From positions 1 through 64,000 of the IMG/VR virus record IMGVR_UViG_3300031952_000001: DNA of 64,000 nucleotides. One strand, given 5' to 3'. Both the position numbers and the translations under genes were made by a program. Below, in pieces: positions 1 to 64,000 of this stretch. How positions within the stretch are numbered: position 1 is the first letter of the stretch; every line of letters starts with the position of its first letter. The notes below the pieces were generated by a model. It was not told where the DNA came from. It was given only the letters and a program-made list of their open reading frames with translations, and did no database searches.

Positions 1-1
1 C

Positions 2-175
2 GACGACGTCTCCGAGAAGGATCGTCTCGCGGCGGGCCCCATGCTGGAGGAGATCAAGGACCTCGACGCCGGGCAGCCGCTCACGCGGGCGGACTTGGAG
101 TACATCCAGGGCCACGGCTTCTACAAGTCCGTGAAGAACTGGGCGCTGACGACCCACGCAGAGCGCTGGAGCTAG
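2..175 (+). CDS. 3' end of a hypothetical protein truncated by the window edge
   Basis: Open frame from base 2 with GC-rich third positions (DDVSEKDRLAAGPMLEEIKDLD...WS), TAG at 173-175. Confidence 0.7.
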   Translation, partial: DDVSEKDRLAAGPMLEEIKDLDAGQPLTRADLEYIQGHGFYKSVKNWALTTHAERWS

Positions 176-195
176 TTCTTCGGCCCTCTTCACAC

Positions 196-227
196 TTTAA
201 AAAATCGAAGTCGTTTCGTGGTACTCT
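196..227 (+). promoter_or_regulatory. Putative phage late promoter, copy 1 (TTTAAAAAATC-N15-TACTCT)
   Basis: Intergenic; same 11-mer and identical 15-nt spacing to a TAnnCT box as at 7878-7909. Confidence 0.6.
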
Positions 228-264
228 GAGACAGACGGGACTCGTCTACTTTGCGAGGTGATTC

Positions 265-720
265 ATGGGTAGAATGCGGCATAGGGTGGTCGAGGTCGAG
301 CTGGCGGACGGAGAAGAAATCCGCATCACGGATGCTCCCAACAGCGACCCCTTGAGGAACCTGACCATCACGGTGGCCCCTCTGTACGACGGGCCCCTCG
401 TTCCCGCTGGCGGCGGCAACGTCGTGTGCAAGATCTTCTACGGGGGAGGCTACGCCCAGCCGGCCGCGGTGTTCGGGCCGAACTACGAGACGGGCGTCCA
501 GCAGGGCGGTGTCGTGAATCTCGCGTCCGGATCCGCCCTTCCGCGTCGGATCTACACGGACACGGGCATCTGCACTCCGGACCGGTGGAGGGACGGCACC
601 ACGGTTCGCGAGGATGCGAACCTCGCGAGGGCGCTGCACCTGTACAACAACACGGGCGGCGGTTTTACGTTCCGCTGCAAGGTCATGTTCGACTCCGAGG
701 AGCTGAACGAGGCCACCTAG
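265..720 (+). CDS. Hypothetical protein (151 aa, beta-rich)
   Basis: ORF with GAGGTG RBS and host-like codon usage. Confidence 0.75.
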   Translation: MGRMRHRVVEVELADGEEIRITDAPNSDPLRNLTITVAPLYDGPLVPAGGGNVVCKIFYGGGYAQPAAVFGPNYETGVQQGGVVNLASGSALPRRIYTDTGICTPDRWRDGTTVREDANLARALHLYNNTGGGFTFRCKVMFDSEELNEAT

Positions 721-731
721 AGGAGGACCCC

Positions 732-1115
732 ATGCAAGAGTTTCTCGACATCCTGGTTCAGTACGGTCCGTACATCGGGCTCGCGGTCATCGTCGCCGGA
801 ATCGTGCAGTCCTTGAAGCTCGCCTTCAAGAAGTTCTTCACGCAGACCACCGTGGGGATGCGGCTGATGCCCTTCATTCCGTTGGTGCTCGGCATGGTCG
901 GCGGGCTCGTTCTCCCGCAGGAGACCCTCGCGTCGAAGCTGATGGTGGGTGGTGCCTTGGGGACGATGTCGTCGGTGATCTACAACGTCATCACGCGCAC
1001 GTTCGCGAGAGGGACCACCCTCCAGCAGAAGATCGATACGAAGATCGGCAACGGGGCGTCCACTTCGGTAGAGCCTATGGAGCCCCCAGCAGGCCCTGAG
1101 GGCGAAGTGAAATGA
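732..1115 (+). CDS. Holin-like membrane protein (127 aa)
   Basis: AGGAGG RBS before ATG 732; about three hydrophobic helices and a charged C-terminal tail; precedes a spanin-like pair. Confidence 0.6.
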   Translation: MQEFLDILVQYGPYIGLAVIVAGIVQSLKLAFKKFFTQTTVGMRLMPFIPLVLGMVGGLVLPQETLASKLMVGGALGTMSSVIYNVITRTFARGTTLQQKIDTKIGNGASTSVEPMEPPAGPEGEVK

Positions 1116-1477
1116 AGACCCTGGGGAAGATCTGGGCGTGGGTGAAAGCCCACTGGAAGTGGGCCGTCGCCGGCCTGGCGGTGGTCGTCGCGCTCATCGT
1201 GGGTGCGCGCATCGCGAAGGGGCAGGTAGGCCCTCCGCCCATCCCGGAGAAGACCCAGAAGCGCAAGGAGAAGGTCGCCTTCTTGCAGGGTGAGATCAGC
1301 CAGCTCGAAGGTCAGAAGACCGGCATCAAGGCGAAGGAGACCGCGGCCGAGGGCGAGATCGAGGACCTCACCAACCAGGTCACGGAGCTGGACGGGAAGA
1401 TCGCTGTTGCCCGAGCAGAGGTCCCAACACTCTCTGCCGAGGAGAAGCTGAAGCGGTTCAAGGAGCTGGGGTACTGA
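1112..1477 (+). CDS. i-spanin-like protein (N-terminal TM helix + coiled coil)
   Basis: WKWAVAGLAVVVALIVGA TM segment followed by heptad coiled coil; ATGA overlap with the holin. Confidence 0.5.
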   Translation: MKTLGKIWAWVKAHWKWAVAGLAVVVALIVGARIAKGQVGPPPIPEKTQKRKEKVAFLQGEISQLEGQKTGIKAKETAAEGEIEDLTNQVTELDGKIAVARAEVPTLSAEEKLKRFKELGY

Positions 1478-1926
1478 TGCGGTGGTTCATTCTCACGATC
1501 TTCGTGGTCCTCCTGGCGGCGCTGCCGGCGCACGCGCAGGACAGCGGCAGCGTCGTCCTCGTGAACAAGGGTGTGACCGGCTTCTGGTTCCCTGAGCCTG
1601 TCGCGACGAAGATGCTCCAGGACCTCGCAGAGCTTCCGCTGCTCCGGACGAAGGTTGCTGCGCTGGAGCTGAAGGTCTCTCGGATGGAGGATCTGAATCT
1701 GCTGATGAAGGACGAGCGCTCTGTCACCGAGCAGATCAGCGCGAAGTGGAAGATGGCGTTCGACGAGCAGTTGAAGATCACGCAGGAGCAGCAGGCCTAC
1801 TACGAGGAGCAGCTCGCGCGTGAGAAGAAGTGGTACAAGTCGCCGGTCCTGTGGTTCAGCGTCGGGGTGATCGCAACGGCTGCGCTTGCCATCGGGCTGA
1901 ACTACGGACTCGCAAAGACACGATAG
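1477..1926 (+). CDS. Secreted coiled-coil protein with C-terminal TM anchor (spanin-partner-like)
   Basis: Signal peptide ending AHA|Q, coiled coil, C-terminal WYKSPVLWFSVGVIATAALAIG; no Cys; TGATG coupling. Confidence 0.5.
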   Translation: MRWFILTIFVVLLAALPAHAQDSGSVVLVNKGVTGFWFPEPVATKMLQDLAELPLLRTKVAALELKVSRMEDLNLLMKDERSVTEQISAKWKMAFDEQLKITQEQQAYYEEQLAREKKWYKSPVLWFSVGVIATAALAIGLNYGLAKTR

Positions 1927-1935
1927 GAGATTCCC

Positions 1936-2316
1936 ATGGCGGTTCTCAACATTCTCGGCAAGATGACGTTCCCGGGCTCGCCCAGCGGAGCGAACAACCC
2001 AGTGATGATCGGCGCTCCGACGGTGCCGGCTACCTCGACGACGGGGTTCTCGCTGAACTACAACGAGACCGCGCAGTTCGAGTACGTGGTTCCCGCGGCG
2101 GGCACGCGCGTGGTGAACTTCGGCTCCATCGCGACGGGGAAGTTCCTGTACATCGGCACGGACCAGCCGATCACGTACACGATGAACGGCGGCGTGGAGG
2201 TCTTCTCCTTGTCAGCCGGCGGCTTCCTGCTGATCGCAATGGGGAGCCTCTCTGCGCTGACGATCATCGCAGGGGCGCAGGAGGCCCGCGTCTTCGTGCT
2301 GGTGCTGGGAGACTAG
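1936..2316 (+). CDS. Putative small virion structural protein
   Basis: Beta-rich, Gly/Thr/Ala-rich 126 aa; GGAG RBS; sits in the structural cluster. Confidence 0.55.
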   Translation: MAVLNILGKMTFPGSPSGANNPVMIGAPTVPATSTTGFSLNYNETAQFEYVVPAAGTRVVNFGSIATGKFLYIGTDQPITYTMNGGVEVFSLSAGGFLLIAMGSLSALTIIAGAQEARVFVLVLGD

Positions 2317-2319
2317 ACC

Positions 2320-3228
2320 GTGATCATCCAGCCGGGAGTAGAGCAGCCTTCGGTTGCGAGCATGATCGAGCTTGCTCGGACGAACTCGGTTCGCCGGGTG
2401 GACATCGAGCTGCAAGACTCGACCGGGGCCCTTGTCGACATCGACGCCACCCCGGGACCCGGAGGGGAGCCGAACGGCGTTCTCGACCTGGAGATCACCG
2501 ACGTCGGCGGGATGTCGATCTACAAGGAGTCGTACTACCCCCCGACGCTAAGCGTGCTGGAGCCGAGGATCAAGAAGGCCGCTCCCGGCAGGTACTACAT
2601 CGATCTCGGCAAGGTTCCTCACGAGACGGACAACCCGCAGGCGCTGCTCTTCAACTGGCACTCTCGACAGTCCCTCCTTTCCGAGGAGGTCTACCGCACC
2701 CAGGTCGTCGAGGTGGTGTCTCCGAGGATCCTGTCCCTGCTCCCGTCTCTCCGGTTGCTGATCGACAAGACCGTCAAGCCGAACCTCCCGGAGAAATACT
2801 GCTTCATCGGATACACTGACGGGATGCTGATTCTTTTTCTCAAGATGGGTCTTTCAAAAATAAACGAGTACGAGCCGTACCCTGTCTGGGGGCACATCGA
2901 TCACTTCCCCATCGAGCTGTACTCGAACATCCTCCTGCGGGCTGCTCTGTTCCAAGGCATCACGAGCCAGACGCTCTTCTCCATCGATACGGACGTTCCG
3001 CAGTTCTCGGACTCCGGGCATAGTTTCGTCCTTCAGCACGCGACTCCGTTGGCGGCGTTCCTGGACCGACTGCGTGACGAGCTGGACAAGAGCGTGCCCA
3101 ACCTGAAGCGCAAATTCGTAAACAGCGGCACAATATCTATCGAGATGCGATGCGACCTTGCGTTCAGCATGATGCTTTCATCGGCTCCCTATGGATCTTT
3201 GTTCCGAAACCTTTGGGCTGCGATGTAA
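2320..3228 (+). CDS. Putative head-tail adaptor/neck protein
   Basis: 302 aa, N-terminal beta domain plus C-terminal helical domain; position upstream of neck and sheath genes; function inferred from synteny. Confidence 0.45.
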   Translation: MIIQPGVEQPSVASMIELARTNSVRRVDIELQDSTGALVDIDATPGPGGEPNGVLDLEITDVGGMSIYKESYYPPTLSVLEPRIKKAAPGRYYIDLGKVPHETDNPQALLFNWHSRQSLLSEEVYRTQVVEVVSPRILSLLPSLRLLIDKTVKPNLPEKYCFIGYTDGMLILFLKMGLSKINEYEPYPVWGHIDHFPIELYSNILLRAALFQGITSQTLFSIDTDVPQFSDSGHSFVLQHATPLAAFLDRLRDELDKSVPNLKRKFVNSGTISIEMRCDLAFSMMLSSAPYGSLFRNLWAAM

Positions 3229-3257
3229 TAGTTGTTCGATTGGTACTTATGGGTCTC

Positions 3258-3285
3258 TTGACATCGTTCTTTTGATGGTTACATT
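3258..3285 (+). promoter_or_regulatory. sigma70-type promoter upstream of HNH gene (TTGACA-N16-TACATT)
   Basis: Consensus -35 and near-consensus -10 in an AT-rich intergenic region. Confidence 0.5.
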
Positions 3286-3292
3286 AGAGGTC

Positions 3293-4192
3293 ATGGAAGA
3301 CGAACAGAAAAAAGACGACCTTCGAGTGTGCCGGAAGTGCGGGGAACCCAAGGACCTCTCCCAATTCGGAGTGAATCGGCGTACTCAAGACGGTATCCAG
3401 AATTTCTGCAAAACCTGCGTACAGGCCAAGAGCAAAAGGCAATATTACAATACCAATGCGGACAGGCCTCGCCGGTCTCCGAAGCTGAGCGATGAGGAGC
3501 TTTCTCGCAGAAATGCGGCTCGTGCGAAGCGCTGGCGTGAGGAAAAGGGTGAGGTTCTCAACGAGGAGCGGAGGGCCTACTACGAGGCGCACAAAGAAGA
3601 AGTGCGAGGGTCTCAGCAGCGCTACTATCTCCGGAACAAAGAATATTTCCAGGAGCGGAATAAAGAATGGCGTGAAGCTCACAAAGAAGAGCATCGGGAG
3701 AAAAATGCGGAATGGCGGGCTGCGCACCCAGGGTATCGATCTCCGGGAACGCAAGGAAAGACCCTGGAGGGTATAGATCCTGCGTTGAAACGCAACATGC
3801 AGTGCTCTCCGACTGAAAGAAAGAGACGGTACGCAAAGGTTGCTGCGAAGAGCGATCCTGCTACGCACTTGAGGGGTGTTCTGCGGGTTCGGATTAACCA
3901 TGCTCTGCGCTCAGGAAAGAAAACCGGCTCCGCCGTTCGTGATCTCGGCTGCACCGTTGAGGAGCTGAAGACGTACCTGGAGTCCAAGTTCCGCCCACAC
4001 CCGGAGACTGGCGAACTCATGACGTGGCAGAACCACACGACGGATGGCTGGCACATCGATCACATCGTGCCGTTGTCGAGCTTCGACTTGACCGATCCTG
4101 AACAGTTCCGGAAGGCGTGCCACTACACGAATCTCCAGCCGCTCTGGTGGCATGAGAACCTTCAGAAGAGCGCGAAGGTCGAGGCCGCCTGA
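3293..4192 (+). CDS. Freestanding HNH endonuclease with N-terminal CxxC zinc motifs
   Basis: CRKC...FCKTC; C-terminal GWHIDHIVPLS...CHYTNLQPLWWHENLQK HNH motif; start could also be ATG 3275. Confidence 0.85.
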   Translation: MEDEQKKDDLRVCRKCGEPKDLSQFGVNRRTQDGIQNFCKTCVQAKSKRQYYNTNADRPRRSPKLSDEELSRRNAARAKRWREEKGEVLNEERRAYYEAHKEEVRGSQQRYYLRNKEYFQERNKEWREAHKEEHREKNAEWRAAHPGYRSPGTQGKTLEGIDPALKRNMQCSPTERKRRYAKVAAKSDPATHLRGVLRVRINHALRSGKKTGSAVRDLGCTVEELKTYLESKFRPHPETGELMTWQNHTTDGWHIDHIVPLSSFDLTDPEQFRKACHYTNLQPLWWHENLQKSAKVEAA

Positions 4193-4446
4193 TGGAAAAA
4201 GAATTGGTATGCGATTTGTTCGACGAATCCGCGCCCGAGAACGAATCCTTGGCGCGTCTCGTCGATGACGGTCTGTGGCAGGAGCTGATCTCCAAGGCCG
4301 AGAGGATCGAGCCGCCGAAGGTTCTCGAAGAGGACAGGGGCTTCGCGATGGATGGATCTCAGAGGAAGGAGCCTTCCGCCGGCCAGGAAGAGGATGCCGC
4401 AGATCCTCTCGCGGCGCTCGTCCAAGAGCTGATCGAGGGCGTGTAG
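4192..4446 (+). CDS. Small acidic hypothetical protein
   Basis: TGATG overlap with the HNH stop; fills the gap to the next gene. Confidence 0.6.
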   Translation: MEKELVCDLFDESAPENESLARLVDDGLWQELISKAERIEPPKVLEEDRGFAMDGSQRKEPSAGQEEDAADPLAALVQELIEGV

Positions 4447-4447
4447 C

Positions 4448-5476
4448 ATGGTTGAGACCACACAGCGCGGCTGCAAGGTCCCGGGCTCCAACATGGCCGT
4501 CGGCTACTGGGGCCGGGACATCCACGCGCAAGTCTTCGCCGAGCAGCAGCTGGGCAAAGAGCGCGCGTTGCTCCAGGAGCAGATCCTCCTCGGCGGCCTC
4601 CGCATGGAGTTGTGGCAGGAGGCCCCTGCCGGGCCCGTGTGCGCCTGCTACAACACGATCAACCTGATGGCGGACCGGAAGTGCATGGCCTGCCACGGGG
4701 TCGGCAGGGTGCCCGGGTACCTGAAGTTCGGGTACAACACGCTGTGGATGTCGGCCTCGGACCCGGACAACATGCTCACGGACCTCCGCCTCACCCGGAA
4801 CTACCAGTCCTCGAAGCTGGAGTTGGTCGACGGTGCGCTCGTGGGGACCGTCGAGAGTGCTGACAAGCCCTTCTCCAGGACGGTGTTCGGGGCTACGTGG
4901 GGTACAAGTGTCCAGTGCTACCTGATGGAGTCGGACTACTCCTCCATCACGGTGGAATACTCGCTCGACGCTGGGGTGATCTGGGCGGCGCTGTCGAACC
5001 TGCCGGCGGAGGTTGCGCAGACGGGCATGATCCGCTTCCGGGCGACCCTGACCCGTACCGAGACCGCGGCGCGCTCGCCGTTGTTCGAGATGCTCAGTGC
5101 GCGGTACGCGACGATCCCTCTGGCGAATCCCGACGTGAACGGCGTGTACCGGAAGGGTCCTTGGATCCTCATCATGCGCGAGCCTCCGTCGACCGGTCAC
5201 CGCAAGCAGGACTACGGCGACCAGCCCATCGAAGAGGGCTTGGAGATGTGGACCGCGGGGTTGTCGATGTTCGACGCTGCGATCCCGGCCGGGAGCATGG
5301 GCGAGGTGATCAAGGGGCCTGAGGTCCTGATGCAGCTCCTCGACGGTGCTCGCGTGGGCAACAGGTACATGGCGACGGCTTGGAAAAACTCGGACCCGAT
5401 GGCGTACATCCTTGTGTCGCAGACGTTCAAGATGCGCATCACCGATGACGTCGATCCGATGAAGTTGGTGTGGTAG
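4448..5476 (+). CDS. Neck/head-closure protein
   Basis: CACY...CMACHGVG cysteine motif like neck proteins of large myoviruses; upstream of the sheath. Confidence 0.6.
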   Translation: MVETTQRGCKVPGSNMAVGYWGRDIHAQVFAEQQLGKERALLQEQILLGGLRMELWQEAPAGPVCACYNTINLMADRKCMACHGVGRVPGYLKFGYNTLWMSASDPDNMLTDLRLTRNYQSSKLELVDGALVGTVESADKPFSRTVFGATWGTSVQCYLMESDYSSITVEYSLDAGVIWAALSNLPAEVAQTGMIRFRATLTRTETAARSPLFEMLSARYATIPLANPDVNGVYRKGPWILIMREPPSTGHRKQDYGDQPIEEGLEMWTAGLSMFDAAIPAGSMGEVIKGPEVLMQLLDGARVGNRYMATAWKNSDPMAYILVSQTFKMRITDDVDPMKLVW

Positions 5477-5485
5477 GAGAAGGTC

Positions 5486-5980
5486 ATGAAAAAAGGCATC
5501 ACCCCAGAGGCAGCTCAGCGACTGGAGGCGTTCCTTCAGAAGAGGGCGCAGCAAGGTTACAACCCGGAGGATTGGAGCCCGGCTGACTCCGTGGAGGACA
5601 TCCTCTCTGGTCCGGCGGGTGTGGCCCTTCTTCGAGCTTTTTCCACTCCCGTGGCATCCCTGGAGAACGACGTGATCGGGATTCTCGATAGTGCTTACGA
5701 TCTTTCCAACCAAGAGATTGAAGCAAGTCTCCAGAAGGGTATCGACGGGGCGGGCGCAGCCGTTTCCGCAGAAGGTTTTTCGATTCCAGATCCTGCGGTT
5801 TGGGAGGGGCTGAAGCAGGGTTACGCTGACATGTACAGCACTGTTCTTGGGGAGCTTCGACAAAAGATCTATGACGCTTTTGATAACGCGGCAGCCAATC
5901 TTGCGTATGCGTACCAAGATGCTGCCCTTCAGGAGTTCAAGAAGGCTGCCGCGGGCACGCCTGGGGGGATGGTACCATGA
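5486..5980 (+). CDS. Hypothetical helical protein
   Basis: GGAG RBS; ORF fills the space between neighbours. Confidence 0.65.
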   Translation: MKKGITPEAAQRLEAFLQKRAQQGYNPEDWSPADSVEDILSGPAGVALLRAFSTPVASLENDVIGILDSAYDLSNQEIEASLQKGIDGAGAAVSAEGFSIPDPAVWEGLKQGYADMYSTVLGELRQKIYDAFDNAAANLAYAYQDAALQEFKKAAAGTPGGMVP

Positions 5981-6687
5981 GACGCAACGCTGGCGGGATC
6001 ACGGACGATGGCTTCAGCCGGCTCGCGTCTTTCGTGCAGGCCAAGGAAGAGGACAAGCCCGAGGAGGAGAAGGACTCGGACGAGGGTGGATCGGACAAGG
6101 ACATCAAGCAGGAGCTGGTCGAGTTCCTCAAGGACAATCCGAACCCCGAGGACGAGCTGGTCCACGAGTGGGCCGAGGAGAACGGCTACGAGGTGGACGA
6201 CATCGAGGCCCTCCTGTACGAGCTTGCCACGGACTACGTGGAGTCGAACGATCCGGACTCGGAGGACCTGATCCCCGGCGGCAAGGCCGACGATGTTCCC
6301 GACGAGGACCTCCCGATGGAGCAGATCCTGAAGGGGATCAAGGTCGAGATGGAGCACACGGACGACCCGGACCTCGCGAAGGAAATCGCGTCCGATCATA
6401 TTGAAGAATTTCCGGATGGGGATTACTACGACGCTCTGGCGGACATGGAAGACGAGCTGAAGAAGGAAGGCCGGCTCCCGGGCTGGCCGTCCTCGAAGCC
6501 TTCCGGCTGGGGCTGGCGCGAGGAGATCGCCCCTCCTCGGTGGACCCCCGAGATGGAGAGAGCGGAGGAACCCGACCCACGCGAAGGGTTTGGATCCTGT
6601 CCTGGATGCGGTCAGGATGTTCCTGATCTCCCGGAGGGGGAGCTGTGCGACGTGTGTGACCGTAAGACTCGGAACATGCAGGAGTAG
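5977..6687 (+). CDS. Acidic protein with DUF5661-like motif
   Basis: GIKVEMEHTDDPDLAKEIASDHIEEFPDGDYYDALADME resembles the G-x-x-VE-x-EH...DH...YY-x-x-L-x-x-ME motif (from memory); C-terminal CxxC/CxxC. Confidence 0.55.
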   Translation: MRRNAGGITDDGFSRLASFVQAKEEDKPEEEKDSDEGGSDKDIKQELVEFLKDNPNPEDELVHEWAEENGYEVDDIEALLYELATDYVESNDPDSEDLIPGGKADDVPDEDLPMEQILKGIKVEMEHTDDPDLAKEIASDHIEEFPDGDYYDALADMEDELKKEGRLPGWPSSKPSGWGWREEIAPPRWTPEMERAEEPDPREGFGSCPGCGQDVPDLPEGELCDVCDRKTRNMQE

Positions 6688-6690
6688 CCC

Positions 6691-7854
6691 GTGCCGCAGA
6701 ACGACTTCTCAGGACCGCGCGAGTACCGTGGGACCATCCCACGGGACCCCCGCAACCCGCCGCGTTTCGGTCAGCTGATCGAGACGGTGAAGGACGCCTT
6801 CGCCGCGGAGCTGTACCGGTTCTTCGAGTCCAAGTCGGACGACATCCGGGCGAAGCTGGGCGAGTTCCCTGCCATCGAGAAGTTCGCTATCGGTGCCGGC
6901 AGCACCTCGTCGAGCATGGAAACCGTGATGAACCTCATCATGTCCTACGGGAACACCCTGGACAAGTACCCGATGATCGCCATCACCTCCGCCAACGACA
7001 AGGAGTTCGTCCTCGGGCTGGGATCGACCATCGTTTGCGACGGGCAGCAGGCTCCGCGGCTGACAGGTGGCGAGGGCCCCTTCAACCTTCAGGATGGCTG
7101 GACGCTCAGGATCCGGACGTGGCCTCTCGGCCTTGATGGCGATCCGGTGGAGTCGACCTACGAGTTCAAGGACTTCCTGTTCCCGGACATCGCCAACGCC
7201 ACGGTGCAGGACGTCATCCAAGCCATCAACGCGCAGGCGCTGTACACCCAGGCTCGGGAGTCTGGTAACGGGTTTCTCCAGATCGTTTCTGGAGGTCCTT
7301 GCGCTTCGGGGGCGAAGAACGGTCTGGAGATCATCGGAGGCACGCCTGACTGCCTCCTGGCGCTCGGCTACTCCGAGGGGCAGATCGACCTGTACACCGA
7401 CCACACGTCAGGCTCAGCGTCCCCTGTGCAGCGCTACGGCGTGGCCGGGAAGATGACGATCAACTTGGACGTGATCTCTGACGACATGAACACGAGGACT
7501 CAGCTCGCGGATCTCGTGAGAGCTTTTTTCACCTTCTACGTGGATCGCCAGTATTTTCAGTTCCAAGGGCGGTCGTACCTGGACGATTCGATAGACCCTC
7601 CTGAATGGTACCAGATCGTGCTGGACCGGAAGTTCTCGTGGGCCGGCGAGTACCAGCGGGCCCGCCAGGGCGGTGAGCAGAAGTCCTACCTGTACTCGAT
7701 CCGGGGTGCTGTTCCGGTCTTTGCGGCGGACTTCATCGACCGTCAGGTGAACCGCGGTACCGCAACATTTGTCCAGTCCCAGGGTCTCATCCACAAGGAA
7801 GATTTTCCCACGGGAGACTACTTCGGGGTCAATTACCTGAAGCTCGGCCAGTAG
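6691..7854 (+). CDS. Putative tail completion/terminator protein
   Basis: 387 aa immediately upstream of the sheath; contains an inserted beta domain also seen in the sheath. Confidence 0.5.
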   Translation: MPQNDFSGPREYRGTIPRDPRNPPRFGQLIETVKDAFAAELYRFFESKSDDIRAKLGEFPAIEKFAIGAGSTSSSMETVMNLIMSYGNTLDKYPMIAITSANDKEFVLGLGSTIVCDGQQAPRLTGGEGPFNLQDGWTLRIRTWPLGLDGDPVESTYEFKDFLFPDIANATVQDVIQAINAQALYTQARESGNGFLQIVSGGPCASGAKNGLEIIGGTPDCLLALGYSEGQIDLYTDHTSGSASPVQRYGVAGKMTINLDVISDDMNTRTQLADLVRAFFTFYVDRQYFQFQGRSYLDDSIDPPEWYQIVLDRKFSWAGEYQRARQGGEQKSYLYSIRGAVPVFAADFIDRQVNRGTATFVQSQGLIHKEDFPTGDYFGVNYLKLGQ

Positions 7855-7877
7855 GCTCTCCAGTCCTTCGACTTCGT

Positions 7878-7909
7878 TTTAAAAAATCCGACAGCTCCCA
7901 CGGTATACT
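7878..7909 (+). promoter_or_regulatory. Putative phage late promoter, copy 2 (TTTAAAAAATC-N15-TATACT)
   Basis: Intergenic, directly upstream of the sheath; matches 196-227 in motif and spacing, both with GG before the -10 box. Confidence 0.6.
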
Positions 7910-7956
7910 AGCCTCACGACAGAGGCCTTTCACCACCTCCAGGGAGGTTTTCTACG

Positions 7957-10461
7957 ATGGCAATCAGCATTTCGAAATATGTCGATCCAGGCGTGTACAT
8001 CGCGGAAGTGATTGTCCCTGGTGCGATTTCCGTCACTTCTGAGCGCACGCTGGGGATCATCGCCATCGCTCCGCGCACCCGTCGCAGTGTGGATGAGCCG
8101 GTCACCCGCGGGAAGATCTACGCGGAGGTGCTGACTCTGTCCGTGGGGTCTCCCCATGTGGGGACCTTGGCGAACACCTCGAACAGGTCCAGGAACAACG
8201 CGCAGCTGTACATGAACGGGAACCCCTTGGGGCTCGCGGACTGGCAGTTCCTGGCTGCGCGCCTGGTGGGCACCGAGTGGGCTGGCGCGACGGTGGACGT
8301 CTCCCTGGCGACCGGTACCCCCTACTTCACCCTGTCCCTCGACGGGAAGCGCGCCGTCACTCTGAACTTCGATGCCCTGGTGCCGCTGGTTGGCGGTGTT
8401 CAGGCGGTCGCGACTCCGACGGACATCTGCAACGCCATCAACTACGCCCTGGCGAATGCGCTCGGGCCGTTCTTCTCGATCTACGGCCTGACCTACGCCG
8501 CGGTGGCGACCCACGCGGTGGGCCTGGTGAATGAGATCATCACCCTCACGTCGCCCTCGACGGAGCCCACTTCCGATCTGAAGGTGTTCATCTCCCCGAA
8601 CGCGGCGCTCGACGGTGCGTCCACGATCTCGACCGCTGCGTGGACTCCCGCGGTGGGCGCGGGTGTTCAAGCCACCACACGTCTCCAGGTGTTCGACGCG
8701 GCGTACACATCGTCCGCGGTCTACACCTTGGACTACGTGTCGGTCGACGTGCTGGTCGATGCGCTGGACAATGCCGGCACCTCTACCCCGCTGTCGGACA
8801 TCAACTACCTCGGTTCGTACCCGGGCGGTGTGGACTACACGAAGAACACGGACTACGAAGTCGGCATCGCCAACGATGTCGACTGGGACGTGACTACCTG
8901 GGTGCAGGCGACGGCGACCACGTTGGATTTCGTCGCCTTCCCGCCGACCATCGTGGCGGCCACCAACGACAAGCTCCTGATGTCCATCAACAACCGCACC
9001 CAGGTCCTCGTGACCTTGACCCCGGGCGCTCCGACGACTCCGGCGATTGTGGCCGCGGACATCAACGCCGCGCTGGCCTCGATTGCGAGTGCGTACGGCC
9101 CGGAGTTCTCGCACATGGCGGTCGTCGTGGGCAACACGGTGCGGATCCGGTGCCCGGACGACTTCGAGAACTACCTCCCGGAGAAGGGTGTCGCCAGCTC
9201 GATTCAGTTCCGGGCGACCGCTGCGAACGCCTTCACGACGCTGTTCGGCGCGATCACGCTGCCCTACACGGCCCAGGGCACCGGGAAGCGACCGGCGTTC
9301 GGGACGAACTACTACTGCACGTACGACTACGTCCGCCCGGCCACGGACTACACGACGGGACACCGTGTGTACGATCCGGATCAGCTCTACCAGTACACGA
9401 CCAAGCTGACGATGCAGAACTACCTGGTCAACAAGCTCTGCGTGGCGGGGGAGATCGCGTTCGAGAACGGCATCTCCTCGATGTACCTCTTCCAGATCAA
9501 CGACTCGGTGGCCCCCGGCACCCCGACGCAGCTGGAGATCAACACCGCGCTCGACGCCGCGAAGGAGTATTCGACCGTCACGGACGTCGTCACCATCGAC
9601 ACGAGCCTGGACACCGCGGTGTACCAGATGCTCCACGTCGCGGATCAGTCGTCGATGCTCGAAAAGCACTACCGCCGCGGCTGGTTCAGCATGGCACGGA
9701 ACACGGACGTCGGTGATCCCGACACGCCGGACACGTTCGTCTACCGGTCGACCAAGACCTTGCAGCCGGGCAACACCTCCCCGGGCCGCGGCCGGCTGTT
9801 CCTGATCGCTCCGGGCAACGCGACCAGAACCATCAAGCTCGACACGAGCCAAGAGATCGATCTCAACGTGGACGGCACGTACATCGCCGTCGCCGTCGCG
9901 TCGGTGTTCACCGCCCTCCCGAGCCCCTCGTCGGCGCTCATCGGGCGCTTCATCACGGGCTTCAAGACCGAGGGCTTCGGGACGTACCTCCGCGGCGAGC
10001 GCCACACGCTGGCGGACAAGGGCGTTCTCGTGGTCACGCTCGACGCCGGCCGCCTGGTCATGCTCGACCCGATCTCCACCGAGGCCGGCGGTGCCAAGGT
10101 GGTGCAGTTCGAGGAGCCGGCCTCCAGCGCGCAGAAGGACGCGGTCACGAAGACCGTCGACACCCTGCTCGCGGGCAACGTCATCGGTGTGGTTCCGGAC
10201 GATCTGAGCGACTTCATTTCGGACTGCAAGAAGTGGATCTTGCTCGGCATCACGGCGAACATCACCAATGGCTCGATTGCGGCCTACCGCGACCAGTCGG
10301 GGCTGCCGCGTGACATCGACGCTACGACGGACATCGTGGTGTACCAGTCTACGACTGATCCCAGGACCTTCTACTTCAAGTATTGGTACAACCTGAAGTA
10401 CCCGGCCAAGAGGTTCTTCGGTGAATACTCGGTCGACAACCCGTTCTTCAGCCCCGCCTAG
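7957..10461 (+). CDS. Contractile tail sheath protein (834 aa)
   Basis: N-terminal YVDPGVY motif typical of sheaths; C-terminal sheath-like domain (...RTFYFKYWYNLKYPAKRF); followed by tube genes. Confidence 0.9.
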   Translation: MAISISKYVDPGVYIAEVIVPGAISVTSERTLGIIAIAPRTRRSVDEPVTRGKIYAEVLTLSVGSPHVGTLANTSNRSRNNAQLYMNGNPLGLADWQFLAARLVGTEWAGATVDVSLATGTPYFTLSLDGKRAVTLNFDALVPLVGGVQAVATPTDICNAINYALANALGPFFSIYGLTYAAVATHAVGLVNEIITLTSPSTEPTSDLKVFISPNAALDGASTISTAAWTPAVGAGVQATTRLQVFDAAYTSSAVYTLDYVSVDVLVDALDNAGTSTPLSDINYLGSYPGGVDYTKNTDYEVGIANDVDWDVTTWVQATATTLDFVAFPPTIVAATNDKLLMSINNRTQVLVTLTPGAPTTPAIVAADINAALASIASAYGPEFSHMAVVVGNTVRIRCPDDFENYLPEKGVASSIQFRATAANAFTTLFGAITLPYTAQGTGKRPAFGTNYYCTYDYVRPATDYTTGHRVYDPDQLYQYTTKLTMQNYLVNKLCVAGEIAFENGISSMYLFQINDSVAPGTPTQLEINTALDAAKEYSTVTDVVTIDTSLDTAVYQMLHVADQSSMLEKHYRRGWFSMARNTDVGDPDTPDTFVYRSTKTLQPGNTSPGRGRLFLIAPGNATRTIKLDTSQEIDLNVDGTYIAVAVASVFTALPSPSSALIGRFITGFKTEGFGTYLRGERHTLADKGVLVVTLDAGRLVMLDPISTEAGGAKVVQFEEPASSAQKDAVTKTVDTLLAGNVIGVVPDDLSDFISDCKKWILLGITANITNGSIAAYRDQSGLPRDIDATTDIVVYQSTTDPRTFYFKYWYNLKYPAKRFFGEYSVDNPFFSPA

Positions 10462-10486
10462 TAGGGGTAGGGGAGGAGGATAGCAG

Positions 10487-10933
10487 ATGCAAGTCCCGTA
10501 CACAGGAATTCGTACTAGCCATGCGATCTCCATCCGCGTGGGCAGCACGACCATCGGCCAGATCCAGACCTGGGCTCCGACCCAGTCGAGGACCATCACG
10601 CCGGCCTACGAGCTGCGCTCCGAGACTTCCGGAGAGGTGACTGAGAACATTCCCGGGAACGTCACGGGCCTGACGATCCAGGTGAGCCGCTACGACTTGT
10701 TCACCGCCAAGATGGAGCAGGTCTGGGGCACCTCGAAGGCGCTGTGGATGCTTTCGAATCAGAATATCCCCCTCACGGTCGAGGAGAAGTGGCGCAATCC
10801 GAACATGATCGTCGAGAAGTTCGTCTACGAGGGCTGCTGGTTCTCTCAGCTCGGGCGCAACATGCAGGCGCAGGGTGACAGGATCGTCCTCGTCAACGCC
10901 ACCCTCGCCTACGTCAAGTGCCGCCCGTACTAG
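10487..10933 (+). CDS. Tail tube protein, paralog 1
   Basis: 148 aa right after the sheath; IGQIQTW...YEGCWFSQLGR tube-like pattern; GGAGGA RBS. Confidence 0.8.
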   Translation: MQVPYTGIRTSHAISIRVGSTTIGQIQTWAPTQSRTITPAYELRSETSGEVTENIPGNVTGLTIQVSRYDLFTAKMEQVWGTSKALWMLSNQNIPLTVEEKWRNPNMIVEKFVYEGCWFSQLGRNMQAQGDRIVLVNATLAYVKCRPY

Positions 10934-10939
10934 AAACCC

Positions 10940-11545
10940 ATGCCTGTACCGCGTACTGATCTCCGAACAAGTCACGCCATAACGCTTCGTGCAGCGGATA
11001 AGACGATAGGGCGGATCCAGAGCTGGGGTCCTTCGCAGGGCCGGGACGTCAAGCTCAAGTTCGAGATCAATGCGGTCGGTACCGGAGCCCCTATAGAGGC
11101 CGTCCCCGGCATTGCGACTTCCCAGGTTATTCAGGTGGCTCGCTACGATCTCTACGTTCAGAAAATGGAGGAGATCTGGGGTATGCCGAGGCCTCTGTGG
11201 GCCCTGACAGACCAGCACAACCCCATCGACATCGAAGAGAAGTGGATCAAGTTTGGAACGAAAGAAAAACCACTGATTCCGGGCATGGAGACTGTCACAA
11301 CTTCCTCCTTGCTGGATAAGGTCGGGTCGACGAAGTTCGGAAAAGCACTGGGGATCGGAACCGCGAACGAGCTGGGAGGCATAGACATCGGACCTGCCGG
11401 CGCTGGTCAGGAAATAACGGTTGAGAAGAACTGGTATTCGGGATGCTGGTTCACGAGCATGGGCCGTGTGATGCAGGCACAAGGAGACCGTTTAGTGCTC
11501 GTAAACGCCACTTTGGTGTATGTGAAGATGCGACGTTTGATGTAG
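10940..11545 (+). CDS. Tail tube protein, paralog 2 (with ~50-aa insertion)
   Basis: Colinear with paralog 1 (RTSHAI, IGRIQSW, YDL..KMEE.WG, QAQGDR.VLVNATL). Confidence 0.8.
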   Translation: MPVPRTDLRTSHAITLRAADKTIGRIQSWGPSQGRDVKLKFEINAVGTGAPIEAVPGIATSQVIQVARYDLYVQKMEEIWGMPRPLWALTDQHNPIDIEEKWIKFGTKEKPLIPGMETVTTSSLLDKVGSTKFGKALGIGTANELGGIDIGPAGAGQEITVEKNWYSGCWFTSMGRVMQAQGDRLVLVNATLVYVKMRRLM

Positions 11546-11600
11546 AGTTCGTCATCGACAAAACACCCCGGAAACCCCGGGAGAAGGGAGCGAAAGCGCC

Positions 11601-12131
11601 ATGTCGAACGAAACGACCAACCCCAAGAGAATATTGGACGATCTCGCGAGGGAACTCGACGGAGACTGCCTGGAGGACACCTTCACCTGGAAGGGCCGGA
11701 AGTTCAAGATCAAGCTCTTGAACGAGGAGGAGTCGAACTGGAGGAACGGGTTCGTGAACATGGGTAGTGGGTTCTCGACCATCACGTCGTGGCGGCTGCC
11801 TACCCTCGCCATCGGAATCCGGGAGATCGACGACGTCCCTGTGTTCGAGTTCTTCCGCTCCGAGTGGGAGGCGACCGAGAAGGGCCGGGAGGTCGTGCGT
11901 CTCATGGAAGGTCGCGGCACCTTCAGCATGAAGTATTTCTCTGCTGAGCACCTCATGCAGTACCTGGGGCGGCGTCCTCCCGAGGCTCTGGAGGAGATGT
12001 GGAAATACTACAAGATGCTGGAGGACCGTCGTGAGGAGGCCCAAGACAACGTAAAAAAATCCTCAGGGGAGGGTTCGGAGAAGGCCGAGAGGCCGAGTGG
12101 GACCGAATCTTCCCCGTCTGGAGAAGAGTAG
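11601..12131 (+). CDS. Tail assembly chaperone (G-like, short form)
   Basis: Between tube and tape-measure genes; contains a slippery site near its 3' end. Confidence 0.75.
   Translation: MSNETTNPKRILDDLARELDGDCLEDTFTWKGRKFKIKLLNEEESNWRNGFVNMGSGFSTITSWRLPTLAIGIREIDDVPVFEFFRSEWEATEKGREVVRLMEGRGTFSMKYFSAEHLMQYLGRRPPEALEEMWKYYKMLEDRREEAQDNVKKSSGEGSEKAERPSGTESSPSGEE
12053..12115 (+). promoter_or_regulatory. -1 programmed ribosomal frameshift signal (A AAA AAA + 13-bp stem)
   Basis: Heptamer 12053-12059, 6-nt spacer, GGGGAGGGTTCGG (12066-78) pairs with CCGAATCTTCCCC (12103-15); the -1 frame is open from 12035 to 12880. Confidence 0.85.
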
Positions 12132-12880
12132 TCTCCCGGTTCAAGATCAAAGCGAAGATCTTGACTCGGCGGATGATGTGTCTTGGCGACCCCCGGCTGA
12201 AGGGGATGAACGACACCCAGTGGGTGTTCGAGCTGGAGGCCATGAATCTTCAGGACAAGGAGAAGTATGACGACCTGCGCATGCTCTCCGACATCACGAA
12301 GAAGCAGATCATCTCCATGCTGGGGCTGAATCTGCTTCCCGTGGAGGACGAGAAGACTGGCCTGCTTCGTCAGCCCGAAGAGCACGAGTGCCTGCCCCTC
12401 GCCATCATGATCGGCAGGGACGACATCCTGGCGGCCATCAAAGAGCGCCAGGAGCAGTACGGCACTCAGGAAGAGGTTCGCGCACAGCTTGAGTCTTCTG
12501 ATGCGCTCATGGGATCCGGAAAGGCGGAAGATACGGGTGTTGTGGAGATGAGTCCTGACGAGCTGGAGGAGTTCATGAAGGATGAGGGGGACGTCGAGTT
12601 CGAGAACGCCCCTGAAGATCTCCGCAAGGCCATGAAGTGGGGCGGGCGCGATACCCAGATGCTCTTGGAGAACCTCGTGCTGTCCAAAGACGATCTTGGA
12701 GATGATCCTCTGGAGGATCTACCGGCAAGGACTTTGGGGAGGGCCCGTTCGGACATCAAGGATTCCCTGAAGACACGTCCAGTAGTCAGTGGCATCGAAG
12801 TCGAGGAGGTAGAGTTAAGGTCTACGAAGGGCCTTGAGGTAAAATCAGATCGACCTGTGGTGACGTTGGACATCGAGTGA
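12059..12880 (+). CDS. Tail assembly chaperone frameshift extension (T part of a ~426-aa GT-like fusion)
   Basis: -1 frame reads ILRGGFGEGREAEWDRIFPVWRRVVSRFKIKAKILTRRMM... with GC3-rich codons and continues into ORF 12161-12880. Confidence 0.8.
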   Translation: MLRGGFGEGREAEWDRIFPVWRRVVSRFKIKAKILTRRMMCLGDPRLKGMNDTQWVFELEAMNLQDKEKYDDLRMLSDITKKQIISMLGLNLLPVEDEKTGLLRQPEEHECLPLAIMIGRDDILAAIKERQEQYGTQEEVRAQLESSDALMGSGKAEDTGVVEMSPDELEEFMKDEGDVEFENAPEDLRKAMKWGGRDTQMLLENLVLSKDDLGDDPLEDLPARTLGRARSDIKDSLKTRPVVSGIEVEEVELRSTKGLEVKSDRPVVTLDIE

Positions 12881-12884
12881 GGGA

Positions 12885-15218
12885 ATGGCCGAGGTTCAGA
12901 CATACCTGCTCAAGTGGGACCTGGACAAGTTCCGTGACCAGATCGCGGACTCGCAGGCCACGTACACGAAATTCGGGTCCGCCCTGCGTGACCTTGTCGG
13001 AGCGGTTTCAGGAGACCTGACCGCCCTTCAGCAGCGTGCCTCGGCGGTCTCGTCTACCCTGGTAGGCCTCACTCCCCAGATCGAGCGGTCGGTTCAGACG
13101 TTGAGGGAGGGGTCTTCTTCGGCGAACCAACTGCTGGAGTCCATCGCGAGAAGCGGCTCCAGGATCGCAGCGGACATGTCCAGGGCGACCGCTGGGGCCC
13201 CTGGAGCGGGTAAGGGTCCCCAAGGAAGCCCTCCCGGTGTCGACAAGGCAGAAGCCCAGGTAGAGGGCGTAAAAGCGTCTGCCATCATCGCCTTGGACAT
13301 GGCGAATGAAGCCTTGTCCAAGGTGAGTGAGGCGCTGAAGATCATCGAGCGCAACAAGAAGGCCTTGAAAGCGGAGATGACTGCGGCCGAGAAGCTCATG
13401 AAGGATGAGCTGAAGAACGCTGCCGCCAAGGTCAAGGAGGTGGTCAGTCACATGCCCGGAGGGGTTCTGTCGAGCGGTCTCCTCGGCGGCCTTCTGGGGG
13501 CCATGATCCTGGGGTACACCGAGACGGACCGCGTCAAGGCCCTCTCCGGAGAGGTCCTGAACGTCTTTGAGGCTACGGGGGAGTCTCTGTCGTCCAAGGC
13601 TGGGATCAAGGCTCGGGAGTTCTTTACGGGTCCGAATGGTTTCGTAGAGAAGGCGCAGTGGTTCTATGGGATCTCGAAGGAAGAGTCCATGGGAGTCCTG
13701 AAGACCATGGTGGACGCCGGCTACAAGGGCAAGCAGATCAGTGCGTCGTTCAACAAGTCCCTCGGAGAGGTCGGTTCGAACGTTGCAGTTTTGTCCATGG
13801 CGGTGGACAAGCACTTCAACCAGGACACGGGGACCTCCATGAACAACATCATCCAGATCACGACGTCTCTGGGAGATTCTCTGAAGGACGCGACAGACAA
13901 GTACACCAGGCTCGCGTTTGCCGGCCAGCGAAGCGCCATGGGGGTCAGCAAGTTTACGGACTCCGTGATCTCTGGAGCGTCGGCGATGCAGCAGTACGGT
14001 GTCGACGTGGAAGATGTCGCGAGCATGATGAGCACTGTTCAGAAGCACTACCAGGACATGGGACTGAGCCCTCAGTACGCAGGAGACCGGGCTACGCAAG
14101 CCGTCTCAGGCCTGATGACCAGCATGGCGAACATGAACCCTGCGGTGAAGGCTCTCGTCATGCAGCGGATCAACCCCGGTCTCTCCGGTCTGGACGCTCG
14201 GCAGGCGTTCGAGGACGGGTTCAAGAGGGTGATTTCCGGAGAGGACAAGAACTTTGCGTCGAAGGCCGCTATGGCGTTGTACCAGTACGCGGCTGAAGGA
14301 CGTGACCGGAGCGGTGCTATAAAAATCTTGGAGGGTGTTGCCGGCATGCAGAACCAGCCGGCCGCTACTTTGGTGGACACGAAGGGTGAGCTTGTCAAGG
14401 TGAATGCCCTCACGGAGTTGAATCAAAAGGAGACGGCCAACCTGAAGAATTCTCTCATAACCGAAGGTGAGAGGCTCTCTGCTCTCGCTAAGATGCAGCG
14501 GGAGCTGTACAAGGCGATTGCTTCTATAGGCAAGGGGCTTTTGAAGATCCTCACCGGCCTCGTTGGGGTCCTTGTGATGGGCTTTAAGTCTCTTCCTGTG
14601 CTCATCATGGCCCTTATACCAGGCTCTCAGGTTGGGTGGGCTGAGCTAAATGAGCTATCCCGAAAATTCGATGCTCTGAGCACGAGCATAAGCTCCGGTG
14701 CTCAGGACATGAAGACCGGTTTTGGAATGCTTCCTGACATTTTCGGTAAGGAATTTTCAGATGATCTGAAGCCCTTGCTCGATGTGCTCAAGTACGACGT
14801 GCCGAAGTACGCCAGTGGGGGTGTAGAAATGCCCTCCCCGTTTGAATCTATGGAGGAGAACGCTAGAAGAGTTAAGGCCATAAAAGAGGAAATGATAAGT
14901 GATATTACAGAACTTGTTGCTGACGAAGATACACGTAACATGTTGATCGGTGAAATCAAGTCCGGTGTTGTTACGTCGCGAGGTCTTGCGTCCTACATTA
15001 AGAGTCGAGAAGACGCGAAGACTCGGGAACGGTTTGAAGGGAAAAAAGAAGCAGTAACCCCCAAACTCAAAATGAAAGACGTTGGCCTCAAGTATAAACC
15101 CCTCAACACGGCAGAGATACGGGCTGCCGCTAAGAAGGGAGCAATACTTACAGCAGGGCAGCAGAGGTCTTTGACGTTGAAGGTGGACAGGGACATCCTC
15201 AAGCACATGGGGCAGTAA
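12885..15218 (+). CDS. Tape measure protein paralog 1 (777 aa)
   Basis: Follows the chaperone; long helical A/S/G/K-rich protein; homologous to the next two genes. Confidence 0.75.
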   Translation: MAEVQTYLLKWDLDKFRDQIADSQATYTKFGSALRDLVGAVSGDLTALQQRASAVSSTLVGLTPQIERSVQTLREGSSSANQLLESIARSGSRIAADMSRATAGAPGAGKGPQGSPPGVDKAEAQVEGVKASAIIALDMANEALSKVSEALKIIERNKKALKAEMTAAEKLMKDELKNAAAKVKEVVSHMPGGVLSSGLLGGLLGAMILGYTETDRVKALSGEVLNVFEATGESLSSKAGIKAREFFTGPNGFVEKAQWFYGISKEESMGVLKTMVDAGYKGKQISASFNKSLGEVGSNVAVLSMAVDKHFNQDTGTSMNNIIQITTSLGDSLKDATDKYTRLAFAGQRSAMGVSKFTDSVISGASAMQQYGVDVEDVASMMSTVQKHYQDMGLSPQYAGDRATQAVSGLMTSMANMNPAVKALVMQRINPGLSGLDARQAFEDGFKRVISGEDKNFASKAAMALYQYAAEGRDRSGAIKILEGVAGMQNQPAATLVDTKGELVKVNALTELNQKETANLKNSLITEGERLSALAKMQRELYKAIASIGKGLLKILTGLVGVLVMGFKSLPVLIMALIPGSQVGWAELNELSRKFDALSTSISSGAQDMKTGFGMLPDIFGKEFSDDLKPLLDVLKYDVPKYASGGVEMPSPFESMEENARRVKAIKEEMISDITELVADEDTRNMLIGEIKSGVVTSRGLASYIKSREDAKTRERFEGKKEAVTPKLKMKDVGLKYKPLNTAEIRAAAKKGAILTAGQQRSLTLKVDRDILKHMGQ

Positions 15219-15224
15219 TTTTAG

Positions 15225-17531
15225 ATGGTGGAACAGTTCTACATAGATCTTGATTTGACCGGGCTGGAGAGCCAGCTCAGTGATGTGCAGCATTCGTACA
15301 CCGAGCTGGGAACCGCCATCCAGCAGATCACGTCCGACTACAAGAAGTCCCTTTCTGACATGGCGGGTCTTGCGACTCAGACCGTTGCCCCGATGGACAT
15401 CCCTCCTACACTGGAACCCGGCCTGAACCAGCTGATGGCTCAAATGAACGAGATGCAGAGGAACGTCCCTGCTGTGCAGGCTGCGTTGAAACAGTTGGAG
15501 GGTCTGCATGAGGCTCGTAGAGCCGCAGCAGCTTCTGCGGGCCCCCGTGTTGCGGGGAATCAGCCCCCTCCAGGTCTTCCGGATCCGGAGCGTATTCGTG
15601 CCGTCGCTGAGCAGGGGCAGGAGCTGGCTTTGAAGACCCTGGCGGCGGTGGACAAGGCGTTGGACGAGAACGAGAGCTGGAAGTCCCGCGTACAGAAGCT
15701 CATCGAGTCGGAGATGAAGAAGGTTCGTGCGAAGATCAGTGAAGTTTTGAGTAACCTTCCAGGACAGGTTTCTACAGGATTTTTTGGGGCCCTCATGGGC
15801 TCTATGGTGCTGGGGTACACGGAAAAAAATCGCCGTCGAAAAGAGATGGGGGAGATGGCGAACATGTTCGAGGGTGGTGTCAACGCCCTGTTTTCGAAAG
15901 GCTCCCGGGATGTTGTTCGAAAGTTCTCGCAGTGGGGGGAGAACGCGCAGTGGCAGTGGGGTGTTGGCCGAAAAGAACTTCAAGGTGGGATAAAGCTGAT
16001 GGTGGACAACGGTCTCACCCAGGCGCAGATGTCCAAGAGTTTTGGTAGGGGTCTGGGCGATGTCGGTGAGAACGTGGTCACACTGACTATAGGTCTTGCA
16101 AAGCATTACAACTTCTCTACTTCTGATGCTATGGAAGACGTTGTGAGCCTGGTTCGGGATTACGGGATGGGGCTCTCGAACGCGGCAGACCTCATGGTGA
16201 AGATGGCTGCCGCGGGTCAGGGAAGTTCTATAGGTGTGAAGAACTTTTCTCGAATCGTATTGGCTTCTGCGGACCCACTGTCGCGCATGGGCGTCAAAGC
16301 TGAAGATGTCGGTGTTTTCGTGGATCGGTTGTTGAAGGGCTACAAGTCTGCGGGGTTGGACGCTCGGTATTCTGGACGACAAGTCGAGGGTGTGGCGGTC
16401 GACATGATGACAGCGTTCAGTAACATGGACAATGCGATGAAGCTCGCCATCGCCCGGGACATGTATAAGGACCCGGAAGGGGACGCGATGGGGCTCTTGA
16501 TTCGTTTTGAAGATGGCGTTACTCGATTGGCGCGGAAGGAAAGCTCTGACTTTTTGGACAAGCTGATTACTTCGTTCTTCCACGTCGTGGTCGACCGGTC
16601 GACCAACGAGAGGTCCCCTGCCATCCAGGTGATCATGTCCTCTCTGAATGTGGAGAACACCACGGCTTCCAGGATGTTCGACTTCAGGGCTATTCTGGAG
16701 AAAGGTGGTGAGCTGAACTCGATGGACAAGAAGTCCAAGAGGGAATTCCGTAATGCGTTTGTTTACGAGTCTGAACAAGTTTCCGATCTGTTCAAGACGA
16801 AGAGGGAGATGATCCTTGGCGTCGGTAAGATGGGCGAGGGCATTCTTGCCCTCATTGTCGACATGGTCGGTATGGCAATGATCGGAATGCAGGGTATGGC
16901 AGCTTCTGCAAGCGCTCCAAAGGGTCAGCAGGCTGCTGTGAACATGCTCATCTACTTTAAGCAGTTGGAGATCTATCGCAACATGGGTCGCGATTTGGCG
17001 CTCATCAAGGAGGGCGCAGGTCTGGCGGTGGGCGCTCTTCCAAAAGAGTTTGCGGACACCTTTGCTCCTGTAGTGGAAGCCTTTAAATCGGATGTTTTTG
17101 AAGGATCCGGACTTTACAACCAGGCATACAATCAAGTATTGGCGCACCCTATAGATAATTTGAAGAGTGTTATGGGGTTTGCTGAGAGTATGCAGCCTTG
17201 GAATCTTATTAAGAGTAAAGAGTCTTCCACTCCTGGTACGCCGAGTGCTCTGGATATAGTAACTGGGGATTTTCTAGGAAATGGTCCCGGTAGCTCTGAG
17301 CTGGTGGCGGCGTACCTAAGGAGGCAGGCTGCTGCAAAACTCCAGGTAAAGACGCCCCCGGAGGTGAAGAAGGTGAAAGACAAGCCGCGGGTAGACCAGG
17401 CGGATGAATCCGGAACACCGAAAAAGAATCCTCAGGAACCTGAAGTTTCCGGGTTGGGCCTGGCGGAGAGACTCATGCAAGCGCGCCAAGCTATCGCGGC
17501 TGAGGACTCAAACAGGATGAGCACCCAGTGA
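15225..17531 (+). CDS. Tape measure protein paralog 2 (768 aa)
   Basis: Colinear with paralog 1 (LGYTE.NR...GE..N; AQW..G; MVD.G). Confidence 0.75.
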   Translation: MVEQFYIDLDLTGLESQLSDVQHSYTELGTAIQQITSDYKKSLSDMAGLATQTVAPMDIPPTLEPGLNQLMAQMNEMQRNVPAVQAALKQLEGLHEARRAAAASAGPRVAGNQPPPGLPDPERIRAVAEQGQELALKTLAAVDKALDENESWKSRVQKLIESEMKKVRAKISEVLSNLPGQVSTGFFGALMGSMVLGYTEKNRRRKEMGEMANMFEGGVNALFSKGSRDVVRKFSQWGENAQWQWGVGRKELQGGIKLMVDNGLTQAQMSKSFGRGLGDVGENVVTLTIGLAKHYNFSTSDAMEDVVSLVRDYGMGLSNAADLMVKMAAAGQGSSIGVKNFSRIVLASADPLSRMGVKAEDVGVFVDRLLKGYKSAGLDARYSGRQVEGVAVDMMTAFSNMDNAMKLAIARDMYKDPEGDAMGLLIRFEDGVTRLARKESSDFLDKLITSFFHVVVDRSTNERSPAIQVIMSSLNVENTTASRMFDFRAILEKGGELNSMDKKSKREFRNAFVYESEQVSDLFKTKREMILGVGKMGEGILALIVDMVGMAMIGMQGMAASASAPKGQQAAVNMLIYFKQLEIYRNMGRDLALIKEGAGLAVGALPKEFADTFAPVVEAFKSDVFEGSGLYNQAYNQVLAHPIDNLKSVMGFAESMQPWNLIKSKESSTPGTPSALDIVTGDFLGNGPGSSELVAAYLRRQAAAKLQVKTPPEVKKVKDKPRVDQADESGTPKKNPQEPEVSGLGLAERLMQARQAIAAEDSNRMSTQ

Positions 17532-20365
17532 CAGGCATTATCGACATCAAGCAGCTGGACGAAGCGCGCTTCAGGTTCACTGAGCTGGGTGACGCCATCA
17601 GCGGTATGTCCCAGGCGAACGTCGAGTCGATGGACTCGTTGATAGCGAGCCTTAAAGAGGGCTTCAAGTCCGTTATTGAGGAGGTGTCTCACGATCCGCG
17701 ACTGATCGGAGGGGGTAGAGTGGCCGGCGTCAGCGAGCAGTACGTTTCCTCCATCGCAGGGAAGTTCAGCGGCATGTCGCAAGGGGTGACGCACTCCTTT
17801 GAGAGCTTGGAGCGCACCTTGACGGGTGTTGAGAAGAGCTTTGGTACGATGGCGGATGACGCTCGTGCCAAGATCTCGGGGGTCGGTGGCGAGGCGGATC
17901 ATGATGGCGAGGGTGCTGACACCGAAGGTGAGGCGAAGGATCCGAAGCAAAAAGGCACGGACAAGAAGAAGAAGGGCATCGCCGGCATCGTTCAAGCTGA
18001 GGGTCGGAATCTCAAGGGCCGTGTTCAAGGCATGCTGTCGCGCATGAAAATACCAAACAAGGTCGGCGCTGTCATGGCCGGTGGGCTCGGCATCCTCACC
18101 TACGGGTACATGGACCGGAATCGCGTCCGTGCCGAGGCGGGAGAGGTCAAGAACATCCTCATCGCGGCGTACGACGATGGTGTGAAGGGTTCCCTGGCTG
18201 CGGGTACTGCGAGCCTTTCGAGAATGCAGGAGGCCTTTCAGAAGTACAAGGGGATCCAGCGCGAGGAGATCCAGAACACCGCGCAGGCTCTTGTGGATGG
18301 TGGCTTCAGTGTGGACCAGATGCTTCGGGAGGTGAGTGGGAACATTCGCGATGTGCAGTCCAGTGCGTTGTCGACGACCCTCGCCTTGGACAAGATGTTT
18401 GAGCTGCCGGGCGGCGAGAGCGCGAAGCGCATGGTCTCCATGATGGCGCTCTACGGCAAGAACTCGAACGATGCTCGGGAGTCCCTCACGAGGATGTACC
18501 TGGTAGGTCGGGACTCCGGAATCGGAGCGATGCAGTTCGTGAAGAACGTCGAGGACGCCAGCTCTGAGCTGTCGGTGATGGGCTTCAACATCGACCATGT
18601 CGTCGACATCTACGCCTCAGTCACGGAGTCGTTCGAGAAGATGGGCGTCCCCAAGCAGTTTGCCGGTCGTCAGGCGGCGCTGGGCATGCAGCAGATCTCC
18701 AGTGGGATCGCCAAGATGTCTGACAACTGGATGGTTGTTCTCGGTGAGCGGATGGGTCACGGCCGCGGATTGGAAGCCCGCCAGGGGATGATGGATGCCT
18801 TCACTCGGGTCTTGAAAGATCGCGACGTCAACGAGCTTCAGAAGATCATCTCTACGGTTTGGGACATGGCCTTGAAGGCAACCGGTGGGAACGAGGAGGC
18901 TGCTCGGTACTACGTTGAGAAGCAGGTGGGTTGGGGCTACGAAGGTGCTCGTGTGGTTCAGAACATTGGACGCATGGCTAAGGAAGGCCGTATGGTCGAG
19001 TCGGCGAAGGCCACCGCGGACAGCTTTGCGATCTTGAAGGAGTCCTTCGAAACGGAGAAGGAGAAGGCCAGCCAATTTGAACTCATGATGAACACCTGGA
19101 TGAAGGGCTTGGCTTTTATGGGGCAGGCGATTCTTGGCATGGTTGTGCAGTTCATTGCATGGATGATTGCCTACTTCAAGGCCCTTCCTCAGTTTTTTTC
19201 GAATTTGAAGAACTTGGATTTTGAGGCCAACACTCGTCTTGCGGCGGATTTAAATCACACTTTCTGGAACATGGGTGCACATCAGGATCAACTCAAATCT
19301 GCTGCATCACAGATGGCTAACACAGCAGGGGCGATGTTTACGGATGTTTTGGGTAATTCTATGCGCTCCCTGGACACCGCTTGGAACTTCGATCCTACGG
19401 GGAAGAGACCCCCAGCCCCTGCTTCGGCTCCTGGAGGGGGTGGTGCAGGAGGTGGGGGTGGGGGTGGTGCCCCCCGCATCATCACGATTCCAGTGCCCGT
19501 GGCGGGGGCGGGAGGCAGCCAATCCATCCCAGCTACACCACCTCCGGCGTCCGTTGTGGGGGGTGTTCCTACGGACCAGTGGGCGGGGGGTGGAGTTACC
19601 TTGAGTGTCGAGGGTCCTGACCCCTTAGGGAACCTCACGGTCATGCTCGGAGGAAATTGTCCCCGGTGCGGTTACAGCTTTGCAGAAGGGGGAGCAGCAG
19701 CTCCAGAAACCGAATCTCCCGGTGGGGATCCATGGGGTCACTACGAGAGTGGCGCTGCGGGTGCTACTGCCGGTCCCGCCACTGCCGCTGCTGCTAGTGT
19801 CGGCCCTGGCTCGGCCCCAGGCCCTGGAGCCAGTGCTGGTGGTGGAGCGGGTGCTCCTGCGGCCATGTCAGGCTACCAGGGCGCTCCAGGGACATTCTCT
19901 AGCATGGGTTTGGCCCCTGAAGGAAAGTTCTCAGGTGACGACGTAGAGGCTCTGGCGAGGATGATGCAATCTGAAACCGGCGGCCTGCGCGCAGACAGGA
20001 AGAATGAGCAGCTCGGTACTGCGTGGACGGCGTTGAATAGGCGGGGTGCACGGGAGGGTGGGGGGAGTCTTCAGAAAACCATAACTAAGGACAAGGGTTG
20101 GGGCAAGAGTGATGCTGGCGTGCTTCCCGGGGGGCGGCGGCAGTTTGCTTCCGGGGCTAAACCTGGTCAGCCTATGATAGACTTTGCACGATCCATTTTG
20201 AGAGGTGACGAAGGAACTGCGGACCCAACCGGAGGTGCCACGTCATTCGTACATCGTCCAATTGGAGCGAAGTATGGTCATAAAAATGCTCCAGGGGAGA
20301 AGGAATTAGTTTCGTTTGCAATTCCAAAGGATCCTAAGCACCGGGAAGTCACATTCTTCAAATAG
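17528..20365 (+). CDS. Tape measure protein paralog 3 (945 aa) with C-terminal SleB/Hydrolase_2-like cell-wall hydrolase
   Basis: Same core; Gly/Ala/Pro linker; VEALARMMQSE...TAWTALNR...DPTGGATSF is SleB-like with the catalytic Glu present. Confidence 0.75.
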   Translation: MTGIIDIKQLDEARFRFTELGDAISGMSQANVESMDSLIASLKEGFKSVIEEVSHDPRLIGGGRVAGVSEQYVSSIAGKFSGMSQGVTHSFESLERTLTGVEKSFGTMADDARAKISGVGGEADHDGEGADTEGEAKDPKQKGTDKKKKGIAGIVQAEGRNLKGRVQGMLSRMKIPNKVGAVMAGGLGILTYGYMDRNRVRAEAGEVKNILIAAYDDGVKGSLAAGTASLSRMQEAFQKYKGIQREEIQNTAQALVDGGFSVDQMLREVSGNIRDVQSSALSTTLALDKMFELPGGESAKRMVSMMALYGKNSNDARESLTRMYLVGRDSGIGAMQFVKNVEDASSELSVMGFNIDHVVDIYASVTESFEKMGVPKQFAGRQAALGMQQISSGIAKMSDNWMVVLGERMGHGRGLEARQGMMDAFTRVLKDRDVNELQKIISTVWDMALKATGGNEEAARYYVEKQVGWGYEGARVVQNIGRMAKEGRMVESAKATADSFAILKESFETEKEKASQFELMMNTWMKGLAFMGQAILGMVVQFIAWMIAYFKALPQFFSNLKNLDFEANTRLAADLNHTFWNMGAHQDQLKSAASQMANTAGAMFTDVLGNSMRSLDTAWNFDPTGKRPPAPASAPGGGGAGGGGGGGAPRIITIPVPVAGAGGSQSIPATPPPASVVGGVPTDQWAGGGVTLSVEGPDPLGNLTVMLGGNCPRCGYSFAEGGAAAPETESPGGDPWGHYESGAAGATAGPATAAAASVGPGSAPGPGASAGGGAGAPAAMSGYQGAPGTFSSMGLAPEGKFSGDDVEALARMMQSETGGLRADRKNEQLGTAWTALNRRGAREGGGSLQKTITKDKGWGKSDAGVLPGGRRQFASGAKPGQPMIDFARSILRGDEGTADPTGGATSFVHRPIGAKYGHKNAPGEKELVSFAIPKDPKHREVTFFK

Positions 20366-20431
20366 AATTGTTTAGGGGATATTGGATCTATTGTAGTGCA
20401 AAAAAAGTTCTAGAAGAAAAAGGTTTGAAAC

Positions 20432-21187
20432 ATGCCTACATTTTTGGAAAATATGAAGCAGGCTTTCGGTCCCAGCAACGGGATGCCGGTGCCTACAGTA
20501 GAGCGGATTCTCGACCGCATTCTGAACCCGTACGAAGATGTTGCGTACCGAGTGCCGTTCATCTTCACTTCGGATCAGAGGATCAAGGACGCGATCCCTC
20601 CAGTGCGGATGAAGATGAATCCGGAGACCGTGACGTTCTCGCAGAACAAGAGGATCACGCGGCGTGATACGCAGTCCGGTGCGGTCTTCTTCCACTGGAC
20701 GAACGCCAAGGGGCAGAACAACGATGTCATCAACATCAGCTTCGCCGGCTCCACGGGGAACATCAACCTGAGGACCGGGGCCCAGCGCAACAGCAAGATT
20801 GCGTCCGACCAGATAAAGAGGTTCCGAGACTGGATGAAGTCCGCTACGAAGCAGGAAGGTCTCGACGTGGAGACGCTGGCGGGTGCGTCTAAGCTCGTGA
20901 ATTTCTGGAATCTCTACAACCTGACCGTGGAGCCGGTGATCGATCCATTCAAAGGCTACCAGAACAAGTTCTACTTCATGTACTCCAGCCCGATCCTTGG
21001 AAACGCCTTGATTCAGTTCATCGGCCATTTCGACAAGGTCTTGGAGTTCACGGACGACGCGGCCAACCCGTTCAACAAGAACTACTCCTTCAGCTTCGTG
21101 GCGACGGAGACGATTCCGTCCATGGATGCCATCTTCAGGTACATCTCTCAGGCCTTGGGTACTCAGTTCTTCAATGAGTTGGAGTAG
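20432..21187 (+). CDS. Baseplate tube-initiator/hub-like protein
   Basis: MKMNPETVTFSQNKRITRRDT...HW...INISFAGSTG pattern typical of post-tape-measure tube-fold proteins. Confidence 0.6.
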   Translation: MPTFLENMKQAFGPSNGMPVPTVERILDRILNPYEDVAYRVPFIFTSDQRIKDAIPPVRMKMNPETVTFSQNKRITRRDTQSGAVFFHWTNAKGQNNDVINISFAGSTGNINLRTGAQRNSKIASDQIKRFRDWMKSATKQEGLDVETLAGASKLVNFWNLYNLTVEPVIDPFKGYQNKFYFMYSSPILGNALIQFIGHFDKVLEFTDDAANPFNKNYSFSFVATETIPSMDAIFRYISQALGTQFFNELE

Positions 21188-21189
21188 CT

Positions 21190-23661
21190 ATGGAACTCGG
21201 AAGCACACTGGAGAGGCAGAAGTACGGCATCACGTCGCAGAACGGGATCTACCGTGCAGCGTTTCCCGCTTTCAGGGTCTTCATCTACGGTGAAGAGGTT
21301 TCGGGTGACGTCGTCGAGGTGCGTGTGAATCAGTCCGGTGGGAGCATGGATCGCTCCCCAGGCACGTTCTCTGTCTCTCTGGCGAACATAGGGGACAAGT
21401 ACATTCTCGACCACAACGATATGGTGGCCCTGTCGGAGTCTCGGGACAAGCTCATTAACACACTCGGAGAGAACGCGGACGCCTATGAATACTTGATGAG
21501 TTCCCTCAGGGACTCCGCAGGCGAGGATGAAAACGTCATTTCTGAGATGGGTCGCATGCTGTCCAGCTCGGGTCGTTTCAGTGATCTGGCGGAATACTAT
21601 TCGTCTTATTACTCAGAGCTTTTGAAGACGGGATATTATCAAGGTGCCTGGGACGAGAATAGGGTTCCGGATCACCTCAAGTGGAGTGTCGTTCAGAAGA
21701 AGGCACCTCTCGTGGTGCCTGGCTGGCAGGCGTTCTACGAGGAGTTCAAGAAGGACGGAACCTACTTGACCAAGTTCTTCCTGAACAAGGAGGGGTTCAT
21801 TTACCCCTTCGCAGAGGGTGATTGCATCTTCCACCCCAACGATCCCGTTCGGATCGCCTTCAGGGATCCTTTCGATCCCTCGATCTGGTACTGGTCTTTC
21901 ACTGGGTTCGTAGATGGTTTCGTAGAAGACCGTGGAGCGAACCAGGAGTCCATAGTAACAATCACGGGTACGGACGTCACGAAGATGGCCCGGTACTCTA
22001 TGTTCCAGACTTCCACGGACGCAGTGCGGGATGCAGCCATCACGAAGTTGTTCCCCATCTTCGAGTCGACCACCACGGAGGTAAAGTGGACTGCGTATTC
22101 TGAGCTGTTTGCACACTTCACTATCTTCGAGATGCTGGAGCTGCTGTTCTTTGGACTTGAGTCCTACAAGGAGTCTGTCACAGAGTTCGTGCAGAGAGCC
22201 TGCACCCAGATGGACCCCTCTGAGGTGGACCAGTTCCTCATCCACTCTGCGACCAAGCAGAGCAGCGAGGAGCTGAAGAGCATGGCCTATAACGAGAAGG
22301 TCGCTCTCATGAAGACCTATATGGGCGGGGACAAGACTACGCGGTTCGAGGGTGCGCGCTTCCCGCCATTACAGACGCCGCAAGGTACGAAGTTCCAACG
22401 GAAGGACGAGAAGTACGGAACCTATGCGTTCTTCATTGGGAAGGCGGATAACTACGACAAGTCCATGGGTGTGGAAGTTCCTATCACGGAGTTGAGAAGT
22501 CTTAACGATTTCTTGAACCATCGAGTTACTGAAAATGATCCTCTGAGCATGGGTGCCAACTCCAAGGCGAAGACCTATTGGGTTCCATCCATAACCCTGA
22601 ACGACGTCATTACCCATATAGGCAGAAATATAGAAGACTACCCCGTCGGTTCTGGGCGCGTGGTGTACGTTGCACCATCCGGGCTGGGCCTTGGCGTCTC
22701 TTCCGGTGTCATGGACGAGGTCATGAACGCCGCGGGTGGTGGTCTGCATTCGGAGTTTAAGGACCGGTTGACCTACCTGTACGATCTGGCAGAGCAGATT
22801 CAGTTTTGTTTCTATGCGACCCCTCGTGGGGACGTTGTGTTCGAGATGCCGTTCTATGATTTCGATCCGTGGGTTTGGGATAGCGCGGGTACCTTCTTGT
22901 CGAACGACACCCTGGACACCGCCGCTTCCGCTAGGAGGAAGACCCTTGAAGATCTGCGCCTGAACGTAGAGGCGTGGTCCAAGGGCAGTATCAAGTATTC
23001 CGAGGCCGACATCTACAAGATGATGCAGCTTTCCTCCGACTTGCAGTTGGTCCAGGAAGGATTTTCGCTGACGGAGTCCGAGACCTCCGCGACGAACTAT
23101 TCCGACTACTATACGATCAACAAGCACGAGACCTATGGTTACAGCAATGCTCTAAATGATAGTGGTTTGAAAACATTCGCTCGCTGCGCCCCCTACGTCA
23201 TGGAGCGTATGGGTGAAGGTTTTAACCCCATAGACATGAGGGAGTATCAGTTTGTGTACGTTCCGTCTCTTGCGCCCCTTCTTGGGTTCAGGGCAGCTTC
23301 AGACAAGAGTCCTTGGACACAGGTAACTTCCGCTGAGGGTGCCCAGATTTTCGCTTCCCTGGATCTCAGGAAGTGCAATGCAGAAGCCCGGACTTTGAAC
23401 ATTCAGGTTCTTCCGCATTTCGGCTTCATGGTGAACAGGACTTTGTACTGGCGTCAGCGCAACTACGTTGCCAATATCGTCAGCTGCTCTCATAGTATCG
23501 CCGTGAACAGCTCCTGTGAAACTCAAGTCAACGTGAACTACGCGCGTGCGTGGATGGGTGATTACGCTGAGGGTAGCAAGAGCCCCAAGATGGAAGTTTT
23601 TCGCCATTTCGGTGGAGATCTTCCGTTCAGCTATGCAGCATTGTTGGACGCGAACAAGTAA
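21190..23661 (+). CDS. Baseplate hub protein (gp27/VgrG-like, 823 aa)
   Basis: Synteny; N-terminal SPGTFSVSLAN...FTGFVD...ITGTDVTK beta pattern; C-terminal YVANIVSCSHSI...TQVNVNYAR. Confidence 0.6.
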   Translation: MELGSTLERQKYGITSQNGIYRAAFPAFRVFIYGEEVSGDVVEVRVNQSGGSMDRSPGTFSVSLANIGDKYILDHNDMVALSESRDKLINTLGENADAYEYLMSSLRDSAGEDENVISEMGRMLSSSGRFSDLAEYYSSYYSELLKTGYYQGAWDENRVPDHLKWSVVQKKAPLVVPGWQAFYEEFKKDGTYLTKFFLNKEGFIYPFAEGDCIFHPNDPVRIAFRDPFDPSIWYWSFTGFVDGFVEDRGANQESIVTITGTDVTKMARYSMFQTSTDAVRDAAITKLFPIFESTTTEVKWTAYSELFAHFTIFEMLELLFFGLESYKESVTEFVQRACTQMDPSEVDQFLIHSATKQSSEELKSMAYNEKVALMKTYMGGDKTTRFEGARFPPLQTPQGTKFQRKDEKYGTYAFFIGKADNYDKSMGVEVPITELRSLNDFLNHRVTENDPLSMGANSKAKTYWVPSITLNDVITHIGRNIEDYPVGSGRVVYVAPSGLGLGVSSGVMDEVMNAAGGGLHSEFKDRLTYLYDLAEQIQFCFYATPRGDVVFEMPFYDFDPWVWDSAGTFLSNDTLDTAASARRKTLEDLRLNVEAWSKGSIKYSEADIYKMMQLSSDLQLVQEGFSLTESETSATNYSDYYTINKHETYGYSNALNDSGLKTFARCAPYVMERMGEGFNPIDMREYQFVYVPSLAPLLGFRAASDKSPWTQVTSAEGAQIFASLDLRKCNAEARTLNIQVLPHFGFMVNRTLYWRQRNYVANIVSCSHSIAVNSSCETQVNVNYARAWMGDYAEGSKSPKMEVFRHFGGDLPFSYAALLDANK

Positions 23662-23670
23662 GGTGCTTCA

Positions 23671-25140
23671 ATGGGTGGTAGCGGTCGACAAAACATGAAT
23701 CCGAGTACGTCCTCCATCTTGGAGGATCGTAGGCTACATCGTGAGTTCTACTCGTCCATACATCGAGTTGTGGTTACAGACCTTCATCTGAGTAAGGGAA
23801 CTGTCGGTGTTAAGTTCCTTAACGGTGGGGACCCTCGTGAGGTCTCTATCCCGTTGGTCGGGTTTTCTATGCCTGCGAAGGCAAATGATTCTGATAAGAA
23901 TTACTTGAGGGCATCCTGGGGTGTGTATTTTCCGCAAGTGGGTGATGTTCTCAAGGTTGGATTTAGCGTCTCGGGGCAGGCCTACACCCTGGGGTATGAC
24001 ACCATCGATTTCAGCGTTTTTGAGCGCTTTGACACCGCTACGGAGCCTACCGGCGGTATCGGCTGGGGCGATGCGTCGGGGAAGCGTCTCCGACCGGGTG
24101 ACTGGAGTTTCAAGAGCGCGCGGGGCTGCGCATTCTACATGGGCGACCGCATTTCGTTGACGGCTGGTCCGCACTCGATCACATTGGATAAGCCCCAGAA
24201 CGAGGTGAGGATCCAGTCGGATCTCATCCACCAGCGCTACGGCGGGGCTTCGGAGTCGCGGTCGGGCTCCGTGAAGCGCCTTTTGACACCTGTCGACACC
24301 TCGGAGATGCCGGTCTACGACGTGGTCTTCGGAAGCGTTGCGCAAGAGCACACGCACTACGTTAAGCGGGCGACGATCCCCTTCCCTGCGGGCCAGGTCA
24401 TGGTCCGGACCTCCGAAGGTGAGGTGGTCGACGACCTGACGGCACAGATCGTGCCTCCAGCGACCTTCTCTCCGGACCTCGCGGTAGCGCTCACGGGGAC
24501 GGGGGTGCGGATCCTGCGGGAGGTCATGGATGACGCCAAGGGCGTGGTTCCGATGTGGATGGAGCTGGTCGACAACCTGGGGAACTGGGGCATGTCGGCC
24601 AAGACCGCCATCGGACTCCAGTGGTTCACGCCGGCCTCAACCTGGACAGTGTTGAACAACATGGTCTCCTGGACGACCGCGGCGAAGTATGATCTGATCG
24701 TCGGGGCCGACTACAGCGTGACCGTGGGTGGGAAGATGTCGTTCACGGTGGGGGGCCTGGCCGAGATGACGGCCGGCGGTGTCCTCAACCTGACTGCCGC
24801 GGCGGCGATGACCTTGAAGGCGGCATCCATCGCTCTGGCGGCCCCCTCGATCTCCCTGGGGGCGAGTCCTTGCGTGATGTCGTGCGCAGGCGGCCCTTTG
24901 ACGCTCGATTCTCCGCTGATGCTCCTGGGCATCGCGGCGTCGGAGCCCCTGATCAAAGGCACGATGTTCAAAGCAGCATTGGATGGCTACTTGACGGCGT
25001 GTAGCCTGGCTTTCACGGCTCTTGCGGGGCTACCACTGCTTGCCCCCGCGACAGCTCAGTTCACGGCCTTGGCGACCGCGGCAGGGGTGCTCTCTGCCGC
25101 TTTGAGTGGTACGTTGTCGACGAAGTCGATGACGCTGTAG
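23671..25140 (+). CDS. Baseplate central spike (gp5/GpV-like)
   Basis: N-terminal OB-fold-like region (VVTDLH..KGTVGV...PQVGDVLKVGF), C-terminal beta-strand repeats (YSVTVGGKMSFTVGG...). Confidence 0.65.
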   Translation: MGGSGRQNMNPSTSSILEDRRLHREFYSSIHRVVVTDLHLSKGTVGVKFLNGGDPREVSIPLVGFSMPAKANDSDKNYLRASWGVYFPQVGDVLKVGFSVSGQAYTLGYDTIDFSVFERFDTATEPTGGIGWGDASGKRLRPGDWSFKSARGCAFYMGDRISLTAGPHSITLDKPQNEVRIQSDLIHQRYGGASESRSGSVKRLLTPVDTSEMPVYDVVFGSVAQEHTHYVKRATIPFPAGQVMVRTSEGEVVDDLTAQIVPPATFSPDLAVALTGTGVRILREVMDDAKGVVPMWMELVDNLGNWGMSAKTAIGLQWFTPASTWTVLNNMVSWTTAAKYDLIVGADYSVTVGGKMSFTVGGLAEMTAGGVLNLTAAAAMTLKAASIALAAPSISLGASPCVMSCAGGPLTLDSPLMLLGIAASEPLIKGTMFKAALDGYLTACSLAFTALAGLPLLAPATAQFTALATAAGVLSAALSGTLSTKSMTL

Positions 25141-25147
25141 GTGGAAC

Positions 25148-25648
25148 ATGGCTCTGACCCCTGGTGGAACCGTTGTGAAGTGCATCCTGGAGTGGCTGTA
25201 CGCCCAGGTTGCACCTCTCTTGGAGGCGCTGAAGGCGATCCTTCTCGCGATCATCCAGTTCATCGACCTCCAGGTTCAGTTCCTGAAAGCCCTGCTGTCC
25301 CAGCTCGACATCCTGAAGGTCATCGAGGAGGCTGCCTGGGCCATCGTTCAGGCCGTGATCGATAAGGTCCGGGACACCCTGACAGCGATACCTGAGGGGC
25401 CCCTCAAAGAGCTGTGCCCTGAGTTCTACCAGATGTTTACGGACCCTGCGTTGCAGATTTTCGATACCTTGGTCTCAGGGCTATCCATCTACAGGGAACG
25501 CTACAAAAATGTGTTATCCTTCATGGACGAAGTTGAGGTCCTCTTTCAGTATTGGGAGGGGATCAAGAGCGAGTTGGTCGCACTGGTAGAGTCCATCGAC
25601 GACGCGATATATTGGGCCAAGATGGAAGCAGCATCGGCGGTGCCGTAA
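25148..25648 (+). CDS. Hypothetical helical protein in baseplate cluster
   Basis: Well-spaced ORF with phage-like codon usage. Confidence 0.6.
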   Translation: MALTPGGTVVKCILEWLYAQVAPLLEALKAILLAIIQFIDLQVQFLKALLSQLDILKVIEEAAWAIVQAVIDKVRDTLTAIPEGPLKELCPEFYQMFTDPALQIFDTLVSGLSIYRERYKNVLSFMDEVEVLFQYWEGIKSELVALVESIDDAIYWAKMEAASAVP

Positions 25649-25649
25649 G

Positions 25650-26084
25650 ATGAGCTGGACTTTCAAAGTGATGAACGGGGACATTGTTCGGAAGCCTGCG
25701 AACAACGGGTACGACTCGGTTACGGGTCTGGACAAGCTGCGTCAGGAGTGCCGCATGGTGCTCACGTCGGGCGTGCGCCGCAGCGGAATTGGTACCGGTC
25801 TGGAGCGCATCCTGGGCCGCGCGACGGACAACGAGCCTGATCTCGGGTGGTCATCCCCACCCATGCTTCAGTTCCAGCAGTGGGTCCGGGACGGTCTCAG
25901 CAGGTATCGGTACGTGCAGAGGAGCTTCCAGTTCAGTCGTCGAACCCCGGCGGAGCTTCTCGACGACTTCTCTCCGGTCCAGATCTGGATGGACGAGACC
26001 GATCCTCGGGTCTTCAGGTGGCGTGTCGATTTCTACACGTTAGGGAAGCTGCCGAACTTCGCCTTGGGCGGCACGACGAGGTAG
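25650..26084 (+). CDS. Baseplate wedge protein (gp25-like)
   Basis: 144 aa between spike and baseplate J; size and position typical. Confidence 0.55.
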   Translation: MSWTFKVMNGDIVRKPANNGYDSVTGLDKLRQECRMVLTSGVRRSGIGTGLERILGRATDNEPDLGWSSPPMLQFQQWVRDGLSRYRYVQRSFQFSRRTPAELLDDFSPVQIWMDETDPRVFRWRVDFYTLGKLPNFALGGTTR

Positions 26085-26087
26085 CGC

Positions 26088-27518
26088 ATGGTTATCCAGA
26101 GAAAAACAGTAGCTCAGTTCGAGGATCAGCTTTCCAACGGGGTCGCGTCTCGTGACGAGACCATCGATACCTACATCGGCTCGATCCGAGATCTTTTCAT
26201 CACACCGCCCGCTGAGGTCATGAAGAGCGTCCACGACAACATCGTGTATCTCAGCCAGCTGACCAGCATGATCAACGCGGAGCGGTTCAATCCCGAGGAT
26301 CTCGACGCCATCGTCTACAACGAGAACGTCATCCGGTGGACCGGATCAGGGTCGTATTCGATTGTGACCTTCTCGCGCCTGCTGCCTCCGACGACAGACA
26401 TCCCGATCCCGGTAAACTTCCCTCTGTCGACCTCTCAGGATCCTCGGACGGGAACCGTTGTGAACTTCAGGACCATCGAGTCACAGGTCATGTATGGGCC
26501 ACTGACGGTTCCGTCTTCGTCGTACTACAACGCGACGACGGAGCGCTACGAGATCGATGTCGCGGTGGCGAGCGTCGTCGTAGGCACGGAGGCTTCCGTC
26601 GGGGCCTACACCATCACGCAGTTCCGAAGAGCGTTTCCGGACTTCGAGTACGTCACGAACAAGTCGGCGACGACGAGTGGCCGTGGGGTCGAGACGAACA
26701 CCGACTTGGCGATCAGGTACCAGACCCGGATCACCGGCAACCAAGAGGCGACTCCGTCGGGGCTCAAGCTGTTCTCTCTGGACAACTTCAGCAACATCTC
26801 GGATGCCTACGTCGTCTACGGAACCGACGTCAACTTGGAGCGCCACACCTCCGATGCCGGCGCGGTGGACGAGTGGGTCAAGACATCTGCACCACTGACG
26901 CACTCCTACGACACGTACTACAGAGCCTTGCGTGAGCTGATCCCCTTGCCCAAGCAGCCGCTCGTTTCGATCATCTCGGTTTCCAGCGGGGCCACCTACT
27001 ACACCGAGGGTACGGACTTCGAGAAGTCCACGGGTGACGGGATCTACGCCTACAGCGACCGGGGGCACGACGGCATTCGATTCCTCATCGGAGGGGCGGC
27101 CCCCGCGCCCAACGCTCCGTTGAAGATCGTGTACTCCTACAACTCGATGATCAACATCCTCACGGCGTACTACAAGCAGCAGGAGTATTACGTCATGGGC
27201 TCGGACATGCTCTTCCGCTGGGCTCAGCAGAAGAACATTGTCATCGAGGCGGAGCTGAAGGTTGGCTCCGGCAACCCGGACACCGTACTGTCGTTGGTCA
27301 GAGCCAAGATTCTGAGCTACATCAACAACTTGAAGTTGGGTGCTGACGTCGAGGAGTTCGACATTGACTCCCAGGTAGCTCTCGTCGGAGGTGTAGACAA
27401 CTGGGTGTATGTCACTCTGGCTGTGAAGGGCTCTTCTGGCGTGGGTGACATTCCGATAGGTCCGATGGAGTACGCCTACTTGGATGAGGCGGATCTCATC
27501 ATCAGCCTCGTTTCGTAG
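26088..27518 (+). CDS. Baseplate J-like protein
   Basis: GSIRDLFI...DLDAIVYNE...GRGVETNTDLAIR pattern of the baseplate J family. Confidence 0.75.
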   Translation: MVIQRKTVAQFEDQLSNGVASRDETIDTYIGSIRDLFITPPAEVMKSVHDNIVYLSQLTSMINAERFNPEDLDAIVYNENVIRWTGSGSYSIVTFSRLLPPTTDIPIPVNFPLSTSQDPRTGTVVNFRTIESQVMYGPLTVPSSSYYNATTERYEIDVAVASVVVGTEASVGAYTITQFRRAFPDFEYVTNKSATTSGRGVETNTDLAIRYQTRITGNQEATPSGLKLFSLDNFSNISDAYVVYGTDVNLERHTSDAGAVDEWVKTSAPLTHSYDTYYRALRELIPLPKQPLVSIISVSSGATYYTEGTDFEKSTGDGIYAYSDRGHDGIRFLIGGAAPAPNAPLKIVYSYNSMINILTAYYKQQEYYVMGSDMLFRWAQQKNIVIEAELKVGSGNPDTVLSLVRAKILSYINNLKLGADVEEFDIDSQVALVGGVDNWVYVTLAVKGSSGVGDIPIGPMEYAYLDEADLIISLVS

Positions 27519-27529
27519 AGGGCGGTGTT

Positions 27530-28528
27530 ATGGGTTACTACTCACTGTTCAAGTACGGCACGGGCGTTCTCTACGGGCCCGATACTACGATCAGCGCGGT
27601 GTCCCCCATCGAGGGCCCTGCTCCAGGAGGAAATGCCTTCGTCATCACGGGGACCGGGTTCGATCCTCGCCAGTGGGACGACTACTTTACCGGCCTGGTC
27701 TTGGACCCTGTGAAGTGGACGGACGTGTCGGTTGGTGGTTCAGTCTCGACAGGGTCCTACCACCTGGAGCTGTTCACCGGAGCGGTTCCAGGCTCTACCG
27801 CGGGGATCGAGTCTGTGATGTTGTGGGGCTCCACGCAAGGAGAAGCTCGGGTGGTTATCTCCAACCCGGCGTCCTTGCCGTTGTCTGATGTCGACGTCTT
27901 CGCTTTGACTCTATGGATCAACGCCACGAACTACGCGGAGATGTACGTGCGTCTGGACAAGTTCGGCGTCTTGAAGCTCTACTGCGAGGCCTGGGTGGGC
28001 GGGGTGAAGTCGGATGAGCTGAAGAGCCCGTTGTCGTGGACGACGGGGCTCTCTGTTTTCAAGATCTTGAGGTACAACTCGGATCTCTACTTCATCGCGA
28101 ATGGCTCGGTCGTCTGCCGTCTGCCCGGGTTCCTGTCGACCCCGGCGTACTTCCGGATGTCCTCTCGAAACCTGGCAGCTGCGTACGATGCCAGTGTCAC
28201 CCGGGTCGAGTGGTTCTACTACCGCCCCTTCGCTGTTTTTCAGAACCAGCCCGTGCACGACACTGTGGTCGTGGGTGATCGTCGGATGCGGGGGCTTGTG
28301 AGTGCGAGCCGGGACGTGACGTGGCAGTTCGCCGCGTACGATGGTCCTGTCGATGTCTCTGTGGTCGCGAACAGCGTGGTCACGAGCCCGAGCGCATACA
28401 AATACTACTACGTGTATGGCATGAAATCCATTGCCAGCACCCAGGCGGGCTTGGAGTTGTCCATTATCAATGATGCACAGCTCGTGACTCCTGACGGTGA
28501 GGTCAAAGGCCTCGGGGGAGGATACTGA
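27530..28528 (+). CDS. Virion protein with N-terminal IPT/TIG (Ig-like) domain
   Basis: ISAVSPIEGPAPGGNAFVITGTGF is the IPT/TIG signature; rest is a beta-sandwich. Confidence 0.6.
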   Translation: MGYYSLFKYGTGVLYGPDTTISAVSPIEGPAPGGNAFVITGTGFDPRQWDDYFTGLVLDPVKWTDVSVGGSVSTGSYHLELFTGAVPGSTAGIESVMLWGSTQGEARVVISNPASLPLSDVDVFALTLWINATNYAEMYVRLDKFGVLKLYCEAWVGGVKSDELKSPLSWTTGLSVFKILRYNSDLYFIANGSVVCRLPGFLSTPAYFRMSSRNLAAAYDASVTRVEWFYYRPFAVFQNQPVHDTVVVGDRRMRGLVSASRDVTWQFAAYDGPVDVSVVANSVVTSPSAYKYYYVYGMKSIASTQAGLELSIINDAQLVTPDGEVKGLGGGY

Positions 28529-28529
28529 A

Positions 28530-31500
28530 ATGGCCCTGGTGGGTGTCAACCGCTACGCGGACATGATCAAGTCGATCATCAGTGGGCCTTTCTACGAGTC
28601 CCGCGGGACCGTGGTCCCCTATCGTCACGGCAATACGGACATTCGCTTGATGGCGGACTACCCGAACACCGTGTACAGCCTCTCGATTAACGAGGTGTAT
28701 GAGGGAACGGTCACTTCCGACAGCGAAGGGAATGTGGTCTTCAGTCGGCACCTGGCTCTCGGTGACAACGAGATCACCCTGACTAACCTGACTCTGGGGA
28801 CCAAGCTGAGCAGTTGGCTCACGACCCGTGAGTATGCGATCTGGCTGATCTCTTATGCAGAGGCGTTCGAGAGTATCGATGATGACTGGAAAGAGTCGAA
28901 GGATGACCTCTTCATAGCGAGTGCCACTATCAACGGTATCGAGGATCACTTCGGCCGGGACCTTGGTATCTACAATCTCTTTGGGCAGGACCTGGACTCC
29001 TACAGGTGGATGCTTCACGAGATGCGGAATGCTTTCCGCGATCATGGCGGGAAATTCCGTGGTGTCGAGTCCGCCGTGGTAGCTCTTACGCAGGTTCCCC
29101 CGTTCGGATATACGCGCCGGTTCTGGGGTCCGAACTGGGTGCTCGACCAGTCCATGCTCGCGAACCACCGCTTCTTGAAGAGGTCTTGTGATCTGGCGTT
29201 CTTCGGAGGGGGTATCTCGGGGGTGACGCTCAAGAGTGTGGAGTCCGATGTTCTCGAAGGTCCCTTCTCGGGAGTGGTCCAGTATAATCCCGCTACGAAG
29301 TTGATTCGCTGGGGTAGCTTCGGACCAGGTCCGTGGGTTCCGGCGACTGAGGGTGATCTCTTCATCCCCGGGCCACCGTCCCTTGTGGACCCCTTCATCT
29401 TGGGTCTTGCGGGGCCATTCTTGCTCAGCTTGACGAAGCGCATGCTGTACTTGAACATTGGAGCGGGTACGGTGGCTATCGATCTGAGCCTGTGTCCGGG
29501 GTTCCCCGCACCGACAGTGGCGCAGCTCGTTGCGTTCATCAACCTCGCCATGGGCGTTGTAGTGGCCTCTTCCTACAACCTGAAGCTCATGCTCTCCTAT
29601 GCAGCGGACTGGATTCGGATCGAGCCAGGACCTCGTAACGCCGCATTGGAGTTGTTCGGGAATGATCCCGGTGACTTGGTGTTCGCAGAGTCCGGTGTCC
29701 TCGATGGGGTGACGTTTCGGAAGATCACGGGGCCCATCGACATCGCGACGGACTCTGTCTTGGAGTACGAGTACAGCGGCTTGGTTTCTCCGGCAACGCA
29801 ACGTCTTCGGTGGGCCTCTCCCGGGGGTTCTTGGCCCCCGCTGCTCGGGTGGGTCACGCTTACTGACGACGGGGTGTACATCCTCACGGACGCTCTCGGG
29901 AACACCTTGGAGATCCACTGCATCATCGAGGACATCCCGACCTACGGTGCGGTCCTGATCACGCAGACGCTTTCGTTCTCGGTGAACTACAGCCGCACTG
30001 CGAAGCGCGTCATGGAGACGGAAGGGCTGTACGTGTACATCACGGAGTCCTTGCTCCCGGCGGCCCCCATCTGGGACGTTGTTGCCGTCACCGGAGATGC
30101 CTCTCCGGCGAATCCTGAGGCTCCGGACTGGTGGTGGGTGGGGGCGTGGAACGCGGGCGCTACAGGGGTCTTCCAGCCCTCTATGGTGGATACGGACCGG
30201 GAGGACGACTACAAGCCTTGCACGGCGTTCCGCTACCTGTACTCCGACGCTGCGGCCTCCGACGTCGAGCTGTTCGGTCACGTTCTCCAGTACCCCAACC
30301 CCCAACCCGACAAGGGCGGGCTGTATCCACAGAAGAACCCAGGCCTTCTGTACGACTACGAAGGCTTCGAGGTGAAGTTCTCGGCGTGGTTCCTGAGCCA
30401 CACGGCGAGCCTGGTTTCCGTGGACCTCAGCTTCACCTTCGATGCAGGGGCTACGTGGGTTGCCGGTGTTCCTGTCATCGTAGCTGCGGATGCGGCCGGC
30501 GCTGGACTGGAGGATCCGACCTACCTTGAGTTCTCGGCCATCATCCCGGCGGAGGTGACCGCGGACAACGTCTGGGTTCGCATCCGAGCTGCGCAAGGGG
30601 TCCCGGGGATCTCATTCTCTGTGGACGCTCCGCATGTCGACGTCAAGTACATCACGTCTCGTGCTCTGGGAGACACGACGGTGGCGCGTAGTCGACACCG
30701 GCAGTTCTTCGGTGAGCTGGTCTACTTGTGGTCTCCAGAACCGTTGACTACGGTAGAGCAGAAGTTTTTGGGGTTGCAGCACAAGGAGGCGGATCGGAAC
30801 AGCCCACTCGCGGGGGTGGTGCTCACGAGCGTCTCGACGAGTACGCCCACAGGGGCCAGCACCTTCGAGTACGAGTACAACAGCGCGGGCCCGAGTCAGA
30901 AGCTCCGATGGAGTTCGTCCGCAGGCTTGTGGGGCGCAGGTCTTGGGTGGGTGGTCGTTTTGAGCGACGGTTCCTACACACTGGATTCCCCGGACGGATC
31001 TTCCATCGGTGTGACGGTCGTATTGTCGGCACTCCCGTTACTTGCGGGGACTCCGCCGGCTGCGGTGTACTCGAAGTCGATGACGATTTCGGACATCAGC
31101 GTCAACCAGGGCATCACGAGAAGGATCTCTCCGGCGCACGAGTCCATCGACATCTTCGATGCGACCGAGTACGACACCAGTGGGGTACCCATCAACTTGA
31201 AAGGGATCATTTCCGAGGTCGATTTCTCGTTGGCTACGTTGGTCAACCTCGAAATCTTCCCGGCCACGCCGTTCCGGTACTCGTTTCTCACTCCCACGAT
31301 CTTGCCGGTGGTGGATGAGCAGTTGGTGTTCGCGGGGATACCACCTCACACGGCGTCTCTACTCTACGACTCGGATCAGGATCAGGACGAAGCCATCCTC
31401 TTTGAGAACGGCGTCCCATTCCCAAATAATCTTTGGCAGTTCAACAGCTCGAACCAGGTGCTGATCATCAATCCCGCGGACTACAACCCCGCAGCGGTGT

Positions 31501-32123
31501 ACTCGATCAACTACAACCCTCTGTTCCAGATCACTACGCCGCTGATCGACCTCGGGTCGCTGTTCCAGGACTACATGTGGCTCGCGGATTTCGCTTTGTG
31601 GGATCGGATGGAGCACGACCCCTTGTCCCATGAGGCCATCGTTCCGGTGTACTTCACCAAGGAGACCGGGCAGGCGAAGCTGCACCGCCGCTCCGACATG
31701 GTGAAGACGAACTCGACCTTGTACTACGAGGACCCCAACGGGCGCGTCGAGATTTACCCTTCGAGCTGGAGGTTCATCGATCCCTTCACGGTAGCTATCG
31801 ACACCTCGCAGTTCGTTGAGGGGGCTCAATACTACCTCGAACACGGAGAGCAGAGGATCTACCCGACGAGCAGCTTGACGGTGAAGTTCGAGCACCGCTC
31901 CGGTGTAGACTCCCCGGCGTGCCTGGCGGCGGCTTGGTCGGAGATCTCTCGAAACCAGAACGTCACGGTGCACCAACCTGCCGGCGGGCATGTCATCCAC
32001 CAGCTCCGGTTGTCCGTGAGCAGCATCCGGGATCTGAGGGACTTCAGAATACGGTCTGTGGTGCTCAAGGGGCTCCATATTCATGGTGCGACACCGTACC
32101 TTCAAGGGCTCACGAATGTCTAA
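28530..32123 (+). CDS. Large baseplate wedge/fibre-attachment protein (~1197 aa)
   Basis: Follows baseplate J; ATINGIEDHFGRDLG...DSYR...RNAF segment like gpI/gp7-type wedges; internal repeated modules. Confidence 0.6.
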   Translation: MALVGVNRYADMIKSIISGPFYESRGTVVPYRHGNTDIRLMADYPNTVYSLSINEVYEGTVTSDSEGNVVFSRHLALGDNEITLTNLTLGTKLSSWLTTREYAIWLISYAEAFESIDDDWKESKDDLFIASATINGIEDHFGRDLGIYNLFGQDLDSYRWMLHEMRNAFRDHGGKFRGVESAVVALTQVPPFGYTRRFWGPNWVLDQSMLANHRFLKRSCDLAFFGGGISGVTLKSVESDVLEGPFSGVVQYNPATKLIRWGSFGPGPWVPATEGDLFIPGPPSLVDPFILGLAGPFLLSLTKRMLYLNIGAGTVAIDLSLCPGFPAPTVAQLVAFINLAMGVVVASSYNLKLMLSYAADWIRIEPGPRNAALELFGNDPGDLVFAESGVLDGVTFRKITGPIDIATDSVLEYEYSGLVSPATQRLRWASPGGSWPPLLGWVTLTDDGVYILTDALGNTLEIHCIIEDIPTYGAVLITQTLSFSVNYSRTAKRVMETEGLYVYITESLLPAAPIWDVVAVTGDASPANPEAPDWWWVGAWNAGATGVFQPSMVDTDREDDYKPCTAFRYLYSDAAASDVELFGHVLQYPNPQPDKGGLYPQKNPGLLYDYEGFEVKFSAWFLSHTASLVSVDLSFTFDAGATWVAGVPVIVAADAAGAGLEDPTYLEFSAIIPAEVTADNVWVRIRAAQGVPGISFSVDAPHVDVKYITSRALGDTTVARSRHRQFFGELVYLWSPEPLTTVEQKFLGLQHKEADRNSPLAGVVLTSVSTSTPTGASTFEYEYNSAGPSQKLRWSSSAGLWGAGLGWVVVLSDGSYTLDSPDGSSIGVTVVLSALPLLAGTPPAAVYSKSMTISDISVNQGITRRISPAHESIDIFDATEYDTSGVPINLKGIISEVDFSLATLVNLEIFPATPFRYSFLTPTILPVVDEQLVFAGIPPHTASLLYDSDQDQDEAILFENGVPFPNNLWQFNSSNQVLIINPADYNPAAVYSINYNPLFQITTPLIDLGSLFQDYMWLADFALWDRMEHDPLSHEAIVPVYFTKETGQAKLHRRSDMVKTNSTLYYEDPNGRVEIYPSSWRFIDPFTVAIDTSQFVEGAQYYLEHGEQRIYPTSSLTVKFEHRSGVDSPACLAAAWSEISRNQNVTVHQPAGGHVIHQLRLSVSSIRDLRDFRIRSVVLKGLHIHGATPYLQGLTNV

Positions 32124-32598
32124 AGTGAAGTGCATTCTCGGGTTCTTCTGGGCGATCCCGATGTCCATCTTCGGATGGCTGCTCGGGCTGTTCCTGCTTT
32201 TTACCTGGCAGGTGGAGTCCATCGAAGTTCGAGAGGACTGGACATTTGTCTGGGATCTGAAGAACTGGGGCTGGTTCCAGAAGAAGGCGATGGAGATCCG
32301 CGGTTGGGCGGGGTTCTCCATCGGGAATAACGTCTTCATCAAGGACGTGGTGGGCAAGCGCTGGCCGAGGACCTTGGCTCACGAGGTTGCGCATTGCCAC
32401 CAGTGGTACCTTTTAGGAATCCTATTCCCGTTGGTGTACATTCTTGAATGCGTGCGCTTGTACATTTTCAAGAAAGAACTCCATTCGTATTACGACAATC
32501 GTTTCGAAGTGGAGGCTCGTAAGTGTGCAGGACAACCGGTAAAAATACCGAGGACCTCGTGGAAAGACGGCCCGAACGACCGATGGGCCTGGTGGTAG
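32116..32598 (+). CDS. Small HExxH zinc-metallopeptidase-like membrane protein
   Basis: LAHEVAHCHQW...YYDNRFEVEAR (HExxH plus downstream Glu); hydrophobic N-terminal segment. Confidence 0.55.
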   Translation: MSKVKCILGFFWAIPMSIFGWLLGLFLLFTWQVESIEVREDWTFVWDLKNWGWFQKKAMEIRGWAGFSIGNNVFIKDVVGKRWPRTLAHEVAHCHQWYLLGILFPLVYILECVRLYIFKKELHSYYDNRFEVEARKCAGQPVKIPRTSWKDGPNDRWAWW

Positions 32599-32619
32599 CA
32601 CGAGGCTAATGAGGCTGTA

Positions 32620-33630
32620 GTGGATCCTTTGATCACATCCAAAAGATGTTCCTCCTGCAAAATGGAGAAGCCTCTTTCTGATTTTGGTTTTAGAAAGAGG
32701 TCCAAGGACGCACATCATTACAAGTGCAAGGTGTGTACGAACCTGTACACGCGGAAAACACGAAGTCCTGATTTTGTATCCACCCGCAGGAAGGTGGAGG
32801 TGGTTGATGGTCTCCTGAAGTGTACTAGGTGTAATGAGATAAAGCCTTTAACTGCGTTTTCGAAGAACCGTAGCAGTCATACAGGTCTTGATTACTGCTG
32901 CAAGGACTGTACCAGGAGGATTTCTAAAACCAGATTGGATAATCTCAGGGTTATTGGAGTTGTGCAGAAAGTTGGTAGGAAAGTTTGTTCACACTGTGGC
33001 GTTGAGAAGGACATTACCCTCTTTAGGATTCTTATTGGCGGGTCTGGAGGAAGATCCAGAGTGTGCAAAGATTGCATTAACTCTTCGGAGCGGGAGCGCC
33101 AAAGCTCACAAAATCACGTCCCGGATCTTCAAGGTACCAAGGTTTGTAGTTCTTGTGGTTTATTGAAAAAGAACACTGAGTTTTATAAGTTCAAACACCA
33201 CAAGGACGGGTTGGATTCTGCATGTAAAGACTGTGTTCAACTACGCAAGAGTAGCTATTTTAGGAAGAACGTGGTAGCCCAGCTTAGATTTAAGATCAGA
33301 CGACGTTTGGGGTACTACGCAAAGCGTAATAAGTGCTTGAATAAAGACTATGCAATTTTGTTTCTTGGGTGTTCTCTTCATGAGTTGCTGTCATACTTAG
33401 AAATTAGGTTTTATTCCGACCCTAGAACCGGGGAGGCTATGACTTGGGATAATTATGGACAGCGGGGTTGGCACATCGATCATATCTACCCCTTGTCCAA
33501 GGTGAATCTTCTTGATGATTTGGAATTTAAGAGGGCTTGTCACTATACGAATTTGCAGCCACTTTGGTGGTGGGAAAATCTTGAAAAAAGTTCTAAAATC
33601 ACTTCGGACTTGAAGTCTGAGGTTGTTTGA
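32620..33630 (+). CDS. Freestanding HNH endonuclease with repeated CxxC zinc modules
   Basis: Four CxxC...CKxC repeats; GWHIDHIYPLS...CHYTNLQPLWWWENLEK; lower GC (26/60 at 32941-33000). Confidence 0.85.
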   Translation: MDPLITSKRCSSCKMEKPLSDFGFRKRSKDAHHYKCKVCTNLYTRKTRSPDFVSTRRKVEVVDGLLKCTRCNEIKPLTAFSKNRSSHTGLDYCCKDCTRRISKTRLDNLRVIGVVQKVGRKVCSHCGVEKDITLFRILIGGSGGRSRVCKDCINSSERERQSSQNHVPDLQGTKVCSSCGLLKKNTEFYKFKHHKDGLDSACKDCVQLRKSSYFRKNVVAQLRFKIRRRLGYYAKRNKCLNKDYAILFLGCSLHELLSYLEIRFYSDPRTGEAMTWDNYGQRGWHIDHIYPLSKVNLLDDLEFKRACHYTNLQPLWWWENLEKSSKITSDLKSEVV

Positions 33631-33640
33631 GGAGGATTCT

Positions 33641-36600
33641 ATGAGAGGTAGCCTCTACCCTAACGGGGTCACTGTTGATCAAGTCGCTCTTCGTCGGACG
33701 GAGCTGAGCAAAGCTCAAGAGATCCTTCGAAACCGCGTTGACTGGACCTGCCGCGGTGTCTTCAGCGGCGGGTTGGTCACGGTGAACCTGCTCGACGACA
33801 CCCGCATCGACATCATGCAGGCGTCTGGATTCGCCCCGAACGGCGAGTACGTCGAGACGGACAGCCCGTACTACAGCATCGCTCTCGCGGACTACGCCGT
33901 GGGGGTCGTGAACTACGTGTGCCTCGTGTACACGGAGGTGGATTCCTACCGTCAGCCCCACGAGAGTGATGGTCAGCGATACTACACCCGGGCGGCGATG
34001 GCTTGGAGGGTCCGTGTCTACAGCGCGGCGCAGTACGCTCTGCTGCCGGCCTCGGACGAGAACCTGGCGAACGACTCGCAGGACCGGATCATCTTCTTCT
34101 CGAAGGTCACCGCGAATGGTGTGGGCATCTCCTTGACGCCGAGCAGCATCACGAGCCCGCGCTCTTTCAACAACATCATGTACACGGTCCCGAGGAAGTG
34201 CGTGACAATCCTCGGCATCGACATCTTGTCAGCGTCCTCGGGGAGCCCCCTCGGAGCCGGCACACTCACGTACGACTTCACCCCCGGGACCCCTCCGACG
34301 TACCAGCTCACCTGGTCGACGTCGAATGGGGCCGGTGCTCCAGTAGCGGTCGCTGCGGACGGCAACTACACCCTGCTCGATGGAGCCGGCGAGTTCATCA
34401 CGGTCAAGGTCGCGCTGACGGTACTTCCGACGTTCGTGGTTGCTACGACCGTCACCGAGACCATCACGATCTTCAATCTGTACTACCAGGAGATGCCGCG
34501 GCTGAGCGCGGAGGACCACCTCCACAGGAACTACATCGGCACAGGCACGATCTCTCCGCAGAACCCCCACGGGAACTCCCTGGACGACTTCTCCGGTGAG
34601 ACACTCTCCATGCTCGACGAGCACCAGGACGTCCTTCACTGCAACGGCATCTGGAGGGGCTCCGCGTCGTCGATCTTCCAGATCACGGTGCTCACCGCCC
34701 CCGTGGCGGACACCTTCAACCTGGTGGCCCCCGCGGGAGGGGACCTGTACTACGTCAACGGCATCAAGCTGGACAGCATCGACATCTCGGTGGGTGTCTC
34801 GATCCTTCCGCCGGTCGTGCAGGGTGCCTACTTCTACGAGATCTGTGTCTCGGACGAGGCGACCGTCGAGTGCAACAAGAAGGCGGCTTATCCTGCGGTG
34901 CGCGCGGTGACCGGTACCTGGATCGTCGACATGAGCAGGGACTACCCCTTCGGGAGCTTTGCGTTGACCTGCACGACGACTCCAGGCCCTTTTACTCCGA
35001 GGGTGTTTACTTGGGATGGTGGAAAACCCGTTACCTTCACTCCACTGTCGGATCCGTCGCAAGCGATACGCCTGTACTCTGCGGACGGCGAGCACTGGAT
35101 CGATCTCTGGGTGAACACCAACCCCAGCGTCGTTCCCGATGAGGCCTTGCCAACGGCTCCTGGCACGGTCACGGACACCATCACGGTCTTCTCATCACTG
35201 ACGGACGGTTCGAACCAGTTCATGCAGATCGGGGCTCTCTCGTACTGGTACGACGCGACATCTGTGAAGTGGGTCCTCGGGTACCATCCTCTGGCTGCCA
35301 ACCGGAACGCGGTCGACAAGCGCATCTGGGGTAACACCGGCACCGAGAACATGGCGACCTGGGCTCTGGAGGACTTGGCGTACCTGCCGAACAACGAGCT
35401 GGGTCGGTCCGGAGCGCTTCTTCGCAGGAATGGTGCGTACAACGAGTTCCAGTACACCTACGGGGGTGCCGGTTTCAACATCTCCGTGAACGGCGGATCT
35501 TTCTACTGCCGGGGTCAGAGAATCTCGGTGAAGTCTACGCAGAGCCTCATTGCGGTGCCGAGTGCGGTGCAGCTGATCTGGGCGGACATGGCCGGAGTGT
35601 ACCACATCCTCAACGTCACGGGGACCTTCGGTGGAGACCTCCAGGCGGCGATGAGGTACGTCCTGGGGTCCACCCAGAACATCCCCTCGGTTTCTGATTT
35701 CTACCACTATTCGGACGCTGGAGATGCTCCTGAGAGGGGCATTTTGCTCTACTGCTTGGTGACCGATGCGACCGACATCGATCCTCTGGGGATCGTCGAC
35801 TTCACGCAGAACGTGAACCGAGTGGACGATCCCTGGTCTGTGGGTTCTCGAATCTCCACGACGGTGAATGCAGTGCACGCGCAGGCGGCTTACGACAACT
35901 TCTTCACGGCCTTTGAGTACGCGAAGTATTCGATGTACGGGACGGAGAACAAGGGGTCGGTCACACTCACAGTGATCGGCACCGTCGAGGTCGGCTTCAA
36001 GGTCACGCAGCCCGAGTATGTGAACGTCCGCGGCACCCGCGGGGTTTCGATCCCCTACAAGAGCATCGTTCGCGTCACCGGTACCGACGCCTGGGGATCT
36101 TGGCTACTGAGCTTCGGTTGCAAGGTTTCAAATCTCAGTGTGTACAATACTTCAACCACACTGCCGGCGATAGGTCTCAACCACTATGCGACCGTGGAGG
36201 AGTGCTTCTTCGTCTCCTCCGGCGGAGAGCCCTTCAGAGCCTCTGCCTCAGGTGCTCTTTCGTGCAACGGTGTAGTTCTTCGGAACAACATTTCTTCGGG
36301 GTCTGCGTTGATTTCCTCGGTCAGTCTTGCGAACGGGTACACCGGGTGGATCATCACGGGGAACGAGGTCCTCGCAGTTCCTTCTGACTCCCGTGCAGCG
36401 ATACAGCTGCTGGGCGCGGAGAAGCTCCTCATTTCGGGAAACATCATTGATGTTCCTAACTCCAATGACCAGCTCGTCAATGCCTCCGGTGGCATCCGTG
36501 TGGGATCCAGCGGGTTCCAGTGTCAGGACGTCACCATCCGCGACAACTACATCTCGGTGGGGAACAACGCGGCCGGTCAGCTGAACTCCGTTGCCGGCAT

Positions 36601-38389
36601 CCATTTGCAAGACGTGTGGTTCGCGACCGTCAGCGGGAACACCGTTCGTAGGTCTTCCGGGTCGGTTACCCAGATCGGTGTTGGGCTTTACCTGGAGGGT
36701 CTCTTGCAGTCTTCCGTTGTGGACAACAAGATCGCCTTCATGGGCGGCGGCATCTATATCGTGGGGTATCTCTATGAGACTGAGATCTCTAGGAACAAGA
36801 TGCAGGGTTTGTTCCATTCGGGGATCAGCGCTTTTGTGAACGACTTCCCGGTGCTGAACATGGCTTACGGCGTCCGCGTGGATGGTAATGATGTTTACAT
36901 GATGCCTCTTAAGGGGTTGACAGGGGGTCTTTTCACCAGTGCAGATCTTTTTGGCGTTGCGGTGTATTTTGATCTCACTCCCGCAAACTCCTCGTTGAGT
37001 GGAGTATCGGTATCGAAGAACTGCGTCTCCGGGATTGGATCTATACTTTCTGGGGCCAGCGTTTACGGCATTATGTTGGGTGTTAATGGGGGTACGGGGT
37101 TTTGCAGATCTCTCAGTATAGATGACAACGTCGTGAACACCCTGGATTCCTCCATTGGAGATTTGGTCGGTATCAATGTTTACGTGTCGGGAATGGCGCA
37201 GGCAGCAGAGCAGGTTTCTTTGAGCAGAAACCATGTGACATTCGCACCCAAAACTACGTCCCCTACAGTGATGGGCATCTACACCGCTGCTCACCTGATC
37301 GGCTCATCCATTAACAACAATACCTCCATTTTGGAGTCTAGTGATGACACTGCTGAAGGTATTGCATTGTACTCTGGGGTCTGGCAGCCCTCCAATACTA
37401 CAGTGTCTGGAAACATTCTTCTGGGACTGTCGGCGGGCGCATACATTATCGCCTCATCATCTCTGAAGATTTCTGATAACATCATCTACGGAAAGGGCGG
37501 AGGTCTCCATGTAGGTGGTGCCCCTACGAAGGGCACTCTCGTTCAAGGAAACAGGATCCAAGTCGATGCGTACATTGAGAGTCCTTATGCTCCCGATGCA
37601 GGCTGGGTGGGGGCGCACTGTCTCAGCGTAGATCTCGGTGCTTCAGGAATAACCTTGAGGGACAACTTCTTGTATCTTAACGGGGTAGATCGCCCCGGTG
37701 CTGGCGTCAACGATGTACCCGACGGAAGCACTTGTGTCACTCTTGTGGACCTGAGTAATGTGTGCATCGATGGATGCAGCATGTATTCCGACACTGCTAC
37801 GGTGGATAACACTGATGGTACGGGGGCCGTAAGAGGGTACCTTTGCCTTTGCAGAGCGGGCCATTCGGGTGCGGGGAAGAAAACTACGATCACGGTTACC
37901 GACTGCATTTTTGATGACAGGGTCGAGGCAGCGGGCACCTCCAGAACGCCACTGTACGGTCTATACATTATACCCGACTTTAATTTTAAACATGATGATG
38001 GGGACGTTCTCTGTGCTTCGATAAAGGGCAACACATTCTTCACTTCCAACACGGATAGGTCCTCTACTTATCATTTTAATGAGGAAGGTCGTCCAGCAAC
38101 AGCTACCCCAGCTCCAGCATTTAGGCCCTATGTAATATATGTTCCATCTACTTATGGTCTCATTTTTGCGGATACGAGATCTCATGTCTACTTTGTTGGG
38201 AATTCCATACACGGGCTACCCTTAACAGAGGATTCCCGCCCCTACGTTTATATGTGTCTCCATGAGGCAGCATTTGGTGGTGGCATTCTTGGGCATTGTA
38301 TCTACGAGCCTGAATCTCGGGTAAACTTCGTGAACCAAAATGGAGAGCCTTTCCCTACCCCGGATTACGCTTGGGCGGTGTTTCCATAA
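33641..38389 (+). CDS. Tail fibre/receptor-binding protein with parallel beta-helix (pectin-lyase-like) C-terminal region (~1582 aa)
   Basis: GGAGGA RBS; repeated I.GN.I / V.NN / I.DN beta-helix rungs from ~36100; last gene of the virion module. Confidence 0.75.
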   Translation: MRGSLYPNGVTVDQVALRRTELSKAQEILRNRVDWTCRGVFSGGLVTVNLLDDTRIDIMQASGFAPNGEYVETDSPYYSIALADYAVGVVNYVCLVYTEVDSYRQPHESDGQRYYTRAAMAWRVRVYSAAQYALLPASDENLANDSQDRIIFFSKVTANGVGISLTPSSITSPRSFNNIMYTVPRKCVTILGIDILSASSGSPLGAGTLTYDFTPGTPPTYQLTWSTSNGAGAPVAVAADGNYTLLDGAGEFITVKVALTVLPTFVVATTVTETITIFNLYYQEMPRLSAEDHLHRNYIGTGTISPQNPHGNSLDDFSGETLSMLDEHQDVLHCNGIWRGSASSIFQITVLTAPVADTFNLVAPAGGDLYYVNGIKLDSIDISVGVSILPPVVQGAYFYEICVSDEATVECNKKAAYPAVRAVTGTWIVDMSRDYPFGSFALTCTTTPGPFTPRVFTWDGGKPVTFTPLSDPSQAIRLYSADGEHWIDLWVNTNPSVVPDEALPTAPGTVTDTITVFSSLTDGSNQFMQIGALSYWYDATSVKWVLGYHPLAANRNAVDKRIWGNTGTENMATWALEDLAYLPNNELGRSGALLRRNGAYNEFQYTYGGAGFNISVNGGSFYCRGQRISVKSTQSLIAVPSAVQLIWADMAGVYHILNVTGTFGGDLQAAMRYVLGSTQNIPSVSDFYHYSDAGDAPERGILLYCLVTDATDIDPLGIVDFTQNVNRVDDPWSVGSRISTTVNAVHAQAAYDNFFTAFEYAKYSMYGTENKGSVTLTVIGTVEVGFKVTQPEYVNVRGTRGVSIPYKSIVRVTGTDAWGSWLLSFGCKVSNLSVYNTSTTLPAIGLNHYATVEECFFVSSGGEPFRASASGALSCNGVVLRNNISSGSALISSVSLANGYTGWIITGNEVLAVPSDSRAAIQLLGAEKLLISGNIIDVPNSNDQLVNASGGIRVGSSGFQCQDVTIRDNYISVGNNAAGQLNSVAGIHLQDVWFATVSGNTVRRSSGSVTQIGVGLYLEGLLQSSVVDNKIAFMGGGIYIVGYLYETEISRNKMQGLFHSGISAFVNDFPVLNMAYGVRVDGNDVYMMPLKGLTGGLFTSADLFGVAVYFDLTPANSSLSGVSVSKNCVSGIGSILSGASVYGIMLGVNGGTGFCRSLSIDDNVVNTLDSSIGDLVGINVYVSGMAQAAEQVSLSRNHVTFAPKTTSPTVMGIYTAAHLIGSSINNNTSILESSDDTAEGIALYSGVWQPSNTTVSGNILLGLSAGAYIIASSSLKISDNIIYGKGGGLHVGGAPTKGTLVQGNRIQVDAYIESPYAPDAGWVGAHCLSVDLGASGITLRDNFLYLNGVDRPGAGVNDVPDGSTCVTLVDLSNVCIDGCSMYSDTATVDNTDGTGAVRGYLCLCRAGHSGAGKKTTITVTDCIFDDRVEAAGTSRTPLYGLYIIPDFNFKHDDGDVLCASIKGNTFFTSNTDRSSTYHFNEEGRPATATPAPAFRPYVIYVPSTYGLIFADTRSHVYFVGNSIHGLPLTEDSRPYVYMCLHEAAFGGGILGHCIYEPESRVNFVNQNGEPFPTPDYAWAVFP

Positions 38390-38399
38390 TCCTATCTTG

Positions 38400-38428
38400 T
38401 TGACATCCCGATCCTCCTTTGCTATATA
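38400..38428 (+). promoter_or_regulatory. sigma70 promoter (TTGACA-N17-TATATA, TG-extended -10)
   Basis: Consensus spacing in the intergenic region; followed by inverted repeat GATCTC-N6-GAGATC (38439-38456). Confidence 0.7.
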
Positions 38429-38467
38429 GTACATGTTGGATCTCCATAGTGAGATCAGGAGGACCCG

Positions 38468-38926
38468 ATGGTTTCTGCGGCTACGACGACGGAGATTCGT
38501 GACCTGCTGCGCGAGCGGATTCTCGCCGCCCTGGAGGCACTCCGTGTGGAACACGACTGGGTGTCCACCGAGATGGTCCAGAAGGTCATCATGATGCAGC
38601 ACGGCATCAACTACTCCCTGTCGAAGGTGGGGAACAACCTGCGGTGCCTCCGAGAGCACGGGGTTGTGGAGGACCAGACGAAGCACGGAACGCGACACTG
38701 GAGCCTTACGGGCCGGGCATACACCCCCGACACCCCTAAGAAGCTCCTCATCAGCTTCCCAGGACCCCTTCACAACATGATCGTGGACTTCTCCCGCCGT
38801 GGAGGCCTCTCGAAGAACGCTTTTGTGGTCAACATGGTAGCCTCCGGGATCCAGCAGCTCGCCGCAGCCCAGTTGGGCTCTAAAAGACGAGAGTCCAAGG
38901 CTGAAGAAGCCTCTCCGGCCTCGTGA
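38468..38926 (+). CDS. Putative transcription regulator: winged HTH + ribbon-helix-helix
   Basis: YSLSKVGNNLRCLREHGVVE...HWSL (wHTH) then KLLISFPGPLHNMIVDFSRRGGLSKNAFVV (RHH-like). Confidence 0.55.
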   Translation: MVSAATTTEIRDLLRERILAALEALRVEHDWVSTEMVQKVIMMQHGINYSLSKVGNNLRCLREHGVVEDQTKHGTRHWSLTGRAYTPDTPKKLLISFPGPLHNMIVDFSRRGGLSKNAFVVNMVASGIQQLAAAQLGSKRRESKAEEASPAS

Positions 38927-38936
38927 TTTTTCCCTC

Positions 38937-38964
38937 TTGACAGCCCCCAGGCCATGGTTATGTT
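38937..38964 (+). promoter_or_regulatory. sigma70 promoter (TTGACA-N16-TATGTT)
   Basis: Intergenic upstream of the lipoprotein; AGGAGG and GGAGG follow. Confidence 0.55.
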
Positions 38965-39008
38965 ACTGGTTGCCAGGAGGGATCTGGCTGAACAAAGGGA
39001 GGTTCGAG

Positions 39009-39494
39009 ATGAAGACGGTTCTGTTGGTCATGGCTCTGGTTCTGTTCGCCGGCTGTGCGGAAGACGGTTCTCTTCTCTTTGATGAGGACGCGGGAGCTGA
39101 CGGCGGGGGTTCCGATTCGGACTCCGATTCCGACTCGGACTCGGACTCGGACTCGGACTCGGACTCGGACTCGGACTCGGACTCGGACTCGGACTCGGAC
39201 AACGACTGCTCGGACGGTTGCGACAACCTGCCGCTGTCCATTTGCGATGAGTACGGGAACTTGGTTCAGTACAACTCGGGAACCTGTGTCGAGGGGGGGT
39301 GCATCTACGCCTTTGAACTTATCAAGTGCGACTATGGGTGCACGGACGCCGGGTCCGAGGAAGACGACTATTGCACAGAGAACTCGGACACGGATGACTG
39401 CAACCCCGACAGCTGTATGGTGGGGTGCACAGATAATGCTTGTGAGGCGGGGGTGTGCATCGACGGCGAATGCGAGTGTTTTGGCTGTCCCTGA
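39009..39494 (+). CDS. Lipoprotein with (Ser-Asp)15 repeat and Cys-rich C-terminal domain (161 aa)
   Basis: Lipobox LFAG|C; SD repeat; multiple Cys in the acidic C-terminal half. Confidence 0.8.
   Translation: MKTVLLVMALVLFAGCAEDGSLLFDEDAGADGGGSDSDSDSDSDSDSDSDSDSDSDSDSDSDSDNDCSDGCDNLPLSICDEYGNLVQYNSGTCVEGGCIYAFELIKCDYGCTDAGSEEDDYCTENSDTDDCNPDSCMVGCTDNACEAGVCIDGECECFGCP
39111..39200 (+). repeat. Hexanucleotide tandem repeat encoding (SD)15, including perfect (TCGGAC)11
   Basis: TCCGAT TCGGAC TCCGAT TCCGAC then TCGGAC x11 (39135-39200). Confidence 0.95.
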
Positions 39495-39531
39495 GTTCCG
39501 CTTCCAACCTCTCGATTCCGATCCTTTCCTG

Positions 39532-39561
39532 TTGACACCACCCCTTCTCTGATCGTAAGGT
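39532..39561 (+). promoter_or_regulatory. sigma70 promoter (TTGACA-N18-TAAGGT)
   Basis: Lies in a 176-nt intergenic region. Confidence 0.5.
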
Positions 39562-39670
39562 TGGTCGTTCGCTTTGTACGTGCTTTTTAAGGCGGTGCAG
39601 AACAACTACACCAAAACTCGTGCCGGATAATTCTGGTGCGTTTTCGGCTATTTGGCCGCTGGAGGATTCG

Positions 39671-40864
39671 ATGTCGGACGAAGCCAACACTGGTGATCTC
39701 GTGGGGTGCCCGGATCCAGAAATCTTCAAGTGCAGCATCTGTGGAAAGGATAATTTCACAAGTGCAAGGTACCTGAAGACGCACATGACGGCGAAGCACT
39801 CGGGGAAGAAAAAGCCCACGGATGGTCCCGTGGAAGCTCCCGGACCCGAGACTGCCACCCCGCCGCCAGCTGATCCACCTCCGGAGGCCCCTGAGGCCAC
39901 CCCGCCGCCGTCTCGGGCGGAGAAACGGAAGGCTTCCGCTTCGGAAACGGCCGCTCAGGTGTCGGAAGTGGCTGCGGTGCCACCGGCCACCCCTCCAGGG
40001 GTCCCTCCTGCGACCCATCTGGATCTCCCGGTGGGCTCTGTCTTGCAGCTCGATGGCCCGACATGGCGGCAGGATGCCGTCACAGGTGCGTGGACCAGCG
40101 CAGCGGTCTCGAAGTTGACCGTACAGGTGTTCAGTAAGGCTGAATCCGCGGGGGACGTGATGCTCCTCTGCCGGGCCGAAGGGGATCCCTCGACTTGGTC
40201 CGTTCAGCAGGCCTACGCGCTCTCCGGTGCCGTGAACATCCTGAAGGTCGCCCCTTCGGTGTTTCCGGTGCCACCGGCCGGTCCTCCGCCGATCCCGGGC
40301 ACCGCTGCGCAGTCCGAGCCCGTCGAGGATCCGGAGAAGGTGCGTGCCGAGCAGGAAGAGCAGGAGCGCCAGCGGCTCGCAGCCGAAGAGGCGAAGCGAC
40401 TCGCGATGGAGGAGAGCAAGAGGGCCGCGGAAGCCGAGCACCAGAAGAGGAACGACCTGGCCGAGTTCCGGCTCATGGCCTCTACCTATCTTGAGAAGCA
40501 AGAGGCTTTCAGTCTTGCCCAAAGAGATTTCGAGTCCTACAGCTCCGCCTACACGAAGCACTTCGCGGACTGCATCCAGAAGTACGGTTCCGAGGGCTGC
40601 CTGGAAGCCGAGGGCTTCGTGGTCCAGATCTCGGATGACCCCGAGGGCTCCCCGTTCCAAGACGAGGCTGCACTCATCGAGTGGTGCCAGGAGTCTGGGA
40701 ACGACGACCTCCTGACCCTGAAGATCGACAAGGTGAAGTGGGCACGCTTCAAGGAGCAGGTCGAGAAGGGTTCTTCTCCGGAAGCAGGAAGGCTGGACGT
40801 TCGAGTGGTTCTTGCGCAGATGGAAGGCGAGCCCCAGAAGAAGCTGTCGATCCGGAAGTTGTAG
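39671..40864 (+). CDS. Hypothetical protein: C2H2 zinc finger, Pro-rich linker, coiled coil, C-terminal domain weakly Gam/Gp157-like
   Basis: GGAGGA RBS; FKCSICG...YLKTHMTAKH; DEAALIEWCQE...LKIDK. Confidence 0.6.
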   Translation: MSDEANTGDLVGCPDPEIFKCSICGKDNFTSARYLKTHMTAKHSGKKKPTDGPVEAPGPETATPPPADPPPEAPEATPPPSRAEKRKASASETAAQVSEVAAVPPATPPGVPPATHLDLPVGSVLQLDGPTWRQDAVTGAWTSAAVSKLTVQVFSKAESAGDVMLLCRAEGDPSTWSVQQAYALSGAVNILKVAPSVFPVPPAGPPPIPGTAAQSEPVEDPEKVRAEQEEQERQRLAAEEAKRLAMEESKRAAEAEHQKRNDLAEFRLMASTYLEKQEAFSLAQRDFESYSSAYTKHFADCIQKYGSEGCLEAEGFVVQISDDPEGSPFQDEAALIEWCQESGNDDLLTLKIDKVKWARFKEQVEKGSSPEAGRLDVRVVLAQMEGEPQKKLSIRKL

Positions 40865-40885
40865 GAGGCGTGGGAACCCGTTTCT

Positions 40886-41040
40886 GTCATGCGCTATCAG
40901 CTACAACTGACGGCTTGTCCGTCTCCTCCCCGGTTTTCCAGACCGGATCGTTGGAGCGAACTTAGGGGGCGCATGACTCGCCCCATCCTCGCTCAGAGCT
41001 TGCCGAGCGAGGATACCGCGCAACCGGATGTTGTGCGCGG
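40886..41040 (-). ncRNA. Predicted TnpB omega-RNA scaffold overlapping the tnpB 3' end (guide follows at 40885 downward)
   Basis: Established TnpB architecture plus the observed right-end hairpin; 5' boundary is a guess. Confidence 0.45.
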
Positions 41041-42103
41041 CGTTGAGATCAGCATGAAGGCTGTGCCCGCAGGCCTTGCAGAGGAAGAGGTTGCCTTGGC
41101 GGTTGGAGGCTTCAGTGTGACCGCATCGAGAGCACCCCTGGCTGGTGTACCGGGGGTCGATCCCCACTACTACCATTCCGAGCCCTTCAGCTTTGTAGGT
41201 GATGAACTTTCGGAGCTGACCGTAGGCCCAACGTCCAATTTCTCGGCGTTGAACTTTGCGGAGCCGGCGATTCCGGATACCTTCGAGGTCTTCGATGGCG
41301 ATCACAGGGCATCCTGTCCTCTCGGCGAAGGTGACCACTGCCTTGCCGACCTCGTGATTGACTGCTCGCATGAATCGCGCCTCTCGGCCAGACAGCCGTT
41401 TGAGGACCTTAGCGACGGAGCGCGTCGGGTGCTCTGCCTTTCTCTTTTGGAGAGACGCGCGAACATTCGAGTATCGATCACGAAGATGCTTGGTGTGCCC
41501 ACCCTTGCGCATCCAGTGGCGTTTGCCATCTGTGGCGCAGGCGAGGACGTTGATGCCGCGGTCTACGCCGATGACGGCGTCGTTCGGGGCTGTTCTTTGT
41601 TCAACCTCCTTCTTGAAGCTGAGGGTCAGGAAAACGTGCTTCCTGGACACCGAGAGGCGACCATCCCCAAGATTCCAGTTGTTCAACTTGTCTTCGAGGT
41701 CTGGAGGTCCCTGGAAGGGAACTGCCTTGAAACGTCCGTCGACCGTCCAGATAGAGAGTCCGGATGCGCGCAGGGAGACGTCGCGCCCGCGTGTCCCTCC
41801 TTGCAGTATGACGGCTTGTTTTCGGAATTGGCAAGGGGCTTTGGGGCTGCGCTTGTTAGAACGGATGGCCGCATACTCACTGGCGACATGTCGTATGCAG
41901 GAGCCAGCAAGTTGGGCAGACAAACCGACTTCCTTAGCGGGTCTGTAAGCCAATTTTTGAAGTCGAATGGCATTCGACAAACAGCCGTTTTCAAAAGCGA
42001 TCCTGCTCACGAGGTTGCAGGCTTCGGTCCAAGTATTAAGTGTTCGAACAGCAGCTTCTCGGGGCAGGTTGATTTTGATTTTGACTGTTCTCGCTATTTC
42101 CAT
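40901..42103 (-). CDS. tnpB: RNA-guided endonuclease TnpB (400 aa)
   Basis: RuvC-I VIGVDRGI, RuvC-II IAIEDL, zinc finger CSRCG...CKACG, RuvC-III HADLNAAHNI; start MEIARTVKIKI. Confidence 0.93.
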   Translation of the reverse strand: MEIARTVKIKINLPREAAVRTLNTWTEACNLVSRIAFENGCLSNAIRLQKLAYRPAKEVGLSAQLAGSCIRHVASEYAAIRSNKRSPKAPCQFRKQAVILQGGTRGRDVSLRASGLSIWTVDGRFKAVPFQGPPDLEDKLNNWNLGDGRLSVSRKHVFLTLSFKKEVEQRTAPNDAVIGVDRGINVLACATDGKRHWMRKGGHTKHLRDRYSNVRASLQKRKAEHPTRSVAKVLKRLSGREARFMRAVNHEVGKAVVTFAERTGCPVIAIEDLEGIRNRRLRKVQRREIGRWAYGQLRKFITYKAEGLGMVVVGIDPRYTSQGCSRCGHTEASNRQGNLFLCKACGHSLHADLNAAHNIRLRGILARQALSEDGASHAPPKFAPTIRSGKPGRRRTSRQL

Positions 42104-42113
42104 CACATCCCCA

Positions 42114-42142
42114 AGTCTAATCATTCTGTCGGAATTTGTCAA
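42114..42142 (-). promoter_or_regulatory. sigma70 promoter of tnpB (TTGACA-N17-TAGACT)
   Basis: Minus strand reads TTGACAaattccgacagaatgatTAGACT, 10 nt before the ATG. Confidence 0.75.
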
Positions 42143-42173
42143 GTGGGCTTTTTTCCGGTTGACAGGATTCAGC

Positions 42174-43721
42174 ATGCCTAGAGTTTTACTTATAGATGGA
42201 AATCCTTTCCTCTGGCGTGCTGCGCACTCCAGTCCGATGGAGATGGTCGCGAACAAGATCCTGACCTACATCTTCGAGGTCTTGGGCCAGTTCACCCCCG
42301 ACGATATGATCATCTGCTGGGACCGCGGAAAGTCGCGGTGGCGCAGCGAGCTGTACGAGGACTACAAGGCCCACCGCCTCCAGCAGAAGAGGGACAGCGA
42401 CCTGGACCTCGAAGCTCTCAACGAGCAGGGGATCCTCGTACAGCGCTACTTGACCTCGGTCGGGGTTCGCCAGGTGTTGGTCTCCGGCGTCGAGGCGGAC
42501 GACACCCTCGCCTGGCTGTCGGACCACTTCAAGAGCCTCCCCGGGGACTGGCACATCGTGCTCGTGACCGGGGACCGGGACTTGTGGCAGCTCGTCGACT
42601 TCAAGCTCAACGTCTGGGACCACCAGCGCCAGCTCCTCGTCACCCCGGGGGTCGTCGAGGAGGACCTCGGGGTGCCTCCGGACAGGATCGCCGACTTCAA
42701 GGCTCTCGTCGGGGACCCCTCCGACAACCTTCCCGGGGTGAAGCAGGTCGGAGAGAAGACCGCGGCCAAGCTGCTGAAGAAGTTCGGCAGTCTCGGGGAG
42801 ATCCTGAGTCTTGAGAACGTGGAGTTCTTGGAGAAGCGGAAGACGACCGCCCGGGTCCTCCCTGAGGGTGAATTCGTCGCGGAAATGTACCGCCTCGTGA
42901 AGCTGCCGACCTTGCGGGAGGCCGCCGAGTGCCTTTCGAAGGAGGAGCATGATCTTCTCGTCGAAAACCTCACGGTTCCGCTGTCGAGGGACGCCTTCCG
43001 GTCGCAGGTGTTGTCGGAGCGGATCGGCCCTACGTTCCTCACGAGCGTAGGGCGGCTCCCAGCCTACTCTTCGGACCTGACGGGCATGGTGGCGTGCATG
43101 GATCAGAACAGCGGTCAGAATCGGTCCTGGGCCTCCCTGGGGGAGGTCGACTTGGCGATCTCGCAGTGCAACCGGTGCGCCTTGCGGAAGGACTGCGATC
43201 CGGAGGGCCCAACCTACCCCGAGGGCTCGTCCGACCGGCAGATCATGATCCTCGGGAGGAACCCCGGGCTCCAGGAGCGGCGATACGGTCAGCCGTTCTT
43301 CCCTGAGGCTCCTGCCGGCGGTCGGCTGGATCGGTTCTTGGAGGAGGCCGGCATCGACCGGCGGGAGTGCTGGATCACGAACACCTGCAAGTGCTACTCC
43401 CAGGACGACCGCCCGCCGACCTACCCCGAGATCCTGCTCTGCCTGCCGTACCTGAGGGCCGAAATCGACCTCTTGAAGCCCAAGCTGATCATCGCTTTCG
43501 GAAACGAGGCGATGATGGCTGTAACTCCGTACAGGAGCAGGGTCACGAAGCACTGCGGGGAGATCCTGGAAAACCCTGAGGGCCTCATAGGGCCCATCGA
43601 GGCCTACGTCGCCATCAGCCTGCACCCGTCAGCCGCGTGTCGGTCGCCGCAGAACGACAGAGACGTGGAGTACGCTGCCACGGTGGTCCATGACTTTTTA
43701 GCGAAAAGGACGACAAAGTGA
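42174..43721 (+). CDS. Fusion of 5'-3' exonuclease/flap endonuclease and family-4-like uracil-DNA glycosylase (515 aa)
   Basis: LLIDG, YKAHR, GVEADD, TGDRDL, GDPSDNLPGV..VGEKTA (FEN); CNRC, GRNPG, PFF, NTCKC, HPSA (UDG with 4 Fe-S Cys). Confidence 0.88.
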   Translation: MPRVLLIDGNPFLWRAAHSSPMEMVANKILTYIFEVLGQFTPDDMIICWDRGKSRWRSELYEDYKAHRLQQKRDSDLDLEALNEQGILVQRYLTSVGVRQVLVSGVEADDTLAWLSDHFKSLPGDWHIVLVTGDRDLWQLVDFKLNVWDHQRQLLVTPGVVEEDLGVPPDRIADFKALVGDPSDNLPGVKQVGEKTAAKLLKKFGSLGEILSLENVEFLEKRKTTARVLPEGEFVAEMYRLVKLPTLREAAECLSKEEHDLLVENLTVPLSRDAFRSQVLSERIGPTFLTSVGRLPAYSSDLTGMVACMDQNSGQNRSWASLGEVDLAISQCNRCALRKDCDPEGPTYPEGSSDRQIMILGRNPGLQERRYGQPFFPEAPAGGRLDRFLEEAGIDRRECWITNTCKCYSQDDRPPTYPEILLCLPYLRAEIDLLKPKLIIAFGNEAMMAVTPYRSRVTKHCGEILENPEGLIGPIEAYVAISLHPSAACRSPQNDRDVEYAATVVHDFLAKRTTK

Positions 43722-44428
43722 CAGAACATTCAGAATCTCCCAAAGGTACCAACATCTGGAATAACGGTTCCATGATGCTCAAAGAGGAACCTGCCAACCG
43801 TGACGATGTCGTACTTTGGCCCCCTCCAGAGAAGAAGGAGGGGGTGGAGCCCGCCGCGGAGCTTGCTATCGCGGTGGTGGTAGATTCTGCCATGAAAGTG
43901 GAAGAGCCTCTACCTGAGGCGGTTCCTGTAGACTCCAGCCCGCCTCCCTACGGAATGTCCCCCCGGGGGAAACCTGATCCTGTGCGCTACCACCTGGCGG
44001 ACGAGCGCAAGAGTCGTACCTGCAAGTTCCGCTTGGCGAGCCAGTCTGATGAAGGAGATCTCATCACGGTGGAGGGCTACTTCACCGTGAGTGTGTACGA
44101 TGACGGCACCCCCGGCGAGGTGTTCATCGAGATGGGCAAGTCCGGTCACGAGATGAACGGCTTTGCGAACTGCTGGGCCATCGCGATCTCGATGTTGCTT
44201 CAGTACGGGGTACATCCGAAGAAGCTCTACGACAAGTTCAAGCTCCGGGAGTTCTCCCCCAAAGGGATAACCACCCTCACAGGGGTGCCCATCGCCAAGT
44301 CGGTTCCGGACCTCGTGATGCGGTGGATGGAGTACAACCTGCCGCCAACCAAGCAGGAGAAGCTCTCGGAGCACGCCGAGGACACGGACTGGATGAAGCT
44401 CGTGCAAGAGGTAGATGCGAAACGATGA
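43718..44428 (+). CDS. Standalone TSCPD domain protein (class II ribonucleotide reductase C-terminal/NrdJb-like)
   Basis: GYFTVSVYDDGTPGEVFIEMGKSG...AIAISMLLQYGV...SVPDLV. Confidence 0.75.
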   Translation: MTEHSESPKGTNIWNNGSMMLKEEPANRDDVVLWPPPEKKEGVEPAAELAIAVVVDSAMKVEEPLPEAVPVDSSPPPYGMSPRGKPDPVRYHLADERKSRTCKFRLASQSDEGDLITVEGYFTVSVYDDGTPGEVFIEMGKSGHEMNGFANCWAIAISMLLQYGVHPKKLYDKFKLREFSPKGITTLTGVPIAKSVPDLVMRWMEYNLPPTKQEKLSEHAEDTDWMKLVQEVDAKR

Positions 44429-44859
44429 AAATCATCGCCCAGATAGGCTACCGCAAGATCTCGAACCGCAGCCGGGACGGACAGCTCGTCCAGGTGTGGG
44501 TGAACGACATCGAGTGCTCTTGGGCGACCCTCAAGGAGGGCGGCAGATACATCACCCCTAAAACGGAGTCTGCGAAGGGCGTGTTGTGGTACCTCTGGCA
44601 GGGTCAAGTCGGAAATGAGGATACCATCCGACTTTCCGTCAAGACCTCCATCGCGAAGGTCGGTACTGACGAGAAGCGCACCTTCGACGTTCTGTACGCG
44701 GTGCGGGAGAACGTTGCTGTTCGGGAGATCGTAGTGCCTGGTGTCGGGCACCGCGGGTACCCGTTGCTGAAGGGCCGGCTGGTGGAGATCGCGTCCGTAT
44801 CGGAGCAGGACAAGCGGGCCGCGGATCTCGAAGAGTTTATGGAGCAGGAGGACTTTTGA
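44425..44859 (+). CDS. Hypothetical protein
   Basis: ATGA overlap; GC3-rich codons. Confidence 0.65.
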   Translation: MKIIAQIGYRKISNRSRDGQLVQVWVNDIECSWATLKEGGRYITPKTESAKGVLWYLWQGQVGNEDTIRLSVKTSIAKVGTDEKRTFDVLYAVRENVAVREIVVPGVGHRGYPLLKGRLVEIASVSEQDKRAADLEEFMEQEDF

Positions 44860-46667
44860 TTACGATCCTTCTCAAGGACCGTAAGATCTGCGCGCAGCTC
44901 GACATGCGCCATCCGGCGTACACGAACCTGTGTCTGATCATCCAGTCCCTGCTGTCCGCCAGGGCCATCGACGACTGCACCTGGTCGATCTCCTACAACG
45001 ACCTCCAGAGGCTCCGACGCGCTCTGGACTACAGCGGGCTGGTCGAGGGCAGGAACGTCACCGAGGATGCCTTCCAGTTCGTCTCGTGGATTCACTCTCA
45101 GAGGGAGAGGAACGACCAGATCAAGAAGGGGGTCAACAACGAGCACATTCGGGCGATTCTCAACCCGCGCTTGAAGGTCACCCCTTACGAAGACCAGTAC
45201 ACCGGGGTGGCATACGCGGTGAACAACCGCAGGGTGGGCATTTTCGACGACATGGGCTGCGGCAAGAGCTTAGAAGCATTGTCGTCTGTTGTATTTCTGG
45301 GTTCTGCGATTCGTAAGACGCTTCTCGTCAGCCCTTACACTGTTCAGATCGGCTTCGCCCGGGAGATCGCGGAACATACGAACCTGAAAGGGCTCCCGGT
45401 ACCAAGCGGCCGGCAGCAGGCGCTGGAGTTCATCAAGTCGAACATGCACACGTCCTGGGACATCATGATGACCCACCCTGAGAACATCATCGGGACGAAG
45501 AATTCTAGCGTCGGTGGTGAGATCCTGAACCTCATCATGAGCATGACGTGGGACATGATCATCATCGATGAGTTCCACATGTACAAGAACCTGGACGCCA
45601 AGCGGACCCAGTGCATCTTGTCCCTGTTGAACGACACCCGGGACCGTGCGGGAAAGCGGCCCCGGGCCATCGTCATGACTGGAACTCCGATCAGTGAGAG
45701 CCCGATGAATGCCTACGTGGTGCTGAAGGTGCTCTCGTACGACTACATTCCGCACATCACACGCTTCGAGGACCACTTCGTCGTGAAGCAGGAGGTCTCG
45801 TACGGCGAGAAGGGTAAGCACCTCAAGGTCACCGGCTACAAGAATCTCGACGAGCTGAAGGAGCTTCTGGAGGCGGTCTCCATCAGGCGCTCCAAGGAGG
45901 ACATGGTCGGCTTCCCGGATCGGGTTTTCATGATTCGCGACGTCGTGCTTGAAGGCCGGCAGCTCAAGCTCTACCAGGCGCTCTGTGGAGAGGTCATTCG
46001 GGATCTCCCCCAGGACAGCCAGATCAACATGGAACAGCTGTTCAGCTCCAACCGGATGCTCCGTCTCCGTCAGCTCATGAACCATCCTTCGATTCTGGAC
46101 GAGAAGGGGGACTCGGCGAAGTACCAGGGCTGTGATGCCCTCTTGGAGGAGATCTTGGCCGACCCCGAGGCCAAGGTCGTGCTCTGGACGGAGTTCCGTC
46201 CCGCGGTCGACCTGCTGTACGAACGCTACAATGACCTCTATGGGGCTGTGAAAATATACGGAGGTGTGGATAATGTTGCGCTTTTGCGCATCAAGCAGGA
46301 GTTCGAGGAGTCTGAGCGCCCACGGGTAGCCGTCTGCATTCCGGCGAAGGCAGGCACCGGGGTCGACTTCCTGGCGAGGGCCCGTACCGCCATTTATTTG
46401 GACAGACCTCACTCTTTCACGCACTTGAAGCAGTCGTTGGACCGGATTCATCGTCGAGTTGCCGCTGAAAAGAAGACTCGGCTGGATTTTATTCGTTCTA
46501 AGCCTGCTACGGTCATTTTCTTGGATGTGGTCAACTCGATAGACGTGCTGATCCGAGAGAATTCCATTAGAAAACAGAACCTTGTCGATGCCGTGACCGT
46601 GTCAGACGAAAAGTTGATCCGGCTCGGCAGATCGGATATATTGCGGTACCTCGGAAAGGCGGCCTGA
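44856..46667 (+). CDS. SNF2/SF2 helicase
   Basis: DDMGCGKS (motif I), IIIDEFH (II), MTGTP (III), LRLRQLMNHP, QSLDRIHR (VI). Confidence 0.9.
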   Translation: MITILLKDRKICAQLDMRHPAYTNLCLIIQSLLSARAIDDCTWSISYNDLQRLRRALDYSGLVEGRNVTEDAFQFVSWIHSQRERNDQIKKGVNNEHIRAILNPRLKVTPYEDQYTGVAYAVNNRRVGIFDDMGCGKSLEALSSVVFLGSAIRKTLLVSPYTVQIGFAREIAEHTNLKGLPVPSGRQQALEFIKSNMHTSWDIMMTHPENIIGTKNSSVGGEILNLIMSMTWDMIIIDEFHMYKNLDAKRTQCILSLLNDTRDRAGKRPRAIVMTGTPISESPMNAYVVLKVLSYDYIPHITRFEDHFVVKQEVSYGEKGKHLKVTGYKNLDELKELLEAVSIRRSKEDMVGFPDRVFMIRDVVLEGRQLKLYQALCGEVIRDLPQDSQINMEQLFSSNRMLRLRQLMNHPSILDEKGDSAKYQGCDALLEEILADPEAKVVLWTEFRPAVDLLYERYNDLYGAVKIYGGVDNVALLRIKQEFEESERPRVAVCIPAKAGTGVDFLARARTAIYLDRPHSFTHLKQSLDRIHRRVAAEKKTRLDFIRSKPATVIFLDVVNSIDVLIRENSIRKQNLVDAVTVSDEKLIRLGRSDILRYLGKAA

Positions 46668-47824
46668 TGGACTTTCTGGAGCAGATGGTCAAGGCGGAGC
46701 TGACGGGAGGATCCGTACCCCCGCCGGAAGACCAACACCTAAAGCCGATTTATTTCAATAGTGAAAACCAGCTGAATCCGGAGCCGTTCTACGGTGAGAT
46801 CATCGACCTCTCTCGGCAGATCTGGACGTACCGCGGGTACACGGGTTTTGCGAAGCCTTGGCATGACCAGGACCCTTACAAGTTTTTGAGGATCCGCAAG
46901 GAGGGCTTTCGGGGCTTCTTCCGCTCGATGGAAGAGGAGGACATCAACTGGAAGAGCTACCTCTTTCTGTTGTTCTTGATGACACCTTACGAGATGTGGG
47001 AGCGTCCAACTCTCCTGGTCTTGCAGAACAGTCGATTGAGCTGGTTTCGGAAGCTCCGGGCTGCTGCCGGCTCCAAGGAGGCTTTCGACAAGGTCGCCTC
47101 CTTCATGACGGAGTTCGTCAGCCTCCAGGTCCAGAGGGGCAAGGACCTTGGGATGCCTTTGGGCATTTTCGTAGCGCCTGATCTGACTTTTAAAGGACCC
47201 AAGAGCAGGAAGGGCGCTCCTCCAAAACACCTCGTGCTCTACCATCATGTACTGGACAGAATTTCAGTCCTGACGAACCTCGGCGTAGATCCCCTAGAGT
47301 GGCTCCAGGTGAAGTACGCGCGCTGCGTGGAATTCAAAAAGGACCAGGGCTCCATTGTTCCGATTGCCATGATCTTGAACATCAACTCCCTGGATCCGGA
47401 CCCGGAGGACATCAAGACCATGCAGCGGGACCCTTGGAGGGGGGTTCGCAAGTTCCTGGGTCTCTCTGCACAGTGCCAGCTCAAGGACAACTGCCTCCCG
47501 AAGGGCTGGAGACCTTCCTCGGAGGATGCTGACGACGCTTCCAGGATTTACTGCATCACCGCGGACGGGTACTACTACCGCGAAGATGGCACCCAGCGCC
47601 GGGGACGCCGGCACTACGCCCAGAACAAGTACCTGAACATCTGCTGCGTCCCCTCGAACTTCCAGCTCTTCCAGAAGCAGTGGGACGATCCCCGGCTGCT
47701 GTCCGCGGAGCCCACCTGGGAGGAGTATTCGAAGTGGGGTCTCTACTTGGGACTCTGGAACGAGAGTGGGACCAACATCTCGAAGTACACCGGTCTGAAA
47801 GACGTGAAGTGGAGGAAGCCATGA
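46667..47824 (+). CDS. Hypothetical protein (385 aa)
   Basis: TGATG coupling; no recognised motif. Confidence 0.7.
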   Translation: MDFLEQMVKAELTGGSVPPPEDQHLKPIYFNSENQLNPEPFYGEIIDLSRQIWTYRGYTGFAKPWHDQDPYKFLRIRKEGFRGFFRSMEEEDINWKSYLFLLFLMTPYEMWERPTLLVLQNSRLSWFRKLRAAAGSKEAFDKVASFMTEFVSLQVQRGKDLGMPLGIFVAPDLTFKGPKSRKGAPPKHLVLYHHVLDRISVLTNLGVDPLEWLQVKYARCVEFKKDQGSIVPIAMILNINSLDPDPEDIKTMQRDPWRGVRKFLGLSAQCQLKDNCLPKGWRPSSEDADDASRIYCITADGYYYREDGTQRRGRRHYAQNKYLNICCVPSNFQLFQKQWDDPRLLSAEPTWEEYSKWGLYLGLWNESGTNISKYTGLKDVKWRKP

Positions 47825-48516
47825 GCGAAGAGGTCTGGGTCGTTCCCGAAGTGGCTTTGGCCTTTGTTCAAGGGTTGCAGTTCCCCCCGAAGCCCGAGTT
47901 CGCAGGGTTCGCGCAGTGCGATAACAGCATCCGCTGCTTCTGGACCACTCTGAAGAAGGCCTGCTTCACACCGCGCTCCTTGGCGGAGACTGACACGACG
48001 CACAAGCAGGTCATCCCCTATACGGTGGTCACCTCTGAAGGGCGCTATCTGTCCTACGAGCGGTCCGGTGGGAACGAGGCGCGGCTGGACAAGAAGTTTT
48101 CGATAGGCGTCGGTGGGCACATCAACCCAGAGGATGAGCTGACCAATTGGAAGAGGGTCGTGTTCTTCTCGGCTATGCGGGAGATCGATGAGGAGCTGTG
48201 CACTCTGGAGAACAACCGACGCTTTCCGGCCAGCTGGGCTGTGTACGACCAGCTGATGATCAAGGGGATCCTCTACGACGACTCTGACGAGGTCGGGCGC
48301 GTGCACGTCGGGGTGGTCCTACATGCTGACGTCAAGCCGGAGGTGGCGAAGCTCTTTCAGATGATCTCCGAGGGCAAGAACCTGACGTGGATGACGCCCG
48401 AGGAACTGCGGGCCTTGGGGGAGCGCCTGGAGGGGTGGTCGAGGAAATCGTTGAGGGCGCTCGAAGCCGGCGCGGTGGGGTGCTCGACCTCGCTGAGAGA
48501 TCTTTCTGAAGGATGA
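47821..48516 (+). CDS. NUDIX-family phosphoesterase (YmaB/COG4112-like)
   Basis: KQVIPY...EARL..KFSIGVGGHIN...MREIDEEL...GILYDDSDEVGRVHVG. Confidence 0.8.
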   Translation: MSEEVWVVPEVALAFVQGLQFPPKPEFAGFAQCDNSIRCFWTTLKKACFTPRSLAETDTTHKQVIPYTVVTSEGRYLSYERSGGNEARLDKKFSIGVGGHINPEDELTNWKRVVFFSAMREIDEELCTLENNRRFPASWAVYDQLMIKGILYDDSDEVGRVHVGVVLHADVKPEVAKLFQMISEGKNLTWMTPEELRALGERLEGWSRKSLRALEAGAVGCSTSLRDLSEG

Positions 48517-49259
48517 GTGACTGGTCTCCATTGAAGGCGCGGATCCAGGGCAGCTGTCCTGTGTGCTCCGGTACGGGTTTCGTCGGTGACGAGCTGTGCA
48601 CCTGCGCCATTAAGTTCCGAGTGTATAACCGGATGACGAAGGGGGGCTTCCACGAGGCGACTCTGGACCTTGTGAGTTCTCCGGAGTATCGGTGGCCTCT
48701 CATCGAGCAGGGTGCTGCTGAGCTGACCTACTTCGTGGGCAACCCCTTCGAGGTCCTGTCTCACGGTCTGGGTCTGTACCTGTTCTCGAAGGAGAACGGC
48801 CGCGGGAAGACGACGTTGGCGCACTACCTCGTGTACATGCTCTTGTGGGAGTTGTCGAAGACCGAGAACTATAGCCCGGATCGGACCTACTCTTTCGAGA
48901 ACATGCACGAGATGTGTGAGAAGGAGCGCCGGGGCTGGGATGACGAGACCTGGAAGTCGACGATCTTGGTGATCGACGACATCGGGACCGAGTCGCGGAG
49001 TGTGCAGTGGAAGAAGGACATCGCGCTCACGATGATGCACCGGATACTGCACTTCCGGCAGGACTACAGGCTCCCAACGATCTTCACCTCGAACTACGCG
49101 CCGAGCAGCGTCTCATCCTTCTACGAGGGGGTGCTTGATTCCGTGCTGGAGATCCGACCTGACGGCGTGATCGGGGGTCGCTCCCTGCGCCAGGTCGAGG
49201 TCGGCGGTGGTGAAGACTATCGGTTACAGCAAGGCGATCAAGGCGGGTGGCCGGTTTGA
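48513..49259 (+). CDS. DnaC/IstB-like AAA+ helicase loader
   Basis: N-terminal CPVC...CTC zinc motif; GRGKTT; ILVIDDIGTE; PTIFTSN. Confidence 0.8.
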   Translation: MSDWSPLKARIQGSCPVCSGTGFVGDELCTCAIKFRVYNRMTKGGFHEATLDLVSSPEYRWPLIEQGAAELTYFVGNPFEVLSHGLGLYLFSKENGRGKTTLAHYLVYMLLWELSKTENYSPDRTYSFENMHEMCEKERRGWDDETWKSTILVIDDIGTESRSVQWKKDIALTMMHRILHFRQDYRLPTIFTSNYAPSSVSSFYEGVLDSVLEIRPDGVIGGRSLRQVEVGGGEDYRLQQGDQGGWPV

Positions 49260-50623
49260 AGATCGATGTCAAAATCGAGGCCGAGTTCCTCGCCGCCGCG
49301 GTCCAGAAGCCGGGCATGATCGATCCTGACGTTCTGGCGGTAGTGGAGCCCGAGCACTTCCAGATCCCATCCTACAAGTGGCTGGTGAAGCTCCTGAAGG
49401 ACCGGAAGTGGAAGCCTCCTGTGTGGGACTTTCTCGATCAGGAGCTGCTCTCGGTCAAGGACCCTGAGGAGCTGAACAAGTACCGTGCCCAGCTGTGGTA
49501 TCTGTACACACTCCCACTCACGTTCCTGGAGGACGCTACTGAAAAGTTCCGGGCGTACGTTTCGTTCTGCATCATCAATTCGACGGCGCACGCGGCCTTC
49601 GAGGGGTTCTCGCAGACCCCTCGTGTGGACTACCTTTTGGAGGCCCTCGGGAAGGGGGTCCTGGAGGCCCGGAACGTTGTTCAAGGGCGAAAGCTGCGGG
49701 TCGTCGACTACGCCGACAACTACTCCGAGCGCATGTCCCGTCGGAGGGTGGCGCGCGACAACCCCAACCTGAACCCGCGGTTGATGACGGGGATCCGTGG
49801 GCTCGATGTGCAGTTTGTCATCAAGGCCCCCATGGTGTGCGACTTCATTGCCCCCTTCAAGCGGTACAAATCGATCTTCCTGAACGCCATGGGCTACGCG
49901 CTCCTGCTCCAGGGCTTCAACGTGCTCCACGTCACCTATGAGAACTCCGAGGAGATGACGATGGGCAGGTACGACGCGATGTTCAGTGAGCTGAACTACC
50001 AGCGCATCTCGAACCTGCTGCTCACTCAGGAGGAGAAGGACAACCTTGATCGGACCTTCGCGTGGATGAAGACCTGGGGTAACCGGCTGAAGATCGTGAA
50101 GGCGACCGCGGAGGAGACCACCGTGGCAGAGGTTGAGGTAGAGGTCGAGCGCTTCCGAGATCAAGAGGGGTGGTCTCCGGATGTCGAGATCTGGGACTAC
50201 TTGAACATCATCGCTCCCAGCGTCCGGTTCAAAGGCGAGGAGCGGCGCGAGCAGAAGCAGATCGTTTGGGACCTGAAGAGGCACGCAGAGAAGTTCAACA
50301 TTGCGATCTTCGAAGCGAGCCAGGCGAACATGGCCGGCGTGAAGGCTGACCGCCTCTCCCTGGAGCACCGCGGCCTGAGCATCGACATCTCCAGGGCACT
50401 GGACCTTTGTATAGCTATCGATCAGACGGACGACGAGCGTGATGAGGGGATCATCATCTTGAGCCCGCAGTTCGCGCGAGACGGATCGATCACGATCCCC
50501 GAGATCGTTCTCGATGCCGATCTGGCGCGGATGTCCATCTCCCGGGAACTGCACCGGTTGTGGGAACACGCTGCCAAGATCAATCCTTTCGTCGTTGACA
50601 AACCAGAGGTGCCTATAGTATAG
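49247..50623 (+). CDS. dnaB: DnaB-like replicative helicase with non-canonical Walker A
   Basis: TGIRGLD; APFKRYKS; VLHVTYE; IWDYL; IFEASQAN; DLCIAI; lies between loader and primase. Confidence 0.7.
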   Translation: MAGLKIDVKIEAEFLAAAVQKPGMIDPDVLAVVEPEHFQIPSYKWLVKLLKDRKWKPPVWDFLDQELLSVKDPEELNKYRAQLWYLYTLPLTFLEDATEKFRAYVSFCIINSTAHAAFEGFSQTPRVDYLLEALGKGVLEARNVVQGRKLRVVDYADNYSERMSRRRVARDNPNLNPRLMTGIRGLDVQFVIKAPMVCDFIAPFKRYKSIFLNAMGYALLLQGFNVLHVTYENSEEMTMGRYDAMFSELNYQRISNLLLTQEEKDNLDRTFAWMKTWGNRLKIVKATAEETTVAEVEVEVERFRDQEGWSPDVEIWDYLNIIAPSVRFKGEERREQKQIVWDLKRHAEKFNIAIFEASQANMAGVKADRLSLEHRGLSIDISRALDLCIAIDQTDDERDEGIIILSPQFARDGSITIPEIVLDADLARMSISRELHRLWEHAAKINPFVVDKPEVPIV

Positions 50624-50624
50624 A
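50595..50624 (+). promoter_or_regulatory. Possible sigma70 promoter upstream of primase (TTGACA-N18-TATAGA)
   Basis: Overlaps the helicase 3' end; AT-rich gap follows. Confidence 0.35.
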
Positions 50625-50662
50625 ACAAGGCTCTGATACGTGCCTTTTACGTGACTTTGTAG

Positions 50663-51607
50663 GTGAGAATGGATCCGAGAGACTACATCCTTTCCCGACT
50701 GCCTGGTATGGCGTTCAATTCCTCGGGGCAGATCCATACTAGGTGCCCGTTCCACAACGACAATTCCCCGTCTTTCTCGATCCGAGAGGACGGCGTTTTC
50801 GTGTGCGGGTCCCCGAAGTGCGGTATCCGCGGCTCGTTCGCCTACTTCTACAAGCTGATGGAGCACATCGAGTCGTGGGCGCAGGTCTACAAGGACCTCC
50901 GCCTCACGAACGTGACTCCTGACCTCGAAGAGTTGTTCGCCGAGAAGAAGGGCGAGACGAAGAAATACTGGATTTCCGACTTCCCGCAGCCACCGATGAT
51001 CGAGCCGATCAGGTCCATCAAGTACCTCGCTGACCGCGGTTTAGGACCTGATATTGTGTCCAGGTATGGTCTTTGGTATGGGGTCGGTGGGGCAAGCGCC
51101 GGTATCGCCATCTCGGACTCCATCGTCGCACCTGTCTACGATCTCAACGGGGCCTATGTCACCTTCCAGGTTCGGTACCTCGCGCCCTCGGCTCCGCAGC
51201 GGTGGAAGATGCCGAGCGGTTCTGCGGCTCAGACTATTCTCTACGGCGGGTGGCTGGTAGGTTCGGTGGTCAGCAAGCACCTCTGGATCGTGGAGGGCGC
51301 GAGTGACGTTTGGAAGCTGGCGAGCTTCGGAGCCCAGGCCGTGGGACTCTTCACGAGCAAGGCCTCTGCATCCCAGCTCAACCGAATCCGAGATCTCTGT
51401 GTCTGCCACTCCTTGCAGCCTGTTGTGTGCCTGGACGGGGACGCGCGGTTCGTGAAGGGGGGCAAGGAGATCGATCTCGGTCTGAAGATAGCGAACGAGC
51501 TGGCGGCTTTCGGGCTCGATGCGCTGTTGGTCCATCTGGACAAGGTGGAGGATCCCGGGTCTTTGACATACGACCGGCTCCGAGAGCTGAATGGGGCGCT
51601 GTCTTGA
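50663..51607 (+). CDS. dnaG: DNA primase (CHC2 zinc finger + TOPRIM)
   Basis: CPFHNDNSPSF...CGSPKC; IVEGASD; CLDGD. Confidence 0.88.
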   Translation: MRMDPRDYILSRLPGMAFNSSGQIHTRCPFHNDNSPSFSIREDGVFVCGSPKCGIRGSFAYFYKLMEHIESWAQVYKDLRLTNVTPDLEELFAEKKGETKKYWISDFPQPPMIEPIRSIKYLADRGLGPDIVSRYGLWYGVGGASAGIAISDSIVAPVYDLNGAYVTFQVRYLAPSAPQRWKMPSGSAAQTILYGGWLVGSVVSKHLWIVEGASDVWKLASFGAQAVGLFTSKASASQLNRIRDLCVCHSLQPVVCLDGDARFVKGGKEIDLGLKIANELAAFGLDALLVHLDKVEDPGSLTYDRLRELNGALS

Positions 51608-52365
51608 AGAGTGCTCTGCAAAAACAGATTTTGACTATCACGGAGGCTCTGAAGCGCGACGATTCTGAGCAGGCGCAGGTTTTCTGCAAGATGGCTCCTT
51701 TCGTTTTCAAGTCGGTGGTCCGGATCGCTCAGATGACCAATACTTCCGAGGAAGACATCCTCGGAGAAGTCCTCTGCGTGTTCTCTGCTGCTTGTGATCT
51801 CTACAAGGCCCCTGTCTACAAGTACCGTGAGTCCTTGTACCAGTGTCGTGGGGAGGAGGGGGGACTACTTCTTCTGGAGACCCCGAAAGGGAACAAGATT
51901 CGAAGGTCTCTGAGAGTGGAGAAGTCGAAGGTCACCGAAGTACGCCGAGCAGAGTTCTTCAACTTCCTTTACAAAAAGATCCAGCAGCAGTGTGTTGATA
52001 TTTTGCGGGGATCTTTCATGTGTAAGAGGGCTGTTTCTACCGAGGTGATCTCTTTGGAGGGTTGCGATGACGGCATGCTCGGTGCGCGGGTTGATTTTTC
52101 CAGCGATCCAGAGAGCCTCTTCTCGGCGGCGCAGATGTACTATGAAATCGTTCCGCAGCTTTCTGATCAGGCACGAAAAGTCTTTGATCTCTTTATAGAG
52201 GGTGCGTTTAAGTCGAACAAGGGTTTGTCGAACAGTCTGCGGATGAGCATGCGCAGCGTCTCGGCGGCGAAGCAGGAAATACTTCGTGCCTACTACCGCA
52301 CGGAGCGCTCTTTCGTTCAGGATTCGGAGTTGCAACCCATCTACCTAACGGCGGGTGACTTTTGA
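51604..52365 (+). CDS. Putative phage sigma70-family factor
   Basis: Region-2-like helices (EEDILGEV...FFNFLYKKIQQQCVDILR), VISLE, region-4-like LSDQARKVFDLF...LSNSLRMSMRSVSAAKQEI; TTG start. Confidence 0.5.
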   Translation: MKSALQKQILTITEALKRDDSEQAQVFCKMAPFVFKSVVRIAQMTNTSEEDILGEVLCVFSAACDLYKAPVYKYRESLYQCRGEEGGLLLLETPKGNKIRRSLRVEKSKVTEVRRAEFFNFLYKKIQQQCVDILRGSFMCKRAVSTEVISLEGCDDGMLGARVDFSSDPESLFSAAQMYYEIVPQLSDQARKVFDLFIEGAFKSNKGLSNSLRMSMRSVSAAKQEILRAYYRTERSFVQDSELQPIYLTAGDF

Positions 52366-53516
52366 TAACGATTCAGGACAACGGCTTCATCGTCGACTAC
52401 CACTTGATGACCGACTTCTGTCGAGCCCTGGAGAAGTGCAACCCCAAGAACGACTACGTCTACCTGTCCTACGATGGCGCGGTTTTCAGCATGTTCTCGC
52501 AGACCGTTACTGCTTCCGTCATCGTGTCTCTCAACGCGACAGGAGGCAAGACCTTTGGTTTCGGTGTCGAGTCGGGGAAGTTTTTGTCCTTGTGGAAGAA
52601 GCTGTATGTGGGCAGCACCATTAAGTTCAAACCTTCCCGGGAGCAGCTCATCATCTCGGAGGACAACATCTCGGTGAAGTTCCCGACGGTACAGCACATC
52701 AAGCACTACAAGTTTCCCGAGATGATCACGGTATTTGGTCCACATGTCGAGGAGCTGACGAAGGCCTTGTCGATTTGTGAGGTCTCCGTTGGCGCGAACA
52801 AGCAGGCTCCGGGGATCCTGATCGACAACACCGCTCCGGGGATGTGCCGGGTGGTTAAGATCGGGAATTACTCCTACCGGATGTGCTCTTGCAGCAAGCA
52901 ATCGTTCGGGGATGTCCGTATCGTCGTTTCGGACGAGTTCTGTTCCGCGGTTTCCGCGCTTTCGAAATGGTCTAAGTCTTCGTCCTTGTTCGGGTCCATC
53001 ACGGCGCTTATGGTGTCTCCGGCCAAGGTCGGAGCTGTGCTGAGCAGCGGCGTCCAGTTCTACATGCCCACCTTGCACGACGCGATCCCGTCGTCCTATG
53101 TGTACGACTTCCGGTTGCTGCCGAACAGCCTGGAGCAGGTCGCTCGTGAGGGGCGTGTCTACACGTTCAGCCAGAAGCGGCTCTCCGAGGTGCTCGATCT
53201 GGTGGCTGCGGTGATCGGGACCGAGGAGTCAATGCTCCTGATGGAGATCGATGGTCTGGCAGCGGCGTCCGGCAATCCAGTGTTCAAGATCAGCGCGAAG
53301 ACCCACGACGGCTGCGAGGTCTCGGAGTTGGTAGAGGCCCTTTCGAAGGGCCCGACGGATCTGGAACCCTTTAGGGTAAACAAGAGTCAGGCGCTCTTGG
53401 CACTCAAGAGCTACGAAGGAAATCTGGTTCTTATCGACCGGCTCAACAACCCCCTGCTCGTCCTGCAAGACGAGTCCGGGAGGGACGTGACGTTCCTCCT
53501 CAAAGCTCCGGCGTGA
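52362..53516 (+). CDS. Putative DNA sliding clamp (beta-clamp-like, 384 aa)
   Basis: Length, alternating alpha/beta three-domain pattern, C-terminal PLLVL...VTFLL; DnaX-like loader nearby. Confidence 0.55.
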   Translation: MITIQDNGFIVDYHLMTDFCRALEKCNPKNDYVYLSYDGAVFSMFSQTVTASVIVSLNATGGKTFGFGVESGKFLSLWKKLYVGSTIKFKPSREQLIISEDNISVKFPTVQHIKHYKFPEMITVFGPHVEELTKALSICEVSVGANKQAPGILIDNTAPGMCRVVKIGNYSYRMCSCSKQSFGDVRIVVSDEFCSAVSALSKWSKSSSLFGSITALMVSPAKVGAVLSSGVQFYMPTLHDAIPSSYVYDFRLLPNSLEQVAREGRVYTFSQKRLSEVLDLVAAVIGTEESMLLMEIDGLAAASGNPVFKISAKTHDGCEVSELVEALSKGPTDLEPFRVNKSQALLALKSYEGNLVLIDRLNNPLLVLQDESGRDVTFLLKAPA

Positions 53517-54274
53517 AAGGTGGTCCCATGGCGAAGGCTAAGGCTAAGGCGAAAGAGAAAGTGAAGACGAAGAAGGAGCAACCGACGGAACCCGTGGTCC
53601 TTGGGCAGAAAGTTGTTCTGGACTCGGAGATCCTCGGGGAGATCAATCGCCACTACTCCGCGCGCCTCGGTGACGAAGTTCTCGGCCGTGAGTGCTTCTC
53701 CGATCCCAAGCTGGACAGCCACATTTGCAGCGTCCGGTCGAAGGTTCCCGGAGGGGATACCTGCAAGTCCTGCGGTGGCATCGAGGGGCGGCCTTGCACT
53801 GTCACCTGCCATGTGCATCATTTCTGCCTGGCGACCTACGCTACCCGGCTGGGCATCGGGGTGACGAAGAAGACCCTGCTCGTGAAGTGGATCAAGCACA
53901 ACATCAGTGAGCTGACCTACGCGGAGCTGTACGATCTCGTGGTGTCCCGCAAGGCTCTTTTGGAGGAGGCGAAACCCGAAGAGGTCCTTGAGCAGCCGAT
54001 CAAGGACCGTGCTCAGACGGATCTGAACCTTCCGGATCCTCCACCGGCCGAGAAGAGGCCTGTGCGCCCCGAAGCACTCATCGACAAGGATGCTCTGGAG
54101 GTGGAGGGCTTGATAACGATGAAGACCGCGGCAGAGATCTTCGGTTGCTCGTACATGAATATGATGGGGCATGTGCGCCGCGGGAACCTCAACACGGTAC
54201 AGAAGTCGGGAGCCACTTTCTTGAAGAAAGAGGAAGTCCTTCAGCTGAAAGAGCGTGTAGGGAAAACCCAGTGA
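53513..54274 (+). CDS. Cys-rich protein with C-terminal excisionase/MerR-like HTH
   Basis: Several Cys/His; LITMKTAAEIFGCSYMNMMGHVRRGNL. Confidence 0.55.
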   Translation: MKGGPMAKAKAKAKEKVKTKKEQPTEPVVLGQKVVLDSEILGEINRHYSARLGDEVLGRECFSDPKLDSHICSVRSKVPGGDTCKSCGGIEGRPCTVTCHVHHFCLATYATRLGIGVTKKTLLVKWIKHNISELTYAELYDLVVSRKALLEEAKPEEVLEQPIKDRAQTDLNLPDPPPAEKRPVRPEALIDKDALEVEGLITMKTAAEIFGCSYMNMMGHVRRGNLNTVQKSGATFLKKEEVLQLKERVGKTQ

Positions 54275-54846
54275 TGAAACCTCTCAGAGTCTCTGAATTC
54301 GGGGACACGAGCGCCCTGGTTGAGGTCTACCAAAAGACGGTGGAGCCCTCCCAGAAGACGTTCTTCGATGTGGTGTGCGCATCGGAGTGCGTTGAGGGGA
54401 CGACTCGCTACCTTTCACCCCTGGTGAGGATCCCCAGCATCCCACATTTGGTCGTTGCGGTCATGGAAGCCATGACCTACATTTCGGATCGGCATAAGGA
54501 GATCCGGGACGCAGACTGCGGACCTCCTGTGCTCCTGGAACAGCCGCAGCGTGTCATTCGGTTCCTCGAAGAGGGACCCTCGGAGGCGTTCCAGCTGAAG
54601 TACAGTGGGATCAAGGAGTTCAAGAGTGGCTCCGTCATTGGGGAGCTTCTGGTCTCCGAGGAAAACGGGACTCAGGTATTCTACGTTTGCTGCTGGAGGG
54701 AGTTCACGAACAACGGTGCTCGGGTGCGGGATTTCTTCATCCAGCAGCGGGATCTCCGAAGCCTCGTCACTGTCCTGATGCGCGCGTGGATCTACTTCCA
54801 GGAACACTGGGGAAGCCACTCTCCAGTGGAAAGCCGCAGGTGGTAG
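54274..54846 (+). CDS. Hypothetical protein (190 aa)
   Basis: TGATG coupling with the upstream gene; ends directly before the polymerase ATG. Confidence 0.65.
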   Translation: MKPLRVSEFGDTSALVEVYQKTVEPSQKTFFDVVCASECVEGTTRYLSPLVRIPSIPHLVVAVMEAMTYISDRHKEIRDADCGPPVLLEQPQRVIRFLEEGPSEAFQLKYSGIKEFKSGSVIGELLVSEENGTQVFYVCCWREFTNNGARVRDFFIQQRDLRSLVTVLMRAWIYFQEHWGSHSPVESRRW

Positions 54847-57063
54847 ATGTTTTTCTCTAACATCGAGGTCCCGAAGACCTATCACCTGATCGACAGCCCC
54901 AAGAAGTTCTCGTGGCTGGCTTCGGTGTTGCTCGACTCGAAGGAGTTCTCCTTCGACATCGAGACCAACTACCCCACCTCCAAGTCGATGAAGGACAAGA
55001 TCCCGAGGAACTACCCTCACAAGGTGTGTGGCATCTCCTTCTCTTGGGGGCGGACGGAGATCGTTCGCCCTTGGACTCCCGGGAACGCGGCCTACATCCC
55101 GTTGAGCCGTTCTGACGATTCGCCTTTTTGGGGATCCCGTCAGGTCCATATCGAGGGTCTCCTCAAGGAGATCCTTGAGAGCCCCATTCCGAAGGTGGCT
55201 CAGAACGGCAAGTTCGATGTTCGGCAGCTCGCGAACCTCATGCAGATCTACACAAGGGACTTGAAGTTCGATACGATGCTCGCACACACGCTTCTGGACG
55301 AAGACTGCGTGACCTCTTCGCACGCCTTGAAGTCCAACTTCAATGTCGAGGGGAAGGTGACCAAGCTGGGCATCTCGGATGCGTACTTGGACACCGCGGC
55401 GAGCCAGTTCAAGGGTGATCTCGATCAGGCTTTGAGGTTCTACGATCCCCAGATGCTGCGCTACTCCAAGGTCCCGCTGAACGTCCTCTACCCCTACGGT
55501 TGCGCCGACGCCGATCTGACCCTGTCGTTGAAGTACGTGTTCATGCCGCTTCTGGAGGCTGAGGAACTCATTGCGTTGAACGACAACCTGATCATTCCGT
55601 TGCAGCACACCTTGATGCTCATGGAGCTGCACGGGGTTCCTTTGGACCTGCATCGGGCTCAGCAGGTGAAGGCTGAGCAGGAGCAGATCATCGAGGTCAA
55701 CACTCAGCGCATCCAGGCGATCTGCAACGCGAAGTTCAACGTCAGCTCCACGGATCAACTCGGGAAGCAGCTTTTCGAGGTCATGGGGATACCCGGAAAG
55801 CACACTGCTGACGGCTCCTGGAGCACGGACATGGACTTTATCAGGGGTTTGGACCACCCCATTCGTGAGCCCCTCCTGGAGTTCCGTCGCGCGCAGCAGA
55901 TCCACAACCTCTATGCCGAGCCGGCGCTGAACAAGGTTGTCGAGATCACGAACCAGGGCTACATTGGCTGGGTCCACCCGGAATACTGGATGGACTCGAA
56001 GACCGGACGCCTGAAGCTGAGGGACCCCAACTTGACGACGTTGCCGCGCCCCGAGAACGGCGGCCTCGTCGTGAAGTCGATGTGGTGCACGGACGACGCG
56101 CACCGGATGGTCTTCAAGGACTTCTCTCAGATCGAGCTGAAGGTCATCGCGCACATCTCGGGAGAGCCGGTCTGGGTGGACGGCTTCAACAACGGCTACG
56201 ATATGCACGCCGCGATGGCGAAGAAGATCTGGAACCTTCCTTGTGAGGTTCATCAGGTGAAGGACCTGTACTCCAAGGAGCGCTCTCATGCCAAGACCAT
56301 CAACTTCGGCATCGCGTACGGGCAGAGTGAGAAAGCTCTTGCTGAGAGCCTCGGGATCTCACAGGAGGAGGCTCACAAGCTGATCTGGGAGGACTACTTC
56401 GGAGCGGCTCCGGTGCTGAAGCAGTGGATCGACGATACCCATGAGTTCGTCAAAAACTACGGTTACGTTCGGAACATCTTCGGTCGCAGGCGGCACCTCC
56501 CTGAGGCTAGTACAGTGGTCCCCAAGGGTGTTCCCGGGCCCACCTGGGAGAAGCGCCCCACTTGCTACAAGAAGGACGGTCCGTATCCGAAGTGGTTGGG
56601 CATCCCTCTGGAAGAACTCTACCCGATGCCCATAGACGTGTTGCAGGACCACCTCAAGTCGAAGAAGGGGAACACGTTTAGCTCTTGTAGAAGCTGTCAC
56701 TACGTTCGGTCCTGTGTCATCAACCACGAGGTACTCCGGGCTCAGAGCATCGTCAACAGGGCGCTCCGTCAGTCCGTGAACAGCCCCATCCAGGGCTCCG
56801 CGGTCGACATGGCGTCTCTGTCTTTGGTTTGGATCAGTAGGGAGATCATCAAGCACGGCTTGAAGGCTGCTCCGATCCTCCACATCCACGACGAACTGGT
56901 GGTCCACTCGCACGTCGAGTGCGTTGAGCAGGTGAGCCGCCTCATGGACGACTGCATGACGACCCGGCTGCGAGAGGTCACGCAGTTCAGGGTGCCATTG
57001 ACGGTCGACACGGAGGTTTGCCAAAGGTGGAGCGACCGTTATCGACACAAAGAAGAGGCGTGA
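54847..57063 (+). CDS. polA: Family A DNA polymerase with 3'-5' exonuclease domain
   Basis: FDIET, QNGKFD, DTML (exo); TGRL...PNL, DFSQIELKVIAH (A), RSHAKTINFGIAYG (B), IHDEL (C). Confidence 0.95.
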   Translation: MFFSNIEVPKTYHLIDSPKKFSWLASVLLDSKEFSFDIETNYPTSKSMKDKIPRNYPHKVCGISFSWGRTEIVRPWTPGNAAYIPLSRSDDSPFWGSRQVHIEGLLKEILESPIPKVAQNGKFDVRQLANLMQIYTRDLKFDTMLAHTLLDEDCVTSSHALKSNFNVEGKVTKLGISDAYLDTAASQFKGDLDQALRFYDPQMLRYSKVPLNVLYPYGCADADLTLSLKYVFMPLLEAEELIALNDNLIIPLQHTLMLMELHGVPLDLHRAQQVKAEQEQIIEVNTQRIQAICNAKFNVSSTDQLGKQLFEVMGIPGKHTADGSWSTDMDFIRGLDHPIREPLLEFRRAQQIHNLYAEPALNKVVEITNQGYIGWVHPEYWMDSKTGRLKLRDPNLTTLPRPENGGLVVKSMWCTDDAHRMVFKDFSQIELKVIAHISGEPVWVDGFNNGYDMHAAMAKKIWNLPCEVHQVKDLYSKERSHAKTINFGIAYGQSEKALAESLGISQEEAHKLIWEDYFGAAPVLKQWIDDTHEFVKNYGYVRNIFGRRRHLPEASTVVPKGVPGPTWEKRPTCYKKDGPYPKWLGIPLEELYPMPIDVLQDHLKSKKGNTFSSCRSCHYVRSCVINHEVLRAQSIVNRALRQSVNSPIQGSAVDMASLSLVWISREIIKHGLKAAPILHIHDELVVHSHVECVEQVSRLMDDCMTTRLREVTQFRVPLTVDTEVCQRWSDRYRHKEEA

Positions 57064-57085
57064 GGACGCCCGAGGGAGGATCGAG

Positions 57086-58183
57086 ATGCAGAAGCAAAGA
57101 TTGACGGCGCGGGAGGTGGACAAGTTCTTCTCCAAGGAGCGCCCGGTGTTCGTTCGGAACGTTTTCAAGGGCCAGATCAGCATGATGCTGGAGCGGGAAG
57201 GAAGGCCCTTGAGCTTTTTGATACCTCGGGGGGACAACTGGTTGCGGCTGGATTTCCCCTTCGAGGTCCTCAAGAACTCGGTCGACCTCAAGAGGTTCCT
57301 CCTCAAGCCGAACCCCCCGATGCAGCTGTGGCTCGGAAAGAAGGCTCCGAAGGGGTACAAGCTCCAGCAAGCAACCCACTCTTTCGATGTGGTACCAATC
57401 CCCGAGCTTGAAGAGATCACGATGCCCCCGGTGGACCCCAACGTCGTCCACCCTTCACCGGGTAGGGACGCCTTCGGGATCATGACTTTCAACAAGGTCG
57501 TGGAGGCCTTCGCGGAGGAGCACGAGGCGCTCCTCACGCAGATCGACTTCCACCACAGGAGCCTGGAGGTCGCCGAGGCTCGTTTCAACGAGGTGGACCC
57601 CGTCTATGGCGTTCTCGTGTGGTTGAAGGAGAACGTGTTCGACGAAGAGCCGAAGAAGCAGCTCATCCGGAACGCTCTGTTCGGGAAGGACGAGCCTGGC
57701 GTGGGCGAGAAGGCGGACTACACACTGCCGAGGACCTACAGCGCTCTCAAGGAGTGGGTGAAGGTGATCTCGTCGAACGGCAAGTACGCCAACCTCCAGG
57801 AGAGGTTCAAGGCATACAAGGCGGGCGCTCGGAACGGATACAACCCCAAGGAGGAGTCGGTCGAGTCCCTCGGTCTCCATGCCAAGGAGGCTGAGGCCGC
57901 CCCGAAGGCGGCGCACACGCTTCGGTCCGTACCTGAGATGAAGGCTCAGGCTCTTCAGGATCAAGAAGGGGCTCATTTGAAGCGCGCTTTCGACCTGATG
58001 AACGGGGAATCCGATCCGGCTGTCGAGCAGGCAGAAGACGACATCCAGAAGTCCCGTGACATCTCGAAGAAGCTCGTTTGCGACGTTTGCGGATTCGTGG
58101 CGAAGAGTTCGAAGGGCCTCGGGCCCCACAAGGCCAAGGCGCACGGCAAGAAGGCTTCTCGGTCGAAGAGGAAGGGAAGGTAG
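57086..58183 (+). CDS. Hypothetical protein with C-terminal C2H2 zinc finger
   Basis: GGAGG RBS; VCDVCGFVAKSSKGLGPHKAKAH. Confidence 0.7.
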   Translation: MQKQRLTAREVDKFFSKERPVFVRNVFKGQISMMLEREGRPLSFLIPRGDNWLRLDFPFEVLKNSVDLKRFLLKPNPPMQLWLGKKAPKGYKLQQATHSFDVVPIPELEEITMPPVDPNVVHPSPGRDAFGIMTFNKVVEAFAEEHEALLTQIDFHHRSLEVAEARFNEVDPVYGVLVWLKENVFDEEPKKQLIRNALFGKDEPGVGEKADYTLPRTYSALKEWVKVISSNGKYANLQERFKAYKAGARNGYNPKEESVESLGLHAKEAEAAPKAAHTLRSVPEMKAQALQDQEGAHLKRAFDLMNGESDPAVEQAEDDIQKSRDISKKLVCDVCGFVAKSSKGLGPHKAKAHGKKASRSKRKGR

Positions 58184-58185
58184 CC

Positions 58186-59061
58186 ATGGCGAAGGCACAA
58201 TGGGTTCGTTGGAAGGACGGCGGGGGCCCTCGGGTCATCGGATCCGTCGGGTTCAACCCCGCGCAGCCCTGGGGGCCCTGGACGAAGGTCCTCGGCGTGG
58301 TCGCGCGTTGCGAGGGCAACCACGACACCGTCGTCATGTACGACGGCACGGGGGTGACCTGGGGGTTCCTACAGTGGACTTTCACCAGCGGCCGGCTCCA
58401 GAAGCTCCTGGAGAGCTTCAAGTCGATCCCGCTGGAGAACGGACACCACACCTTGTTCGATCAGGTGTGCTTGGAGGCTATCGGGGGTCCTCAGGTCTTC
58501 TCCCGGTTCGGCTTCCAGATCAGAGATGGGAAGTTCTGGGTTGGTGGAGTGGCCCTTGACCCCAGCAATTCTGCCAGCAAGAAGTGGATCGTCGACATCT
58601 GCATGGGTGTCGAGTTGGCTAACCCGAACAAGACGGCGCTCGCGCTCGCGCAGCTGTTCGCGGACATGGGTGCGAAGCCCGGTGTCCCCGAGGCCCAGCT
58701 CGCGTACGCCAAGGCCGAGTTCGCCCGGCAGCTCGACTACCCGAGGCCTCCGCTGGGAGGGAGGACCATCAGGGACCTGCTCAAGGCGGACAACCCGGCG
58801 TCGTGGGACTCCGCTCTGGTCGCGTTGTTCTTCAACCTGTGGCAGAACAACCCGGGGGCGGCCTACAAGCTGTTCTTGAAGGCCACGTCCAGCTCCAGTG
58901 ATCTCGTCGAGGACTACTTCCGGAAAGCCTGGAAGATGACGAACCTCTCGACGTTCGGGCAGTGGGGCTGGAAGAACGACCCGAAGAGCCCGAGGTGTTT
59001 GCGCATCGCCAAGGCGATCAAGGAGTTCTACGGCATCGCTTTGCCGTTCTATAAACCTTGA
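58186..59061 (+). CDS. Putative endolysin/lysozyme-fold glycosidase
   Basis: VVARCEGNHDTVVMYDGTGVTWGFLQW resembles the catalytic Glu helix plus beta-hairpin of lysozyme-fold enzymes. Confidence 0.55.
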   Translation: MAKAQWVRWKDGGGPRVIGSVGFNPAQPWGPWTKVLGVVARCEGNHDTVVMYDGTGVTWGFLQWTFTSGRLQKLLESFKSIPLENGHHTLFDQVCLEAIGGPQVFSRFGFQIRDGKFWVGGVALDPSNSASKKWIVDICMGVELANPNKTALALAQLFADMGAKPGVPEAQLAYAKAEFARQLDYPRPPLGGRTIRDLLKADNPASWDSALVALFFNLWQNNPGAAYKLFLKATSSSSDLVEDYFRKAWKMTNLSTFGQWGWKNDPKSPRCLRIAKAIKEFYGIALPFYKP

Positions 59062-60143
59062 TGCAGTACGCGGTAAAATACCGACCTGCGACGTTCGCAC
59101 AGGTCGTCGGCCAGCCGGTGACGTGCCGGATCTTGAGGAACTCGATTCTGATGGACCGGGTACCGGCGGCGATCCTCTTCGCCGGTACTCGGGGCACCGG
59201 GAAGACCACCCTGGCACGGTTGTACGCTCGCGCGCTGAACTGCGAGAACTTCAAGACCGTGGGCGACCTGTGCGGAACGTGTCCTTCCTGTCGAGAGGCG
59301 GCTGACTCCCACCTCTCGATCCTTGAGCGTGACGCGGCCTCTTACAACGGGGTCGACGACGTGCGAGACCTGGAAGGGATCCTGCACCAGACGGTGATCC
59401 ACAAGTACCGCGTCCTGATCCTCGACGAGTGCCACATGCTCTCGAAGCAGGCCCAGGCCGCGCTGCTCAAGCAGGTCGAGGACCCTCCGCCGCGGACCGT
59501 GTTCCTGCTGGCGTCCACGGATCCTCAGAAGGTCGAGGATACCCTGCGGTCGAGGTGTCTCTCAGCCCCTCTGAGGGTGCTCAACTCGAAGGAAGTCGCG
59601 GACAACGCGAGGATGATCCTCACCGCTGAGGGCCGGCAGTACACCGAGGACTTCGTGGACCGCTTAGGGCTTCTTGGCGGAGGCTCTCTCCGGGACGCCC
59701 AGCAGATCCTCGAAAGCATGGTCTTGGCCGCGGGAGACGGCGTAGTTGACATCAACCTCCTCCGGGATTCCGTTGGTGTCATCTCTCGGGAGGAGTACGG
59801 ACAGCTCGCGGAGATGCTCGACAGGAAGGATTTGAGACTTTTTTTAGAAAAAATTCGATGCTGGTACTACGAGGGTTTGGACCTTCAGAACCTCTTTATG
59901 GAAGGAATTCCTGTCTTGTTACGCGACTTTTCAATGTTTCTTGCAGGTATTCCTTCAGAAAATGTCGAGTGCTTAAGTGGCCTGGGATTCGAATCCTTTT
60001 CTCGTAACTTAAGATTAGGGCTCCCTGACGTTGAACGCCTGGTTCGGGAGTGGGAGGTGACCGTCGAGTTCATGAGGATGACTTCGAACCCGATGGTCAT
60101 CTGGAGCATGTTCGCAGTGAAGGCGTGTGAGTGTGGGCGGTGA
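59061..60143 (+). CDS. dnaX: Clamp loader, DNA polymerase III gamma/tau-like
   Basis: AVKYRPATFAQVVGQ; GTRGTGKTT; CGTCPSC; ILDECHMLS; LRSRC; GSLRDA. Confidence 0.92.
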   Translation: MQYAVKYRPATFAQVVGQPVTCRILRNSILMDRVPAAILFAGTRGTGKTTLARLYARALNCENFKTVGDLCGTCPSCREAADSHLSILERDAASYNGVDDVRDLEGILHQTVIHKYRVLILDECHMLSKQAQAALLKQVEDPPPRTVFLLASTDPQKVEDTLRSRCLSAPLRVLNSKEVADNARMILTAEGRQYTEDFVDRLGLLGGGSLRDAQQILESMVLAAGDGVVDINLLRDSVGVISREEYGQLAEMLDRKDLRLFLEKIRCWYYEGLDLQNLFMEGIPVLLRDFSMFLAGIPSENVECLSGLGFESFSRNLRLGLPDVERLVREWEVTVEFMRMTSNPMVIWSMFAVKACECGR

Positions 60144-60495
60144 GGAGTACAAGCCCCCTTGGTTCGTGAACATTCAGTGCCCGGAGTGCCGGAGGTGGAT
60201 GCGGAGAAGGGGTACGTTCGAGACCGAAAAGTACGTCGACTTGACGGTCTACTGTGGGAACTGTGGGATCGAGGACAGTGTCCGGCTGACTCCGGAAGAG
60301 TACAGGAGATTGGTTCATGACGACACAATCGGAAGCCTTCCAGAGCATAGCGGAGTTCGTGGGCCCGAAGGGCGACCGCTGGGTGCTCGACGAGTCTCTG
60401 AAAAAGATGGCGGAGGAGCTGGTCGAGCGGTATTCGGAGGATCTCGGACACGTCAAATTGGGGCACGTCGTATTCGTTCGCGCGATAGGGGTTAG
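60127..60495 (+). CDS. Small zinc-ribbon protein (3' part overlaps the next gene)
   Basis: CPEC...CGNC; codon usage degrades after ~60316. Confidence 0.45.
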   Translation: MSVGGEEYKPPWFVNIQCPECRRWMRRRGTFETEKYVDLTVYCGNCGIEDSVRLTPEEYRRLVHDDTIGSLPEHSGVRGPEGRPLGARRVSEKDGGGAGRAVFGGSRTRQIGARRIRSRDRG

Positions 60496-61009
60496 CAGTA
60501 CGACGTGGCTCGGCAAGATCAAGTACCTCGGGAACGCTCCGGACCCGCTCATCGCGCGCTACGTCCTCGCGACCCTCGGGTCCATGGGTATGCTCGATCT
60601 CACGCAGCTGCGTGGTCTCGAAGCCGACCTGATGGACATCAGGTACGTCGTCATGATCAACGACACCGCCATGCGCGCCAAGTCCGGTGCGAGCGCGAAC
60701 GCGGAGATGCTCCGGGCGACCTTGGAGAGGATCACGCTGTACCATGAGCTGACTCACATCAAGCCGGCTATGGACGGGCTCGTTCCTCACGACACCCAGG
60801 ACTTCAAGAGGGTGCTGTACCGGTTCGGCGTGTACTGGTCCTCGGGGATCATCAACCAGACCGATCCCGTCGATTTGGCGGCTGCCGAAGACGCGGCCTC
60901 CAGATTCGCGGAGCAGCTGAACAAGGGTGGCGCGACCTTCGAGGTAGCCGTGCACCACGGGATTCCGTCGGGTGTGCCCTCTGGGGTTCCCGAAGGCCCC
61001 AAGGAGTAG
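60317..61009 (+). CDS. Putative phage metallopeptidase
   Basis: ITLYHELTHI...PHDTQDF (HExxH...HD), preceded by YVVMIN. Confidence 0.7.
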   Translation: MTTQSEAFQSIAEFVGPKGDRWVLDESLKKMAEELVERYSEDLGHVKLGHVVFVRAIGVSSTTWLGKIKYLGNAPDPLIARYVLATLGSMGMLDLTQLRGLEADLMDIRYVVMINDTAMRAKSGASANAEMLRATLERITLYHELTHIKPAMDGLVPHDTQDFKRVLYRFGVYWSSGIINQTDPVDLAAAEDAASRFAEQLNKGGATFEVAVHHGIPSGVPSGVPEGPKE

Positions 61010-61012
61010 AAC

Positions 61013-61675
61013 TTGTCGGGAAGGTACTCCATAGCCATCAAGGGCAGCCAGGTGAACGTCGCGCTGGACGAGAGTCTTCTCCAGCAGGACGTCGAGGACA
61101 TGCTGACCTTCAACCCGGAGGACGTGGAGCACCTTTTGAGGACCCATTCCGGCAACCAGTCGTACTGGGAGGCACTGTCGATCCGCCTGTCTTCCAGGCA
61201 CGAGAACTTCGTGGACGTCTGGGCGAAGAAGTGGTGGGCGCACAGCAACACCTATGCTCGGGCGGTTCTGGCTGCGTACGGGGACACCAAGCCTACAGGT
61301 CCCGCGGTTCAGGACATGGCGGTGCAGATCTACGCCGCGGACACGTCCGAGGTCGAGCGCAAGAAATACGCGGCGCAGGCTCACGACCTCGCGGCCAAGA
61401 AGCTCTCCGTGGGCACCTTCGACGAATACTACAAGGACATGTACAAGTACCAGATGCTGACACCTCCATGGTACTTCGAGACCGTCAGCGAGACGGCGTC
61501 GAAGCTCAAGGAGGATGCGGATCTGGTGAAGAGCATCGCGTCCAAGCTGCATGACAAGTCCTTCCACTTGGGGGCCTACGCCAGGGCCTTCATGGCGAAG
61601 TACGGGAACGTGGGACCTATGAATGTGAACGAGGCCGCCATCATGGAGGCGGCTGGTGGATACAGGAAAAGCTAA
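61013..61675 (+). CDS. Helical hypothetical protein, possibly a UvsY-like recombination mediator
   Basis: All-helical; sits upstream of SSB-like and recA genes; function from synteny only. Confidence 0.4.
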   Translation: MSGRYSIAIKGSQVNVALDESLLQQDVEDMLTFNPEDVEHLLRTHSGNQSYWEALSIRLSSRHENFVDVWAKKWWAHSNTYARAVLAAYGDTKPTGPAVQDMAVQIYAADTSEVERKKYAAQAHDLAAKKLSVGTFDEYYKDMYKYQMLTPPWYFETVSETASKLKEDADLVKSIASKLHDKSFHLGAYARAFMAKYGNVGPMNVNEAAIMEAAGGYRKS

Positions 61676-61707
61676 CTGCCGCCAGTGAGGCGGTGAGGAG
61701 GAAGCCT

Positions 61708-63462
61708 ATGGGCGAGTTTTCGATGCCGTATCAGAGAGAGCGTGACAACGAGGACCGAAAGGGGCCGCTCGTGAAGGAGCTGTGGCGTCCGCTTCCGAAC
61801 AAGGAGGGGATGATGCACTTCAACAACGTGCTCCTCCCGCTGTTCACCCCGCACGCCTGGAAGATGTTCAATCCGACGGAAGAGATGCGCCGGAAGTACC
61901 ACATGTGCGCCCCCACCCCAGGGTCCACTCTGGTGGGTCTCGATCCGTCGAACCCGATCTTCACGTTCTACTTCAAGCTCCCGATCCACCAGGTCGACAA
62001 GTTCAACCGGCCGGACGGCAGCACGGGTTTCGCTTCGGTACTCTGCCCCCTCGGCACCAACAAGTACCTTCAGGAGTCCTTGGGACGCGGTCCGTTGTTC
62101 GAGCAGCCCGTGCGTTGCGCCCACTGCGAGGAGTCGCAGCGTCAGTGGGATCTCTTCAACGCCCGGTGGGAGGCTCTCGGGATCGACAAGAAGGCTCTCT
62201 CGTCGGACGGCTACCGGGACATGTGCACGCGGGATCCTGTCTTGGCGGTGACGAAGAGGGCTGCGAAAGACATCGGAGCTTGGGACAAGTATTTCTTGGC
62301 GATTTTCGACCACGACAAGTTCGTGGGGGCGCGTCCCTTGGGTGAGGGCGACGATCCGGCCACGCTGCACCAGGCGTGGTTCGCTCCGAAGTCGGTGCAC
62401 TCGAAGCTGCTCCGGCTGTTCGATGGCGGGGCTCAGTCTGGTGGGGCTCCGCAAGGACTTCGGTTCTTCGAGAACACTCAGGGCGGATTCCCGATCATCT
62501 CCATCGTGAAGGACACGAGCAAGTGCAAGAAGAACAACCTGCGGGACACGGAGTACGATGCCGTGTTCAACAATCGGTTCTTCCAGTACCCGCCCGAGTG
62601 GCTCGCGTACATCCAGAACTACGCCGCGTTGGTCGATCCGACGGAGACCCTGGTTCACCTTGTCACCTACGAGGAAGGGCTCCACTACGTCAGCCAGACG
62701 AAGTCCTCGGGGAACGACTACCAGCAGGCGCAGCAGCAGATGACCGGCGGGGCAGCCCCTGGTGGGATGCCTCCGGGGATGGTCGGGGCCCCACAGGGAC
62801 AGCCCCCGTATGGCGCTCCTCCGGGCAGCCCTCCGGCAGCCGGTTGGGCGGGCGCGACGGGGTACCCTCCGGTCGGGAACGCCGGCCAGATGCCCATGAT
62901 GCCTCCTCCGGGAATGCCCGCTGGTCTGCCCCCCGGTGCGAACCCTCTGGGGGCTCCTCCGGGACAGCCTCCGATGGGACAGCCTCAGTACGGCCAGGCC
63001 CAGCCCCCGGCGCAGCAGATGCCCTACCAGGCCCCTCCGGGCCAGGCTCCTGGGCCGGCTCCGTACCCGGGCATGGCTCCGGTTCAGCAGGCTCCGGCTC
63101 CGCAGTATCCGGCGCAGCAGCAGTACAACCCAGCTCCTGGGCAGATGCCCCAGGGAATGCCTCCAGGAGCGCCCCCAGCGGCTCAGCAGCCTCCGCAGCA
63201 GTACGGGCAGCCCCAAGGTCAGATGCCCCCGGGGACGCCCCCCATGGTCGGTGGAGCCCCTCCGCAGGGGATGCCTCCGATGGCTCCGCCGCCCCAGCAG
63301 TCGTACGGTGGGGCTCCGGTGCCGAATCAGCCGCCGGCCGTTCCCCCTCCGGGCACGGTTCCGCCGATTGGGGTGGTGCCCGGCTTCGCTCCGCCGCCGC
63401 CCGACAGGGCTCCGACGCCACCCGCTGAGGGTGCTGGTGGTCCGCCGATGCGGCAATGGTAG
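61708..63462 (+). CDS. Putative gp32-like single-stranded DNA-binding protein with ~245-aa P/Q/G-rich tail
   Basis: AGGAGG RBS; Cys/His cluster (HMC, LCP, CAHC); YFLAIFD...WFAPKSV...YDA; directly upstream of recA. Confidence 0.55.
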
Positions 63463-63476
63463 GAAGGGGGCCTCTC

Positions 63477-64000
63477 GTGGTGAAGGACAAAGAGAAGAAG
63501 GCCGCGGAATCTGTGGTCGAGCCGGCAGTGGACATTCTCCGCAAGATCCAGGCGGAGAAGGAAAGCCAGGTGTACGGGATCCAGATGCTGGAGGGCACGA
63601 AGATCGAAAACGTGCCACGGTCTTCTTCCGGCATCTTGAGCGTCGACATCGCTCTGGGGGGTGGGTATCCCTTGGGTCGTGTCGTTGAGATCTACGGATC
63701 TGAGGCCTCCGGGAAAACGACCCTCACCCTTCATGCCATCGCAGAGGTGAATCGCAAGGGTGGGACCGCGGCGATCATCGATCTGGAGAACGCCTTGGTC
63801 CCTGCGTACGGGAAGGTGCTGGGTGTCGACTGGTCGAAGACCTTGATCTCGCAACCCGATAACGCAGAGGTCGCGCTGAACCTGGTCGAGCACCTTTGCG
63901 GCCACATGAAGTCGGGCGACATGATCGTCGTGGATTCGGTGGCTGCGCTCACCCCCGAGGCTGAGATGAGCGGGGAGATGGGGGACTCGCACATGGGTCT
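63477..64000 (+). CDS. recA: RecA recombinase, 5' part (runs off the window; absent from the ORF track)
   Basis: [41 protein letters not shown]...ISQPDNAE...[25 protein letters not shown]. Confidence 0.96.

What the first reader, a model, noticed from the sequence alone, without database searches (positions are those of the whole stretch)
42174..43721. Flap endonuclease fused to an Fe-S uracil-DNA glycosylase with an altered motif A
Seen: one uninterrupted ORF holds a complete 5'-3' exonuclease followed by a family-4-like UDG with all four Cys, but GRNPG (43254-68) instead of GE(A/G)PG. Established: family-4 UDG domains occur fused to phage polymerases (SPO1-type), and the polymerase here lacks a 5'-3' exo domain. 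Inference: a single-chain base-excision/Okazaki-processing enzyme, possibly with changed base specificity (e.g. modified bases or foreign DNA). NUDIX and RNR-domain neighbours point to nucleotide-pool control.
Basis: partly seen in the sequence, partly recalled or inferred. Interest (0 to 1): 0.6.

Follow-up and report, generated by a model that had tools for sequence, protein, structure and literature searches.

The report
Phage flap endonuclease fused to Fe-S UDG
An uncultured 212-kb phage encodes one protein that joins the flap-cutting nuclease of lagging-strand DNA synthesis to an iron-sulfur uracil-DNA-glycosylase domain of a virus-associated, biochemically untested subtype; this fusion has not been described in any cultured phage searched here.

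Summary
ORF 42174-43721 (+) encodes 515 aa: a complete 5'-3' exonuclease/FEN (residues 4-244), a structured helical linker, and a family-4-like UDG domain (about 325-500). The UDG domain has four Cys, GRNPG at 43254-43268 and motif B HPS...R.

The fusion is not unique. About 90 metagenomic clusters share it, almost all viral, at a conserved place in the replication module of related 130-212 kb phages. None was found in cultured phages or in BFVD.

GRNPG is not a private oddity either. It marks a virus-associated subclass of Fe-S UDGs, found stand-alone, fused to PolA at either end, or fused to FEN. In that subclass motif A (R/Q)N always goes with KC[YFH][ST] instead of KCRPP. The uracil-reading Asn, the His of motif B and the Glu that blocks thymine in Thermus UDGa are all kept, so a changed base specificity is not supported.

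In motif-intact members the UDG domain is more conserved than the FEN. In at least 7-10 lineages both glycosylase motifs decayed together while the Cys ligands stayed.

Best reading: a replisome FEN carrying a probably active uracil glycosylase domain that also has a non-catalytic role. This is a new variant of known kinds, of moderate interest.

The parts
42174..43721 (+). FEN-UDG fusion gene, 515 aa (P0001)
   Evidence: Open frame. Three Pfam domains. Start fixed by 92 homologues and an AGGA RBS. AF2 model pLDDT 95.6, pTM 0.93.
42183..42665 (+). 5'-3' exonuclease N-terminal (PIN-like) domain, residues 4-164. Acidic residues D8, D50, E107, D109, D110, D134, D136; arch residues Y64, K65, R68.
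   Evidence: PF02739 1e-24. These residues are invariant or nearly invariant in 36 and 93 sequences. Foldseek matches M. smegmatis FenA, T5 FEN and E. coli ExoIX.
42672..42905 (+). H3TH / SAM-fold domain of the FEN, residues 167-244, with GD181xSD184NxPG
   Evidence: PF01367 1.1e-18. G180, D181, D184 and G193 are invariant.
42906..43145 (+). Structured helical linker, residues about 245-324, packing the FEN against the UDG
   Evidence: Helices 247-310 at pLDDT about 87-96; pTM 0.93 for the whole chain.
43167..43178 (+). C332-x2-C335, first two putative [4Fe-4S] ligands
   Evidence: C332 invariant, C335 in at least 90% of 93 sequences. They align with the CxxC of UdgX.
43254..43268 (+). Motif A, G361-R362-N363-P364-G365
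   Evidence: Located. GRNPG in 55 of 93 fusions and in 44 of the 150 best library representatives.
43275..43277 (+). E368, seven residues after G361; counterpart of Thermus UDGa E47 (thymine/hmU block)
   Evidence: Nearly invariant (E51 of alignment A3). Glu in 45 of 49 RN-type and all EA/EG-type domains. Role taken from PMC9796141.
43380..43394 (+). N403-T-C-K-C407: uracil-reading Asn and third Cys ligand, followed by Y-S instead of R-P
   Evidence: N and C invariant in A3. Aligns with UdgX N91. The covariation of KC[YFH][ST] with (R/Q)N is shown.
43440..43442 (+). C423, fourth Cys ligand, 16 residues after C407
   Evidence: Invariant. Aligns with a Cys of UdgX.
43623..43643 (+). Motif B, H484-P-S-A-A-C-R490
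   Evidence: H and P invariant, R at least 90% in A3. Aligns with HPSSLLR of UdgX.
54847..57063 (+). Phage PolA: 3'-5' exo plus polymerase, no 5' nuclease, no UDG. Presumed functional partner.
   Evidence: PF00476 1.3e-81 and PF01612 4.6e-08. No second UDG or FEN in the genome.
52362..53516 (+). Candidate sliding clamp (weak match)
   Evidence: phrog_947, DNA polymerase processivity factor, 3.4e-05.
59058..60143 (+). Clamp-loader-like AAA+ protein
   Evidence: PF13177 DNA_pol3_delta2 1.4e-29.
43718..44428 (+). TSCPD-domain protein, downstream neighbour that overlaps the fusion gene by GTGA and is syntenic in a relative
   Evidence: PF12637 3.5e-10. The same neighbour (DUF3310+TSCPD) is present in L008.

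Best explanation
The gene encodes a two-activity replisome accessory enzyme of an uncultured jumbo-phage lineage.

The N-terminal half is a complete two-metal flap endonuclease. It supplies the 5'-nuclease that the phage's PolA lacks, removing RNA primers and 5' flaps during Okazaki-fragment maturation and long-patch repair.

The C-terminal half is a [4Fe-4S]-type UDG domain built on the family-4 scaffold. It belongs to a virus-associated subclass in which the water-activating Glu of GE(A/G)PG is replaced by Arg-Asn (GRNPG), and the R-P after the third Cys ligand is replaced by aromatic-Ser/Thr. I infer that Asn363 positions the hydrolytic water, as the Asn of GINPG/GMNPG does in MUG and SMUG1. 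I also infer that the pocket still selects uracil, since N403, H484, R490 and the thymine-blocking E368 are kept.

The two halves are packed rigidly through a helical linker. Uracil excision and flap removal would therefore be delivered to the same stretch of nascent phage DNA. AP-site incision and ligation would be left to the host.

The domain also has a second, non-catalytic role that needs the Fe-S fold but not the active site (a DNA handle or replisome docking), because many sister lineages kept the fold and Cys ligands after losing both glycosylase motifs.

Shown: domain content, motifs, conservation pattern, distribution. Inferred: both enzyme activities, the role of Asn, uracil specificity, and the coupling.
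For: - Domains and fold.
- FEN catalytic set: D8, D50, E107, D109, D110, D134, D136, D181, D184 and Y64/K65/R68 are invariant or nearly invariant.
- It is the only FEN and the only UDG in the genome, and PolA lacks both.
- GRNPG, N403, HPS..R and E368 are conserved across fusions down to about 30% identity.
- In motif-intact pairs the UDG domain is more conserved than the FEN (FEN 0.40 against UDG 0.54). In motif-decayed pairs it is far less conserved (FEN 0.51 against UDG 0.35). Motifs A and B decay together.
- Strict covariation: E[A/G] goes with KC-RP (about 51 sequences), (R/Q)N goes with KC-[YFH][ST] (about 54), with no mixed cases among the main classes.
- The same GRNPG/GQNPG domain is fused to PolA at the N- or C-terminus, or stands alone in phage replication modules. 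This links UDG, PolA and FEN in the Rosetta-stone sense.
- Conserved synteny in relatives.
- ThyX is present.
- Literature: the motif-A Glu activates water in family 4 (PMC10359453); Thermus E47 blocks thymine/hmU (PMC9796141).
Against: - No member of the GRNPG subclass has been assayed, and the motif is absent from the paper library searched.
- The canonical family-4 water activator (Glu) is missing. UdgX H109S/E52N lost about 75-fold kcat/Km (PMC10359453).
- The domain scores below NCBIfam's family-4 cut-off (99.5 against 125.3 bits).
- At least 7-10 independent losses of the motifs in orthologues show that glycosylase chemistry is dispensable for the fusion's core role.
- No phage AP endonuclease or ligase was found to complete a repair pathway.
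- The rigid inter-domain packing is a prediction only, and I could not read coordinates to measure the geometry of the two active sites.
Confidence: 0.6

Rival explanations
1. The UDG-like domain is catalytically silent in this protein too. It serves only as an Fe-S DNA-binding or replisome-docking module, as proposed for N4-like UDG-PolAs. It might tether the FEN to PolA or to the DNA and so rebuild a Pol I-like enzyme in trans.
For: - The Glu of motif A is lost, and the domain scores below the family-4 cut-off.
- Glycosylase motifs were lost repeatedly while the Cys ligands were kept in 30-31 of 31 decayed members.
- The decayed orthologue P0084 still models as the same rigid two-domain protein (pLDDT 94.4, pTM 0.92) with a UDG fold.
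- In UDG-PolAs the domain sits fixed between the exo and pol domains, and N4-like ones lack catalytic residues (PMC10201439).
Against: - GRNPG, N403, HPS..R and E368 are held invariant over deep divergence.
- The UDG domain is more conserved than the FEN in motif-intact lineages and relaxes only where the motifs are lost.
- The same motif set is conserved in about 200-aa stand-alone proteins, which have no fusion partner to dock.
- The PolA-UDG complex test gave no verdict, so docking has no direct support.
Confidence: 0.2
2. One reading: the altered motif A gives a new base specificity (hmU, hypoxanthine, oxidised or modified bases, or foreign DNA). The fusion would then process modified or foreign DNA rather than ordinary uracil.
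For: - Motif A has the form GxNPG, as in the broad-specificity families 2 and 3 (MUG/TDG, SMUG1; established knowledge).
- UDG-PolAs occur in phages with hmU DNA such as SPO1 (PMC10201439).
- The role of Arg362 is unknown.
Against: - The Glu that blocks 5-substituted uracils in Thermus UDGa is kept. Its absence in DR0022 allows hmU excision, and A50E removes it (PMC9796141). It is kept here as E368 and in 45 of 49 RN-type domains.
- The Asn and His that read uracil are kept.
- ThyX is present and no ThyA-type hydroxymethylase was found.
- No base-modification genes were seen in the parts annotated. Only about a third of the genome was scanned.
Confidence: 0.12
3. The fusion is an assembly or gene-calling artefact: two adjacent genes read as one.
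For: One IMG/VR relative (L032) has the FEN and UDG parts in separate frames about 1.8 kb apart. Another large phage contig (L030) has a closely related stand-alone GRNPG UDG.
Against: - The frame is uninterrupted here.
- The same single ORF appears in about 90 independent clusters from JGI, ENA, Logan and NCBI and in 16 IMG/VR contigs.
- The linker is conserved and confidently folded.
Confidence: 0.01

Closest known systems
Family 4 UDG (UDGa), e.g. Thermus thermophilus TTUDGA (PDB 1UI0)
   Same: - Alpha/beta UDG fold (Foldseek TMt 0.84).
- Four Cys in the same order, with the third and fourth 16 residues apart.
- The G..PG frame of motif A.
- Glu at +7 (thymine block), uracil-reading Asn, motif B HPS...R.
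   Different: - Motif A is GRNPG, not GE(A/G)PG.
- KC is followed by Y-S, not R-P.
- It is below the TIGR00758 cut-off.
- It is a C-terminal domain of a FEN, not a 190-200 aa enzyme.
- The subclass is found in viral contigs (58 IMG/VR loci against 2 loci in 185,579 prokaryote species genomes). Named bacterial hits all carry GE(A/G)PG.
UdgX of Mycobacterium smegmatis (PDB 6AIL, 6AJO)
   Same: Best sequence match among solved structures (7e-22, about 30% identity). Same Fe-S scaffold, Asn and motif B.
   Different: It lacks the KRRIH R-loop and its His109, a 9-residue gap in the alignment. Covalent capture of AP-DNA is therefore not expected. Motif A is GRNPG rather than GEQPG.
UDG-PolA fusions of phages (SPO1-, N4- and PaBG/Lupandier-type)
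   Same: - A family-4-like UDG domain is wired into the phage replication machinery (PMC10201439, PMC7412058).
- The very same GRNPG/GQNPG subclass occurs fused to PolA at either end (P0147, P0148, P0167, P0154, P0199).
- PaBG-type phages also pair the PolA with a separate 5'-3' exonuclease, a beta clamp and a clamp loader, the same parts list as here.
- Catalytic residues are lost in some lineages (N4-like).
   Different: Here the UDG domain sits on the FEN and the PolA has none. Cultured phage UDG-PolAs that I checked have other motif A forms: QENPY in Bacillus JL, GDNPN in PMBT14 and STP12, GEAPG in ctfzr933.
Stand-alone and Pol I-linked bacterial/phage 5' nucleases (T5 D15 FEN, M. smegmatis FenA, E. 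coli ExoIX, Taq Pol I N-domain)
   Same: PIN-like plus H3TH fold. Full two-site carboxylate set in the E-A-D-D, D-x-D and GDxSDN patterns, and arch Lys/Arg.
   Different: It carries a 270-aa C-terminal extension (helical linker plus UDG). Unlike ExoIX it keeps the second metal site; that comparison rests on established knowledge of ExoIX.
MUG/TDG and SMUG1 (UDG families 2 and 3)
   Same: Motif A of the form G-x-N-P-G, with Asn at the position that holds the catalytic water (established knowledge).
   Different: Those families have no Fe-S cluster and a different motif B. No sequence or structure match to them appeared among the listed PDB hits. The resemblance is confined to one motif and is probably convergent.

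Membership tests
5'-3' exonuclease / flap endonuclease (Pol I 5'-nuclease, T5 D15 type) | PIN-like N-domain followed by an H3TH domain | tested here: met
   PF02739 1e-24 and PF01367 1.1e-18, both above cut-off. Foldseek matches FenA, T5 FEN and ExoIX.
5'-3' exonuclease / flap endonuclease (Pol I 5'-nuclease, T5 D15 type) | Acidic residues of both metal sites, and basic arch residues | tested here: met
   D8, D50, E107, D109, D110, D134, D136, D181, D184, Y64, K65 and R68 are invariant or at least 90% conserved. Assignment to metal sites is by the E-A-D-D / D-x-D / GDxSDN patterns known from Taq and T5 (established knowledge).
5'-3' exonuclease / flap endonuclease (Pol I 5'-nuclease, T5 D15 type) | Structure-specific 5'-flap cleavage | not testable with these tools
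   Needs an enzyme assay.
Family 4 UDG (UDGa) | UDG alpha/beta fold | tested here: met
   PF03167 5e-25. Foldseek 1UI0 TMt 0.84 and UdgX TMt about 0.77.
Family 4 UDG (UDGa) | Four Cys ligands of a [4Fe-4S] cluster | tested here: met
   C332, C335, C407 and C423 are conserved in nearly all of 93 sequences. The cluster itself cannot be tested here.
Family 4 UDG (UDGa) | Motif A GE(A/G)PG with the water-activating Glu | tested here: not met
   GRNPG. The role of the Glu is from PMC10359453.
Family 4 UDG (UDGa) | Motif B HP(S/A)xxxR and the uracil-reading Asn | tested here: met
   H484-P-S...R490 and N403, invariant in A3, aligned to UdgX H178, R184 and N91.
Family 4 UDG (UDGa) | Curated family score (NCBIfam TIGR00758, cut-off 125.3 bits) | tested here: not met
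   99.5 bits. Stand-alone GRNPG proteins only just pass (126-130 bits), while a canonical GEAPG protein scores 250.8.
Family 4 UDG (UDGa) | Uracil excision from ss and ds DNA | not testable with these tools
   Needs an enzyme assay.
UdgX | R-loop KRRIH with His109 that cross-links to AP-DNA; motif A GEQPG | tested here: not met
   A 9-residue deletion at the R-loop in the alignment. Motif A is GRNPG. TIGR03914 scores 100.3 against a cut-off of 189.95.
UDG-PolA (SPO1 / N4 / PaBG type) | UDG domain in the same chain as the family A polymerase | tested here: not met
   PolA 54847-57063 has exo and pol domains only. There is a single UDG match in the genome, inside the FEN gene.
MUG/TDG or SMUG1 (families 2 and 3) | Overall sequence or structure kinship beyond the GxNPG motif; no Fe-S cluster | tested here: not met
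   All 28 PDB sequence hits and the UDG hits among the 50 best Foldseek matches listed are family-4 proteins or UdgX. Four Cys ligands are present.

The most novel reading that the evidence does not exclude
The (R/Q)N-P-G plus KC[YFH][ST] proteins form a distinct, virus-associated UDG family that runs Asn-type (MUG/SMUG-like) chemistry on the Fe-S family-4 scaffold. It acts as a replisome-coupled uracil-surveillance module. The module is interchangeable between PolA and FEN and docks on the polymerase in trans. In the FEN fusion it would let one protein recognise a uracil in nascent DNA and remove the displaced strand that carries it.
Probability: 0.25. Interest if true: 0.75.

Novelty: new variant of a known kind. 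Interest (0 to 1): 0.5.

Why it matters
Both halves are textbook enzymes. Joining them in one rigid chain is not described in the literature I could search, and it is absent from 50,697 deposited phage records and from BFVD.

The finding points to a sizeable, virus-associated subclass of iron-sulfur UDGs with a coherent, covarying rewiring of the active site that nobody has assayed. That subclass offers a natural experiment. Motif-intact and motif-decayed orthologues sit at the same genomic position, so one can ask what an Fe-S UDG fold does for a replisome apart from cutting uracil. This question is also open for the N4- and SPO1-type UDG-polymerases.

A compact FEN-UDG could also be useful as a reagent. 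The find is solid but incremental: no new fold, no new chemistry shown.

Tried and rejected
- **PolA docking.** This is evidence neither for nor against binding.
- **Cultured relatives.** No DNA match of 40000-46000 in INPHARED phages. tblastn of the whole protein found no record covering at least 80% of it. BFVD had no full-length structural match (best TMq 0.45). PolA is at most about 31% identical to any deposited phage. No cultured relative or host could be named.
- **Literature.** GRNPG, GQNPG and GxNPG gave only irrelevant hits. A search for fusion papers gave only UDG-PolA work.
- **Upstream gene 40889-42181.** No Pfam or PHROG match, no Atlas hit, and only 2 homologues. Dropped.
- **Close kinship of PolA to UDG-PolAs.** Rejected: 24-28% identity to P0148 and P0167.
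- **UdgX-type cross-linking.** Considered and rejected (no R-loop).
- **Gene-fusion artefact.** Considered and rejected (independent assemblies).
- **Limits.** I could not obtain model coordinates, so the distance and orientation of the two active sites, and whether Arg362 occupies the place of the Arg of KCRPP, remain untested. No other genetic code was needed or used.
Full report
**1. The observation**

The stretch 42174-43721 on the + strand is an open frame of 515 codons.
- The ORF listing extends the frame to an ATG at 41967. All homologues start at the Met of 42174.
- That ATG has an AGGA 6 nt upstream. It overlaps the stop of the preceding gene (ATGCCTAG), and the gene's TGA overlaps the GTG of the next gene.
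- Pfam finds 5_3_exonuc_N (4-164), 5_3_exonuc (167-244) and UDG (350-497), each far above its cut-off.
- The four Cys are C332, C335, C407 and C423.

**2. The genome**

The window is the first 64 kb of a 211,982-bp virus record that CheckV rates complete.
- GC is about 60% and nearly all real genes lie on the + strand.
- The fusion gene sits at the head of a replication module:
  - TSCPD protein 43718-44428
  - SNF2 helicase 44856-46667
  - helicase loader 48513-49259
  - DnaB 49247-50623
  - primase 50663-51607
  - a weak clamp candidate 52362-53516
  - PolA 54847-57063
  - a clamp-loader-like protein 59058-60143.
- The fusion gene is the only 5'-nuclease and the only UDG in the genome.
- Found: ThyX at 67538-68089.
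- Not found: ThyA, trimeric dUTPase, NUDIX, Xth- or Nfo-type AP endonuclease, and NAD- or ATP-dependent ligase.
- No deposited phage is close. There was no DNA match, and PolA is at most about 31% identical to any deposited phage.

**3. The FEN half**

- D8, D50, E107, D109, D110, D134, D136, D181, D184 and Y64/K65/R68 are invariant or nearly so in 36 and in 93 sequences.
- They fall in the E-A-D-D, D-x-D and GDxSDNxPG patterns of Pol I-type 5' nucleases (established knowledge).
- The model's N-terminal half matches M. smegmatis FenA, T5 FEN and E. coli ExoIX.

This is a complete, two-metal-site flap endonuclease by every sequence criterion.

**4. The UDG half**

- The best solved relatives are UdgX (7e-22) and the family-4 enzymes of Thermus, Thermotoga and Sulfolobus. 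Foldseek gives TMt 0.84 to 1UI0.
- The UdgX R-loop (KRRIH) is deleted, so covalent capture is not expected.
- Kept: both CxxC Cys, K-C407, C423, the Phe of G-x-PF, N403 (UdgX N91), H484 and R490 (UdgX H178 and R184), and E368.
- E368 is seven residues after the first Gly of motif A. That is the position of Thermus E47, which blocks thymine. Its absence lets DR0022 cut hmU (PMC9796141).
- Changed: E to R and A/G to N in motif A, and R-P to Y-S after C407.
- In family 4 the motif-A Glu activates the water (PMC10359453).
- In families 1-3 the catalytic residue is the third residue of motif A: Asp in GQDPY, Asn in GINPG and GMNPG (established knowledge). GRNPG puts an Asn there.
- The domain scores 99.5 bits against TIGR00758, whose cut-off is 125.3.

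**5. GRNPG is a class, not an accident**

- An exhaustive profile search of 1.84 billion representatives with the UDG-domain profile gave, among the best 150:
  - 44 with GRNPG
  - 13 with GQNPG
  - 62 with GE(A/G)PG.
- The two kinds differ at a second site in lock-step. E[A/G] goes with KC-RP, and (R/Q)N goes with KC-[YFH][ST]. The +7 Glu is kept in both.
- The (R/Q)N domains come in four settings:
  - about 190-230 aa stand-alone proteins
  - exo-pol-UDG proteins (P0147, P0148)
  - UDG-exo-pol proteins (P0167, P0154, P0199)
  - FEN-UDG proteins.
- Three stand-alone examples lie in phage-like replication or recombination modules.
- A pattern scan found 58 loci in IMG/VR, 16 of them FEN fusions. 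Only 2 loci, both MAG contigs, turned up in one genome each of 185,579 prokaryote species. These scans depend on patterns and give lower bounds.
- Named bacterial relatives all have GE(A/G)PG.
- Cultured-phage UDG domains that I read have GEAPG, QENPY or GDNPN.
- No paper in the library mentions GRNPG in this sense.

**6. The fusion family**

- About 90 clusters at 90% identity share the three domains (30-95% identity). They come from JGI, ENA, Logan and NCBI assemblies, on contigs up to 188 kb.
- The ESM Atlas holds them as one cluster of 84 members, 98% viral.
- Synteny is kept in a 55%-identical relative (L008) and in a 34%-identical one (L009): two giant ORFs, one or two small genes, FEN-UDG, DUF3310/TSCPD, SNF2, DnaB, primase.
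- A more distant group (P0090-P0093) has a different context.
- AlphaFold2 on the 93-sequence alignment gives pLDDT 95.6 and pTM 0.93. The two halves and the helical linker are therefore predicted as one rigid body.

**7. Intact and decayed orthologues**

- 55 of 93 sequences have GRNPG, and 57 of 88 scorable ones keep RNP, N403 and HP.
- The other 31 have lost motif A and usually motif B with it, yet keep the four Cys (30-31 of 31).
- On a tree built from the FEN and linker columns only, the loss needs 10 changes, at least 7 of them forced by well-supported branches.
- Domain identity for pairs with matched FEN identity:

| Pair type | FEN identity | UDG identity |
|---|---|---|
| Both intact | 0.40 | 0.54 |
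| Both intact | 0.49 | 0.58 |
| Both decayed | 0.51 | 0.35 |
| Both decayed | 0.59 | 0.37 |

- In intact pairs the UDG domain is more conserved than the FEN. In decayed pairs it is much less conserved.
- The decayed orthologue P0084 still models at pLDDT 94.4 and pTM 0.92 and still matches UdgX and 1UI0. Its alignment shares rows with intact members, which favours that outcome.
- My reading has two parts:
  - Where the motifs are intact, as in this gene and its nearest kin, they are under strong selection, most simply because the site is an active glycosylase.
  - The fold with its cluster has a further role that survives the loss of chemistry.

**8. Mechanism proposed**

- The FEN supplies the 5' nuclease missing from PolA.
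- The UDG domain excises uracil. This is inferred from the pocket residues and from the presence of ThyX, with Asn363 holding the water.
- The rigid fusion brings both activities to the same nascent DNA.
- The host would provide AP incision and ligation.
- The same UDG subclass is attached to PolA in other phages (PMC10201439; PMC7412058 for PaBG, which has the same parts list). This argues that the UDG, PolA and FEN work together.
- Whether the domain docks on PolA in trans could not be decided (no verdict).

**9. Comparison and novelty**

- It works like a family-4 UDG plus a Pol I-type FEN.
- It fails two membership criteria of family 4 (motif A and the curated score), and it fails the defining features of UdgX.
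- It is not a UDG-PolA.
- The architecture and the (R/Q)N subclass are undescribed in the sources I could search, but both parts are of known kinds. I rate it a new variant of a known kind.

Confidence in the main reading is 0.6. Interest is 0.5.

Noticed in passing
window 63456-64000, continuing to G000:C1:65795 (L011:3456-5795): A RecA gene of 779 aa. The RecA core (residues 39-212) and the RecA C-terminal domain (719-771) are separated by about 500 residues with no Pfam match at E<=0.001, possibly an intein or another insert.
   Followed up: no
window 56512-56767 (PolA residues about 556-640; Cys at about 56686-56715): The PolA has an insert, absent from the two UDG-PolAs it was aligned with. 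It contains C614-x2-C617-x5-C623, possibly a small metal-binding element.
   Followed up: no
protein P0133 (908 aa, metagenomic relative): A FEN-UDG relative whose UDG domain is interrupted right after the K-C ligand by about 350 residues, including a LAGLIDADG endonuclease domain. This is probably an intein at the most conserved site of the domain.
   Followed up: partly
L032 (IMGVR_UViG_3300037067_013058), about 3-611 and 2411-3076: A relative in which the FEN part and a GRNPG UDG part lie in different frames about 1.8 kb apart, so the gene is split or interrupted. L030 (a 170-kb contig) has a 200-aa stand-alone GRNPG UDG 51% identical to this domain, with no FEN within 2.5 kb upstream.
   Followed up: partly
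window 40889-42181 (+): The gene overlapping the start of the fusion gene has no family match and only two homologues in 5.8 billion proteins, one 97% and one 41% identical. The 97% homologue is 402 aa, so the true start is probably near 40973.
   Followed up: partly
window 52362-53516, 59058-60143 and 54847-57063: A family A polymerase is encoded together with a clamp-loader-like protein and a weak sliding-clamp candidate. This is the same combination reported for PaBG-type jumbo phages (PMC7412058).
   Followed up: partly
G000:C1:66051-67178, 67538-68089 and 68231-70366 (outside the window): An Mre11/SbcD-like phosphoesterase, ThyX, and a 711-aa protein without a match lie just beyond the window.
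   Followed up: partly
window 1-64000: No tRNA or tmRNA genes in the window. Very long ORFs at 28497-32123 (1208 aa) and 33623-38389 (1588 aa) are conserved in position upstream of the fusion gene in relatives. Their function was not examined.
   Followed up: no

What the first reader, a model, noticed from the sequence alone, without database searches (positions are those of the whole stretch)
62710..63462. SSB-like protein ending in a ~245-aa Pro/Gln/Gly prion-like tail instead of an acidic tail
Seen: from [10 protein letters not shown] onward the sequence is almost entirely P, G, Q, A and M with spaced Tyr, nearly uncharged, and ends ...PPMRQW; the gene sits immediately before recA. Established: gp32/SSB proteins usually end in short acidic tails, and Tyr-spaced Q/G/P low-complexity domains drive phase separation. 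Inference: a condensate-forming scaffold for phage replication/recombination compartments.
Basis: partly seen in the sequence, partly recalled or inferred. Interest (0 to 1): 0.6.

Follow-up and report, generated by a model that had tools for sequence, protein, structure and literature searches.

The report
Phage gp32-type SSB, long tethered tip
[quoted passage not shown] That is the layout of bacterial SSB built on a different fold, and it may, but is not shown to, form condensates.

Summary
The gene (ATG 61708 to stop 63462, + strand) ends in a 244-residue tail of P 32%, G 17%, Q 14%, A 14%. The tail contains a 228-residue run with no charged residue, unique in the six-frame translation of the 212-kb genome. 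The gene stops 7 nt inside recA.

The N-domain matches no Pfam or PHROG family. Its AlphaFold model (pLDDT 84) matches only the T4 and RB69 gp32 cores (Z 11.2; next unrelated hit 4.8). A His/Cys3 set in gp32's order is conserved. The genome holds no other SSB candidate.

In 87 full-length relatives the tail is 38-252 residues long and always Pro-rich. Its Q/G/M/Y flavour is confined to this lineage. 85 of 87 relatives have W or F within the last six residues, usually after K/R and a P-D-R motif. A few relatives carry an E. coli-SSB-like acidic tip instead.

Best reading: a gp32-fold SSB with a disordered tether and a docking tip. The linker composition resembles the E. coli SSB linker, which phase-separates, so condensation is plausible but untested. 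"Prion-like" is doubtful. This is a new variant of a known kind.

The parts
61695..61701 (+). Shine-Dalgarno-like GAGGAGG, 6 nt upstream of the ATG at 61708
   Evidence: Read directly from the sequence. Homologues begin at the residue that corresponds to this ATG.
61708..63462 (+). Whole gene: 584-aa gp32-fold SSB with linker and tip. The mechanical ORF starts at GTG 61693.
61708..62727 (+). N-terminal globular domain of 340 aa: a gp32-type OB core with a zinc subdomain and extra helical insertions.
   Evidence: AF2 model with pLDDT 84.1 and pTM 0.80. Foldseek top 5 hits are all gp32 cores. VIA-align gives Z 11.2 to 2a1k_A (206 of 215 residues aligned) and to 1gpc (200 of 218); the next unrelated hit scores 4.8. 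BFVD hits are named ssDNA-binding proteins. Atlas neighbours are viral clusters, one with 17% PF08804 members.
61987..62127 (+). Candidate zinc site: His99, Cys118, Cys142 and Cys145 (ORF numbering from GTG 61693), in the order H...C...CxxC as in T4 gp32 (H64, C77, C87, C90).
   Evidence: The four residues are invariant in 20 homologues and kept in 78-84 of 87 family members. T4 ligand positions were read from NC_000866. Spatial proximity in the model could not be inspected.
62728..63384 (+). Disordered linker of 219 aa: P 32%, G 17%, Q 16%, A 14%, M 7%, Y 4%, with no charged residue.
   Evidence: It evolves by in-frame indels. Its length and composition vary across the family.
63385..63459 (+). 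Conserved C-terminal tip: ...[18 protein letters not shown]-...-M-R-Q-W-COOH.
   Evidence: The tip is 100% identical in the 95%-identical homologue, where the linker is 90% identical. Of 87 family members, 85 have W/F in the last 6 residues and 61 end in W. K/R lies within 5 residues before it in 75. P[DNE]R occurs in the last 35 residues in 43, against 2 of 553 linker windows. Trp is 0.09% of the rest of the tails.
63456..64000 (+). Start of recA (RecA/UvsX-type recombinase). It overlaps the SSB stop by 7 nt and runs beyond the window to genome position 65795.
   Evidence: Pfam RecA E 1e-47 for the window part and 1.5e-86 for the full ORF. recA lies immediately downstream in all four family loci examined.
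61013..61675 (+). Conserved 220-aa protein of unknown function, always directly upstream of the SSB gene. It is a possible partner or mediator.
   Evidence: Synteny. 30 homologues found. The model is a long helical hairpin with no specific fold match.

Best explanation
This is the phage's own ssDNA-binding protein, serving the replication/recombination module in which it sits. That module contains a DnaB-like helicase, a primase, PolA, a clamp-loader-like ATPase, this SSB, RecA, and Mre11/Rad50-like proteins. The protein has three parts. (1) A 340-residue core with the T4 gp32 fold: an OB barrel plus a His/Cys3 zinc subdomain that should coat ssDNA. The fold is shown; DNA binding is inferred. 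(2) A 219-residue charge-free Pro/Gly/Gln/Ala linker that cannot fold and acts as a long flexible tether. This is inferred from composition, rapid indel evolution and variable length. (3) A conserved ~20-25-residue C-terminal tip (P-D-R ... basic ... Trp-COOH). I read the tip as a docking peptide: its terminal aromatic residue and free carboxylate would insert into a pocket on one or more partner proteins, or on a neighbouring SSB core. E. coli SSB (..DDDIPF) and T7 gp2.5 (terminal Phe) use their tips in this way. This reading is inferred from conservation and from relatives that carry an E. coli-like ..DDDVPF tip in the same place. So the protein has the core-linker-tip logic of bacterial SSB on a gp32 scaffold, with a non-acidic tip that would be private to the phage. 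In this lineage the linker is unusually long and has the G/Q/P/A composition of the E. coli SSB linker. It may therefore add weak multivalent self-association (condensation) on top of tethering, but that is a secondary, untested property.
For: Fold. Conserved H/C/C/C in gp32's order. No other SSB (PF00436) or gp32 (PF08804) signal in the 212-kb genome. Replication/recombination context and conserved synteny with recA. Linker properties and family-wide variation. Tip conservation statistics. recA starts 10-14 nt after the stop in L002 and L004 and 52 nt after it in L007, so the terminal Trp codon is not imposed by the gene overlap. Acidic SSB-Ct-like tips in P0089, P0037, P0035, P0017 and P0019. 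Linker composition versus the E. coli SSB linker gives cosine 0.82, against 0.14 for the T4 acidic domain. The E. coli SSB architecture (OB, Gln/Gly/Pro-rich linker, conserved C-terminal peptide) and its phase separation: PMC7584906, PMC12143593.
Against: No sequence-level link to gp32 or to any SSB family was found, so ssDNA binding rests on fold and context alone. The core is about 120 residues larger than the gp32 core and lacks gp32's basic N-terminal cooperativity motif. No partner of the tip is identified. In this particular protein the basic patch before the Trp is reduced to one Arg.
Confidence: 0.7

Rival explanations
1. Condensate scaffold. The main job of the tail is to drive phase separation, through Tyr, Met, Gln and Pro contacts, so that ssDNA, RecA and replisome proteins concentrate in a phage replication/recombination compartment.
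For: The tail is 219 residues without charge, with 9 Tyr, 1 Trp and 1 Phe as potential stickers and G/Q/P/A spacers. Its composition is close to the E. coli SSB linker, and that linker is required for SSB droplets (PMC7584906; tuned by Gly-rich and aromatic residues in PMC12143593). The tail is the third longest of 87 in the family and its Q, G, M and Y contents are near the family maxima.
Against: The Q/G/M/Tyr flavour is not conserved. Most relatives have P/A/V/T linkers with no Tyr and as few as 20 linker residues, so condensation through these stickers cannot be the family's conserved function. A gp32-type SSB is expected to be monomeric, so it lacks the tetramer valency of E. coli SSB (background knowledge). 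Pro at 32% argues against amyloid or prion behaviour. No LLPS predictor or experiment was run.
Confidence: 0.3
2. Self-regulation or cooperativity element. The tip binds the core of the same or a neighbouring SSB molecule rather than other proteins. It would play the part of gp32's N-terminal basic peptide (cooperativity) or of its C-terminal flap (autoinhibition), with the long linker allowing contacts beyond the nearest neighbour.
For: Many tips read (K/R)2-4-S/N-W, which recalls gp32's N-terminal K-R-K-S-T motif (T4 sequence read; tips). This family lacks a basic N-terminus. Members with acidic tips carry K/R at three core positions where basic-tip members are mostly neutral. In E. coli SSB the tip also binds its own OB fold (PMC7584906, PMC12143593).
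Against: The charge pattern is confounded by relatedness, because the acidic-tip members share many other residues. Tips such as ..DDDVPF look like mimics of the host SSB tip and point to external partners. This protein's own tip has only one basic residue near the Trp.
Confidence: 0.3
3. Not an SSB. The gp32-like fold has been recruited for another role, for example a recombination mediator or annealing protein for the adjacent RecA, or a regulator.
For: There is no sequence membership in any SSB family. The core carries large insertions relative to gp32 (340 versus ~215 residues). Linkage to recA is tight.
Against: It is the only SSB-fold protein detectable in a genome that encodes its own helicase, primase, polymerase and recombinase. 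BFVD neighbours are annotated SSBs. The zinc ligands are conserved.
Confidence: 0.1
4. Artefact. The tail is an untranslated GC-rich open frame or a mis-assembly of a low-complexity repeat.
For: Several frames are open over this GC-rich stretch. Codon-position GC is not diagnostic inside the tail.
Against: The tip is conserved in frame behind variable linkers in about 85 independent cluster representatives. Only in-frame indels are seen. Contigs in two runs are identical over the tail.
Confidence: 0.02

Closest known systems
T4 / RB69 gp32 (PDB 1gpc, 2a1k; Pfam PF08804)
   Same: The core fold is the same: Z 11.2 with 200-206 of 215-218 residues aligned. The ligand order His...Cys...Cys-x2-Cys is the same. 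It is phage-encoded and sits in a replication/recombination gene block. It has a disordered C-terminal region.
   Different: There is no detectable sequence similarity. The core is about 120 residues larger. It has no basic N-terminal K-R-K-S-T cooperativity peptide. Its C-terminal region is a 219-residue uncharged Pro/Gly/Gln linker plus a Trp-ended tip, whereas gp32 has a 48-residue Asp/Ser-rich acidic domain (composition cosine 0.14).
E. coli SSB (Pfam PF00436): OB fold, Gln/Gly/Pro-rich intrinsically disordered linker, conserved C-terminal peptide ..DDDIPF
   Same: The three-part logic is the same: core, low-complexity linker, conserved tip ending in an aromatic residue. The linker is made of the same four residues (G, Q, P, A; cosine 0.82). 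A few family members even carry ..DDDVPF or ..NDDVPW tips. The E. coli SSB linker and tip underlie partner recruitment and phase separation (PMC7584906, PMC12143593, PMC7145534).
   Different: The core fold family differs and there is no PF00436 match. The oligomeric state is probably monomeric rather than tetrameric (not tested). The linker is four times longer (219 versus 56 residues) and richer in Pro. The tip is not acidic, being P-D-R...R-x-W.
T7 gp2.5 (phage SSB with an acidic C-terminal tail ending in Phe). Comparison from background knowledge, not tested here.
   Same: Both are phage SSBs whose extreme C-terminal aromatic residue is the key contact for the phage polymerase and helicase. 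That is the model for what the terminal Trp may do here.
   Different: The fold class and dimeric state differ. The gp2.5 tail is short and acidic, with no long linker.

Membership tests
gp32 family (T4-type SSB, PF08804) | Significant match to the family's sequence profile | tested here: not met
   The window protein has no Pfam hit at E<=0.1. Of 20 homologues scanned at E<=10, one touches PF08804 at E 0.03, below the cut-off. The family HMM finds nothing in the genome. hhalign against T4 gp32 gives probability 0.2%.
gp32 family (T4-type SSB, PF08804) | gp32 core fold (OB barrel with zinc subdomain) | tested here: met
   The AF2 model has pLDDT 84. The Foldseek top 5 are all gp32, with probability 0.82-1.00. 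VIA-align gives Z 11.2 at rmsd 3.5-4.0 over 200-206 residues, and the next unrelated hit scores 4.8.
gp32 family (T4-type SSB, PF08804) | His + 3 Cys zinc ligands in the order H...C...CxxC | tested here: met
   H99, C118, C142 and C145 are invariant in 20 homologues and kept in 78-84 of 87. The order matches T4 H64/C77/C87/C90. Spacing differs: x18/x23/x2 here versus x12/x9/x2 in T4. Geometry in the model and metal content were not checked.
gp32 family (T4-type SSB, PF08804) | Basic N-terminal cooperativity peptide (K-R-K-S-T) | tested here: not met
   The N-terminus is a conserved mixed-charge M-P-Y-Q-R-E... segment. The T4 N-terminus was read.
gp32 family (T4-type SSB, PF08804) | Acidic C-terminal domain that binds replisome and recombination proteins | tested here: not met
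   The tail has 2 acidic residues in 244. Partner binding could not be tested.
gp32 family (T4-type SSB, PF08804) | Cooperative, sequence-independent ssDNA binding | not testable with these tools
   This needs biochemistry.
Bacterial SSB (PF00436) | Match to the SSB OB-fold profile | tested here: not met
   No hit in the protein or in the genome. The control genomes ring in 12 of 14.
Bacterial SSB (PF00436) | Low-complexity disordered linker followed by a conserved C-terminal tip ending in an aromatic residue | tested here: met
   This is a resemblance of architecture, not of descent.
Bacterial SSB (PF00436) | Acidic tip D-D-D-I-P-F | tested here: not met
   This protein ends ...G-G-P-P-M-R-Q-W. 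The feature is met only in a few distant family members, such as P0089 and P0037.
Prion-like / phase-separating low-complexity domain | Q/N-rich, low-charge, low-complexity composition with spaced aromatic residues | tested here: inconclusive
   Low charge (0 of 219), entropy of 2.94 bits and 9 spaced Tyr are met. Q+N is only about 15% and Pro is 32%, which disfavours amyloid-type prion behaviour (background knowledge).
Prion-like / phase-separating low-complexity domain | Score above threshold in PLAAC, PScore or catGRANULE | not tested
   These programs and their parameter tables are not available here, and I did not re-create them from memory.
Prion-like / phase-separating low-complexity domain | Compositional conservation among relatives | tested here: not met
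   Only Pro-richness (median 27.6%) and low charge (median 4.2%, though up to 39% in some members) are typical of the family. Q, G, M and Y are near the family maxima in this lineage and near zero in most others.

The most novel reading that the evidence does not exclude
A large, unannotated family of gp32-fold SSBs in uncultured big phages has independently evolved the bacterial-SSB design of core, disordered linker and terminal docking peptide. It uses a new, non-acidic docking code (P-D-R...basic...Trp-COOH) that is orthogonal to the host's ..DDDIPF code. The phage would then run a private SSB interaction hub, while a few lineages have switched to the host code. In the lineage of this window the linker has expanded to about 220 G/Q/P/Tyr-rich residues and drives condensates that concentrate RecA and the replisome on ssDNA.
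Probability: 0.3. Interest if true: 0.7.

Novelty: new variant of a known kind. Interest (0 to 1): 0.5.

Why it matters
SSB tails act as switchboards for replication, recombination and repair. Two codes are well studied: the acidic gp32 domain, and the bacterial or T7 acidic tip that ends in Phe. This family has 104 cluster representatives at 50% identity, and none of the nine homologues examined here has a Pfam domain on record or is named beyond "hypothetical protein". It offers a natural experiment. The gp32 core is the same across members. Linker length varies more than tenfold (20-227 residues among the 20 aligned homologues) and linker chemistry also varies. The tip comes in at least two alternative chemistries, basic-Trp and acidic-Phe/Trp. 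That makes three questions directly testable: what linker length and composition contribute (tethering versus condensation), how a phage keeps its SSB hub separate from the host's, and which partner reads a Trp-COOH tip. It also shows that current family libraries miss the SSB of a whole group of large sediment phages.

Tried and rejected
- **Sequence searches for the N-domain found nothing usable.** These were Pfam, PHROGs, tblastn against 50,697 phage records, a profile search of PDB sequences, and hhalign against T4 gp32. Only the fold links it to gp32.
- **Complex prediction gave no verdict.** I tested RecA of locus L002 against the last 45 residues of its own SSB (P0006). The score was 0.00 and the controls were not run. 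This is neither support nor evidence against binding.
- **The upstream 220-aa protein is not identifiable as a gp59-like helicase loader.** The idea came from T4, where gene 59 lies next to gene 32. hhalign shows no similarity. The model is a long helical hairpin whose matches (Z 8-10) are generic coiled coils. Function remains unknown.
- **Gene overlap does not explain the terminal Trp.** I asked whether the overlapping recA ATG imposes the Trp codon. In L002, L004 and L007 recA starts 10-52 nt after the stop, yet the Trp is kept.
- **Charge co-variation between tip type and core is inconclusive.** Three core positions are K/R in acidic-tip members, but those members are probably related.
- **The ESM Atlas feature search with the tail alone gave no usable hit**.
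- **Codon-position GC is uninformative as a coding test inside the tail,** because Pro, Gly and Ala codons dominate.
- **PLAAC-type scoring was not run,** because there is no program or parameter table here.

Full report
**What is there**

The window is the first 64 kb of a 211,982-bp virus record that CheckV rates as complete. Near-identical sequence occurs in sediment metagenomes. Its DNA polymerase is less than 31% identical to that of any phage in a 50,697-record collection, so this is an uncultured lineage.

The finding lies in ORF 61693..63462 on the + strand. The probable start is ATG 61708, which lies 6 nt after GAGGAGG and is where all homologues begin. That gives a protein of 584 residues. 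I use ORF numbering from the GTG at 61693 below.

- From residue 346 to the end there are 244 residues: P 32%, G 17%, Q 14%, A 14%, M 7%, Y 4%.
- The 9 Tyr are spaced 6-42 residues apart.
- The only four charged residues lie in the last 25, and the protein ends ...PPMRQW.
- A run of 228 residues without D, E, K or R is unique in the six-frame translation of the whole genome; the next longest is 88.
- The stop codon overlaps the ATG of recA.

The tail is genuinely coding:
- The same terminal peptide follows linkers of 20 to 227 residues in 19 homologues.
- The 95%-identical homologue differs in the tail only by in-frame gaps.
- A strain variant in another sediment run has a 12-nt in-frame insertion behind 63144.
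- Contigs of two runs match the tail without a single difference.

**The N-domain is a gp32-type SSB core, recognisable only by fold**

Sequence methods find nothing:
- Pfam and PHROGs give no match.
- tblastn against the phage collection gives no match.
- A profile of 20 homologues finds nothing among PDB sequences.
- hhalign against T4 gp32 finds nothing.
- One homologue of 20 touches PF08804 at E 0.03, below the cut-off.

The structure is clear:
- An AlphaFold2 model built from the 20-sequence alignment A1 is confident (pLDDT 84.1, pTM 0.80).
- The top five Foldseek matches in the PDB are all gp32 cores from RB69 and T4.
- VIA-align gives Z 11.2 to 2a1k_A (206 of 215 residues, rmsd 4.0) and to 1gpc (200 of 218, rmsd 3.5). 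The best unrelated chain scores 4.8.
- In BFVD, 19 viral models match at E<1e-3, and several are named ssDNA-binding protein.
- The ESM Atlas neighbours are viral clusters, and one has 17% PF08804 members.

His99, Cys118, Cys142 and Cys145 are invariant in A1 and kept in 78-84 of 87 family members. Their order matches the T4 zinc ligands H64, C77, C87 and C90, which I read from the T4 record. I could not inspect their geometry in the model.

The genome gives no signal for PF00436 or PF08804 elsewhere. This is therefore the only SSB candidate in a phage that encodes all of the following:
- an exonuclease and an SNF2 helicase
- a DnaB-like helicase and a DnaG-type primase
- PolA and a clamp-loader-like ATPase
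- RecA, an Mre11-like phosphoesterase, a Rad50-like ATPase and ThyX

**The tail is a linker plus a conserved tip**

A full HMMER search of 1.84 billion representatives found 104 clusters. Of these, 87 are full-length with a tail of at least 30 residues.

| Feature across the 87 tails | Value |
|---|---|
| Tail length | 38-252 residues, median 117 |
| Rank of this protein's tail by length | third |
| Pro content | median 27.6% |
| Charged residues in the linker | median 4.2% |
| W or F within the last six residues | 85 of 87 |
| End exactly in Trp | 61 of 87 |
| K or R within five residues before the terminal aromatic | 75 of 87 |
| P-[D/N/E]-R in the last 35 residues, mostly 16-20 residues from the end | 43 of 87 (2 of 553 linker windows) |
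| Trp in the rest of the tails | 0.09% of residues |

The other residues in the tail are free to vary. Q, G, M and Y are near the family maxima in this lineage. Most relatives have P/A/V/T linkers without Tyr.

The gene overlap does not impose the Trp, because recA starts 10-52 nt after the stop in three other loci.

A few members replace the basic tip with an acidic one. Examples are ..YPDGIQW..DDDDGIDW..NDDVPW and, in P0089..GNDDDVPF, which is essentially the E. coli SSB tip.

Between this protein and its 95% relative, the core is 95% identical, the linker 90% with indels, and the tip 100%.

**Mechanism**

The shown and inferred steps are as follows.

- Shown: the fold, the conserved ligand set, the gene context, the composition, the family-wide pattern of a variable linker with a conserved tip, and the alternative tip chemistries.
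- Inferred, ssDNA coating: the core coats ssDNA.
- Inferred, tether: the charge-free Pro/Gly/Gln segment is disordered and acts as a long tether.
- Inferred, docking: the tip is a docking peptide whose terminal aromatic residue and carboxylate are read by a partner pocket. E. coli SSB and T7 gp2.5 work this way (background knowledge; for E. coli SSB see PMC7584906 and PMC7145534).

The partner is not identified. RecA is the obvious candidate, because recA is the next gene in every locus examined. My one complex prediction gave no verdict and counts neither way.

The tip could instead bind a neighbouring SSB core and provide cooperativity. The only hint for that, a charge pattern at three core positions, is confounded by relatedness.

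**Condensates**

The linker's composition is close to the E. coli SSB linker (G 30%, Q 20%, P 14%, A 11%; cosine 0.82). It is unlike gp32's acidic domain (cosine 0.14). The E. coli linker is a Gln/Gly/Pro-rich region that PLAAC flags and that is needed for SSB phase separation (PMC7584906). Its Gly-rich, aromatic and positively charged residues tune condensation (PMC12143593).

This protein has a linker four times as long, with 9 Tyr. It could well self-associate.

Three points argue against making that the primary function:
- The sticker-rich flavour is lineage-specific.
- gp32-type proteins are not expected to be tetramers.
- 32% Pro speaks against amyloid-type "prion" behaviour.

I put condensation at about 0.3, as a secondary property of this lineage rather than the conserved function.

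**Comparison and novelty**

In function the protein resembles a hybrid: a gp32 core with a bacterial-SSB-style linker and tip.

It is not a member of PF08804 or PF00436 by their profiles. It also lacks gp32's basic N-terminal peptide and acidic C-domain, and the acidic tip of bacterial SSB.

I file it as a new variant of a known kind: a distant, unannotated branch of gp32-fold SSBs with a new tail design.

**Neighbours**

The 220-residue protein encoded directly upstream is conserved in position and in sequence (30 homologues). Its model is a long helical hairpin without a specific structural match. It shows no similarity to T4 gp59.

RecA in this phage is 779 residues long because of a 426-residue insertion with intein-like ends. 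Three relatives have RecA of 331-342 residues.

**Limits**

- No experiment was done and the tail was not modelled.
- No LLPS or prion predictor was run.
- The zinc site geometry was not inspected.
- The tip's partner is unknown.

Noticed in passing
Genome G000:C1 63456-65795 (L006:456-2795). The insertion is at about 64095-65372, just beyond the window end.: The recA ORF is 779 aa, against 331-342 aa in three related phages. A 426-residue insertion sits after ..F-I-N-Q-I-R. It begins with Cys, ends ..T-H-N and is followed by Ser, which are intein-like boundaries. The inserted part has no Pfam hit at E<=1e-3.
   Followed up: partly
window 61013-61675 (+): A conserved 220-aa protein is always encoded directly upstream of the SSB gene (30 homologues). 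Its model is a long helical hairpin with no specific fold match and no similarity to T4 gp59. It is a possible mediator or partner of the SSB and RecA.
   Followed up: partly
Family members P0089, P0037, P0035, P0017, P0019 (L007, L008): A few relatives carry acidic tips in place of the basic-Trp tip. P0089 ends ..GNDDDVPF and P0037 ends ..NDDVPW, which are close to the E. coli SSB tip. This suggests switches between a phage-private and a host-like docking code.
   Followed up: partly
window 63144 (tail), run X3: A strain variant in an independent sediment metagenome has a 12-nt in-frame insertion (Pro-Pro-Gln-Gly), the same kind of indel that separates P0001 from P0002. The linker length is polymorphic in nature.
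   Followed up: yes
window 7957-38389 (+): A run of very large + strand ORFs (768 to 1588 aa) shows no PHROG match at E<=1e-5. Only 26088-27518 matches a baseplate wedge subunit. This is presumably a highly divergent tail/baseplate module.
   Followed up: no
window 60317-61009 (+): A 'putative phage metallopeptidase' domain protein (PF18894, E 1.8e-9) sits between the clamp-loader-like gene and the SSB block. It is also present in L004.
   Followed up: no
window 41967-59061 and genome 66051-70366: The replication/repair block contains an exonuclease (41967), an SNF2 helicase (44856), a DnaB-like helicase (49247), a DnaG-type primase (50663) and PolA (54847). Downstream of recA lie an Mre11-like phosphoesterase (66051), ThyX (67451) and a 711-aa protein with a weak SMC_N match (E 0.0067, below Pfam's cut-off; Rad50-like by position) (68231). 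ORFs 57086-58183 and 58078-59061 are conserved but unassigned.
   Followed up: partly
window 61672-63618 (-) and 62376-63428 (+): Long alternative-frame ORFs (648 aa and 350 aa) overlap the SSB gene. They are Arg/Ser/Gly/Ala/Pro-rich readings of the same GC-rich codons and are most likely not genes.
   Followed up: partly
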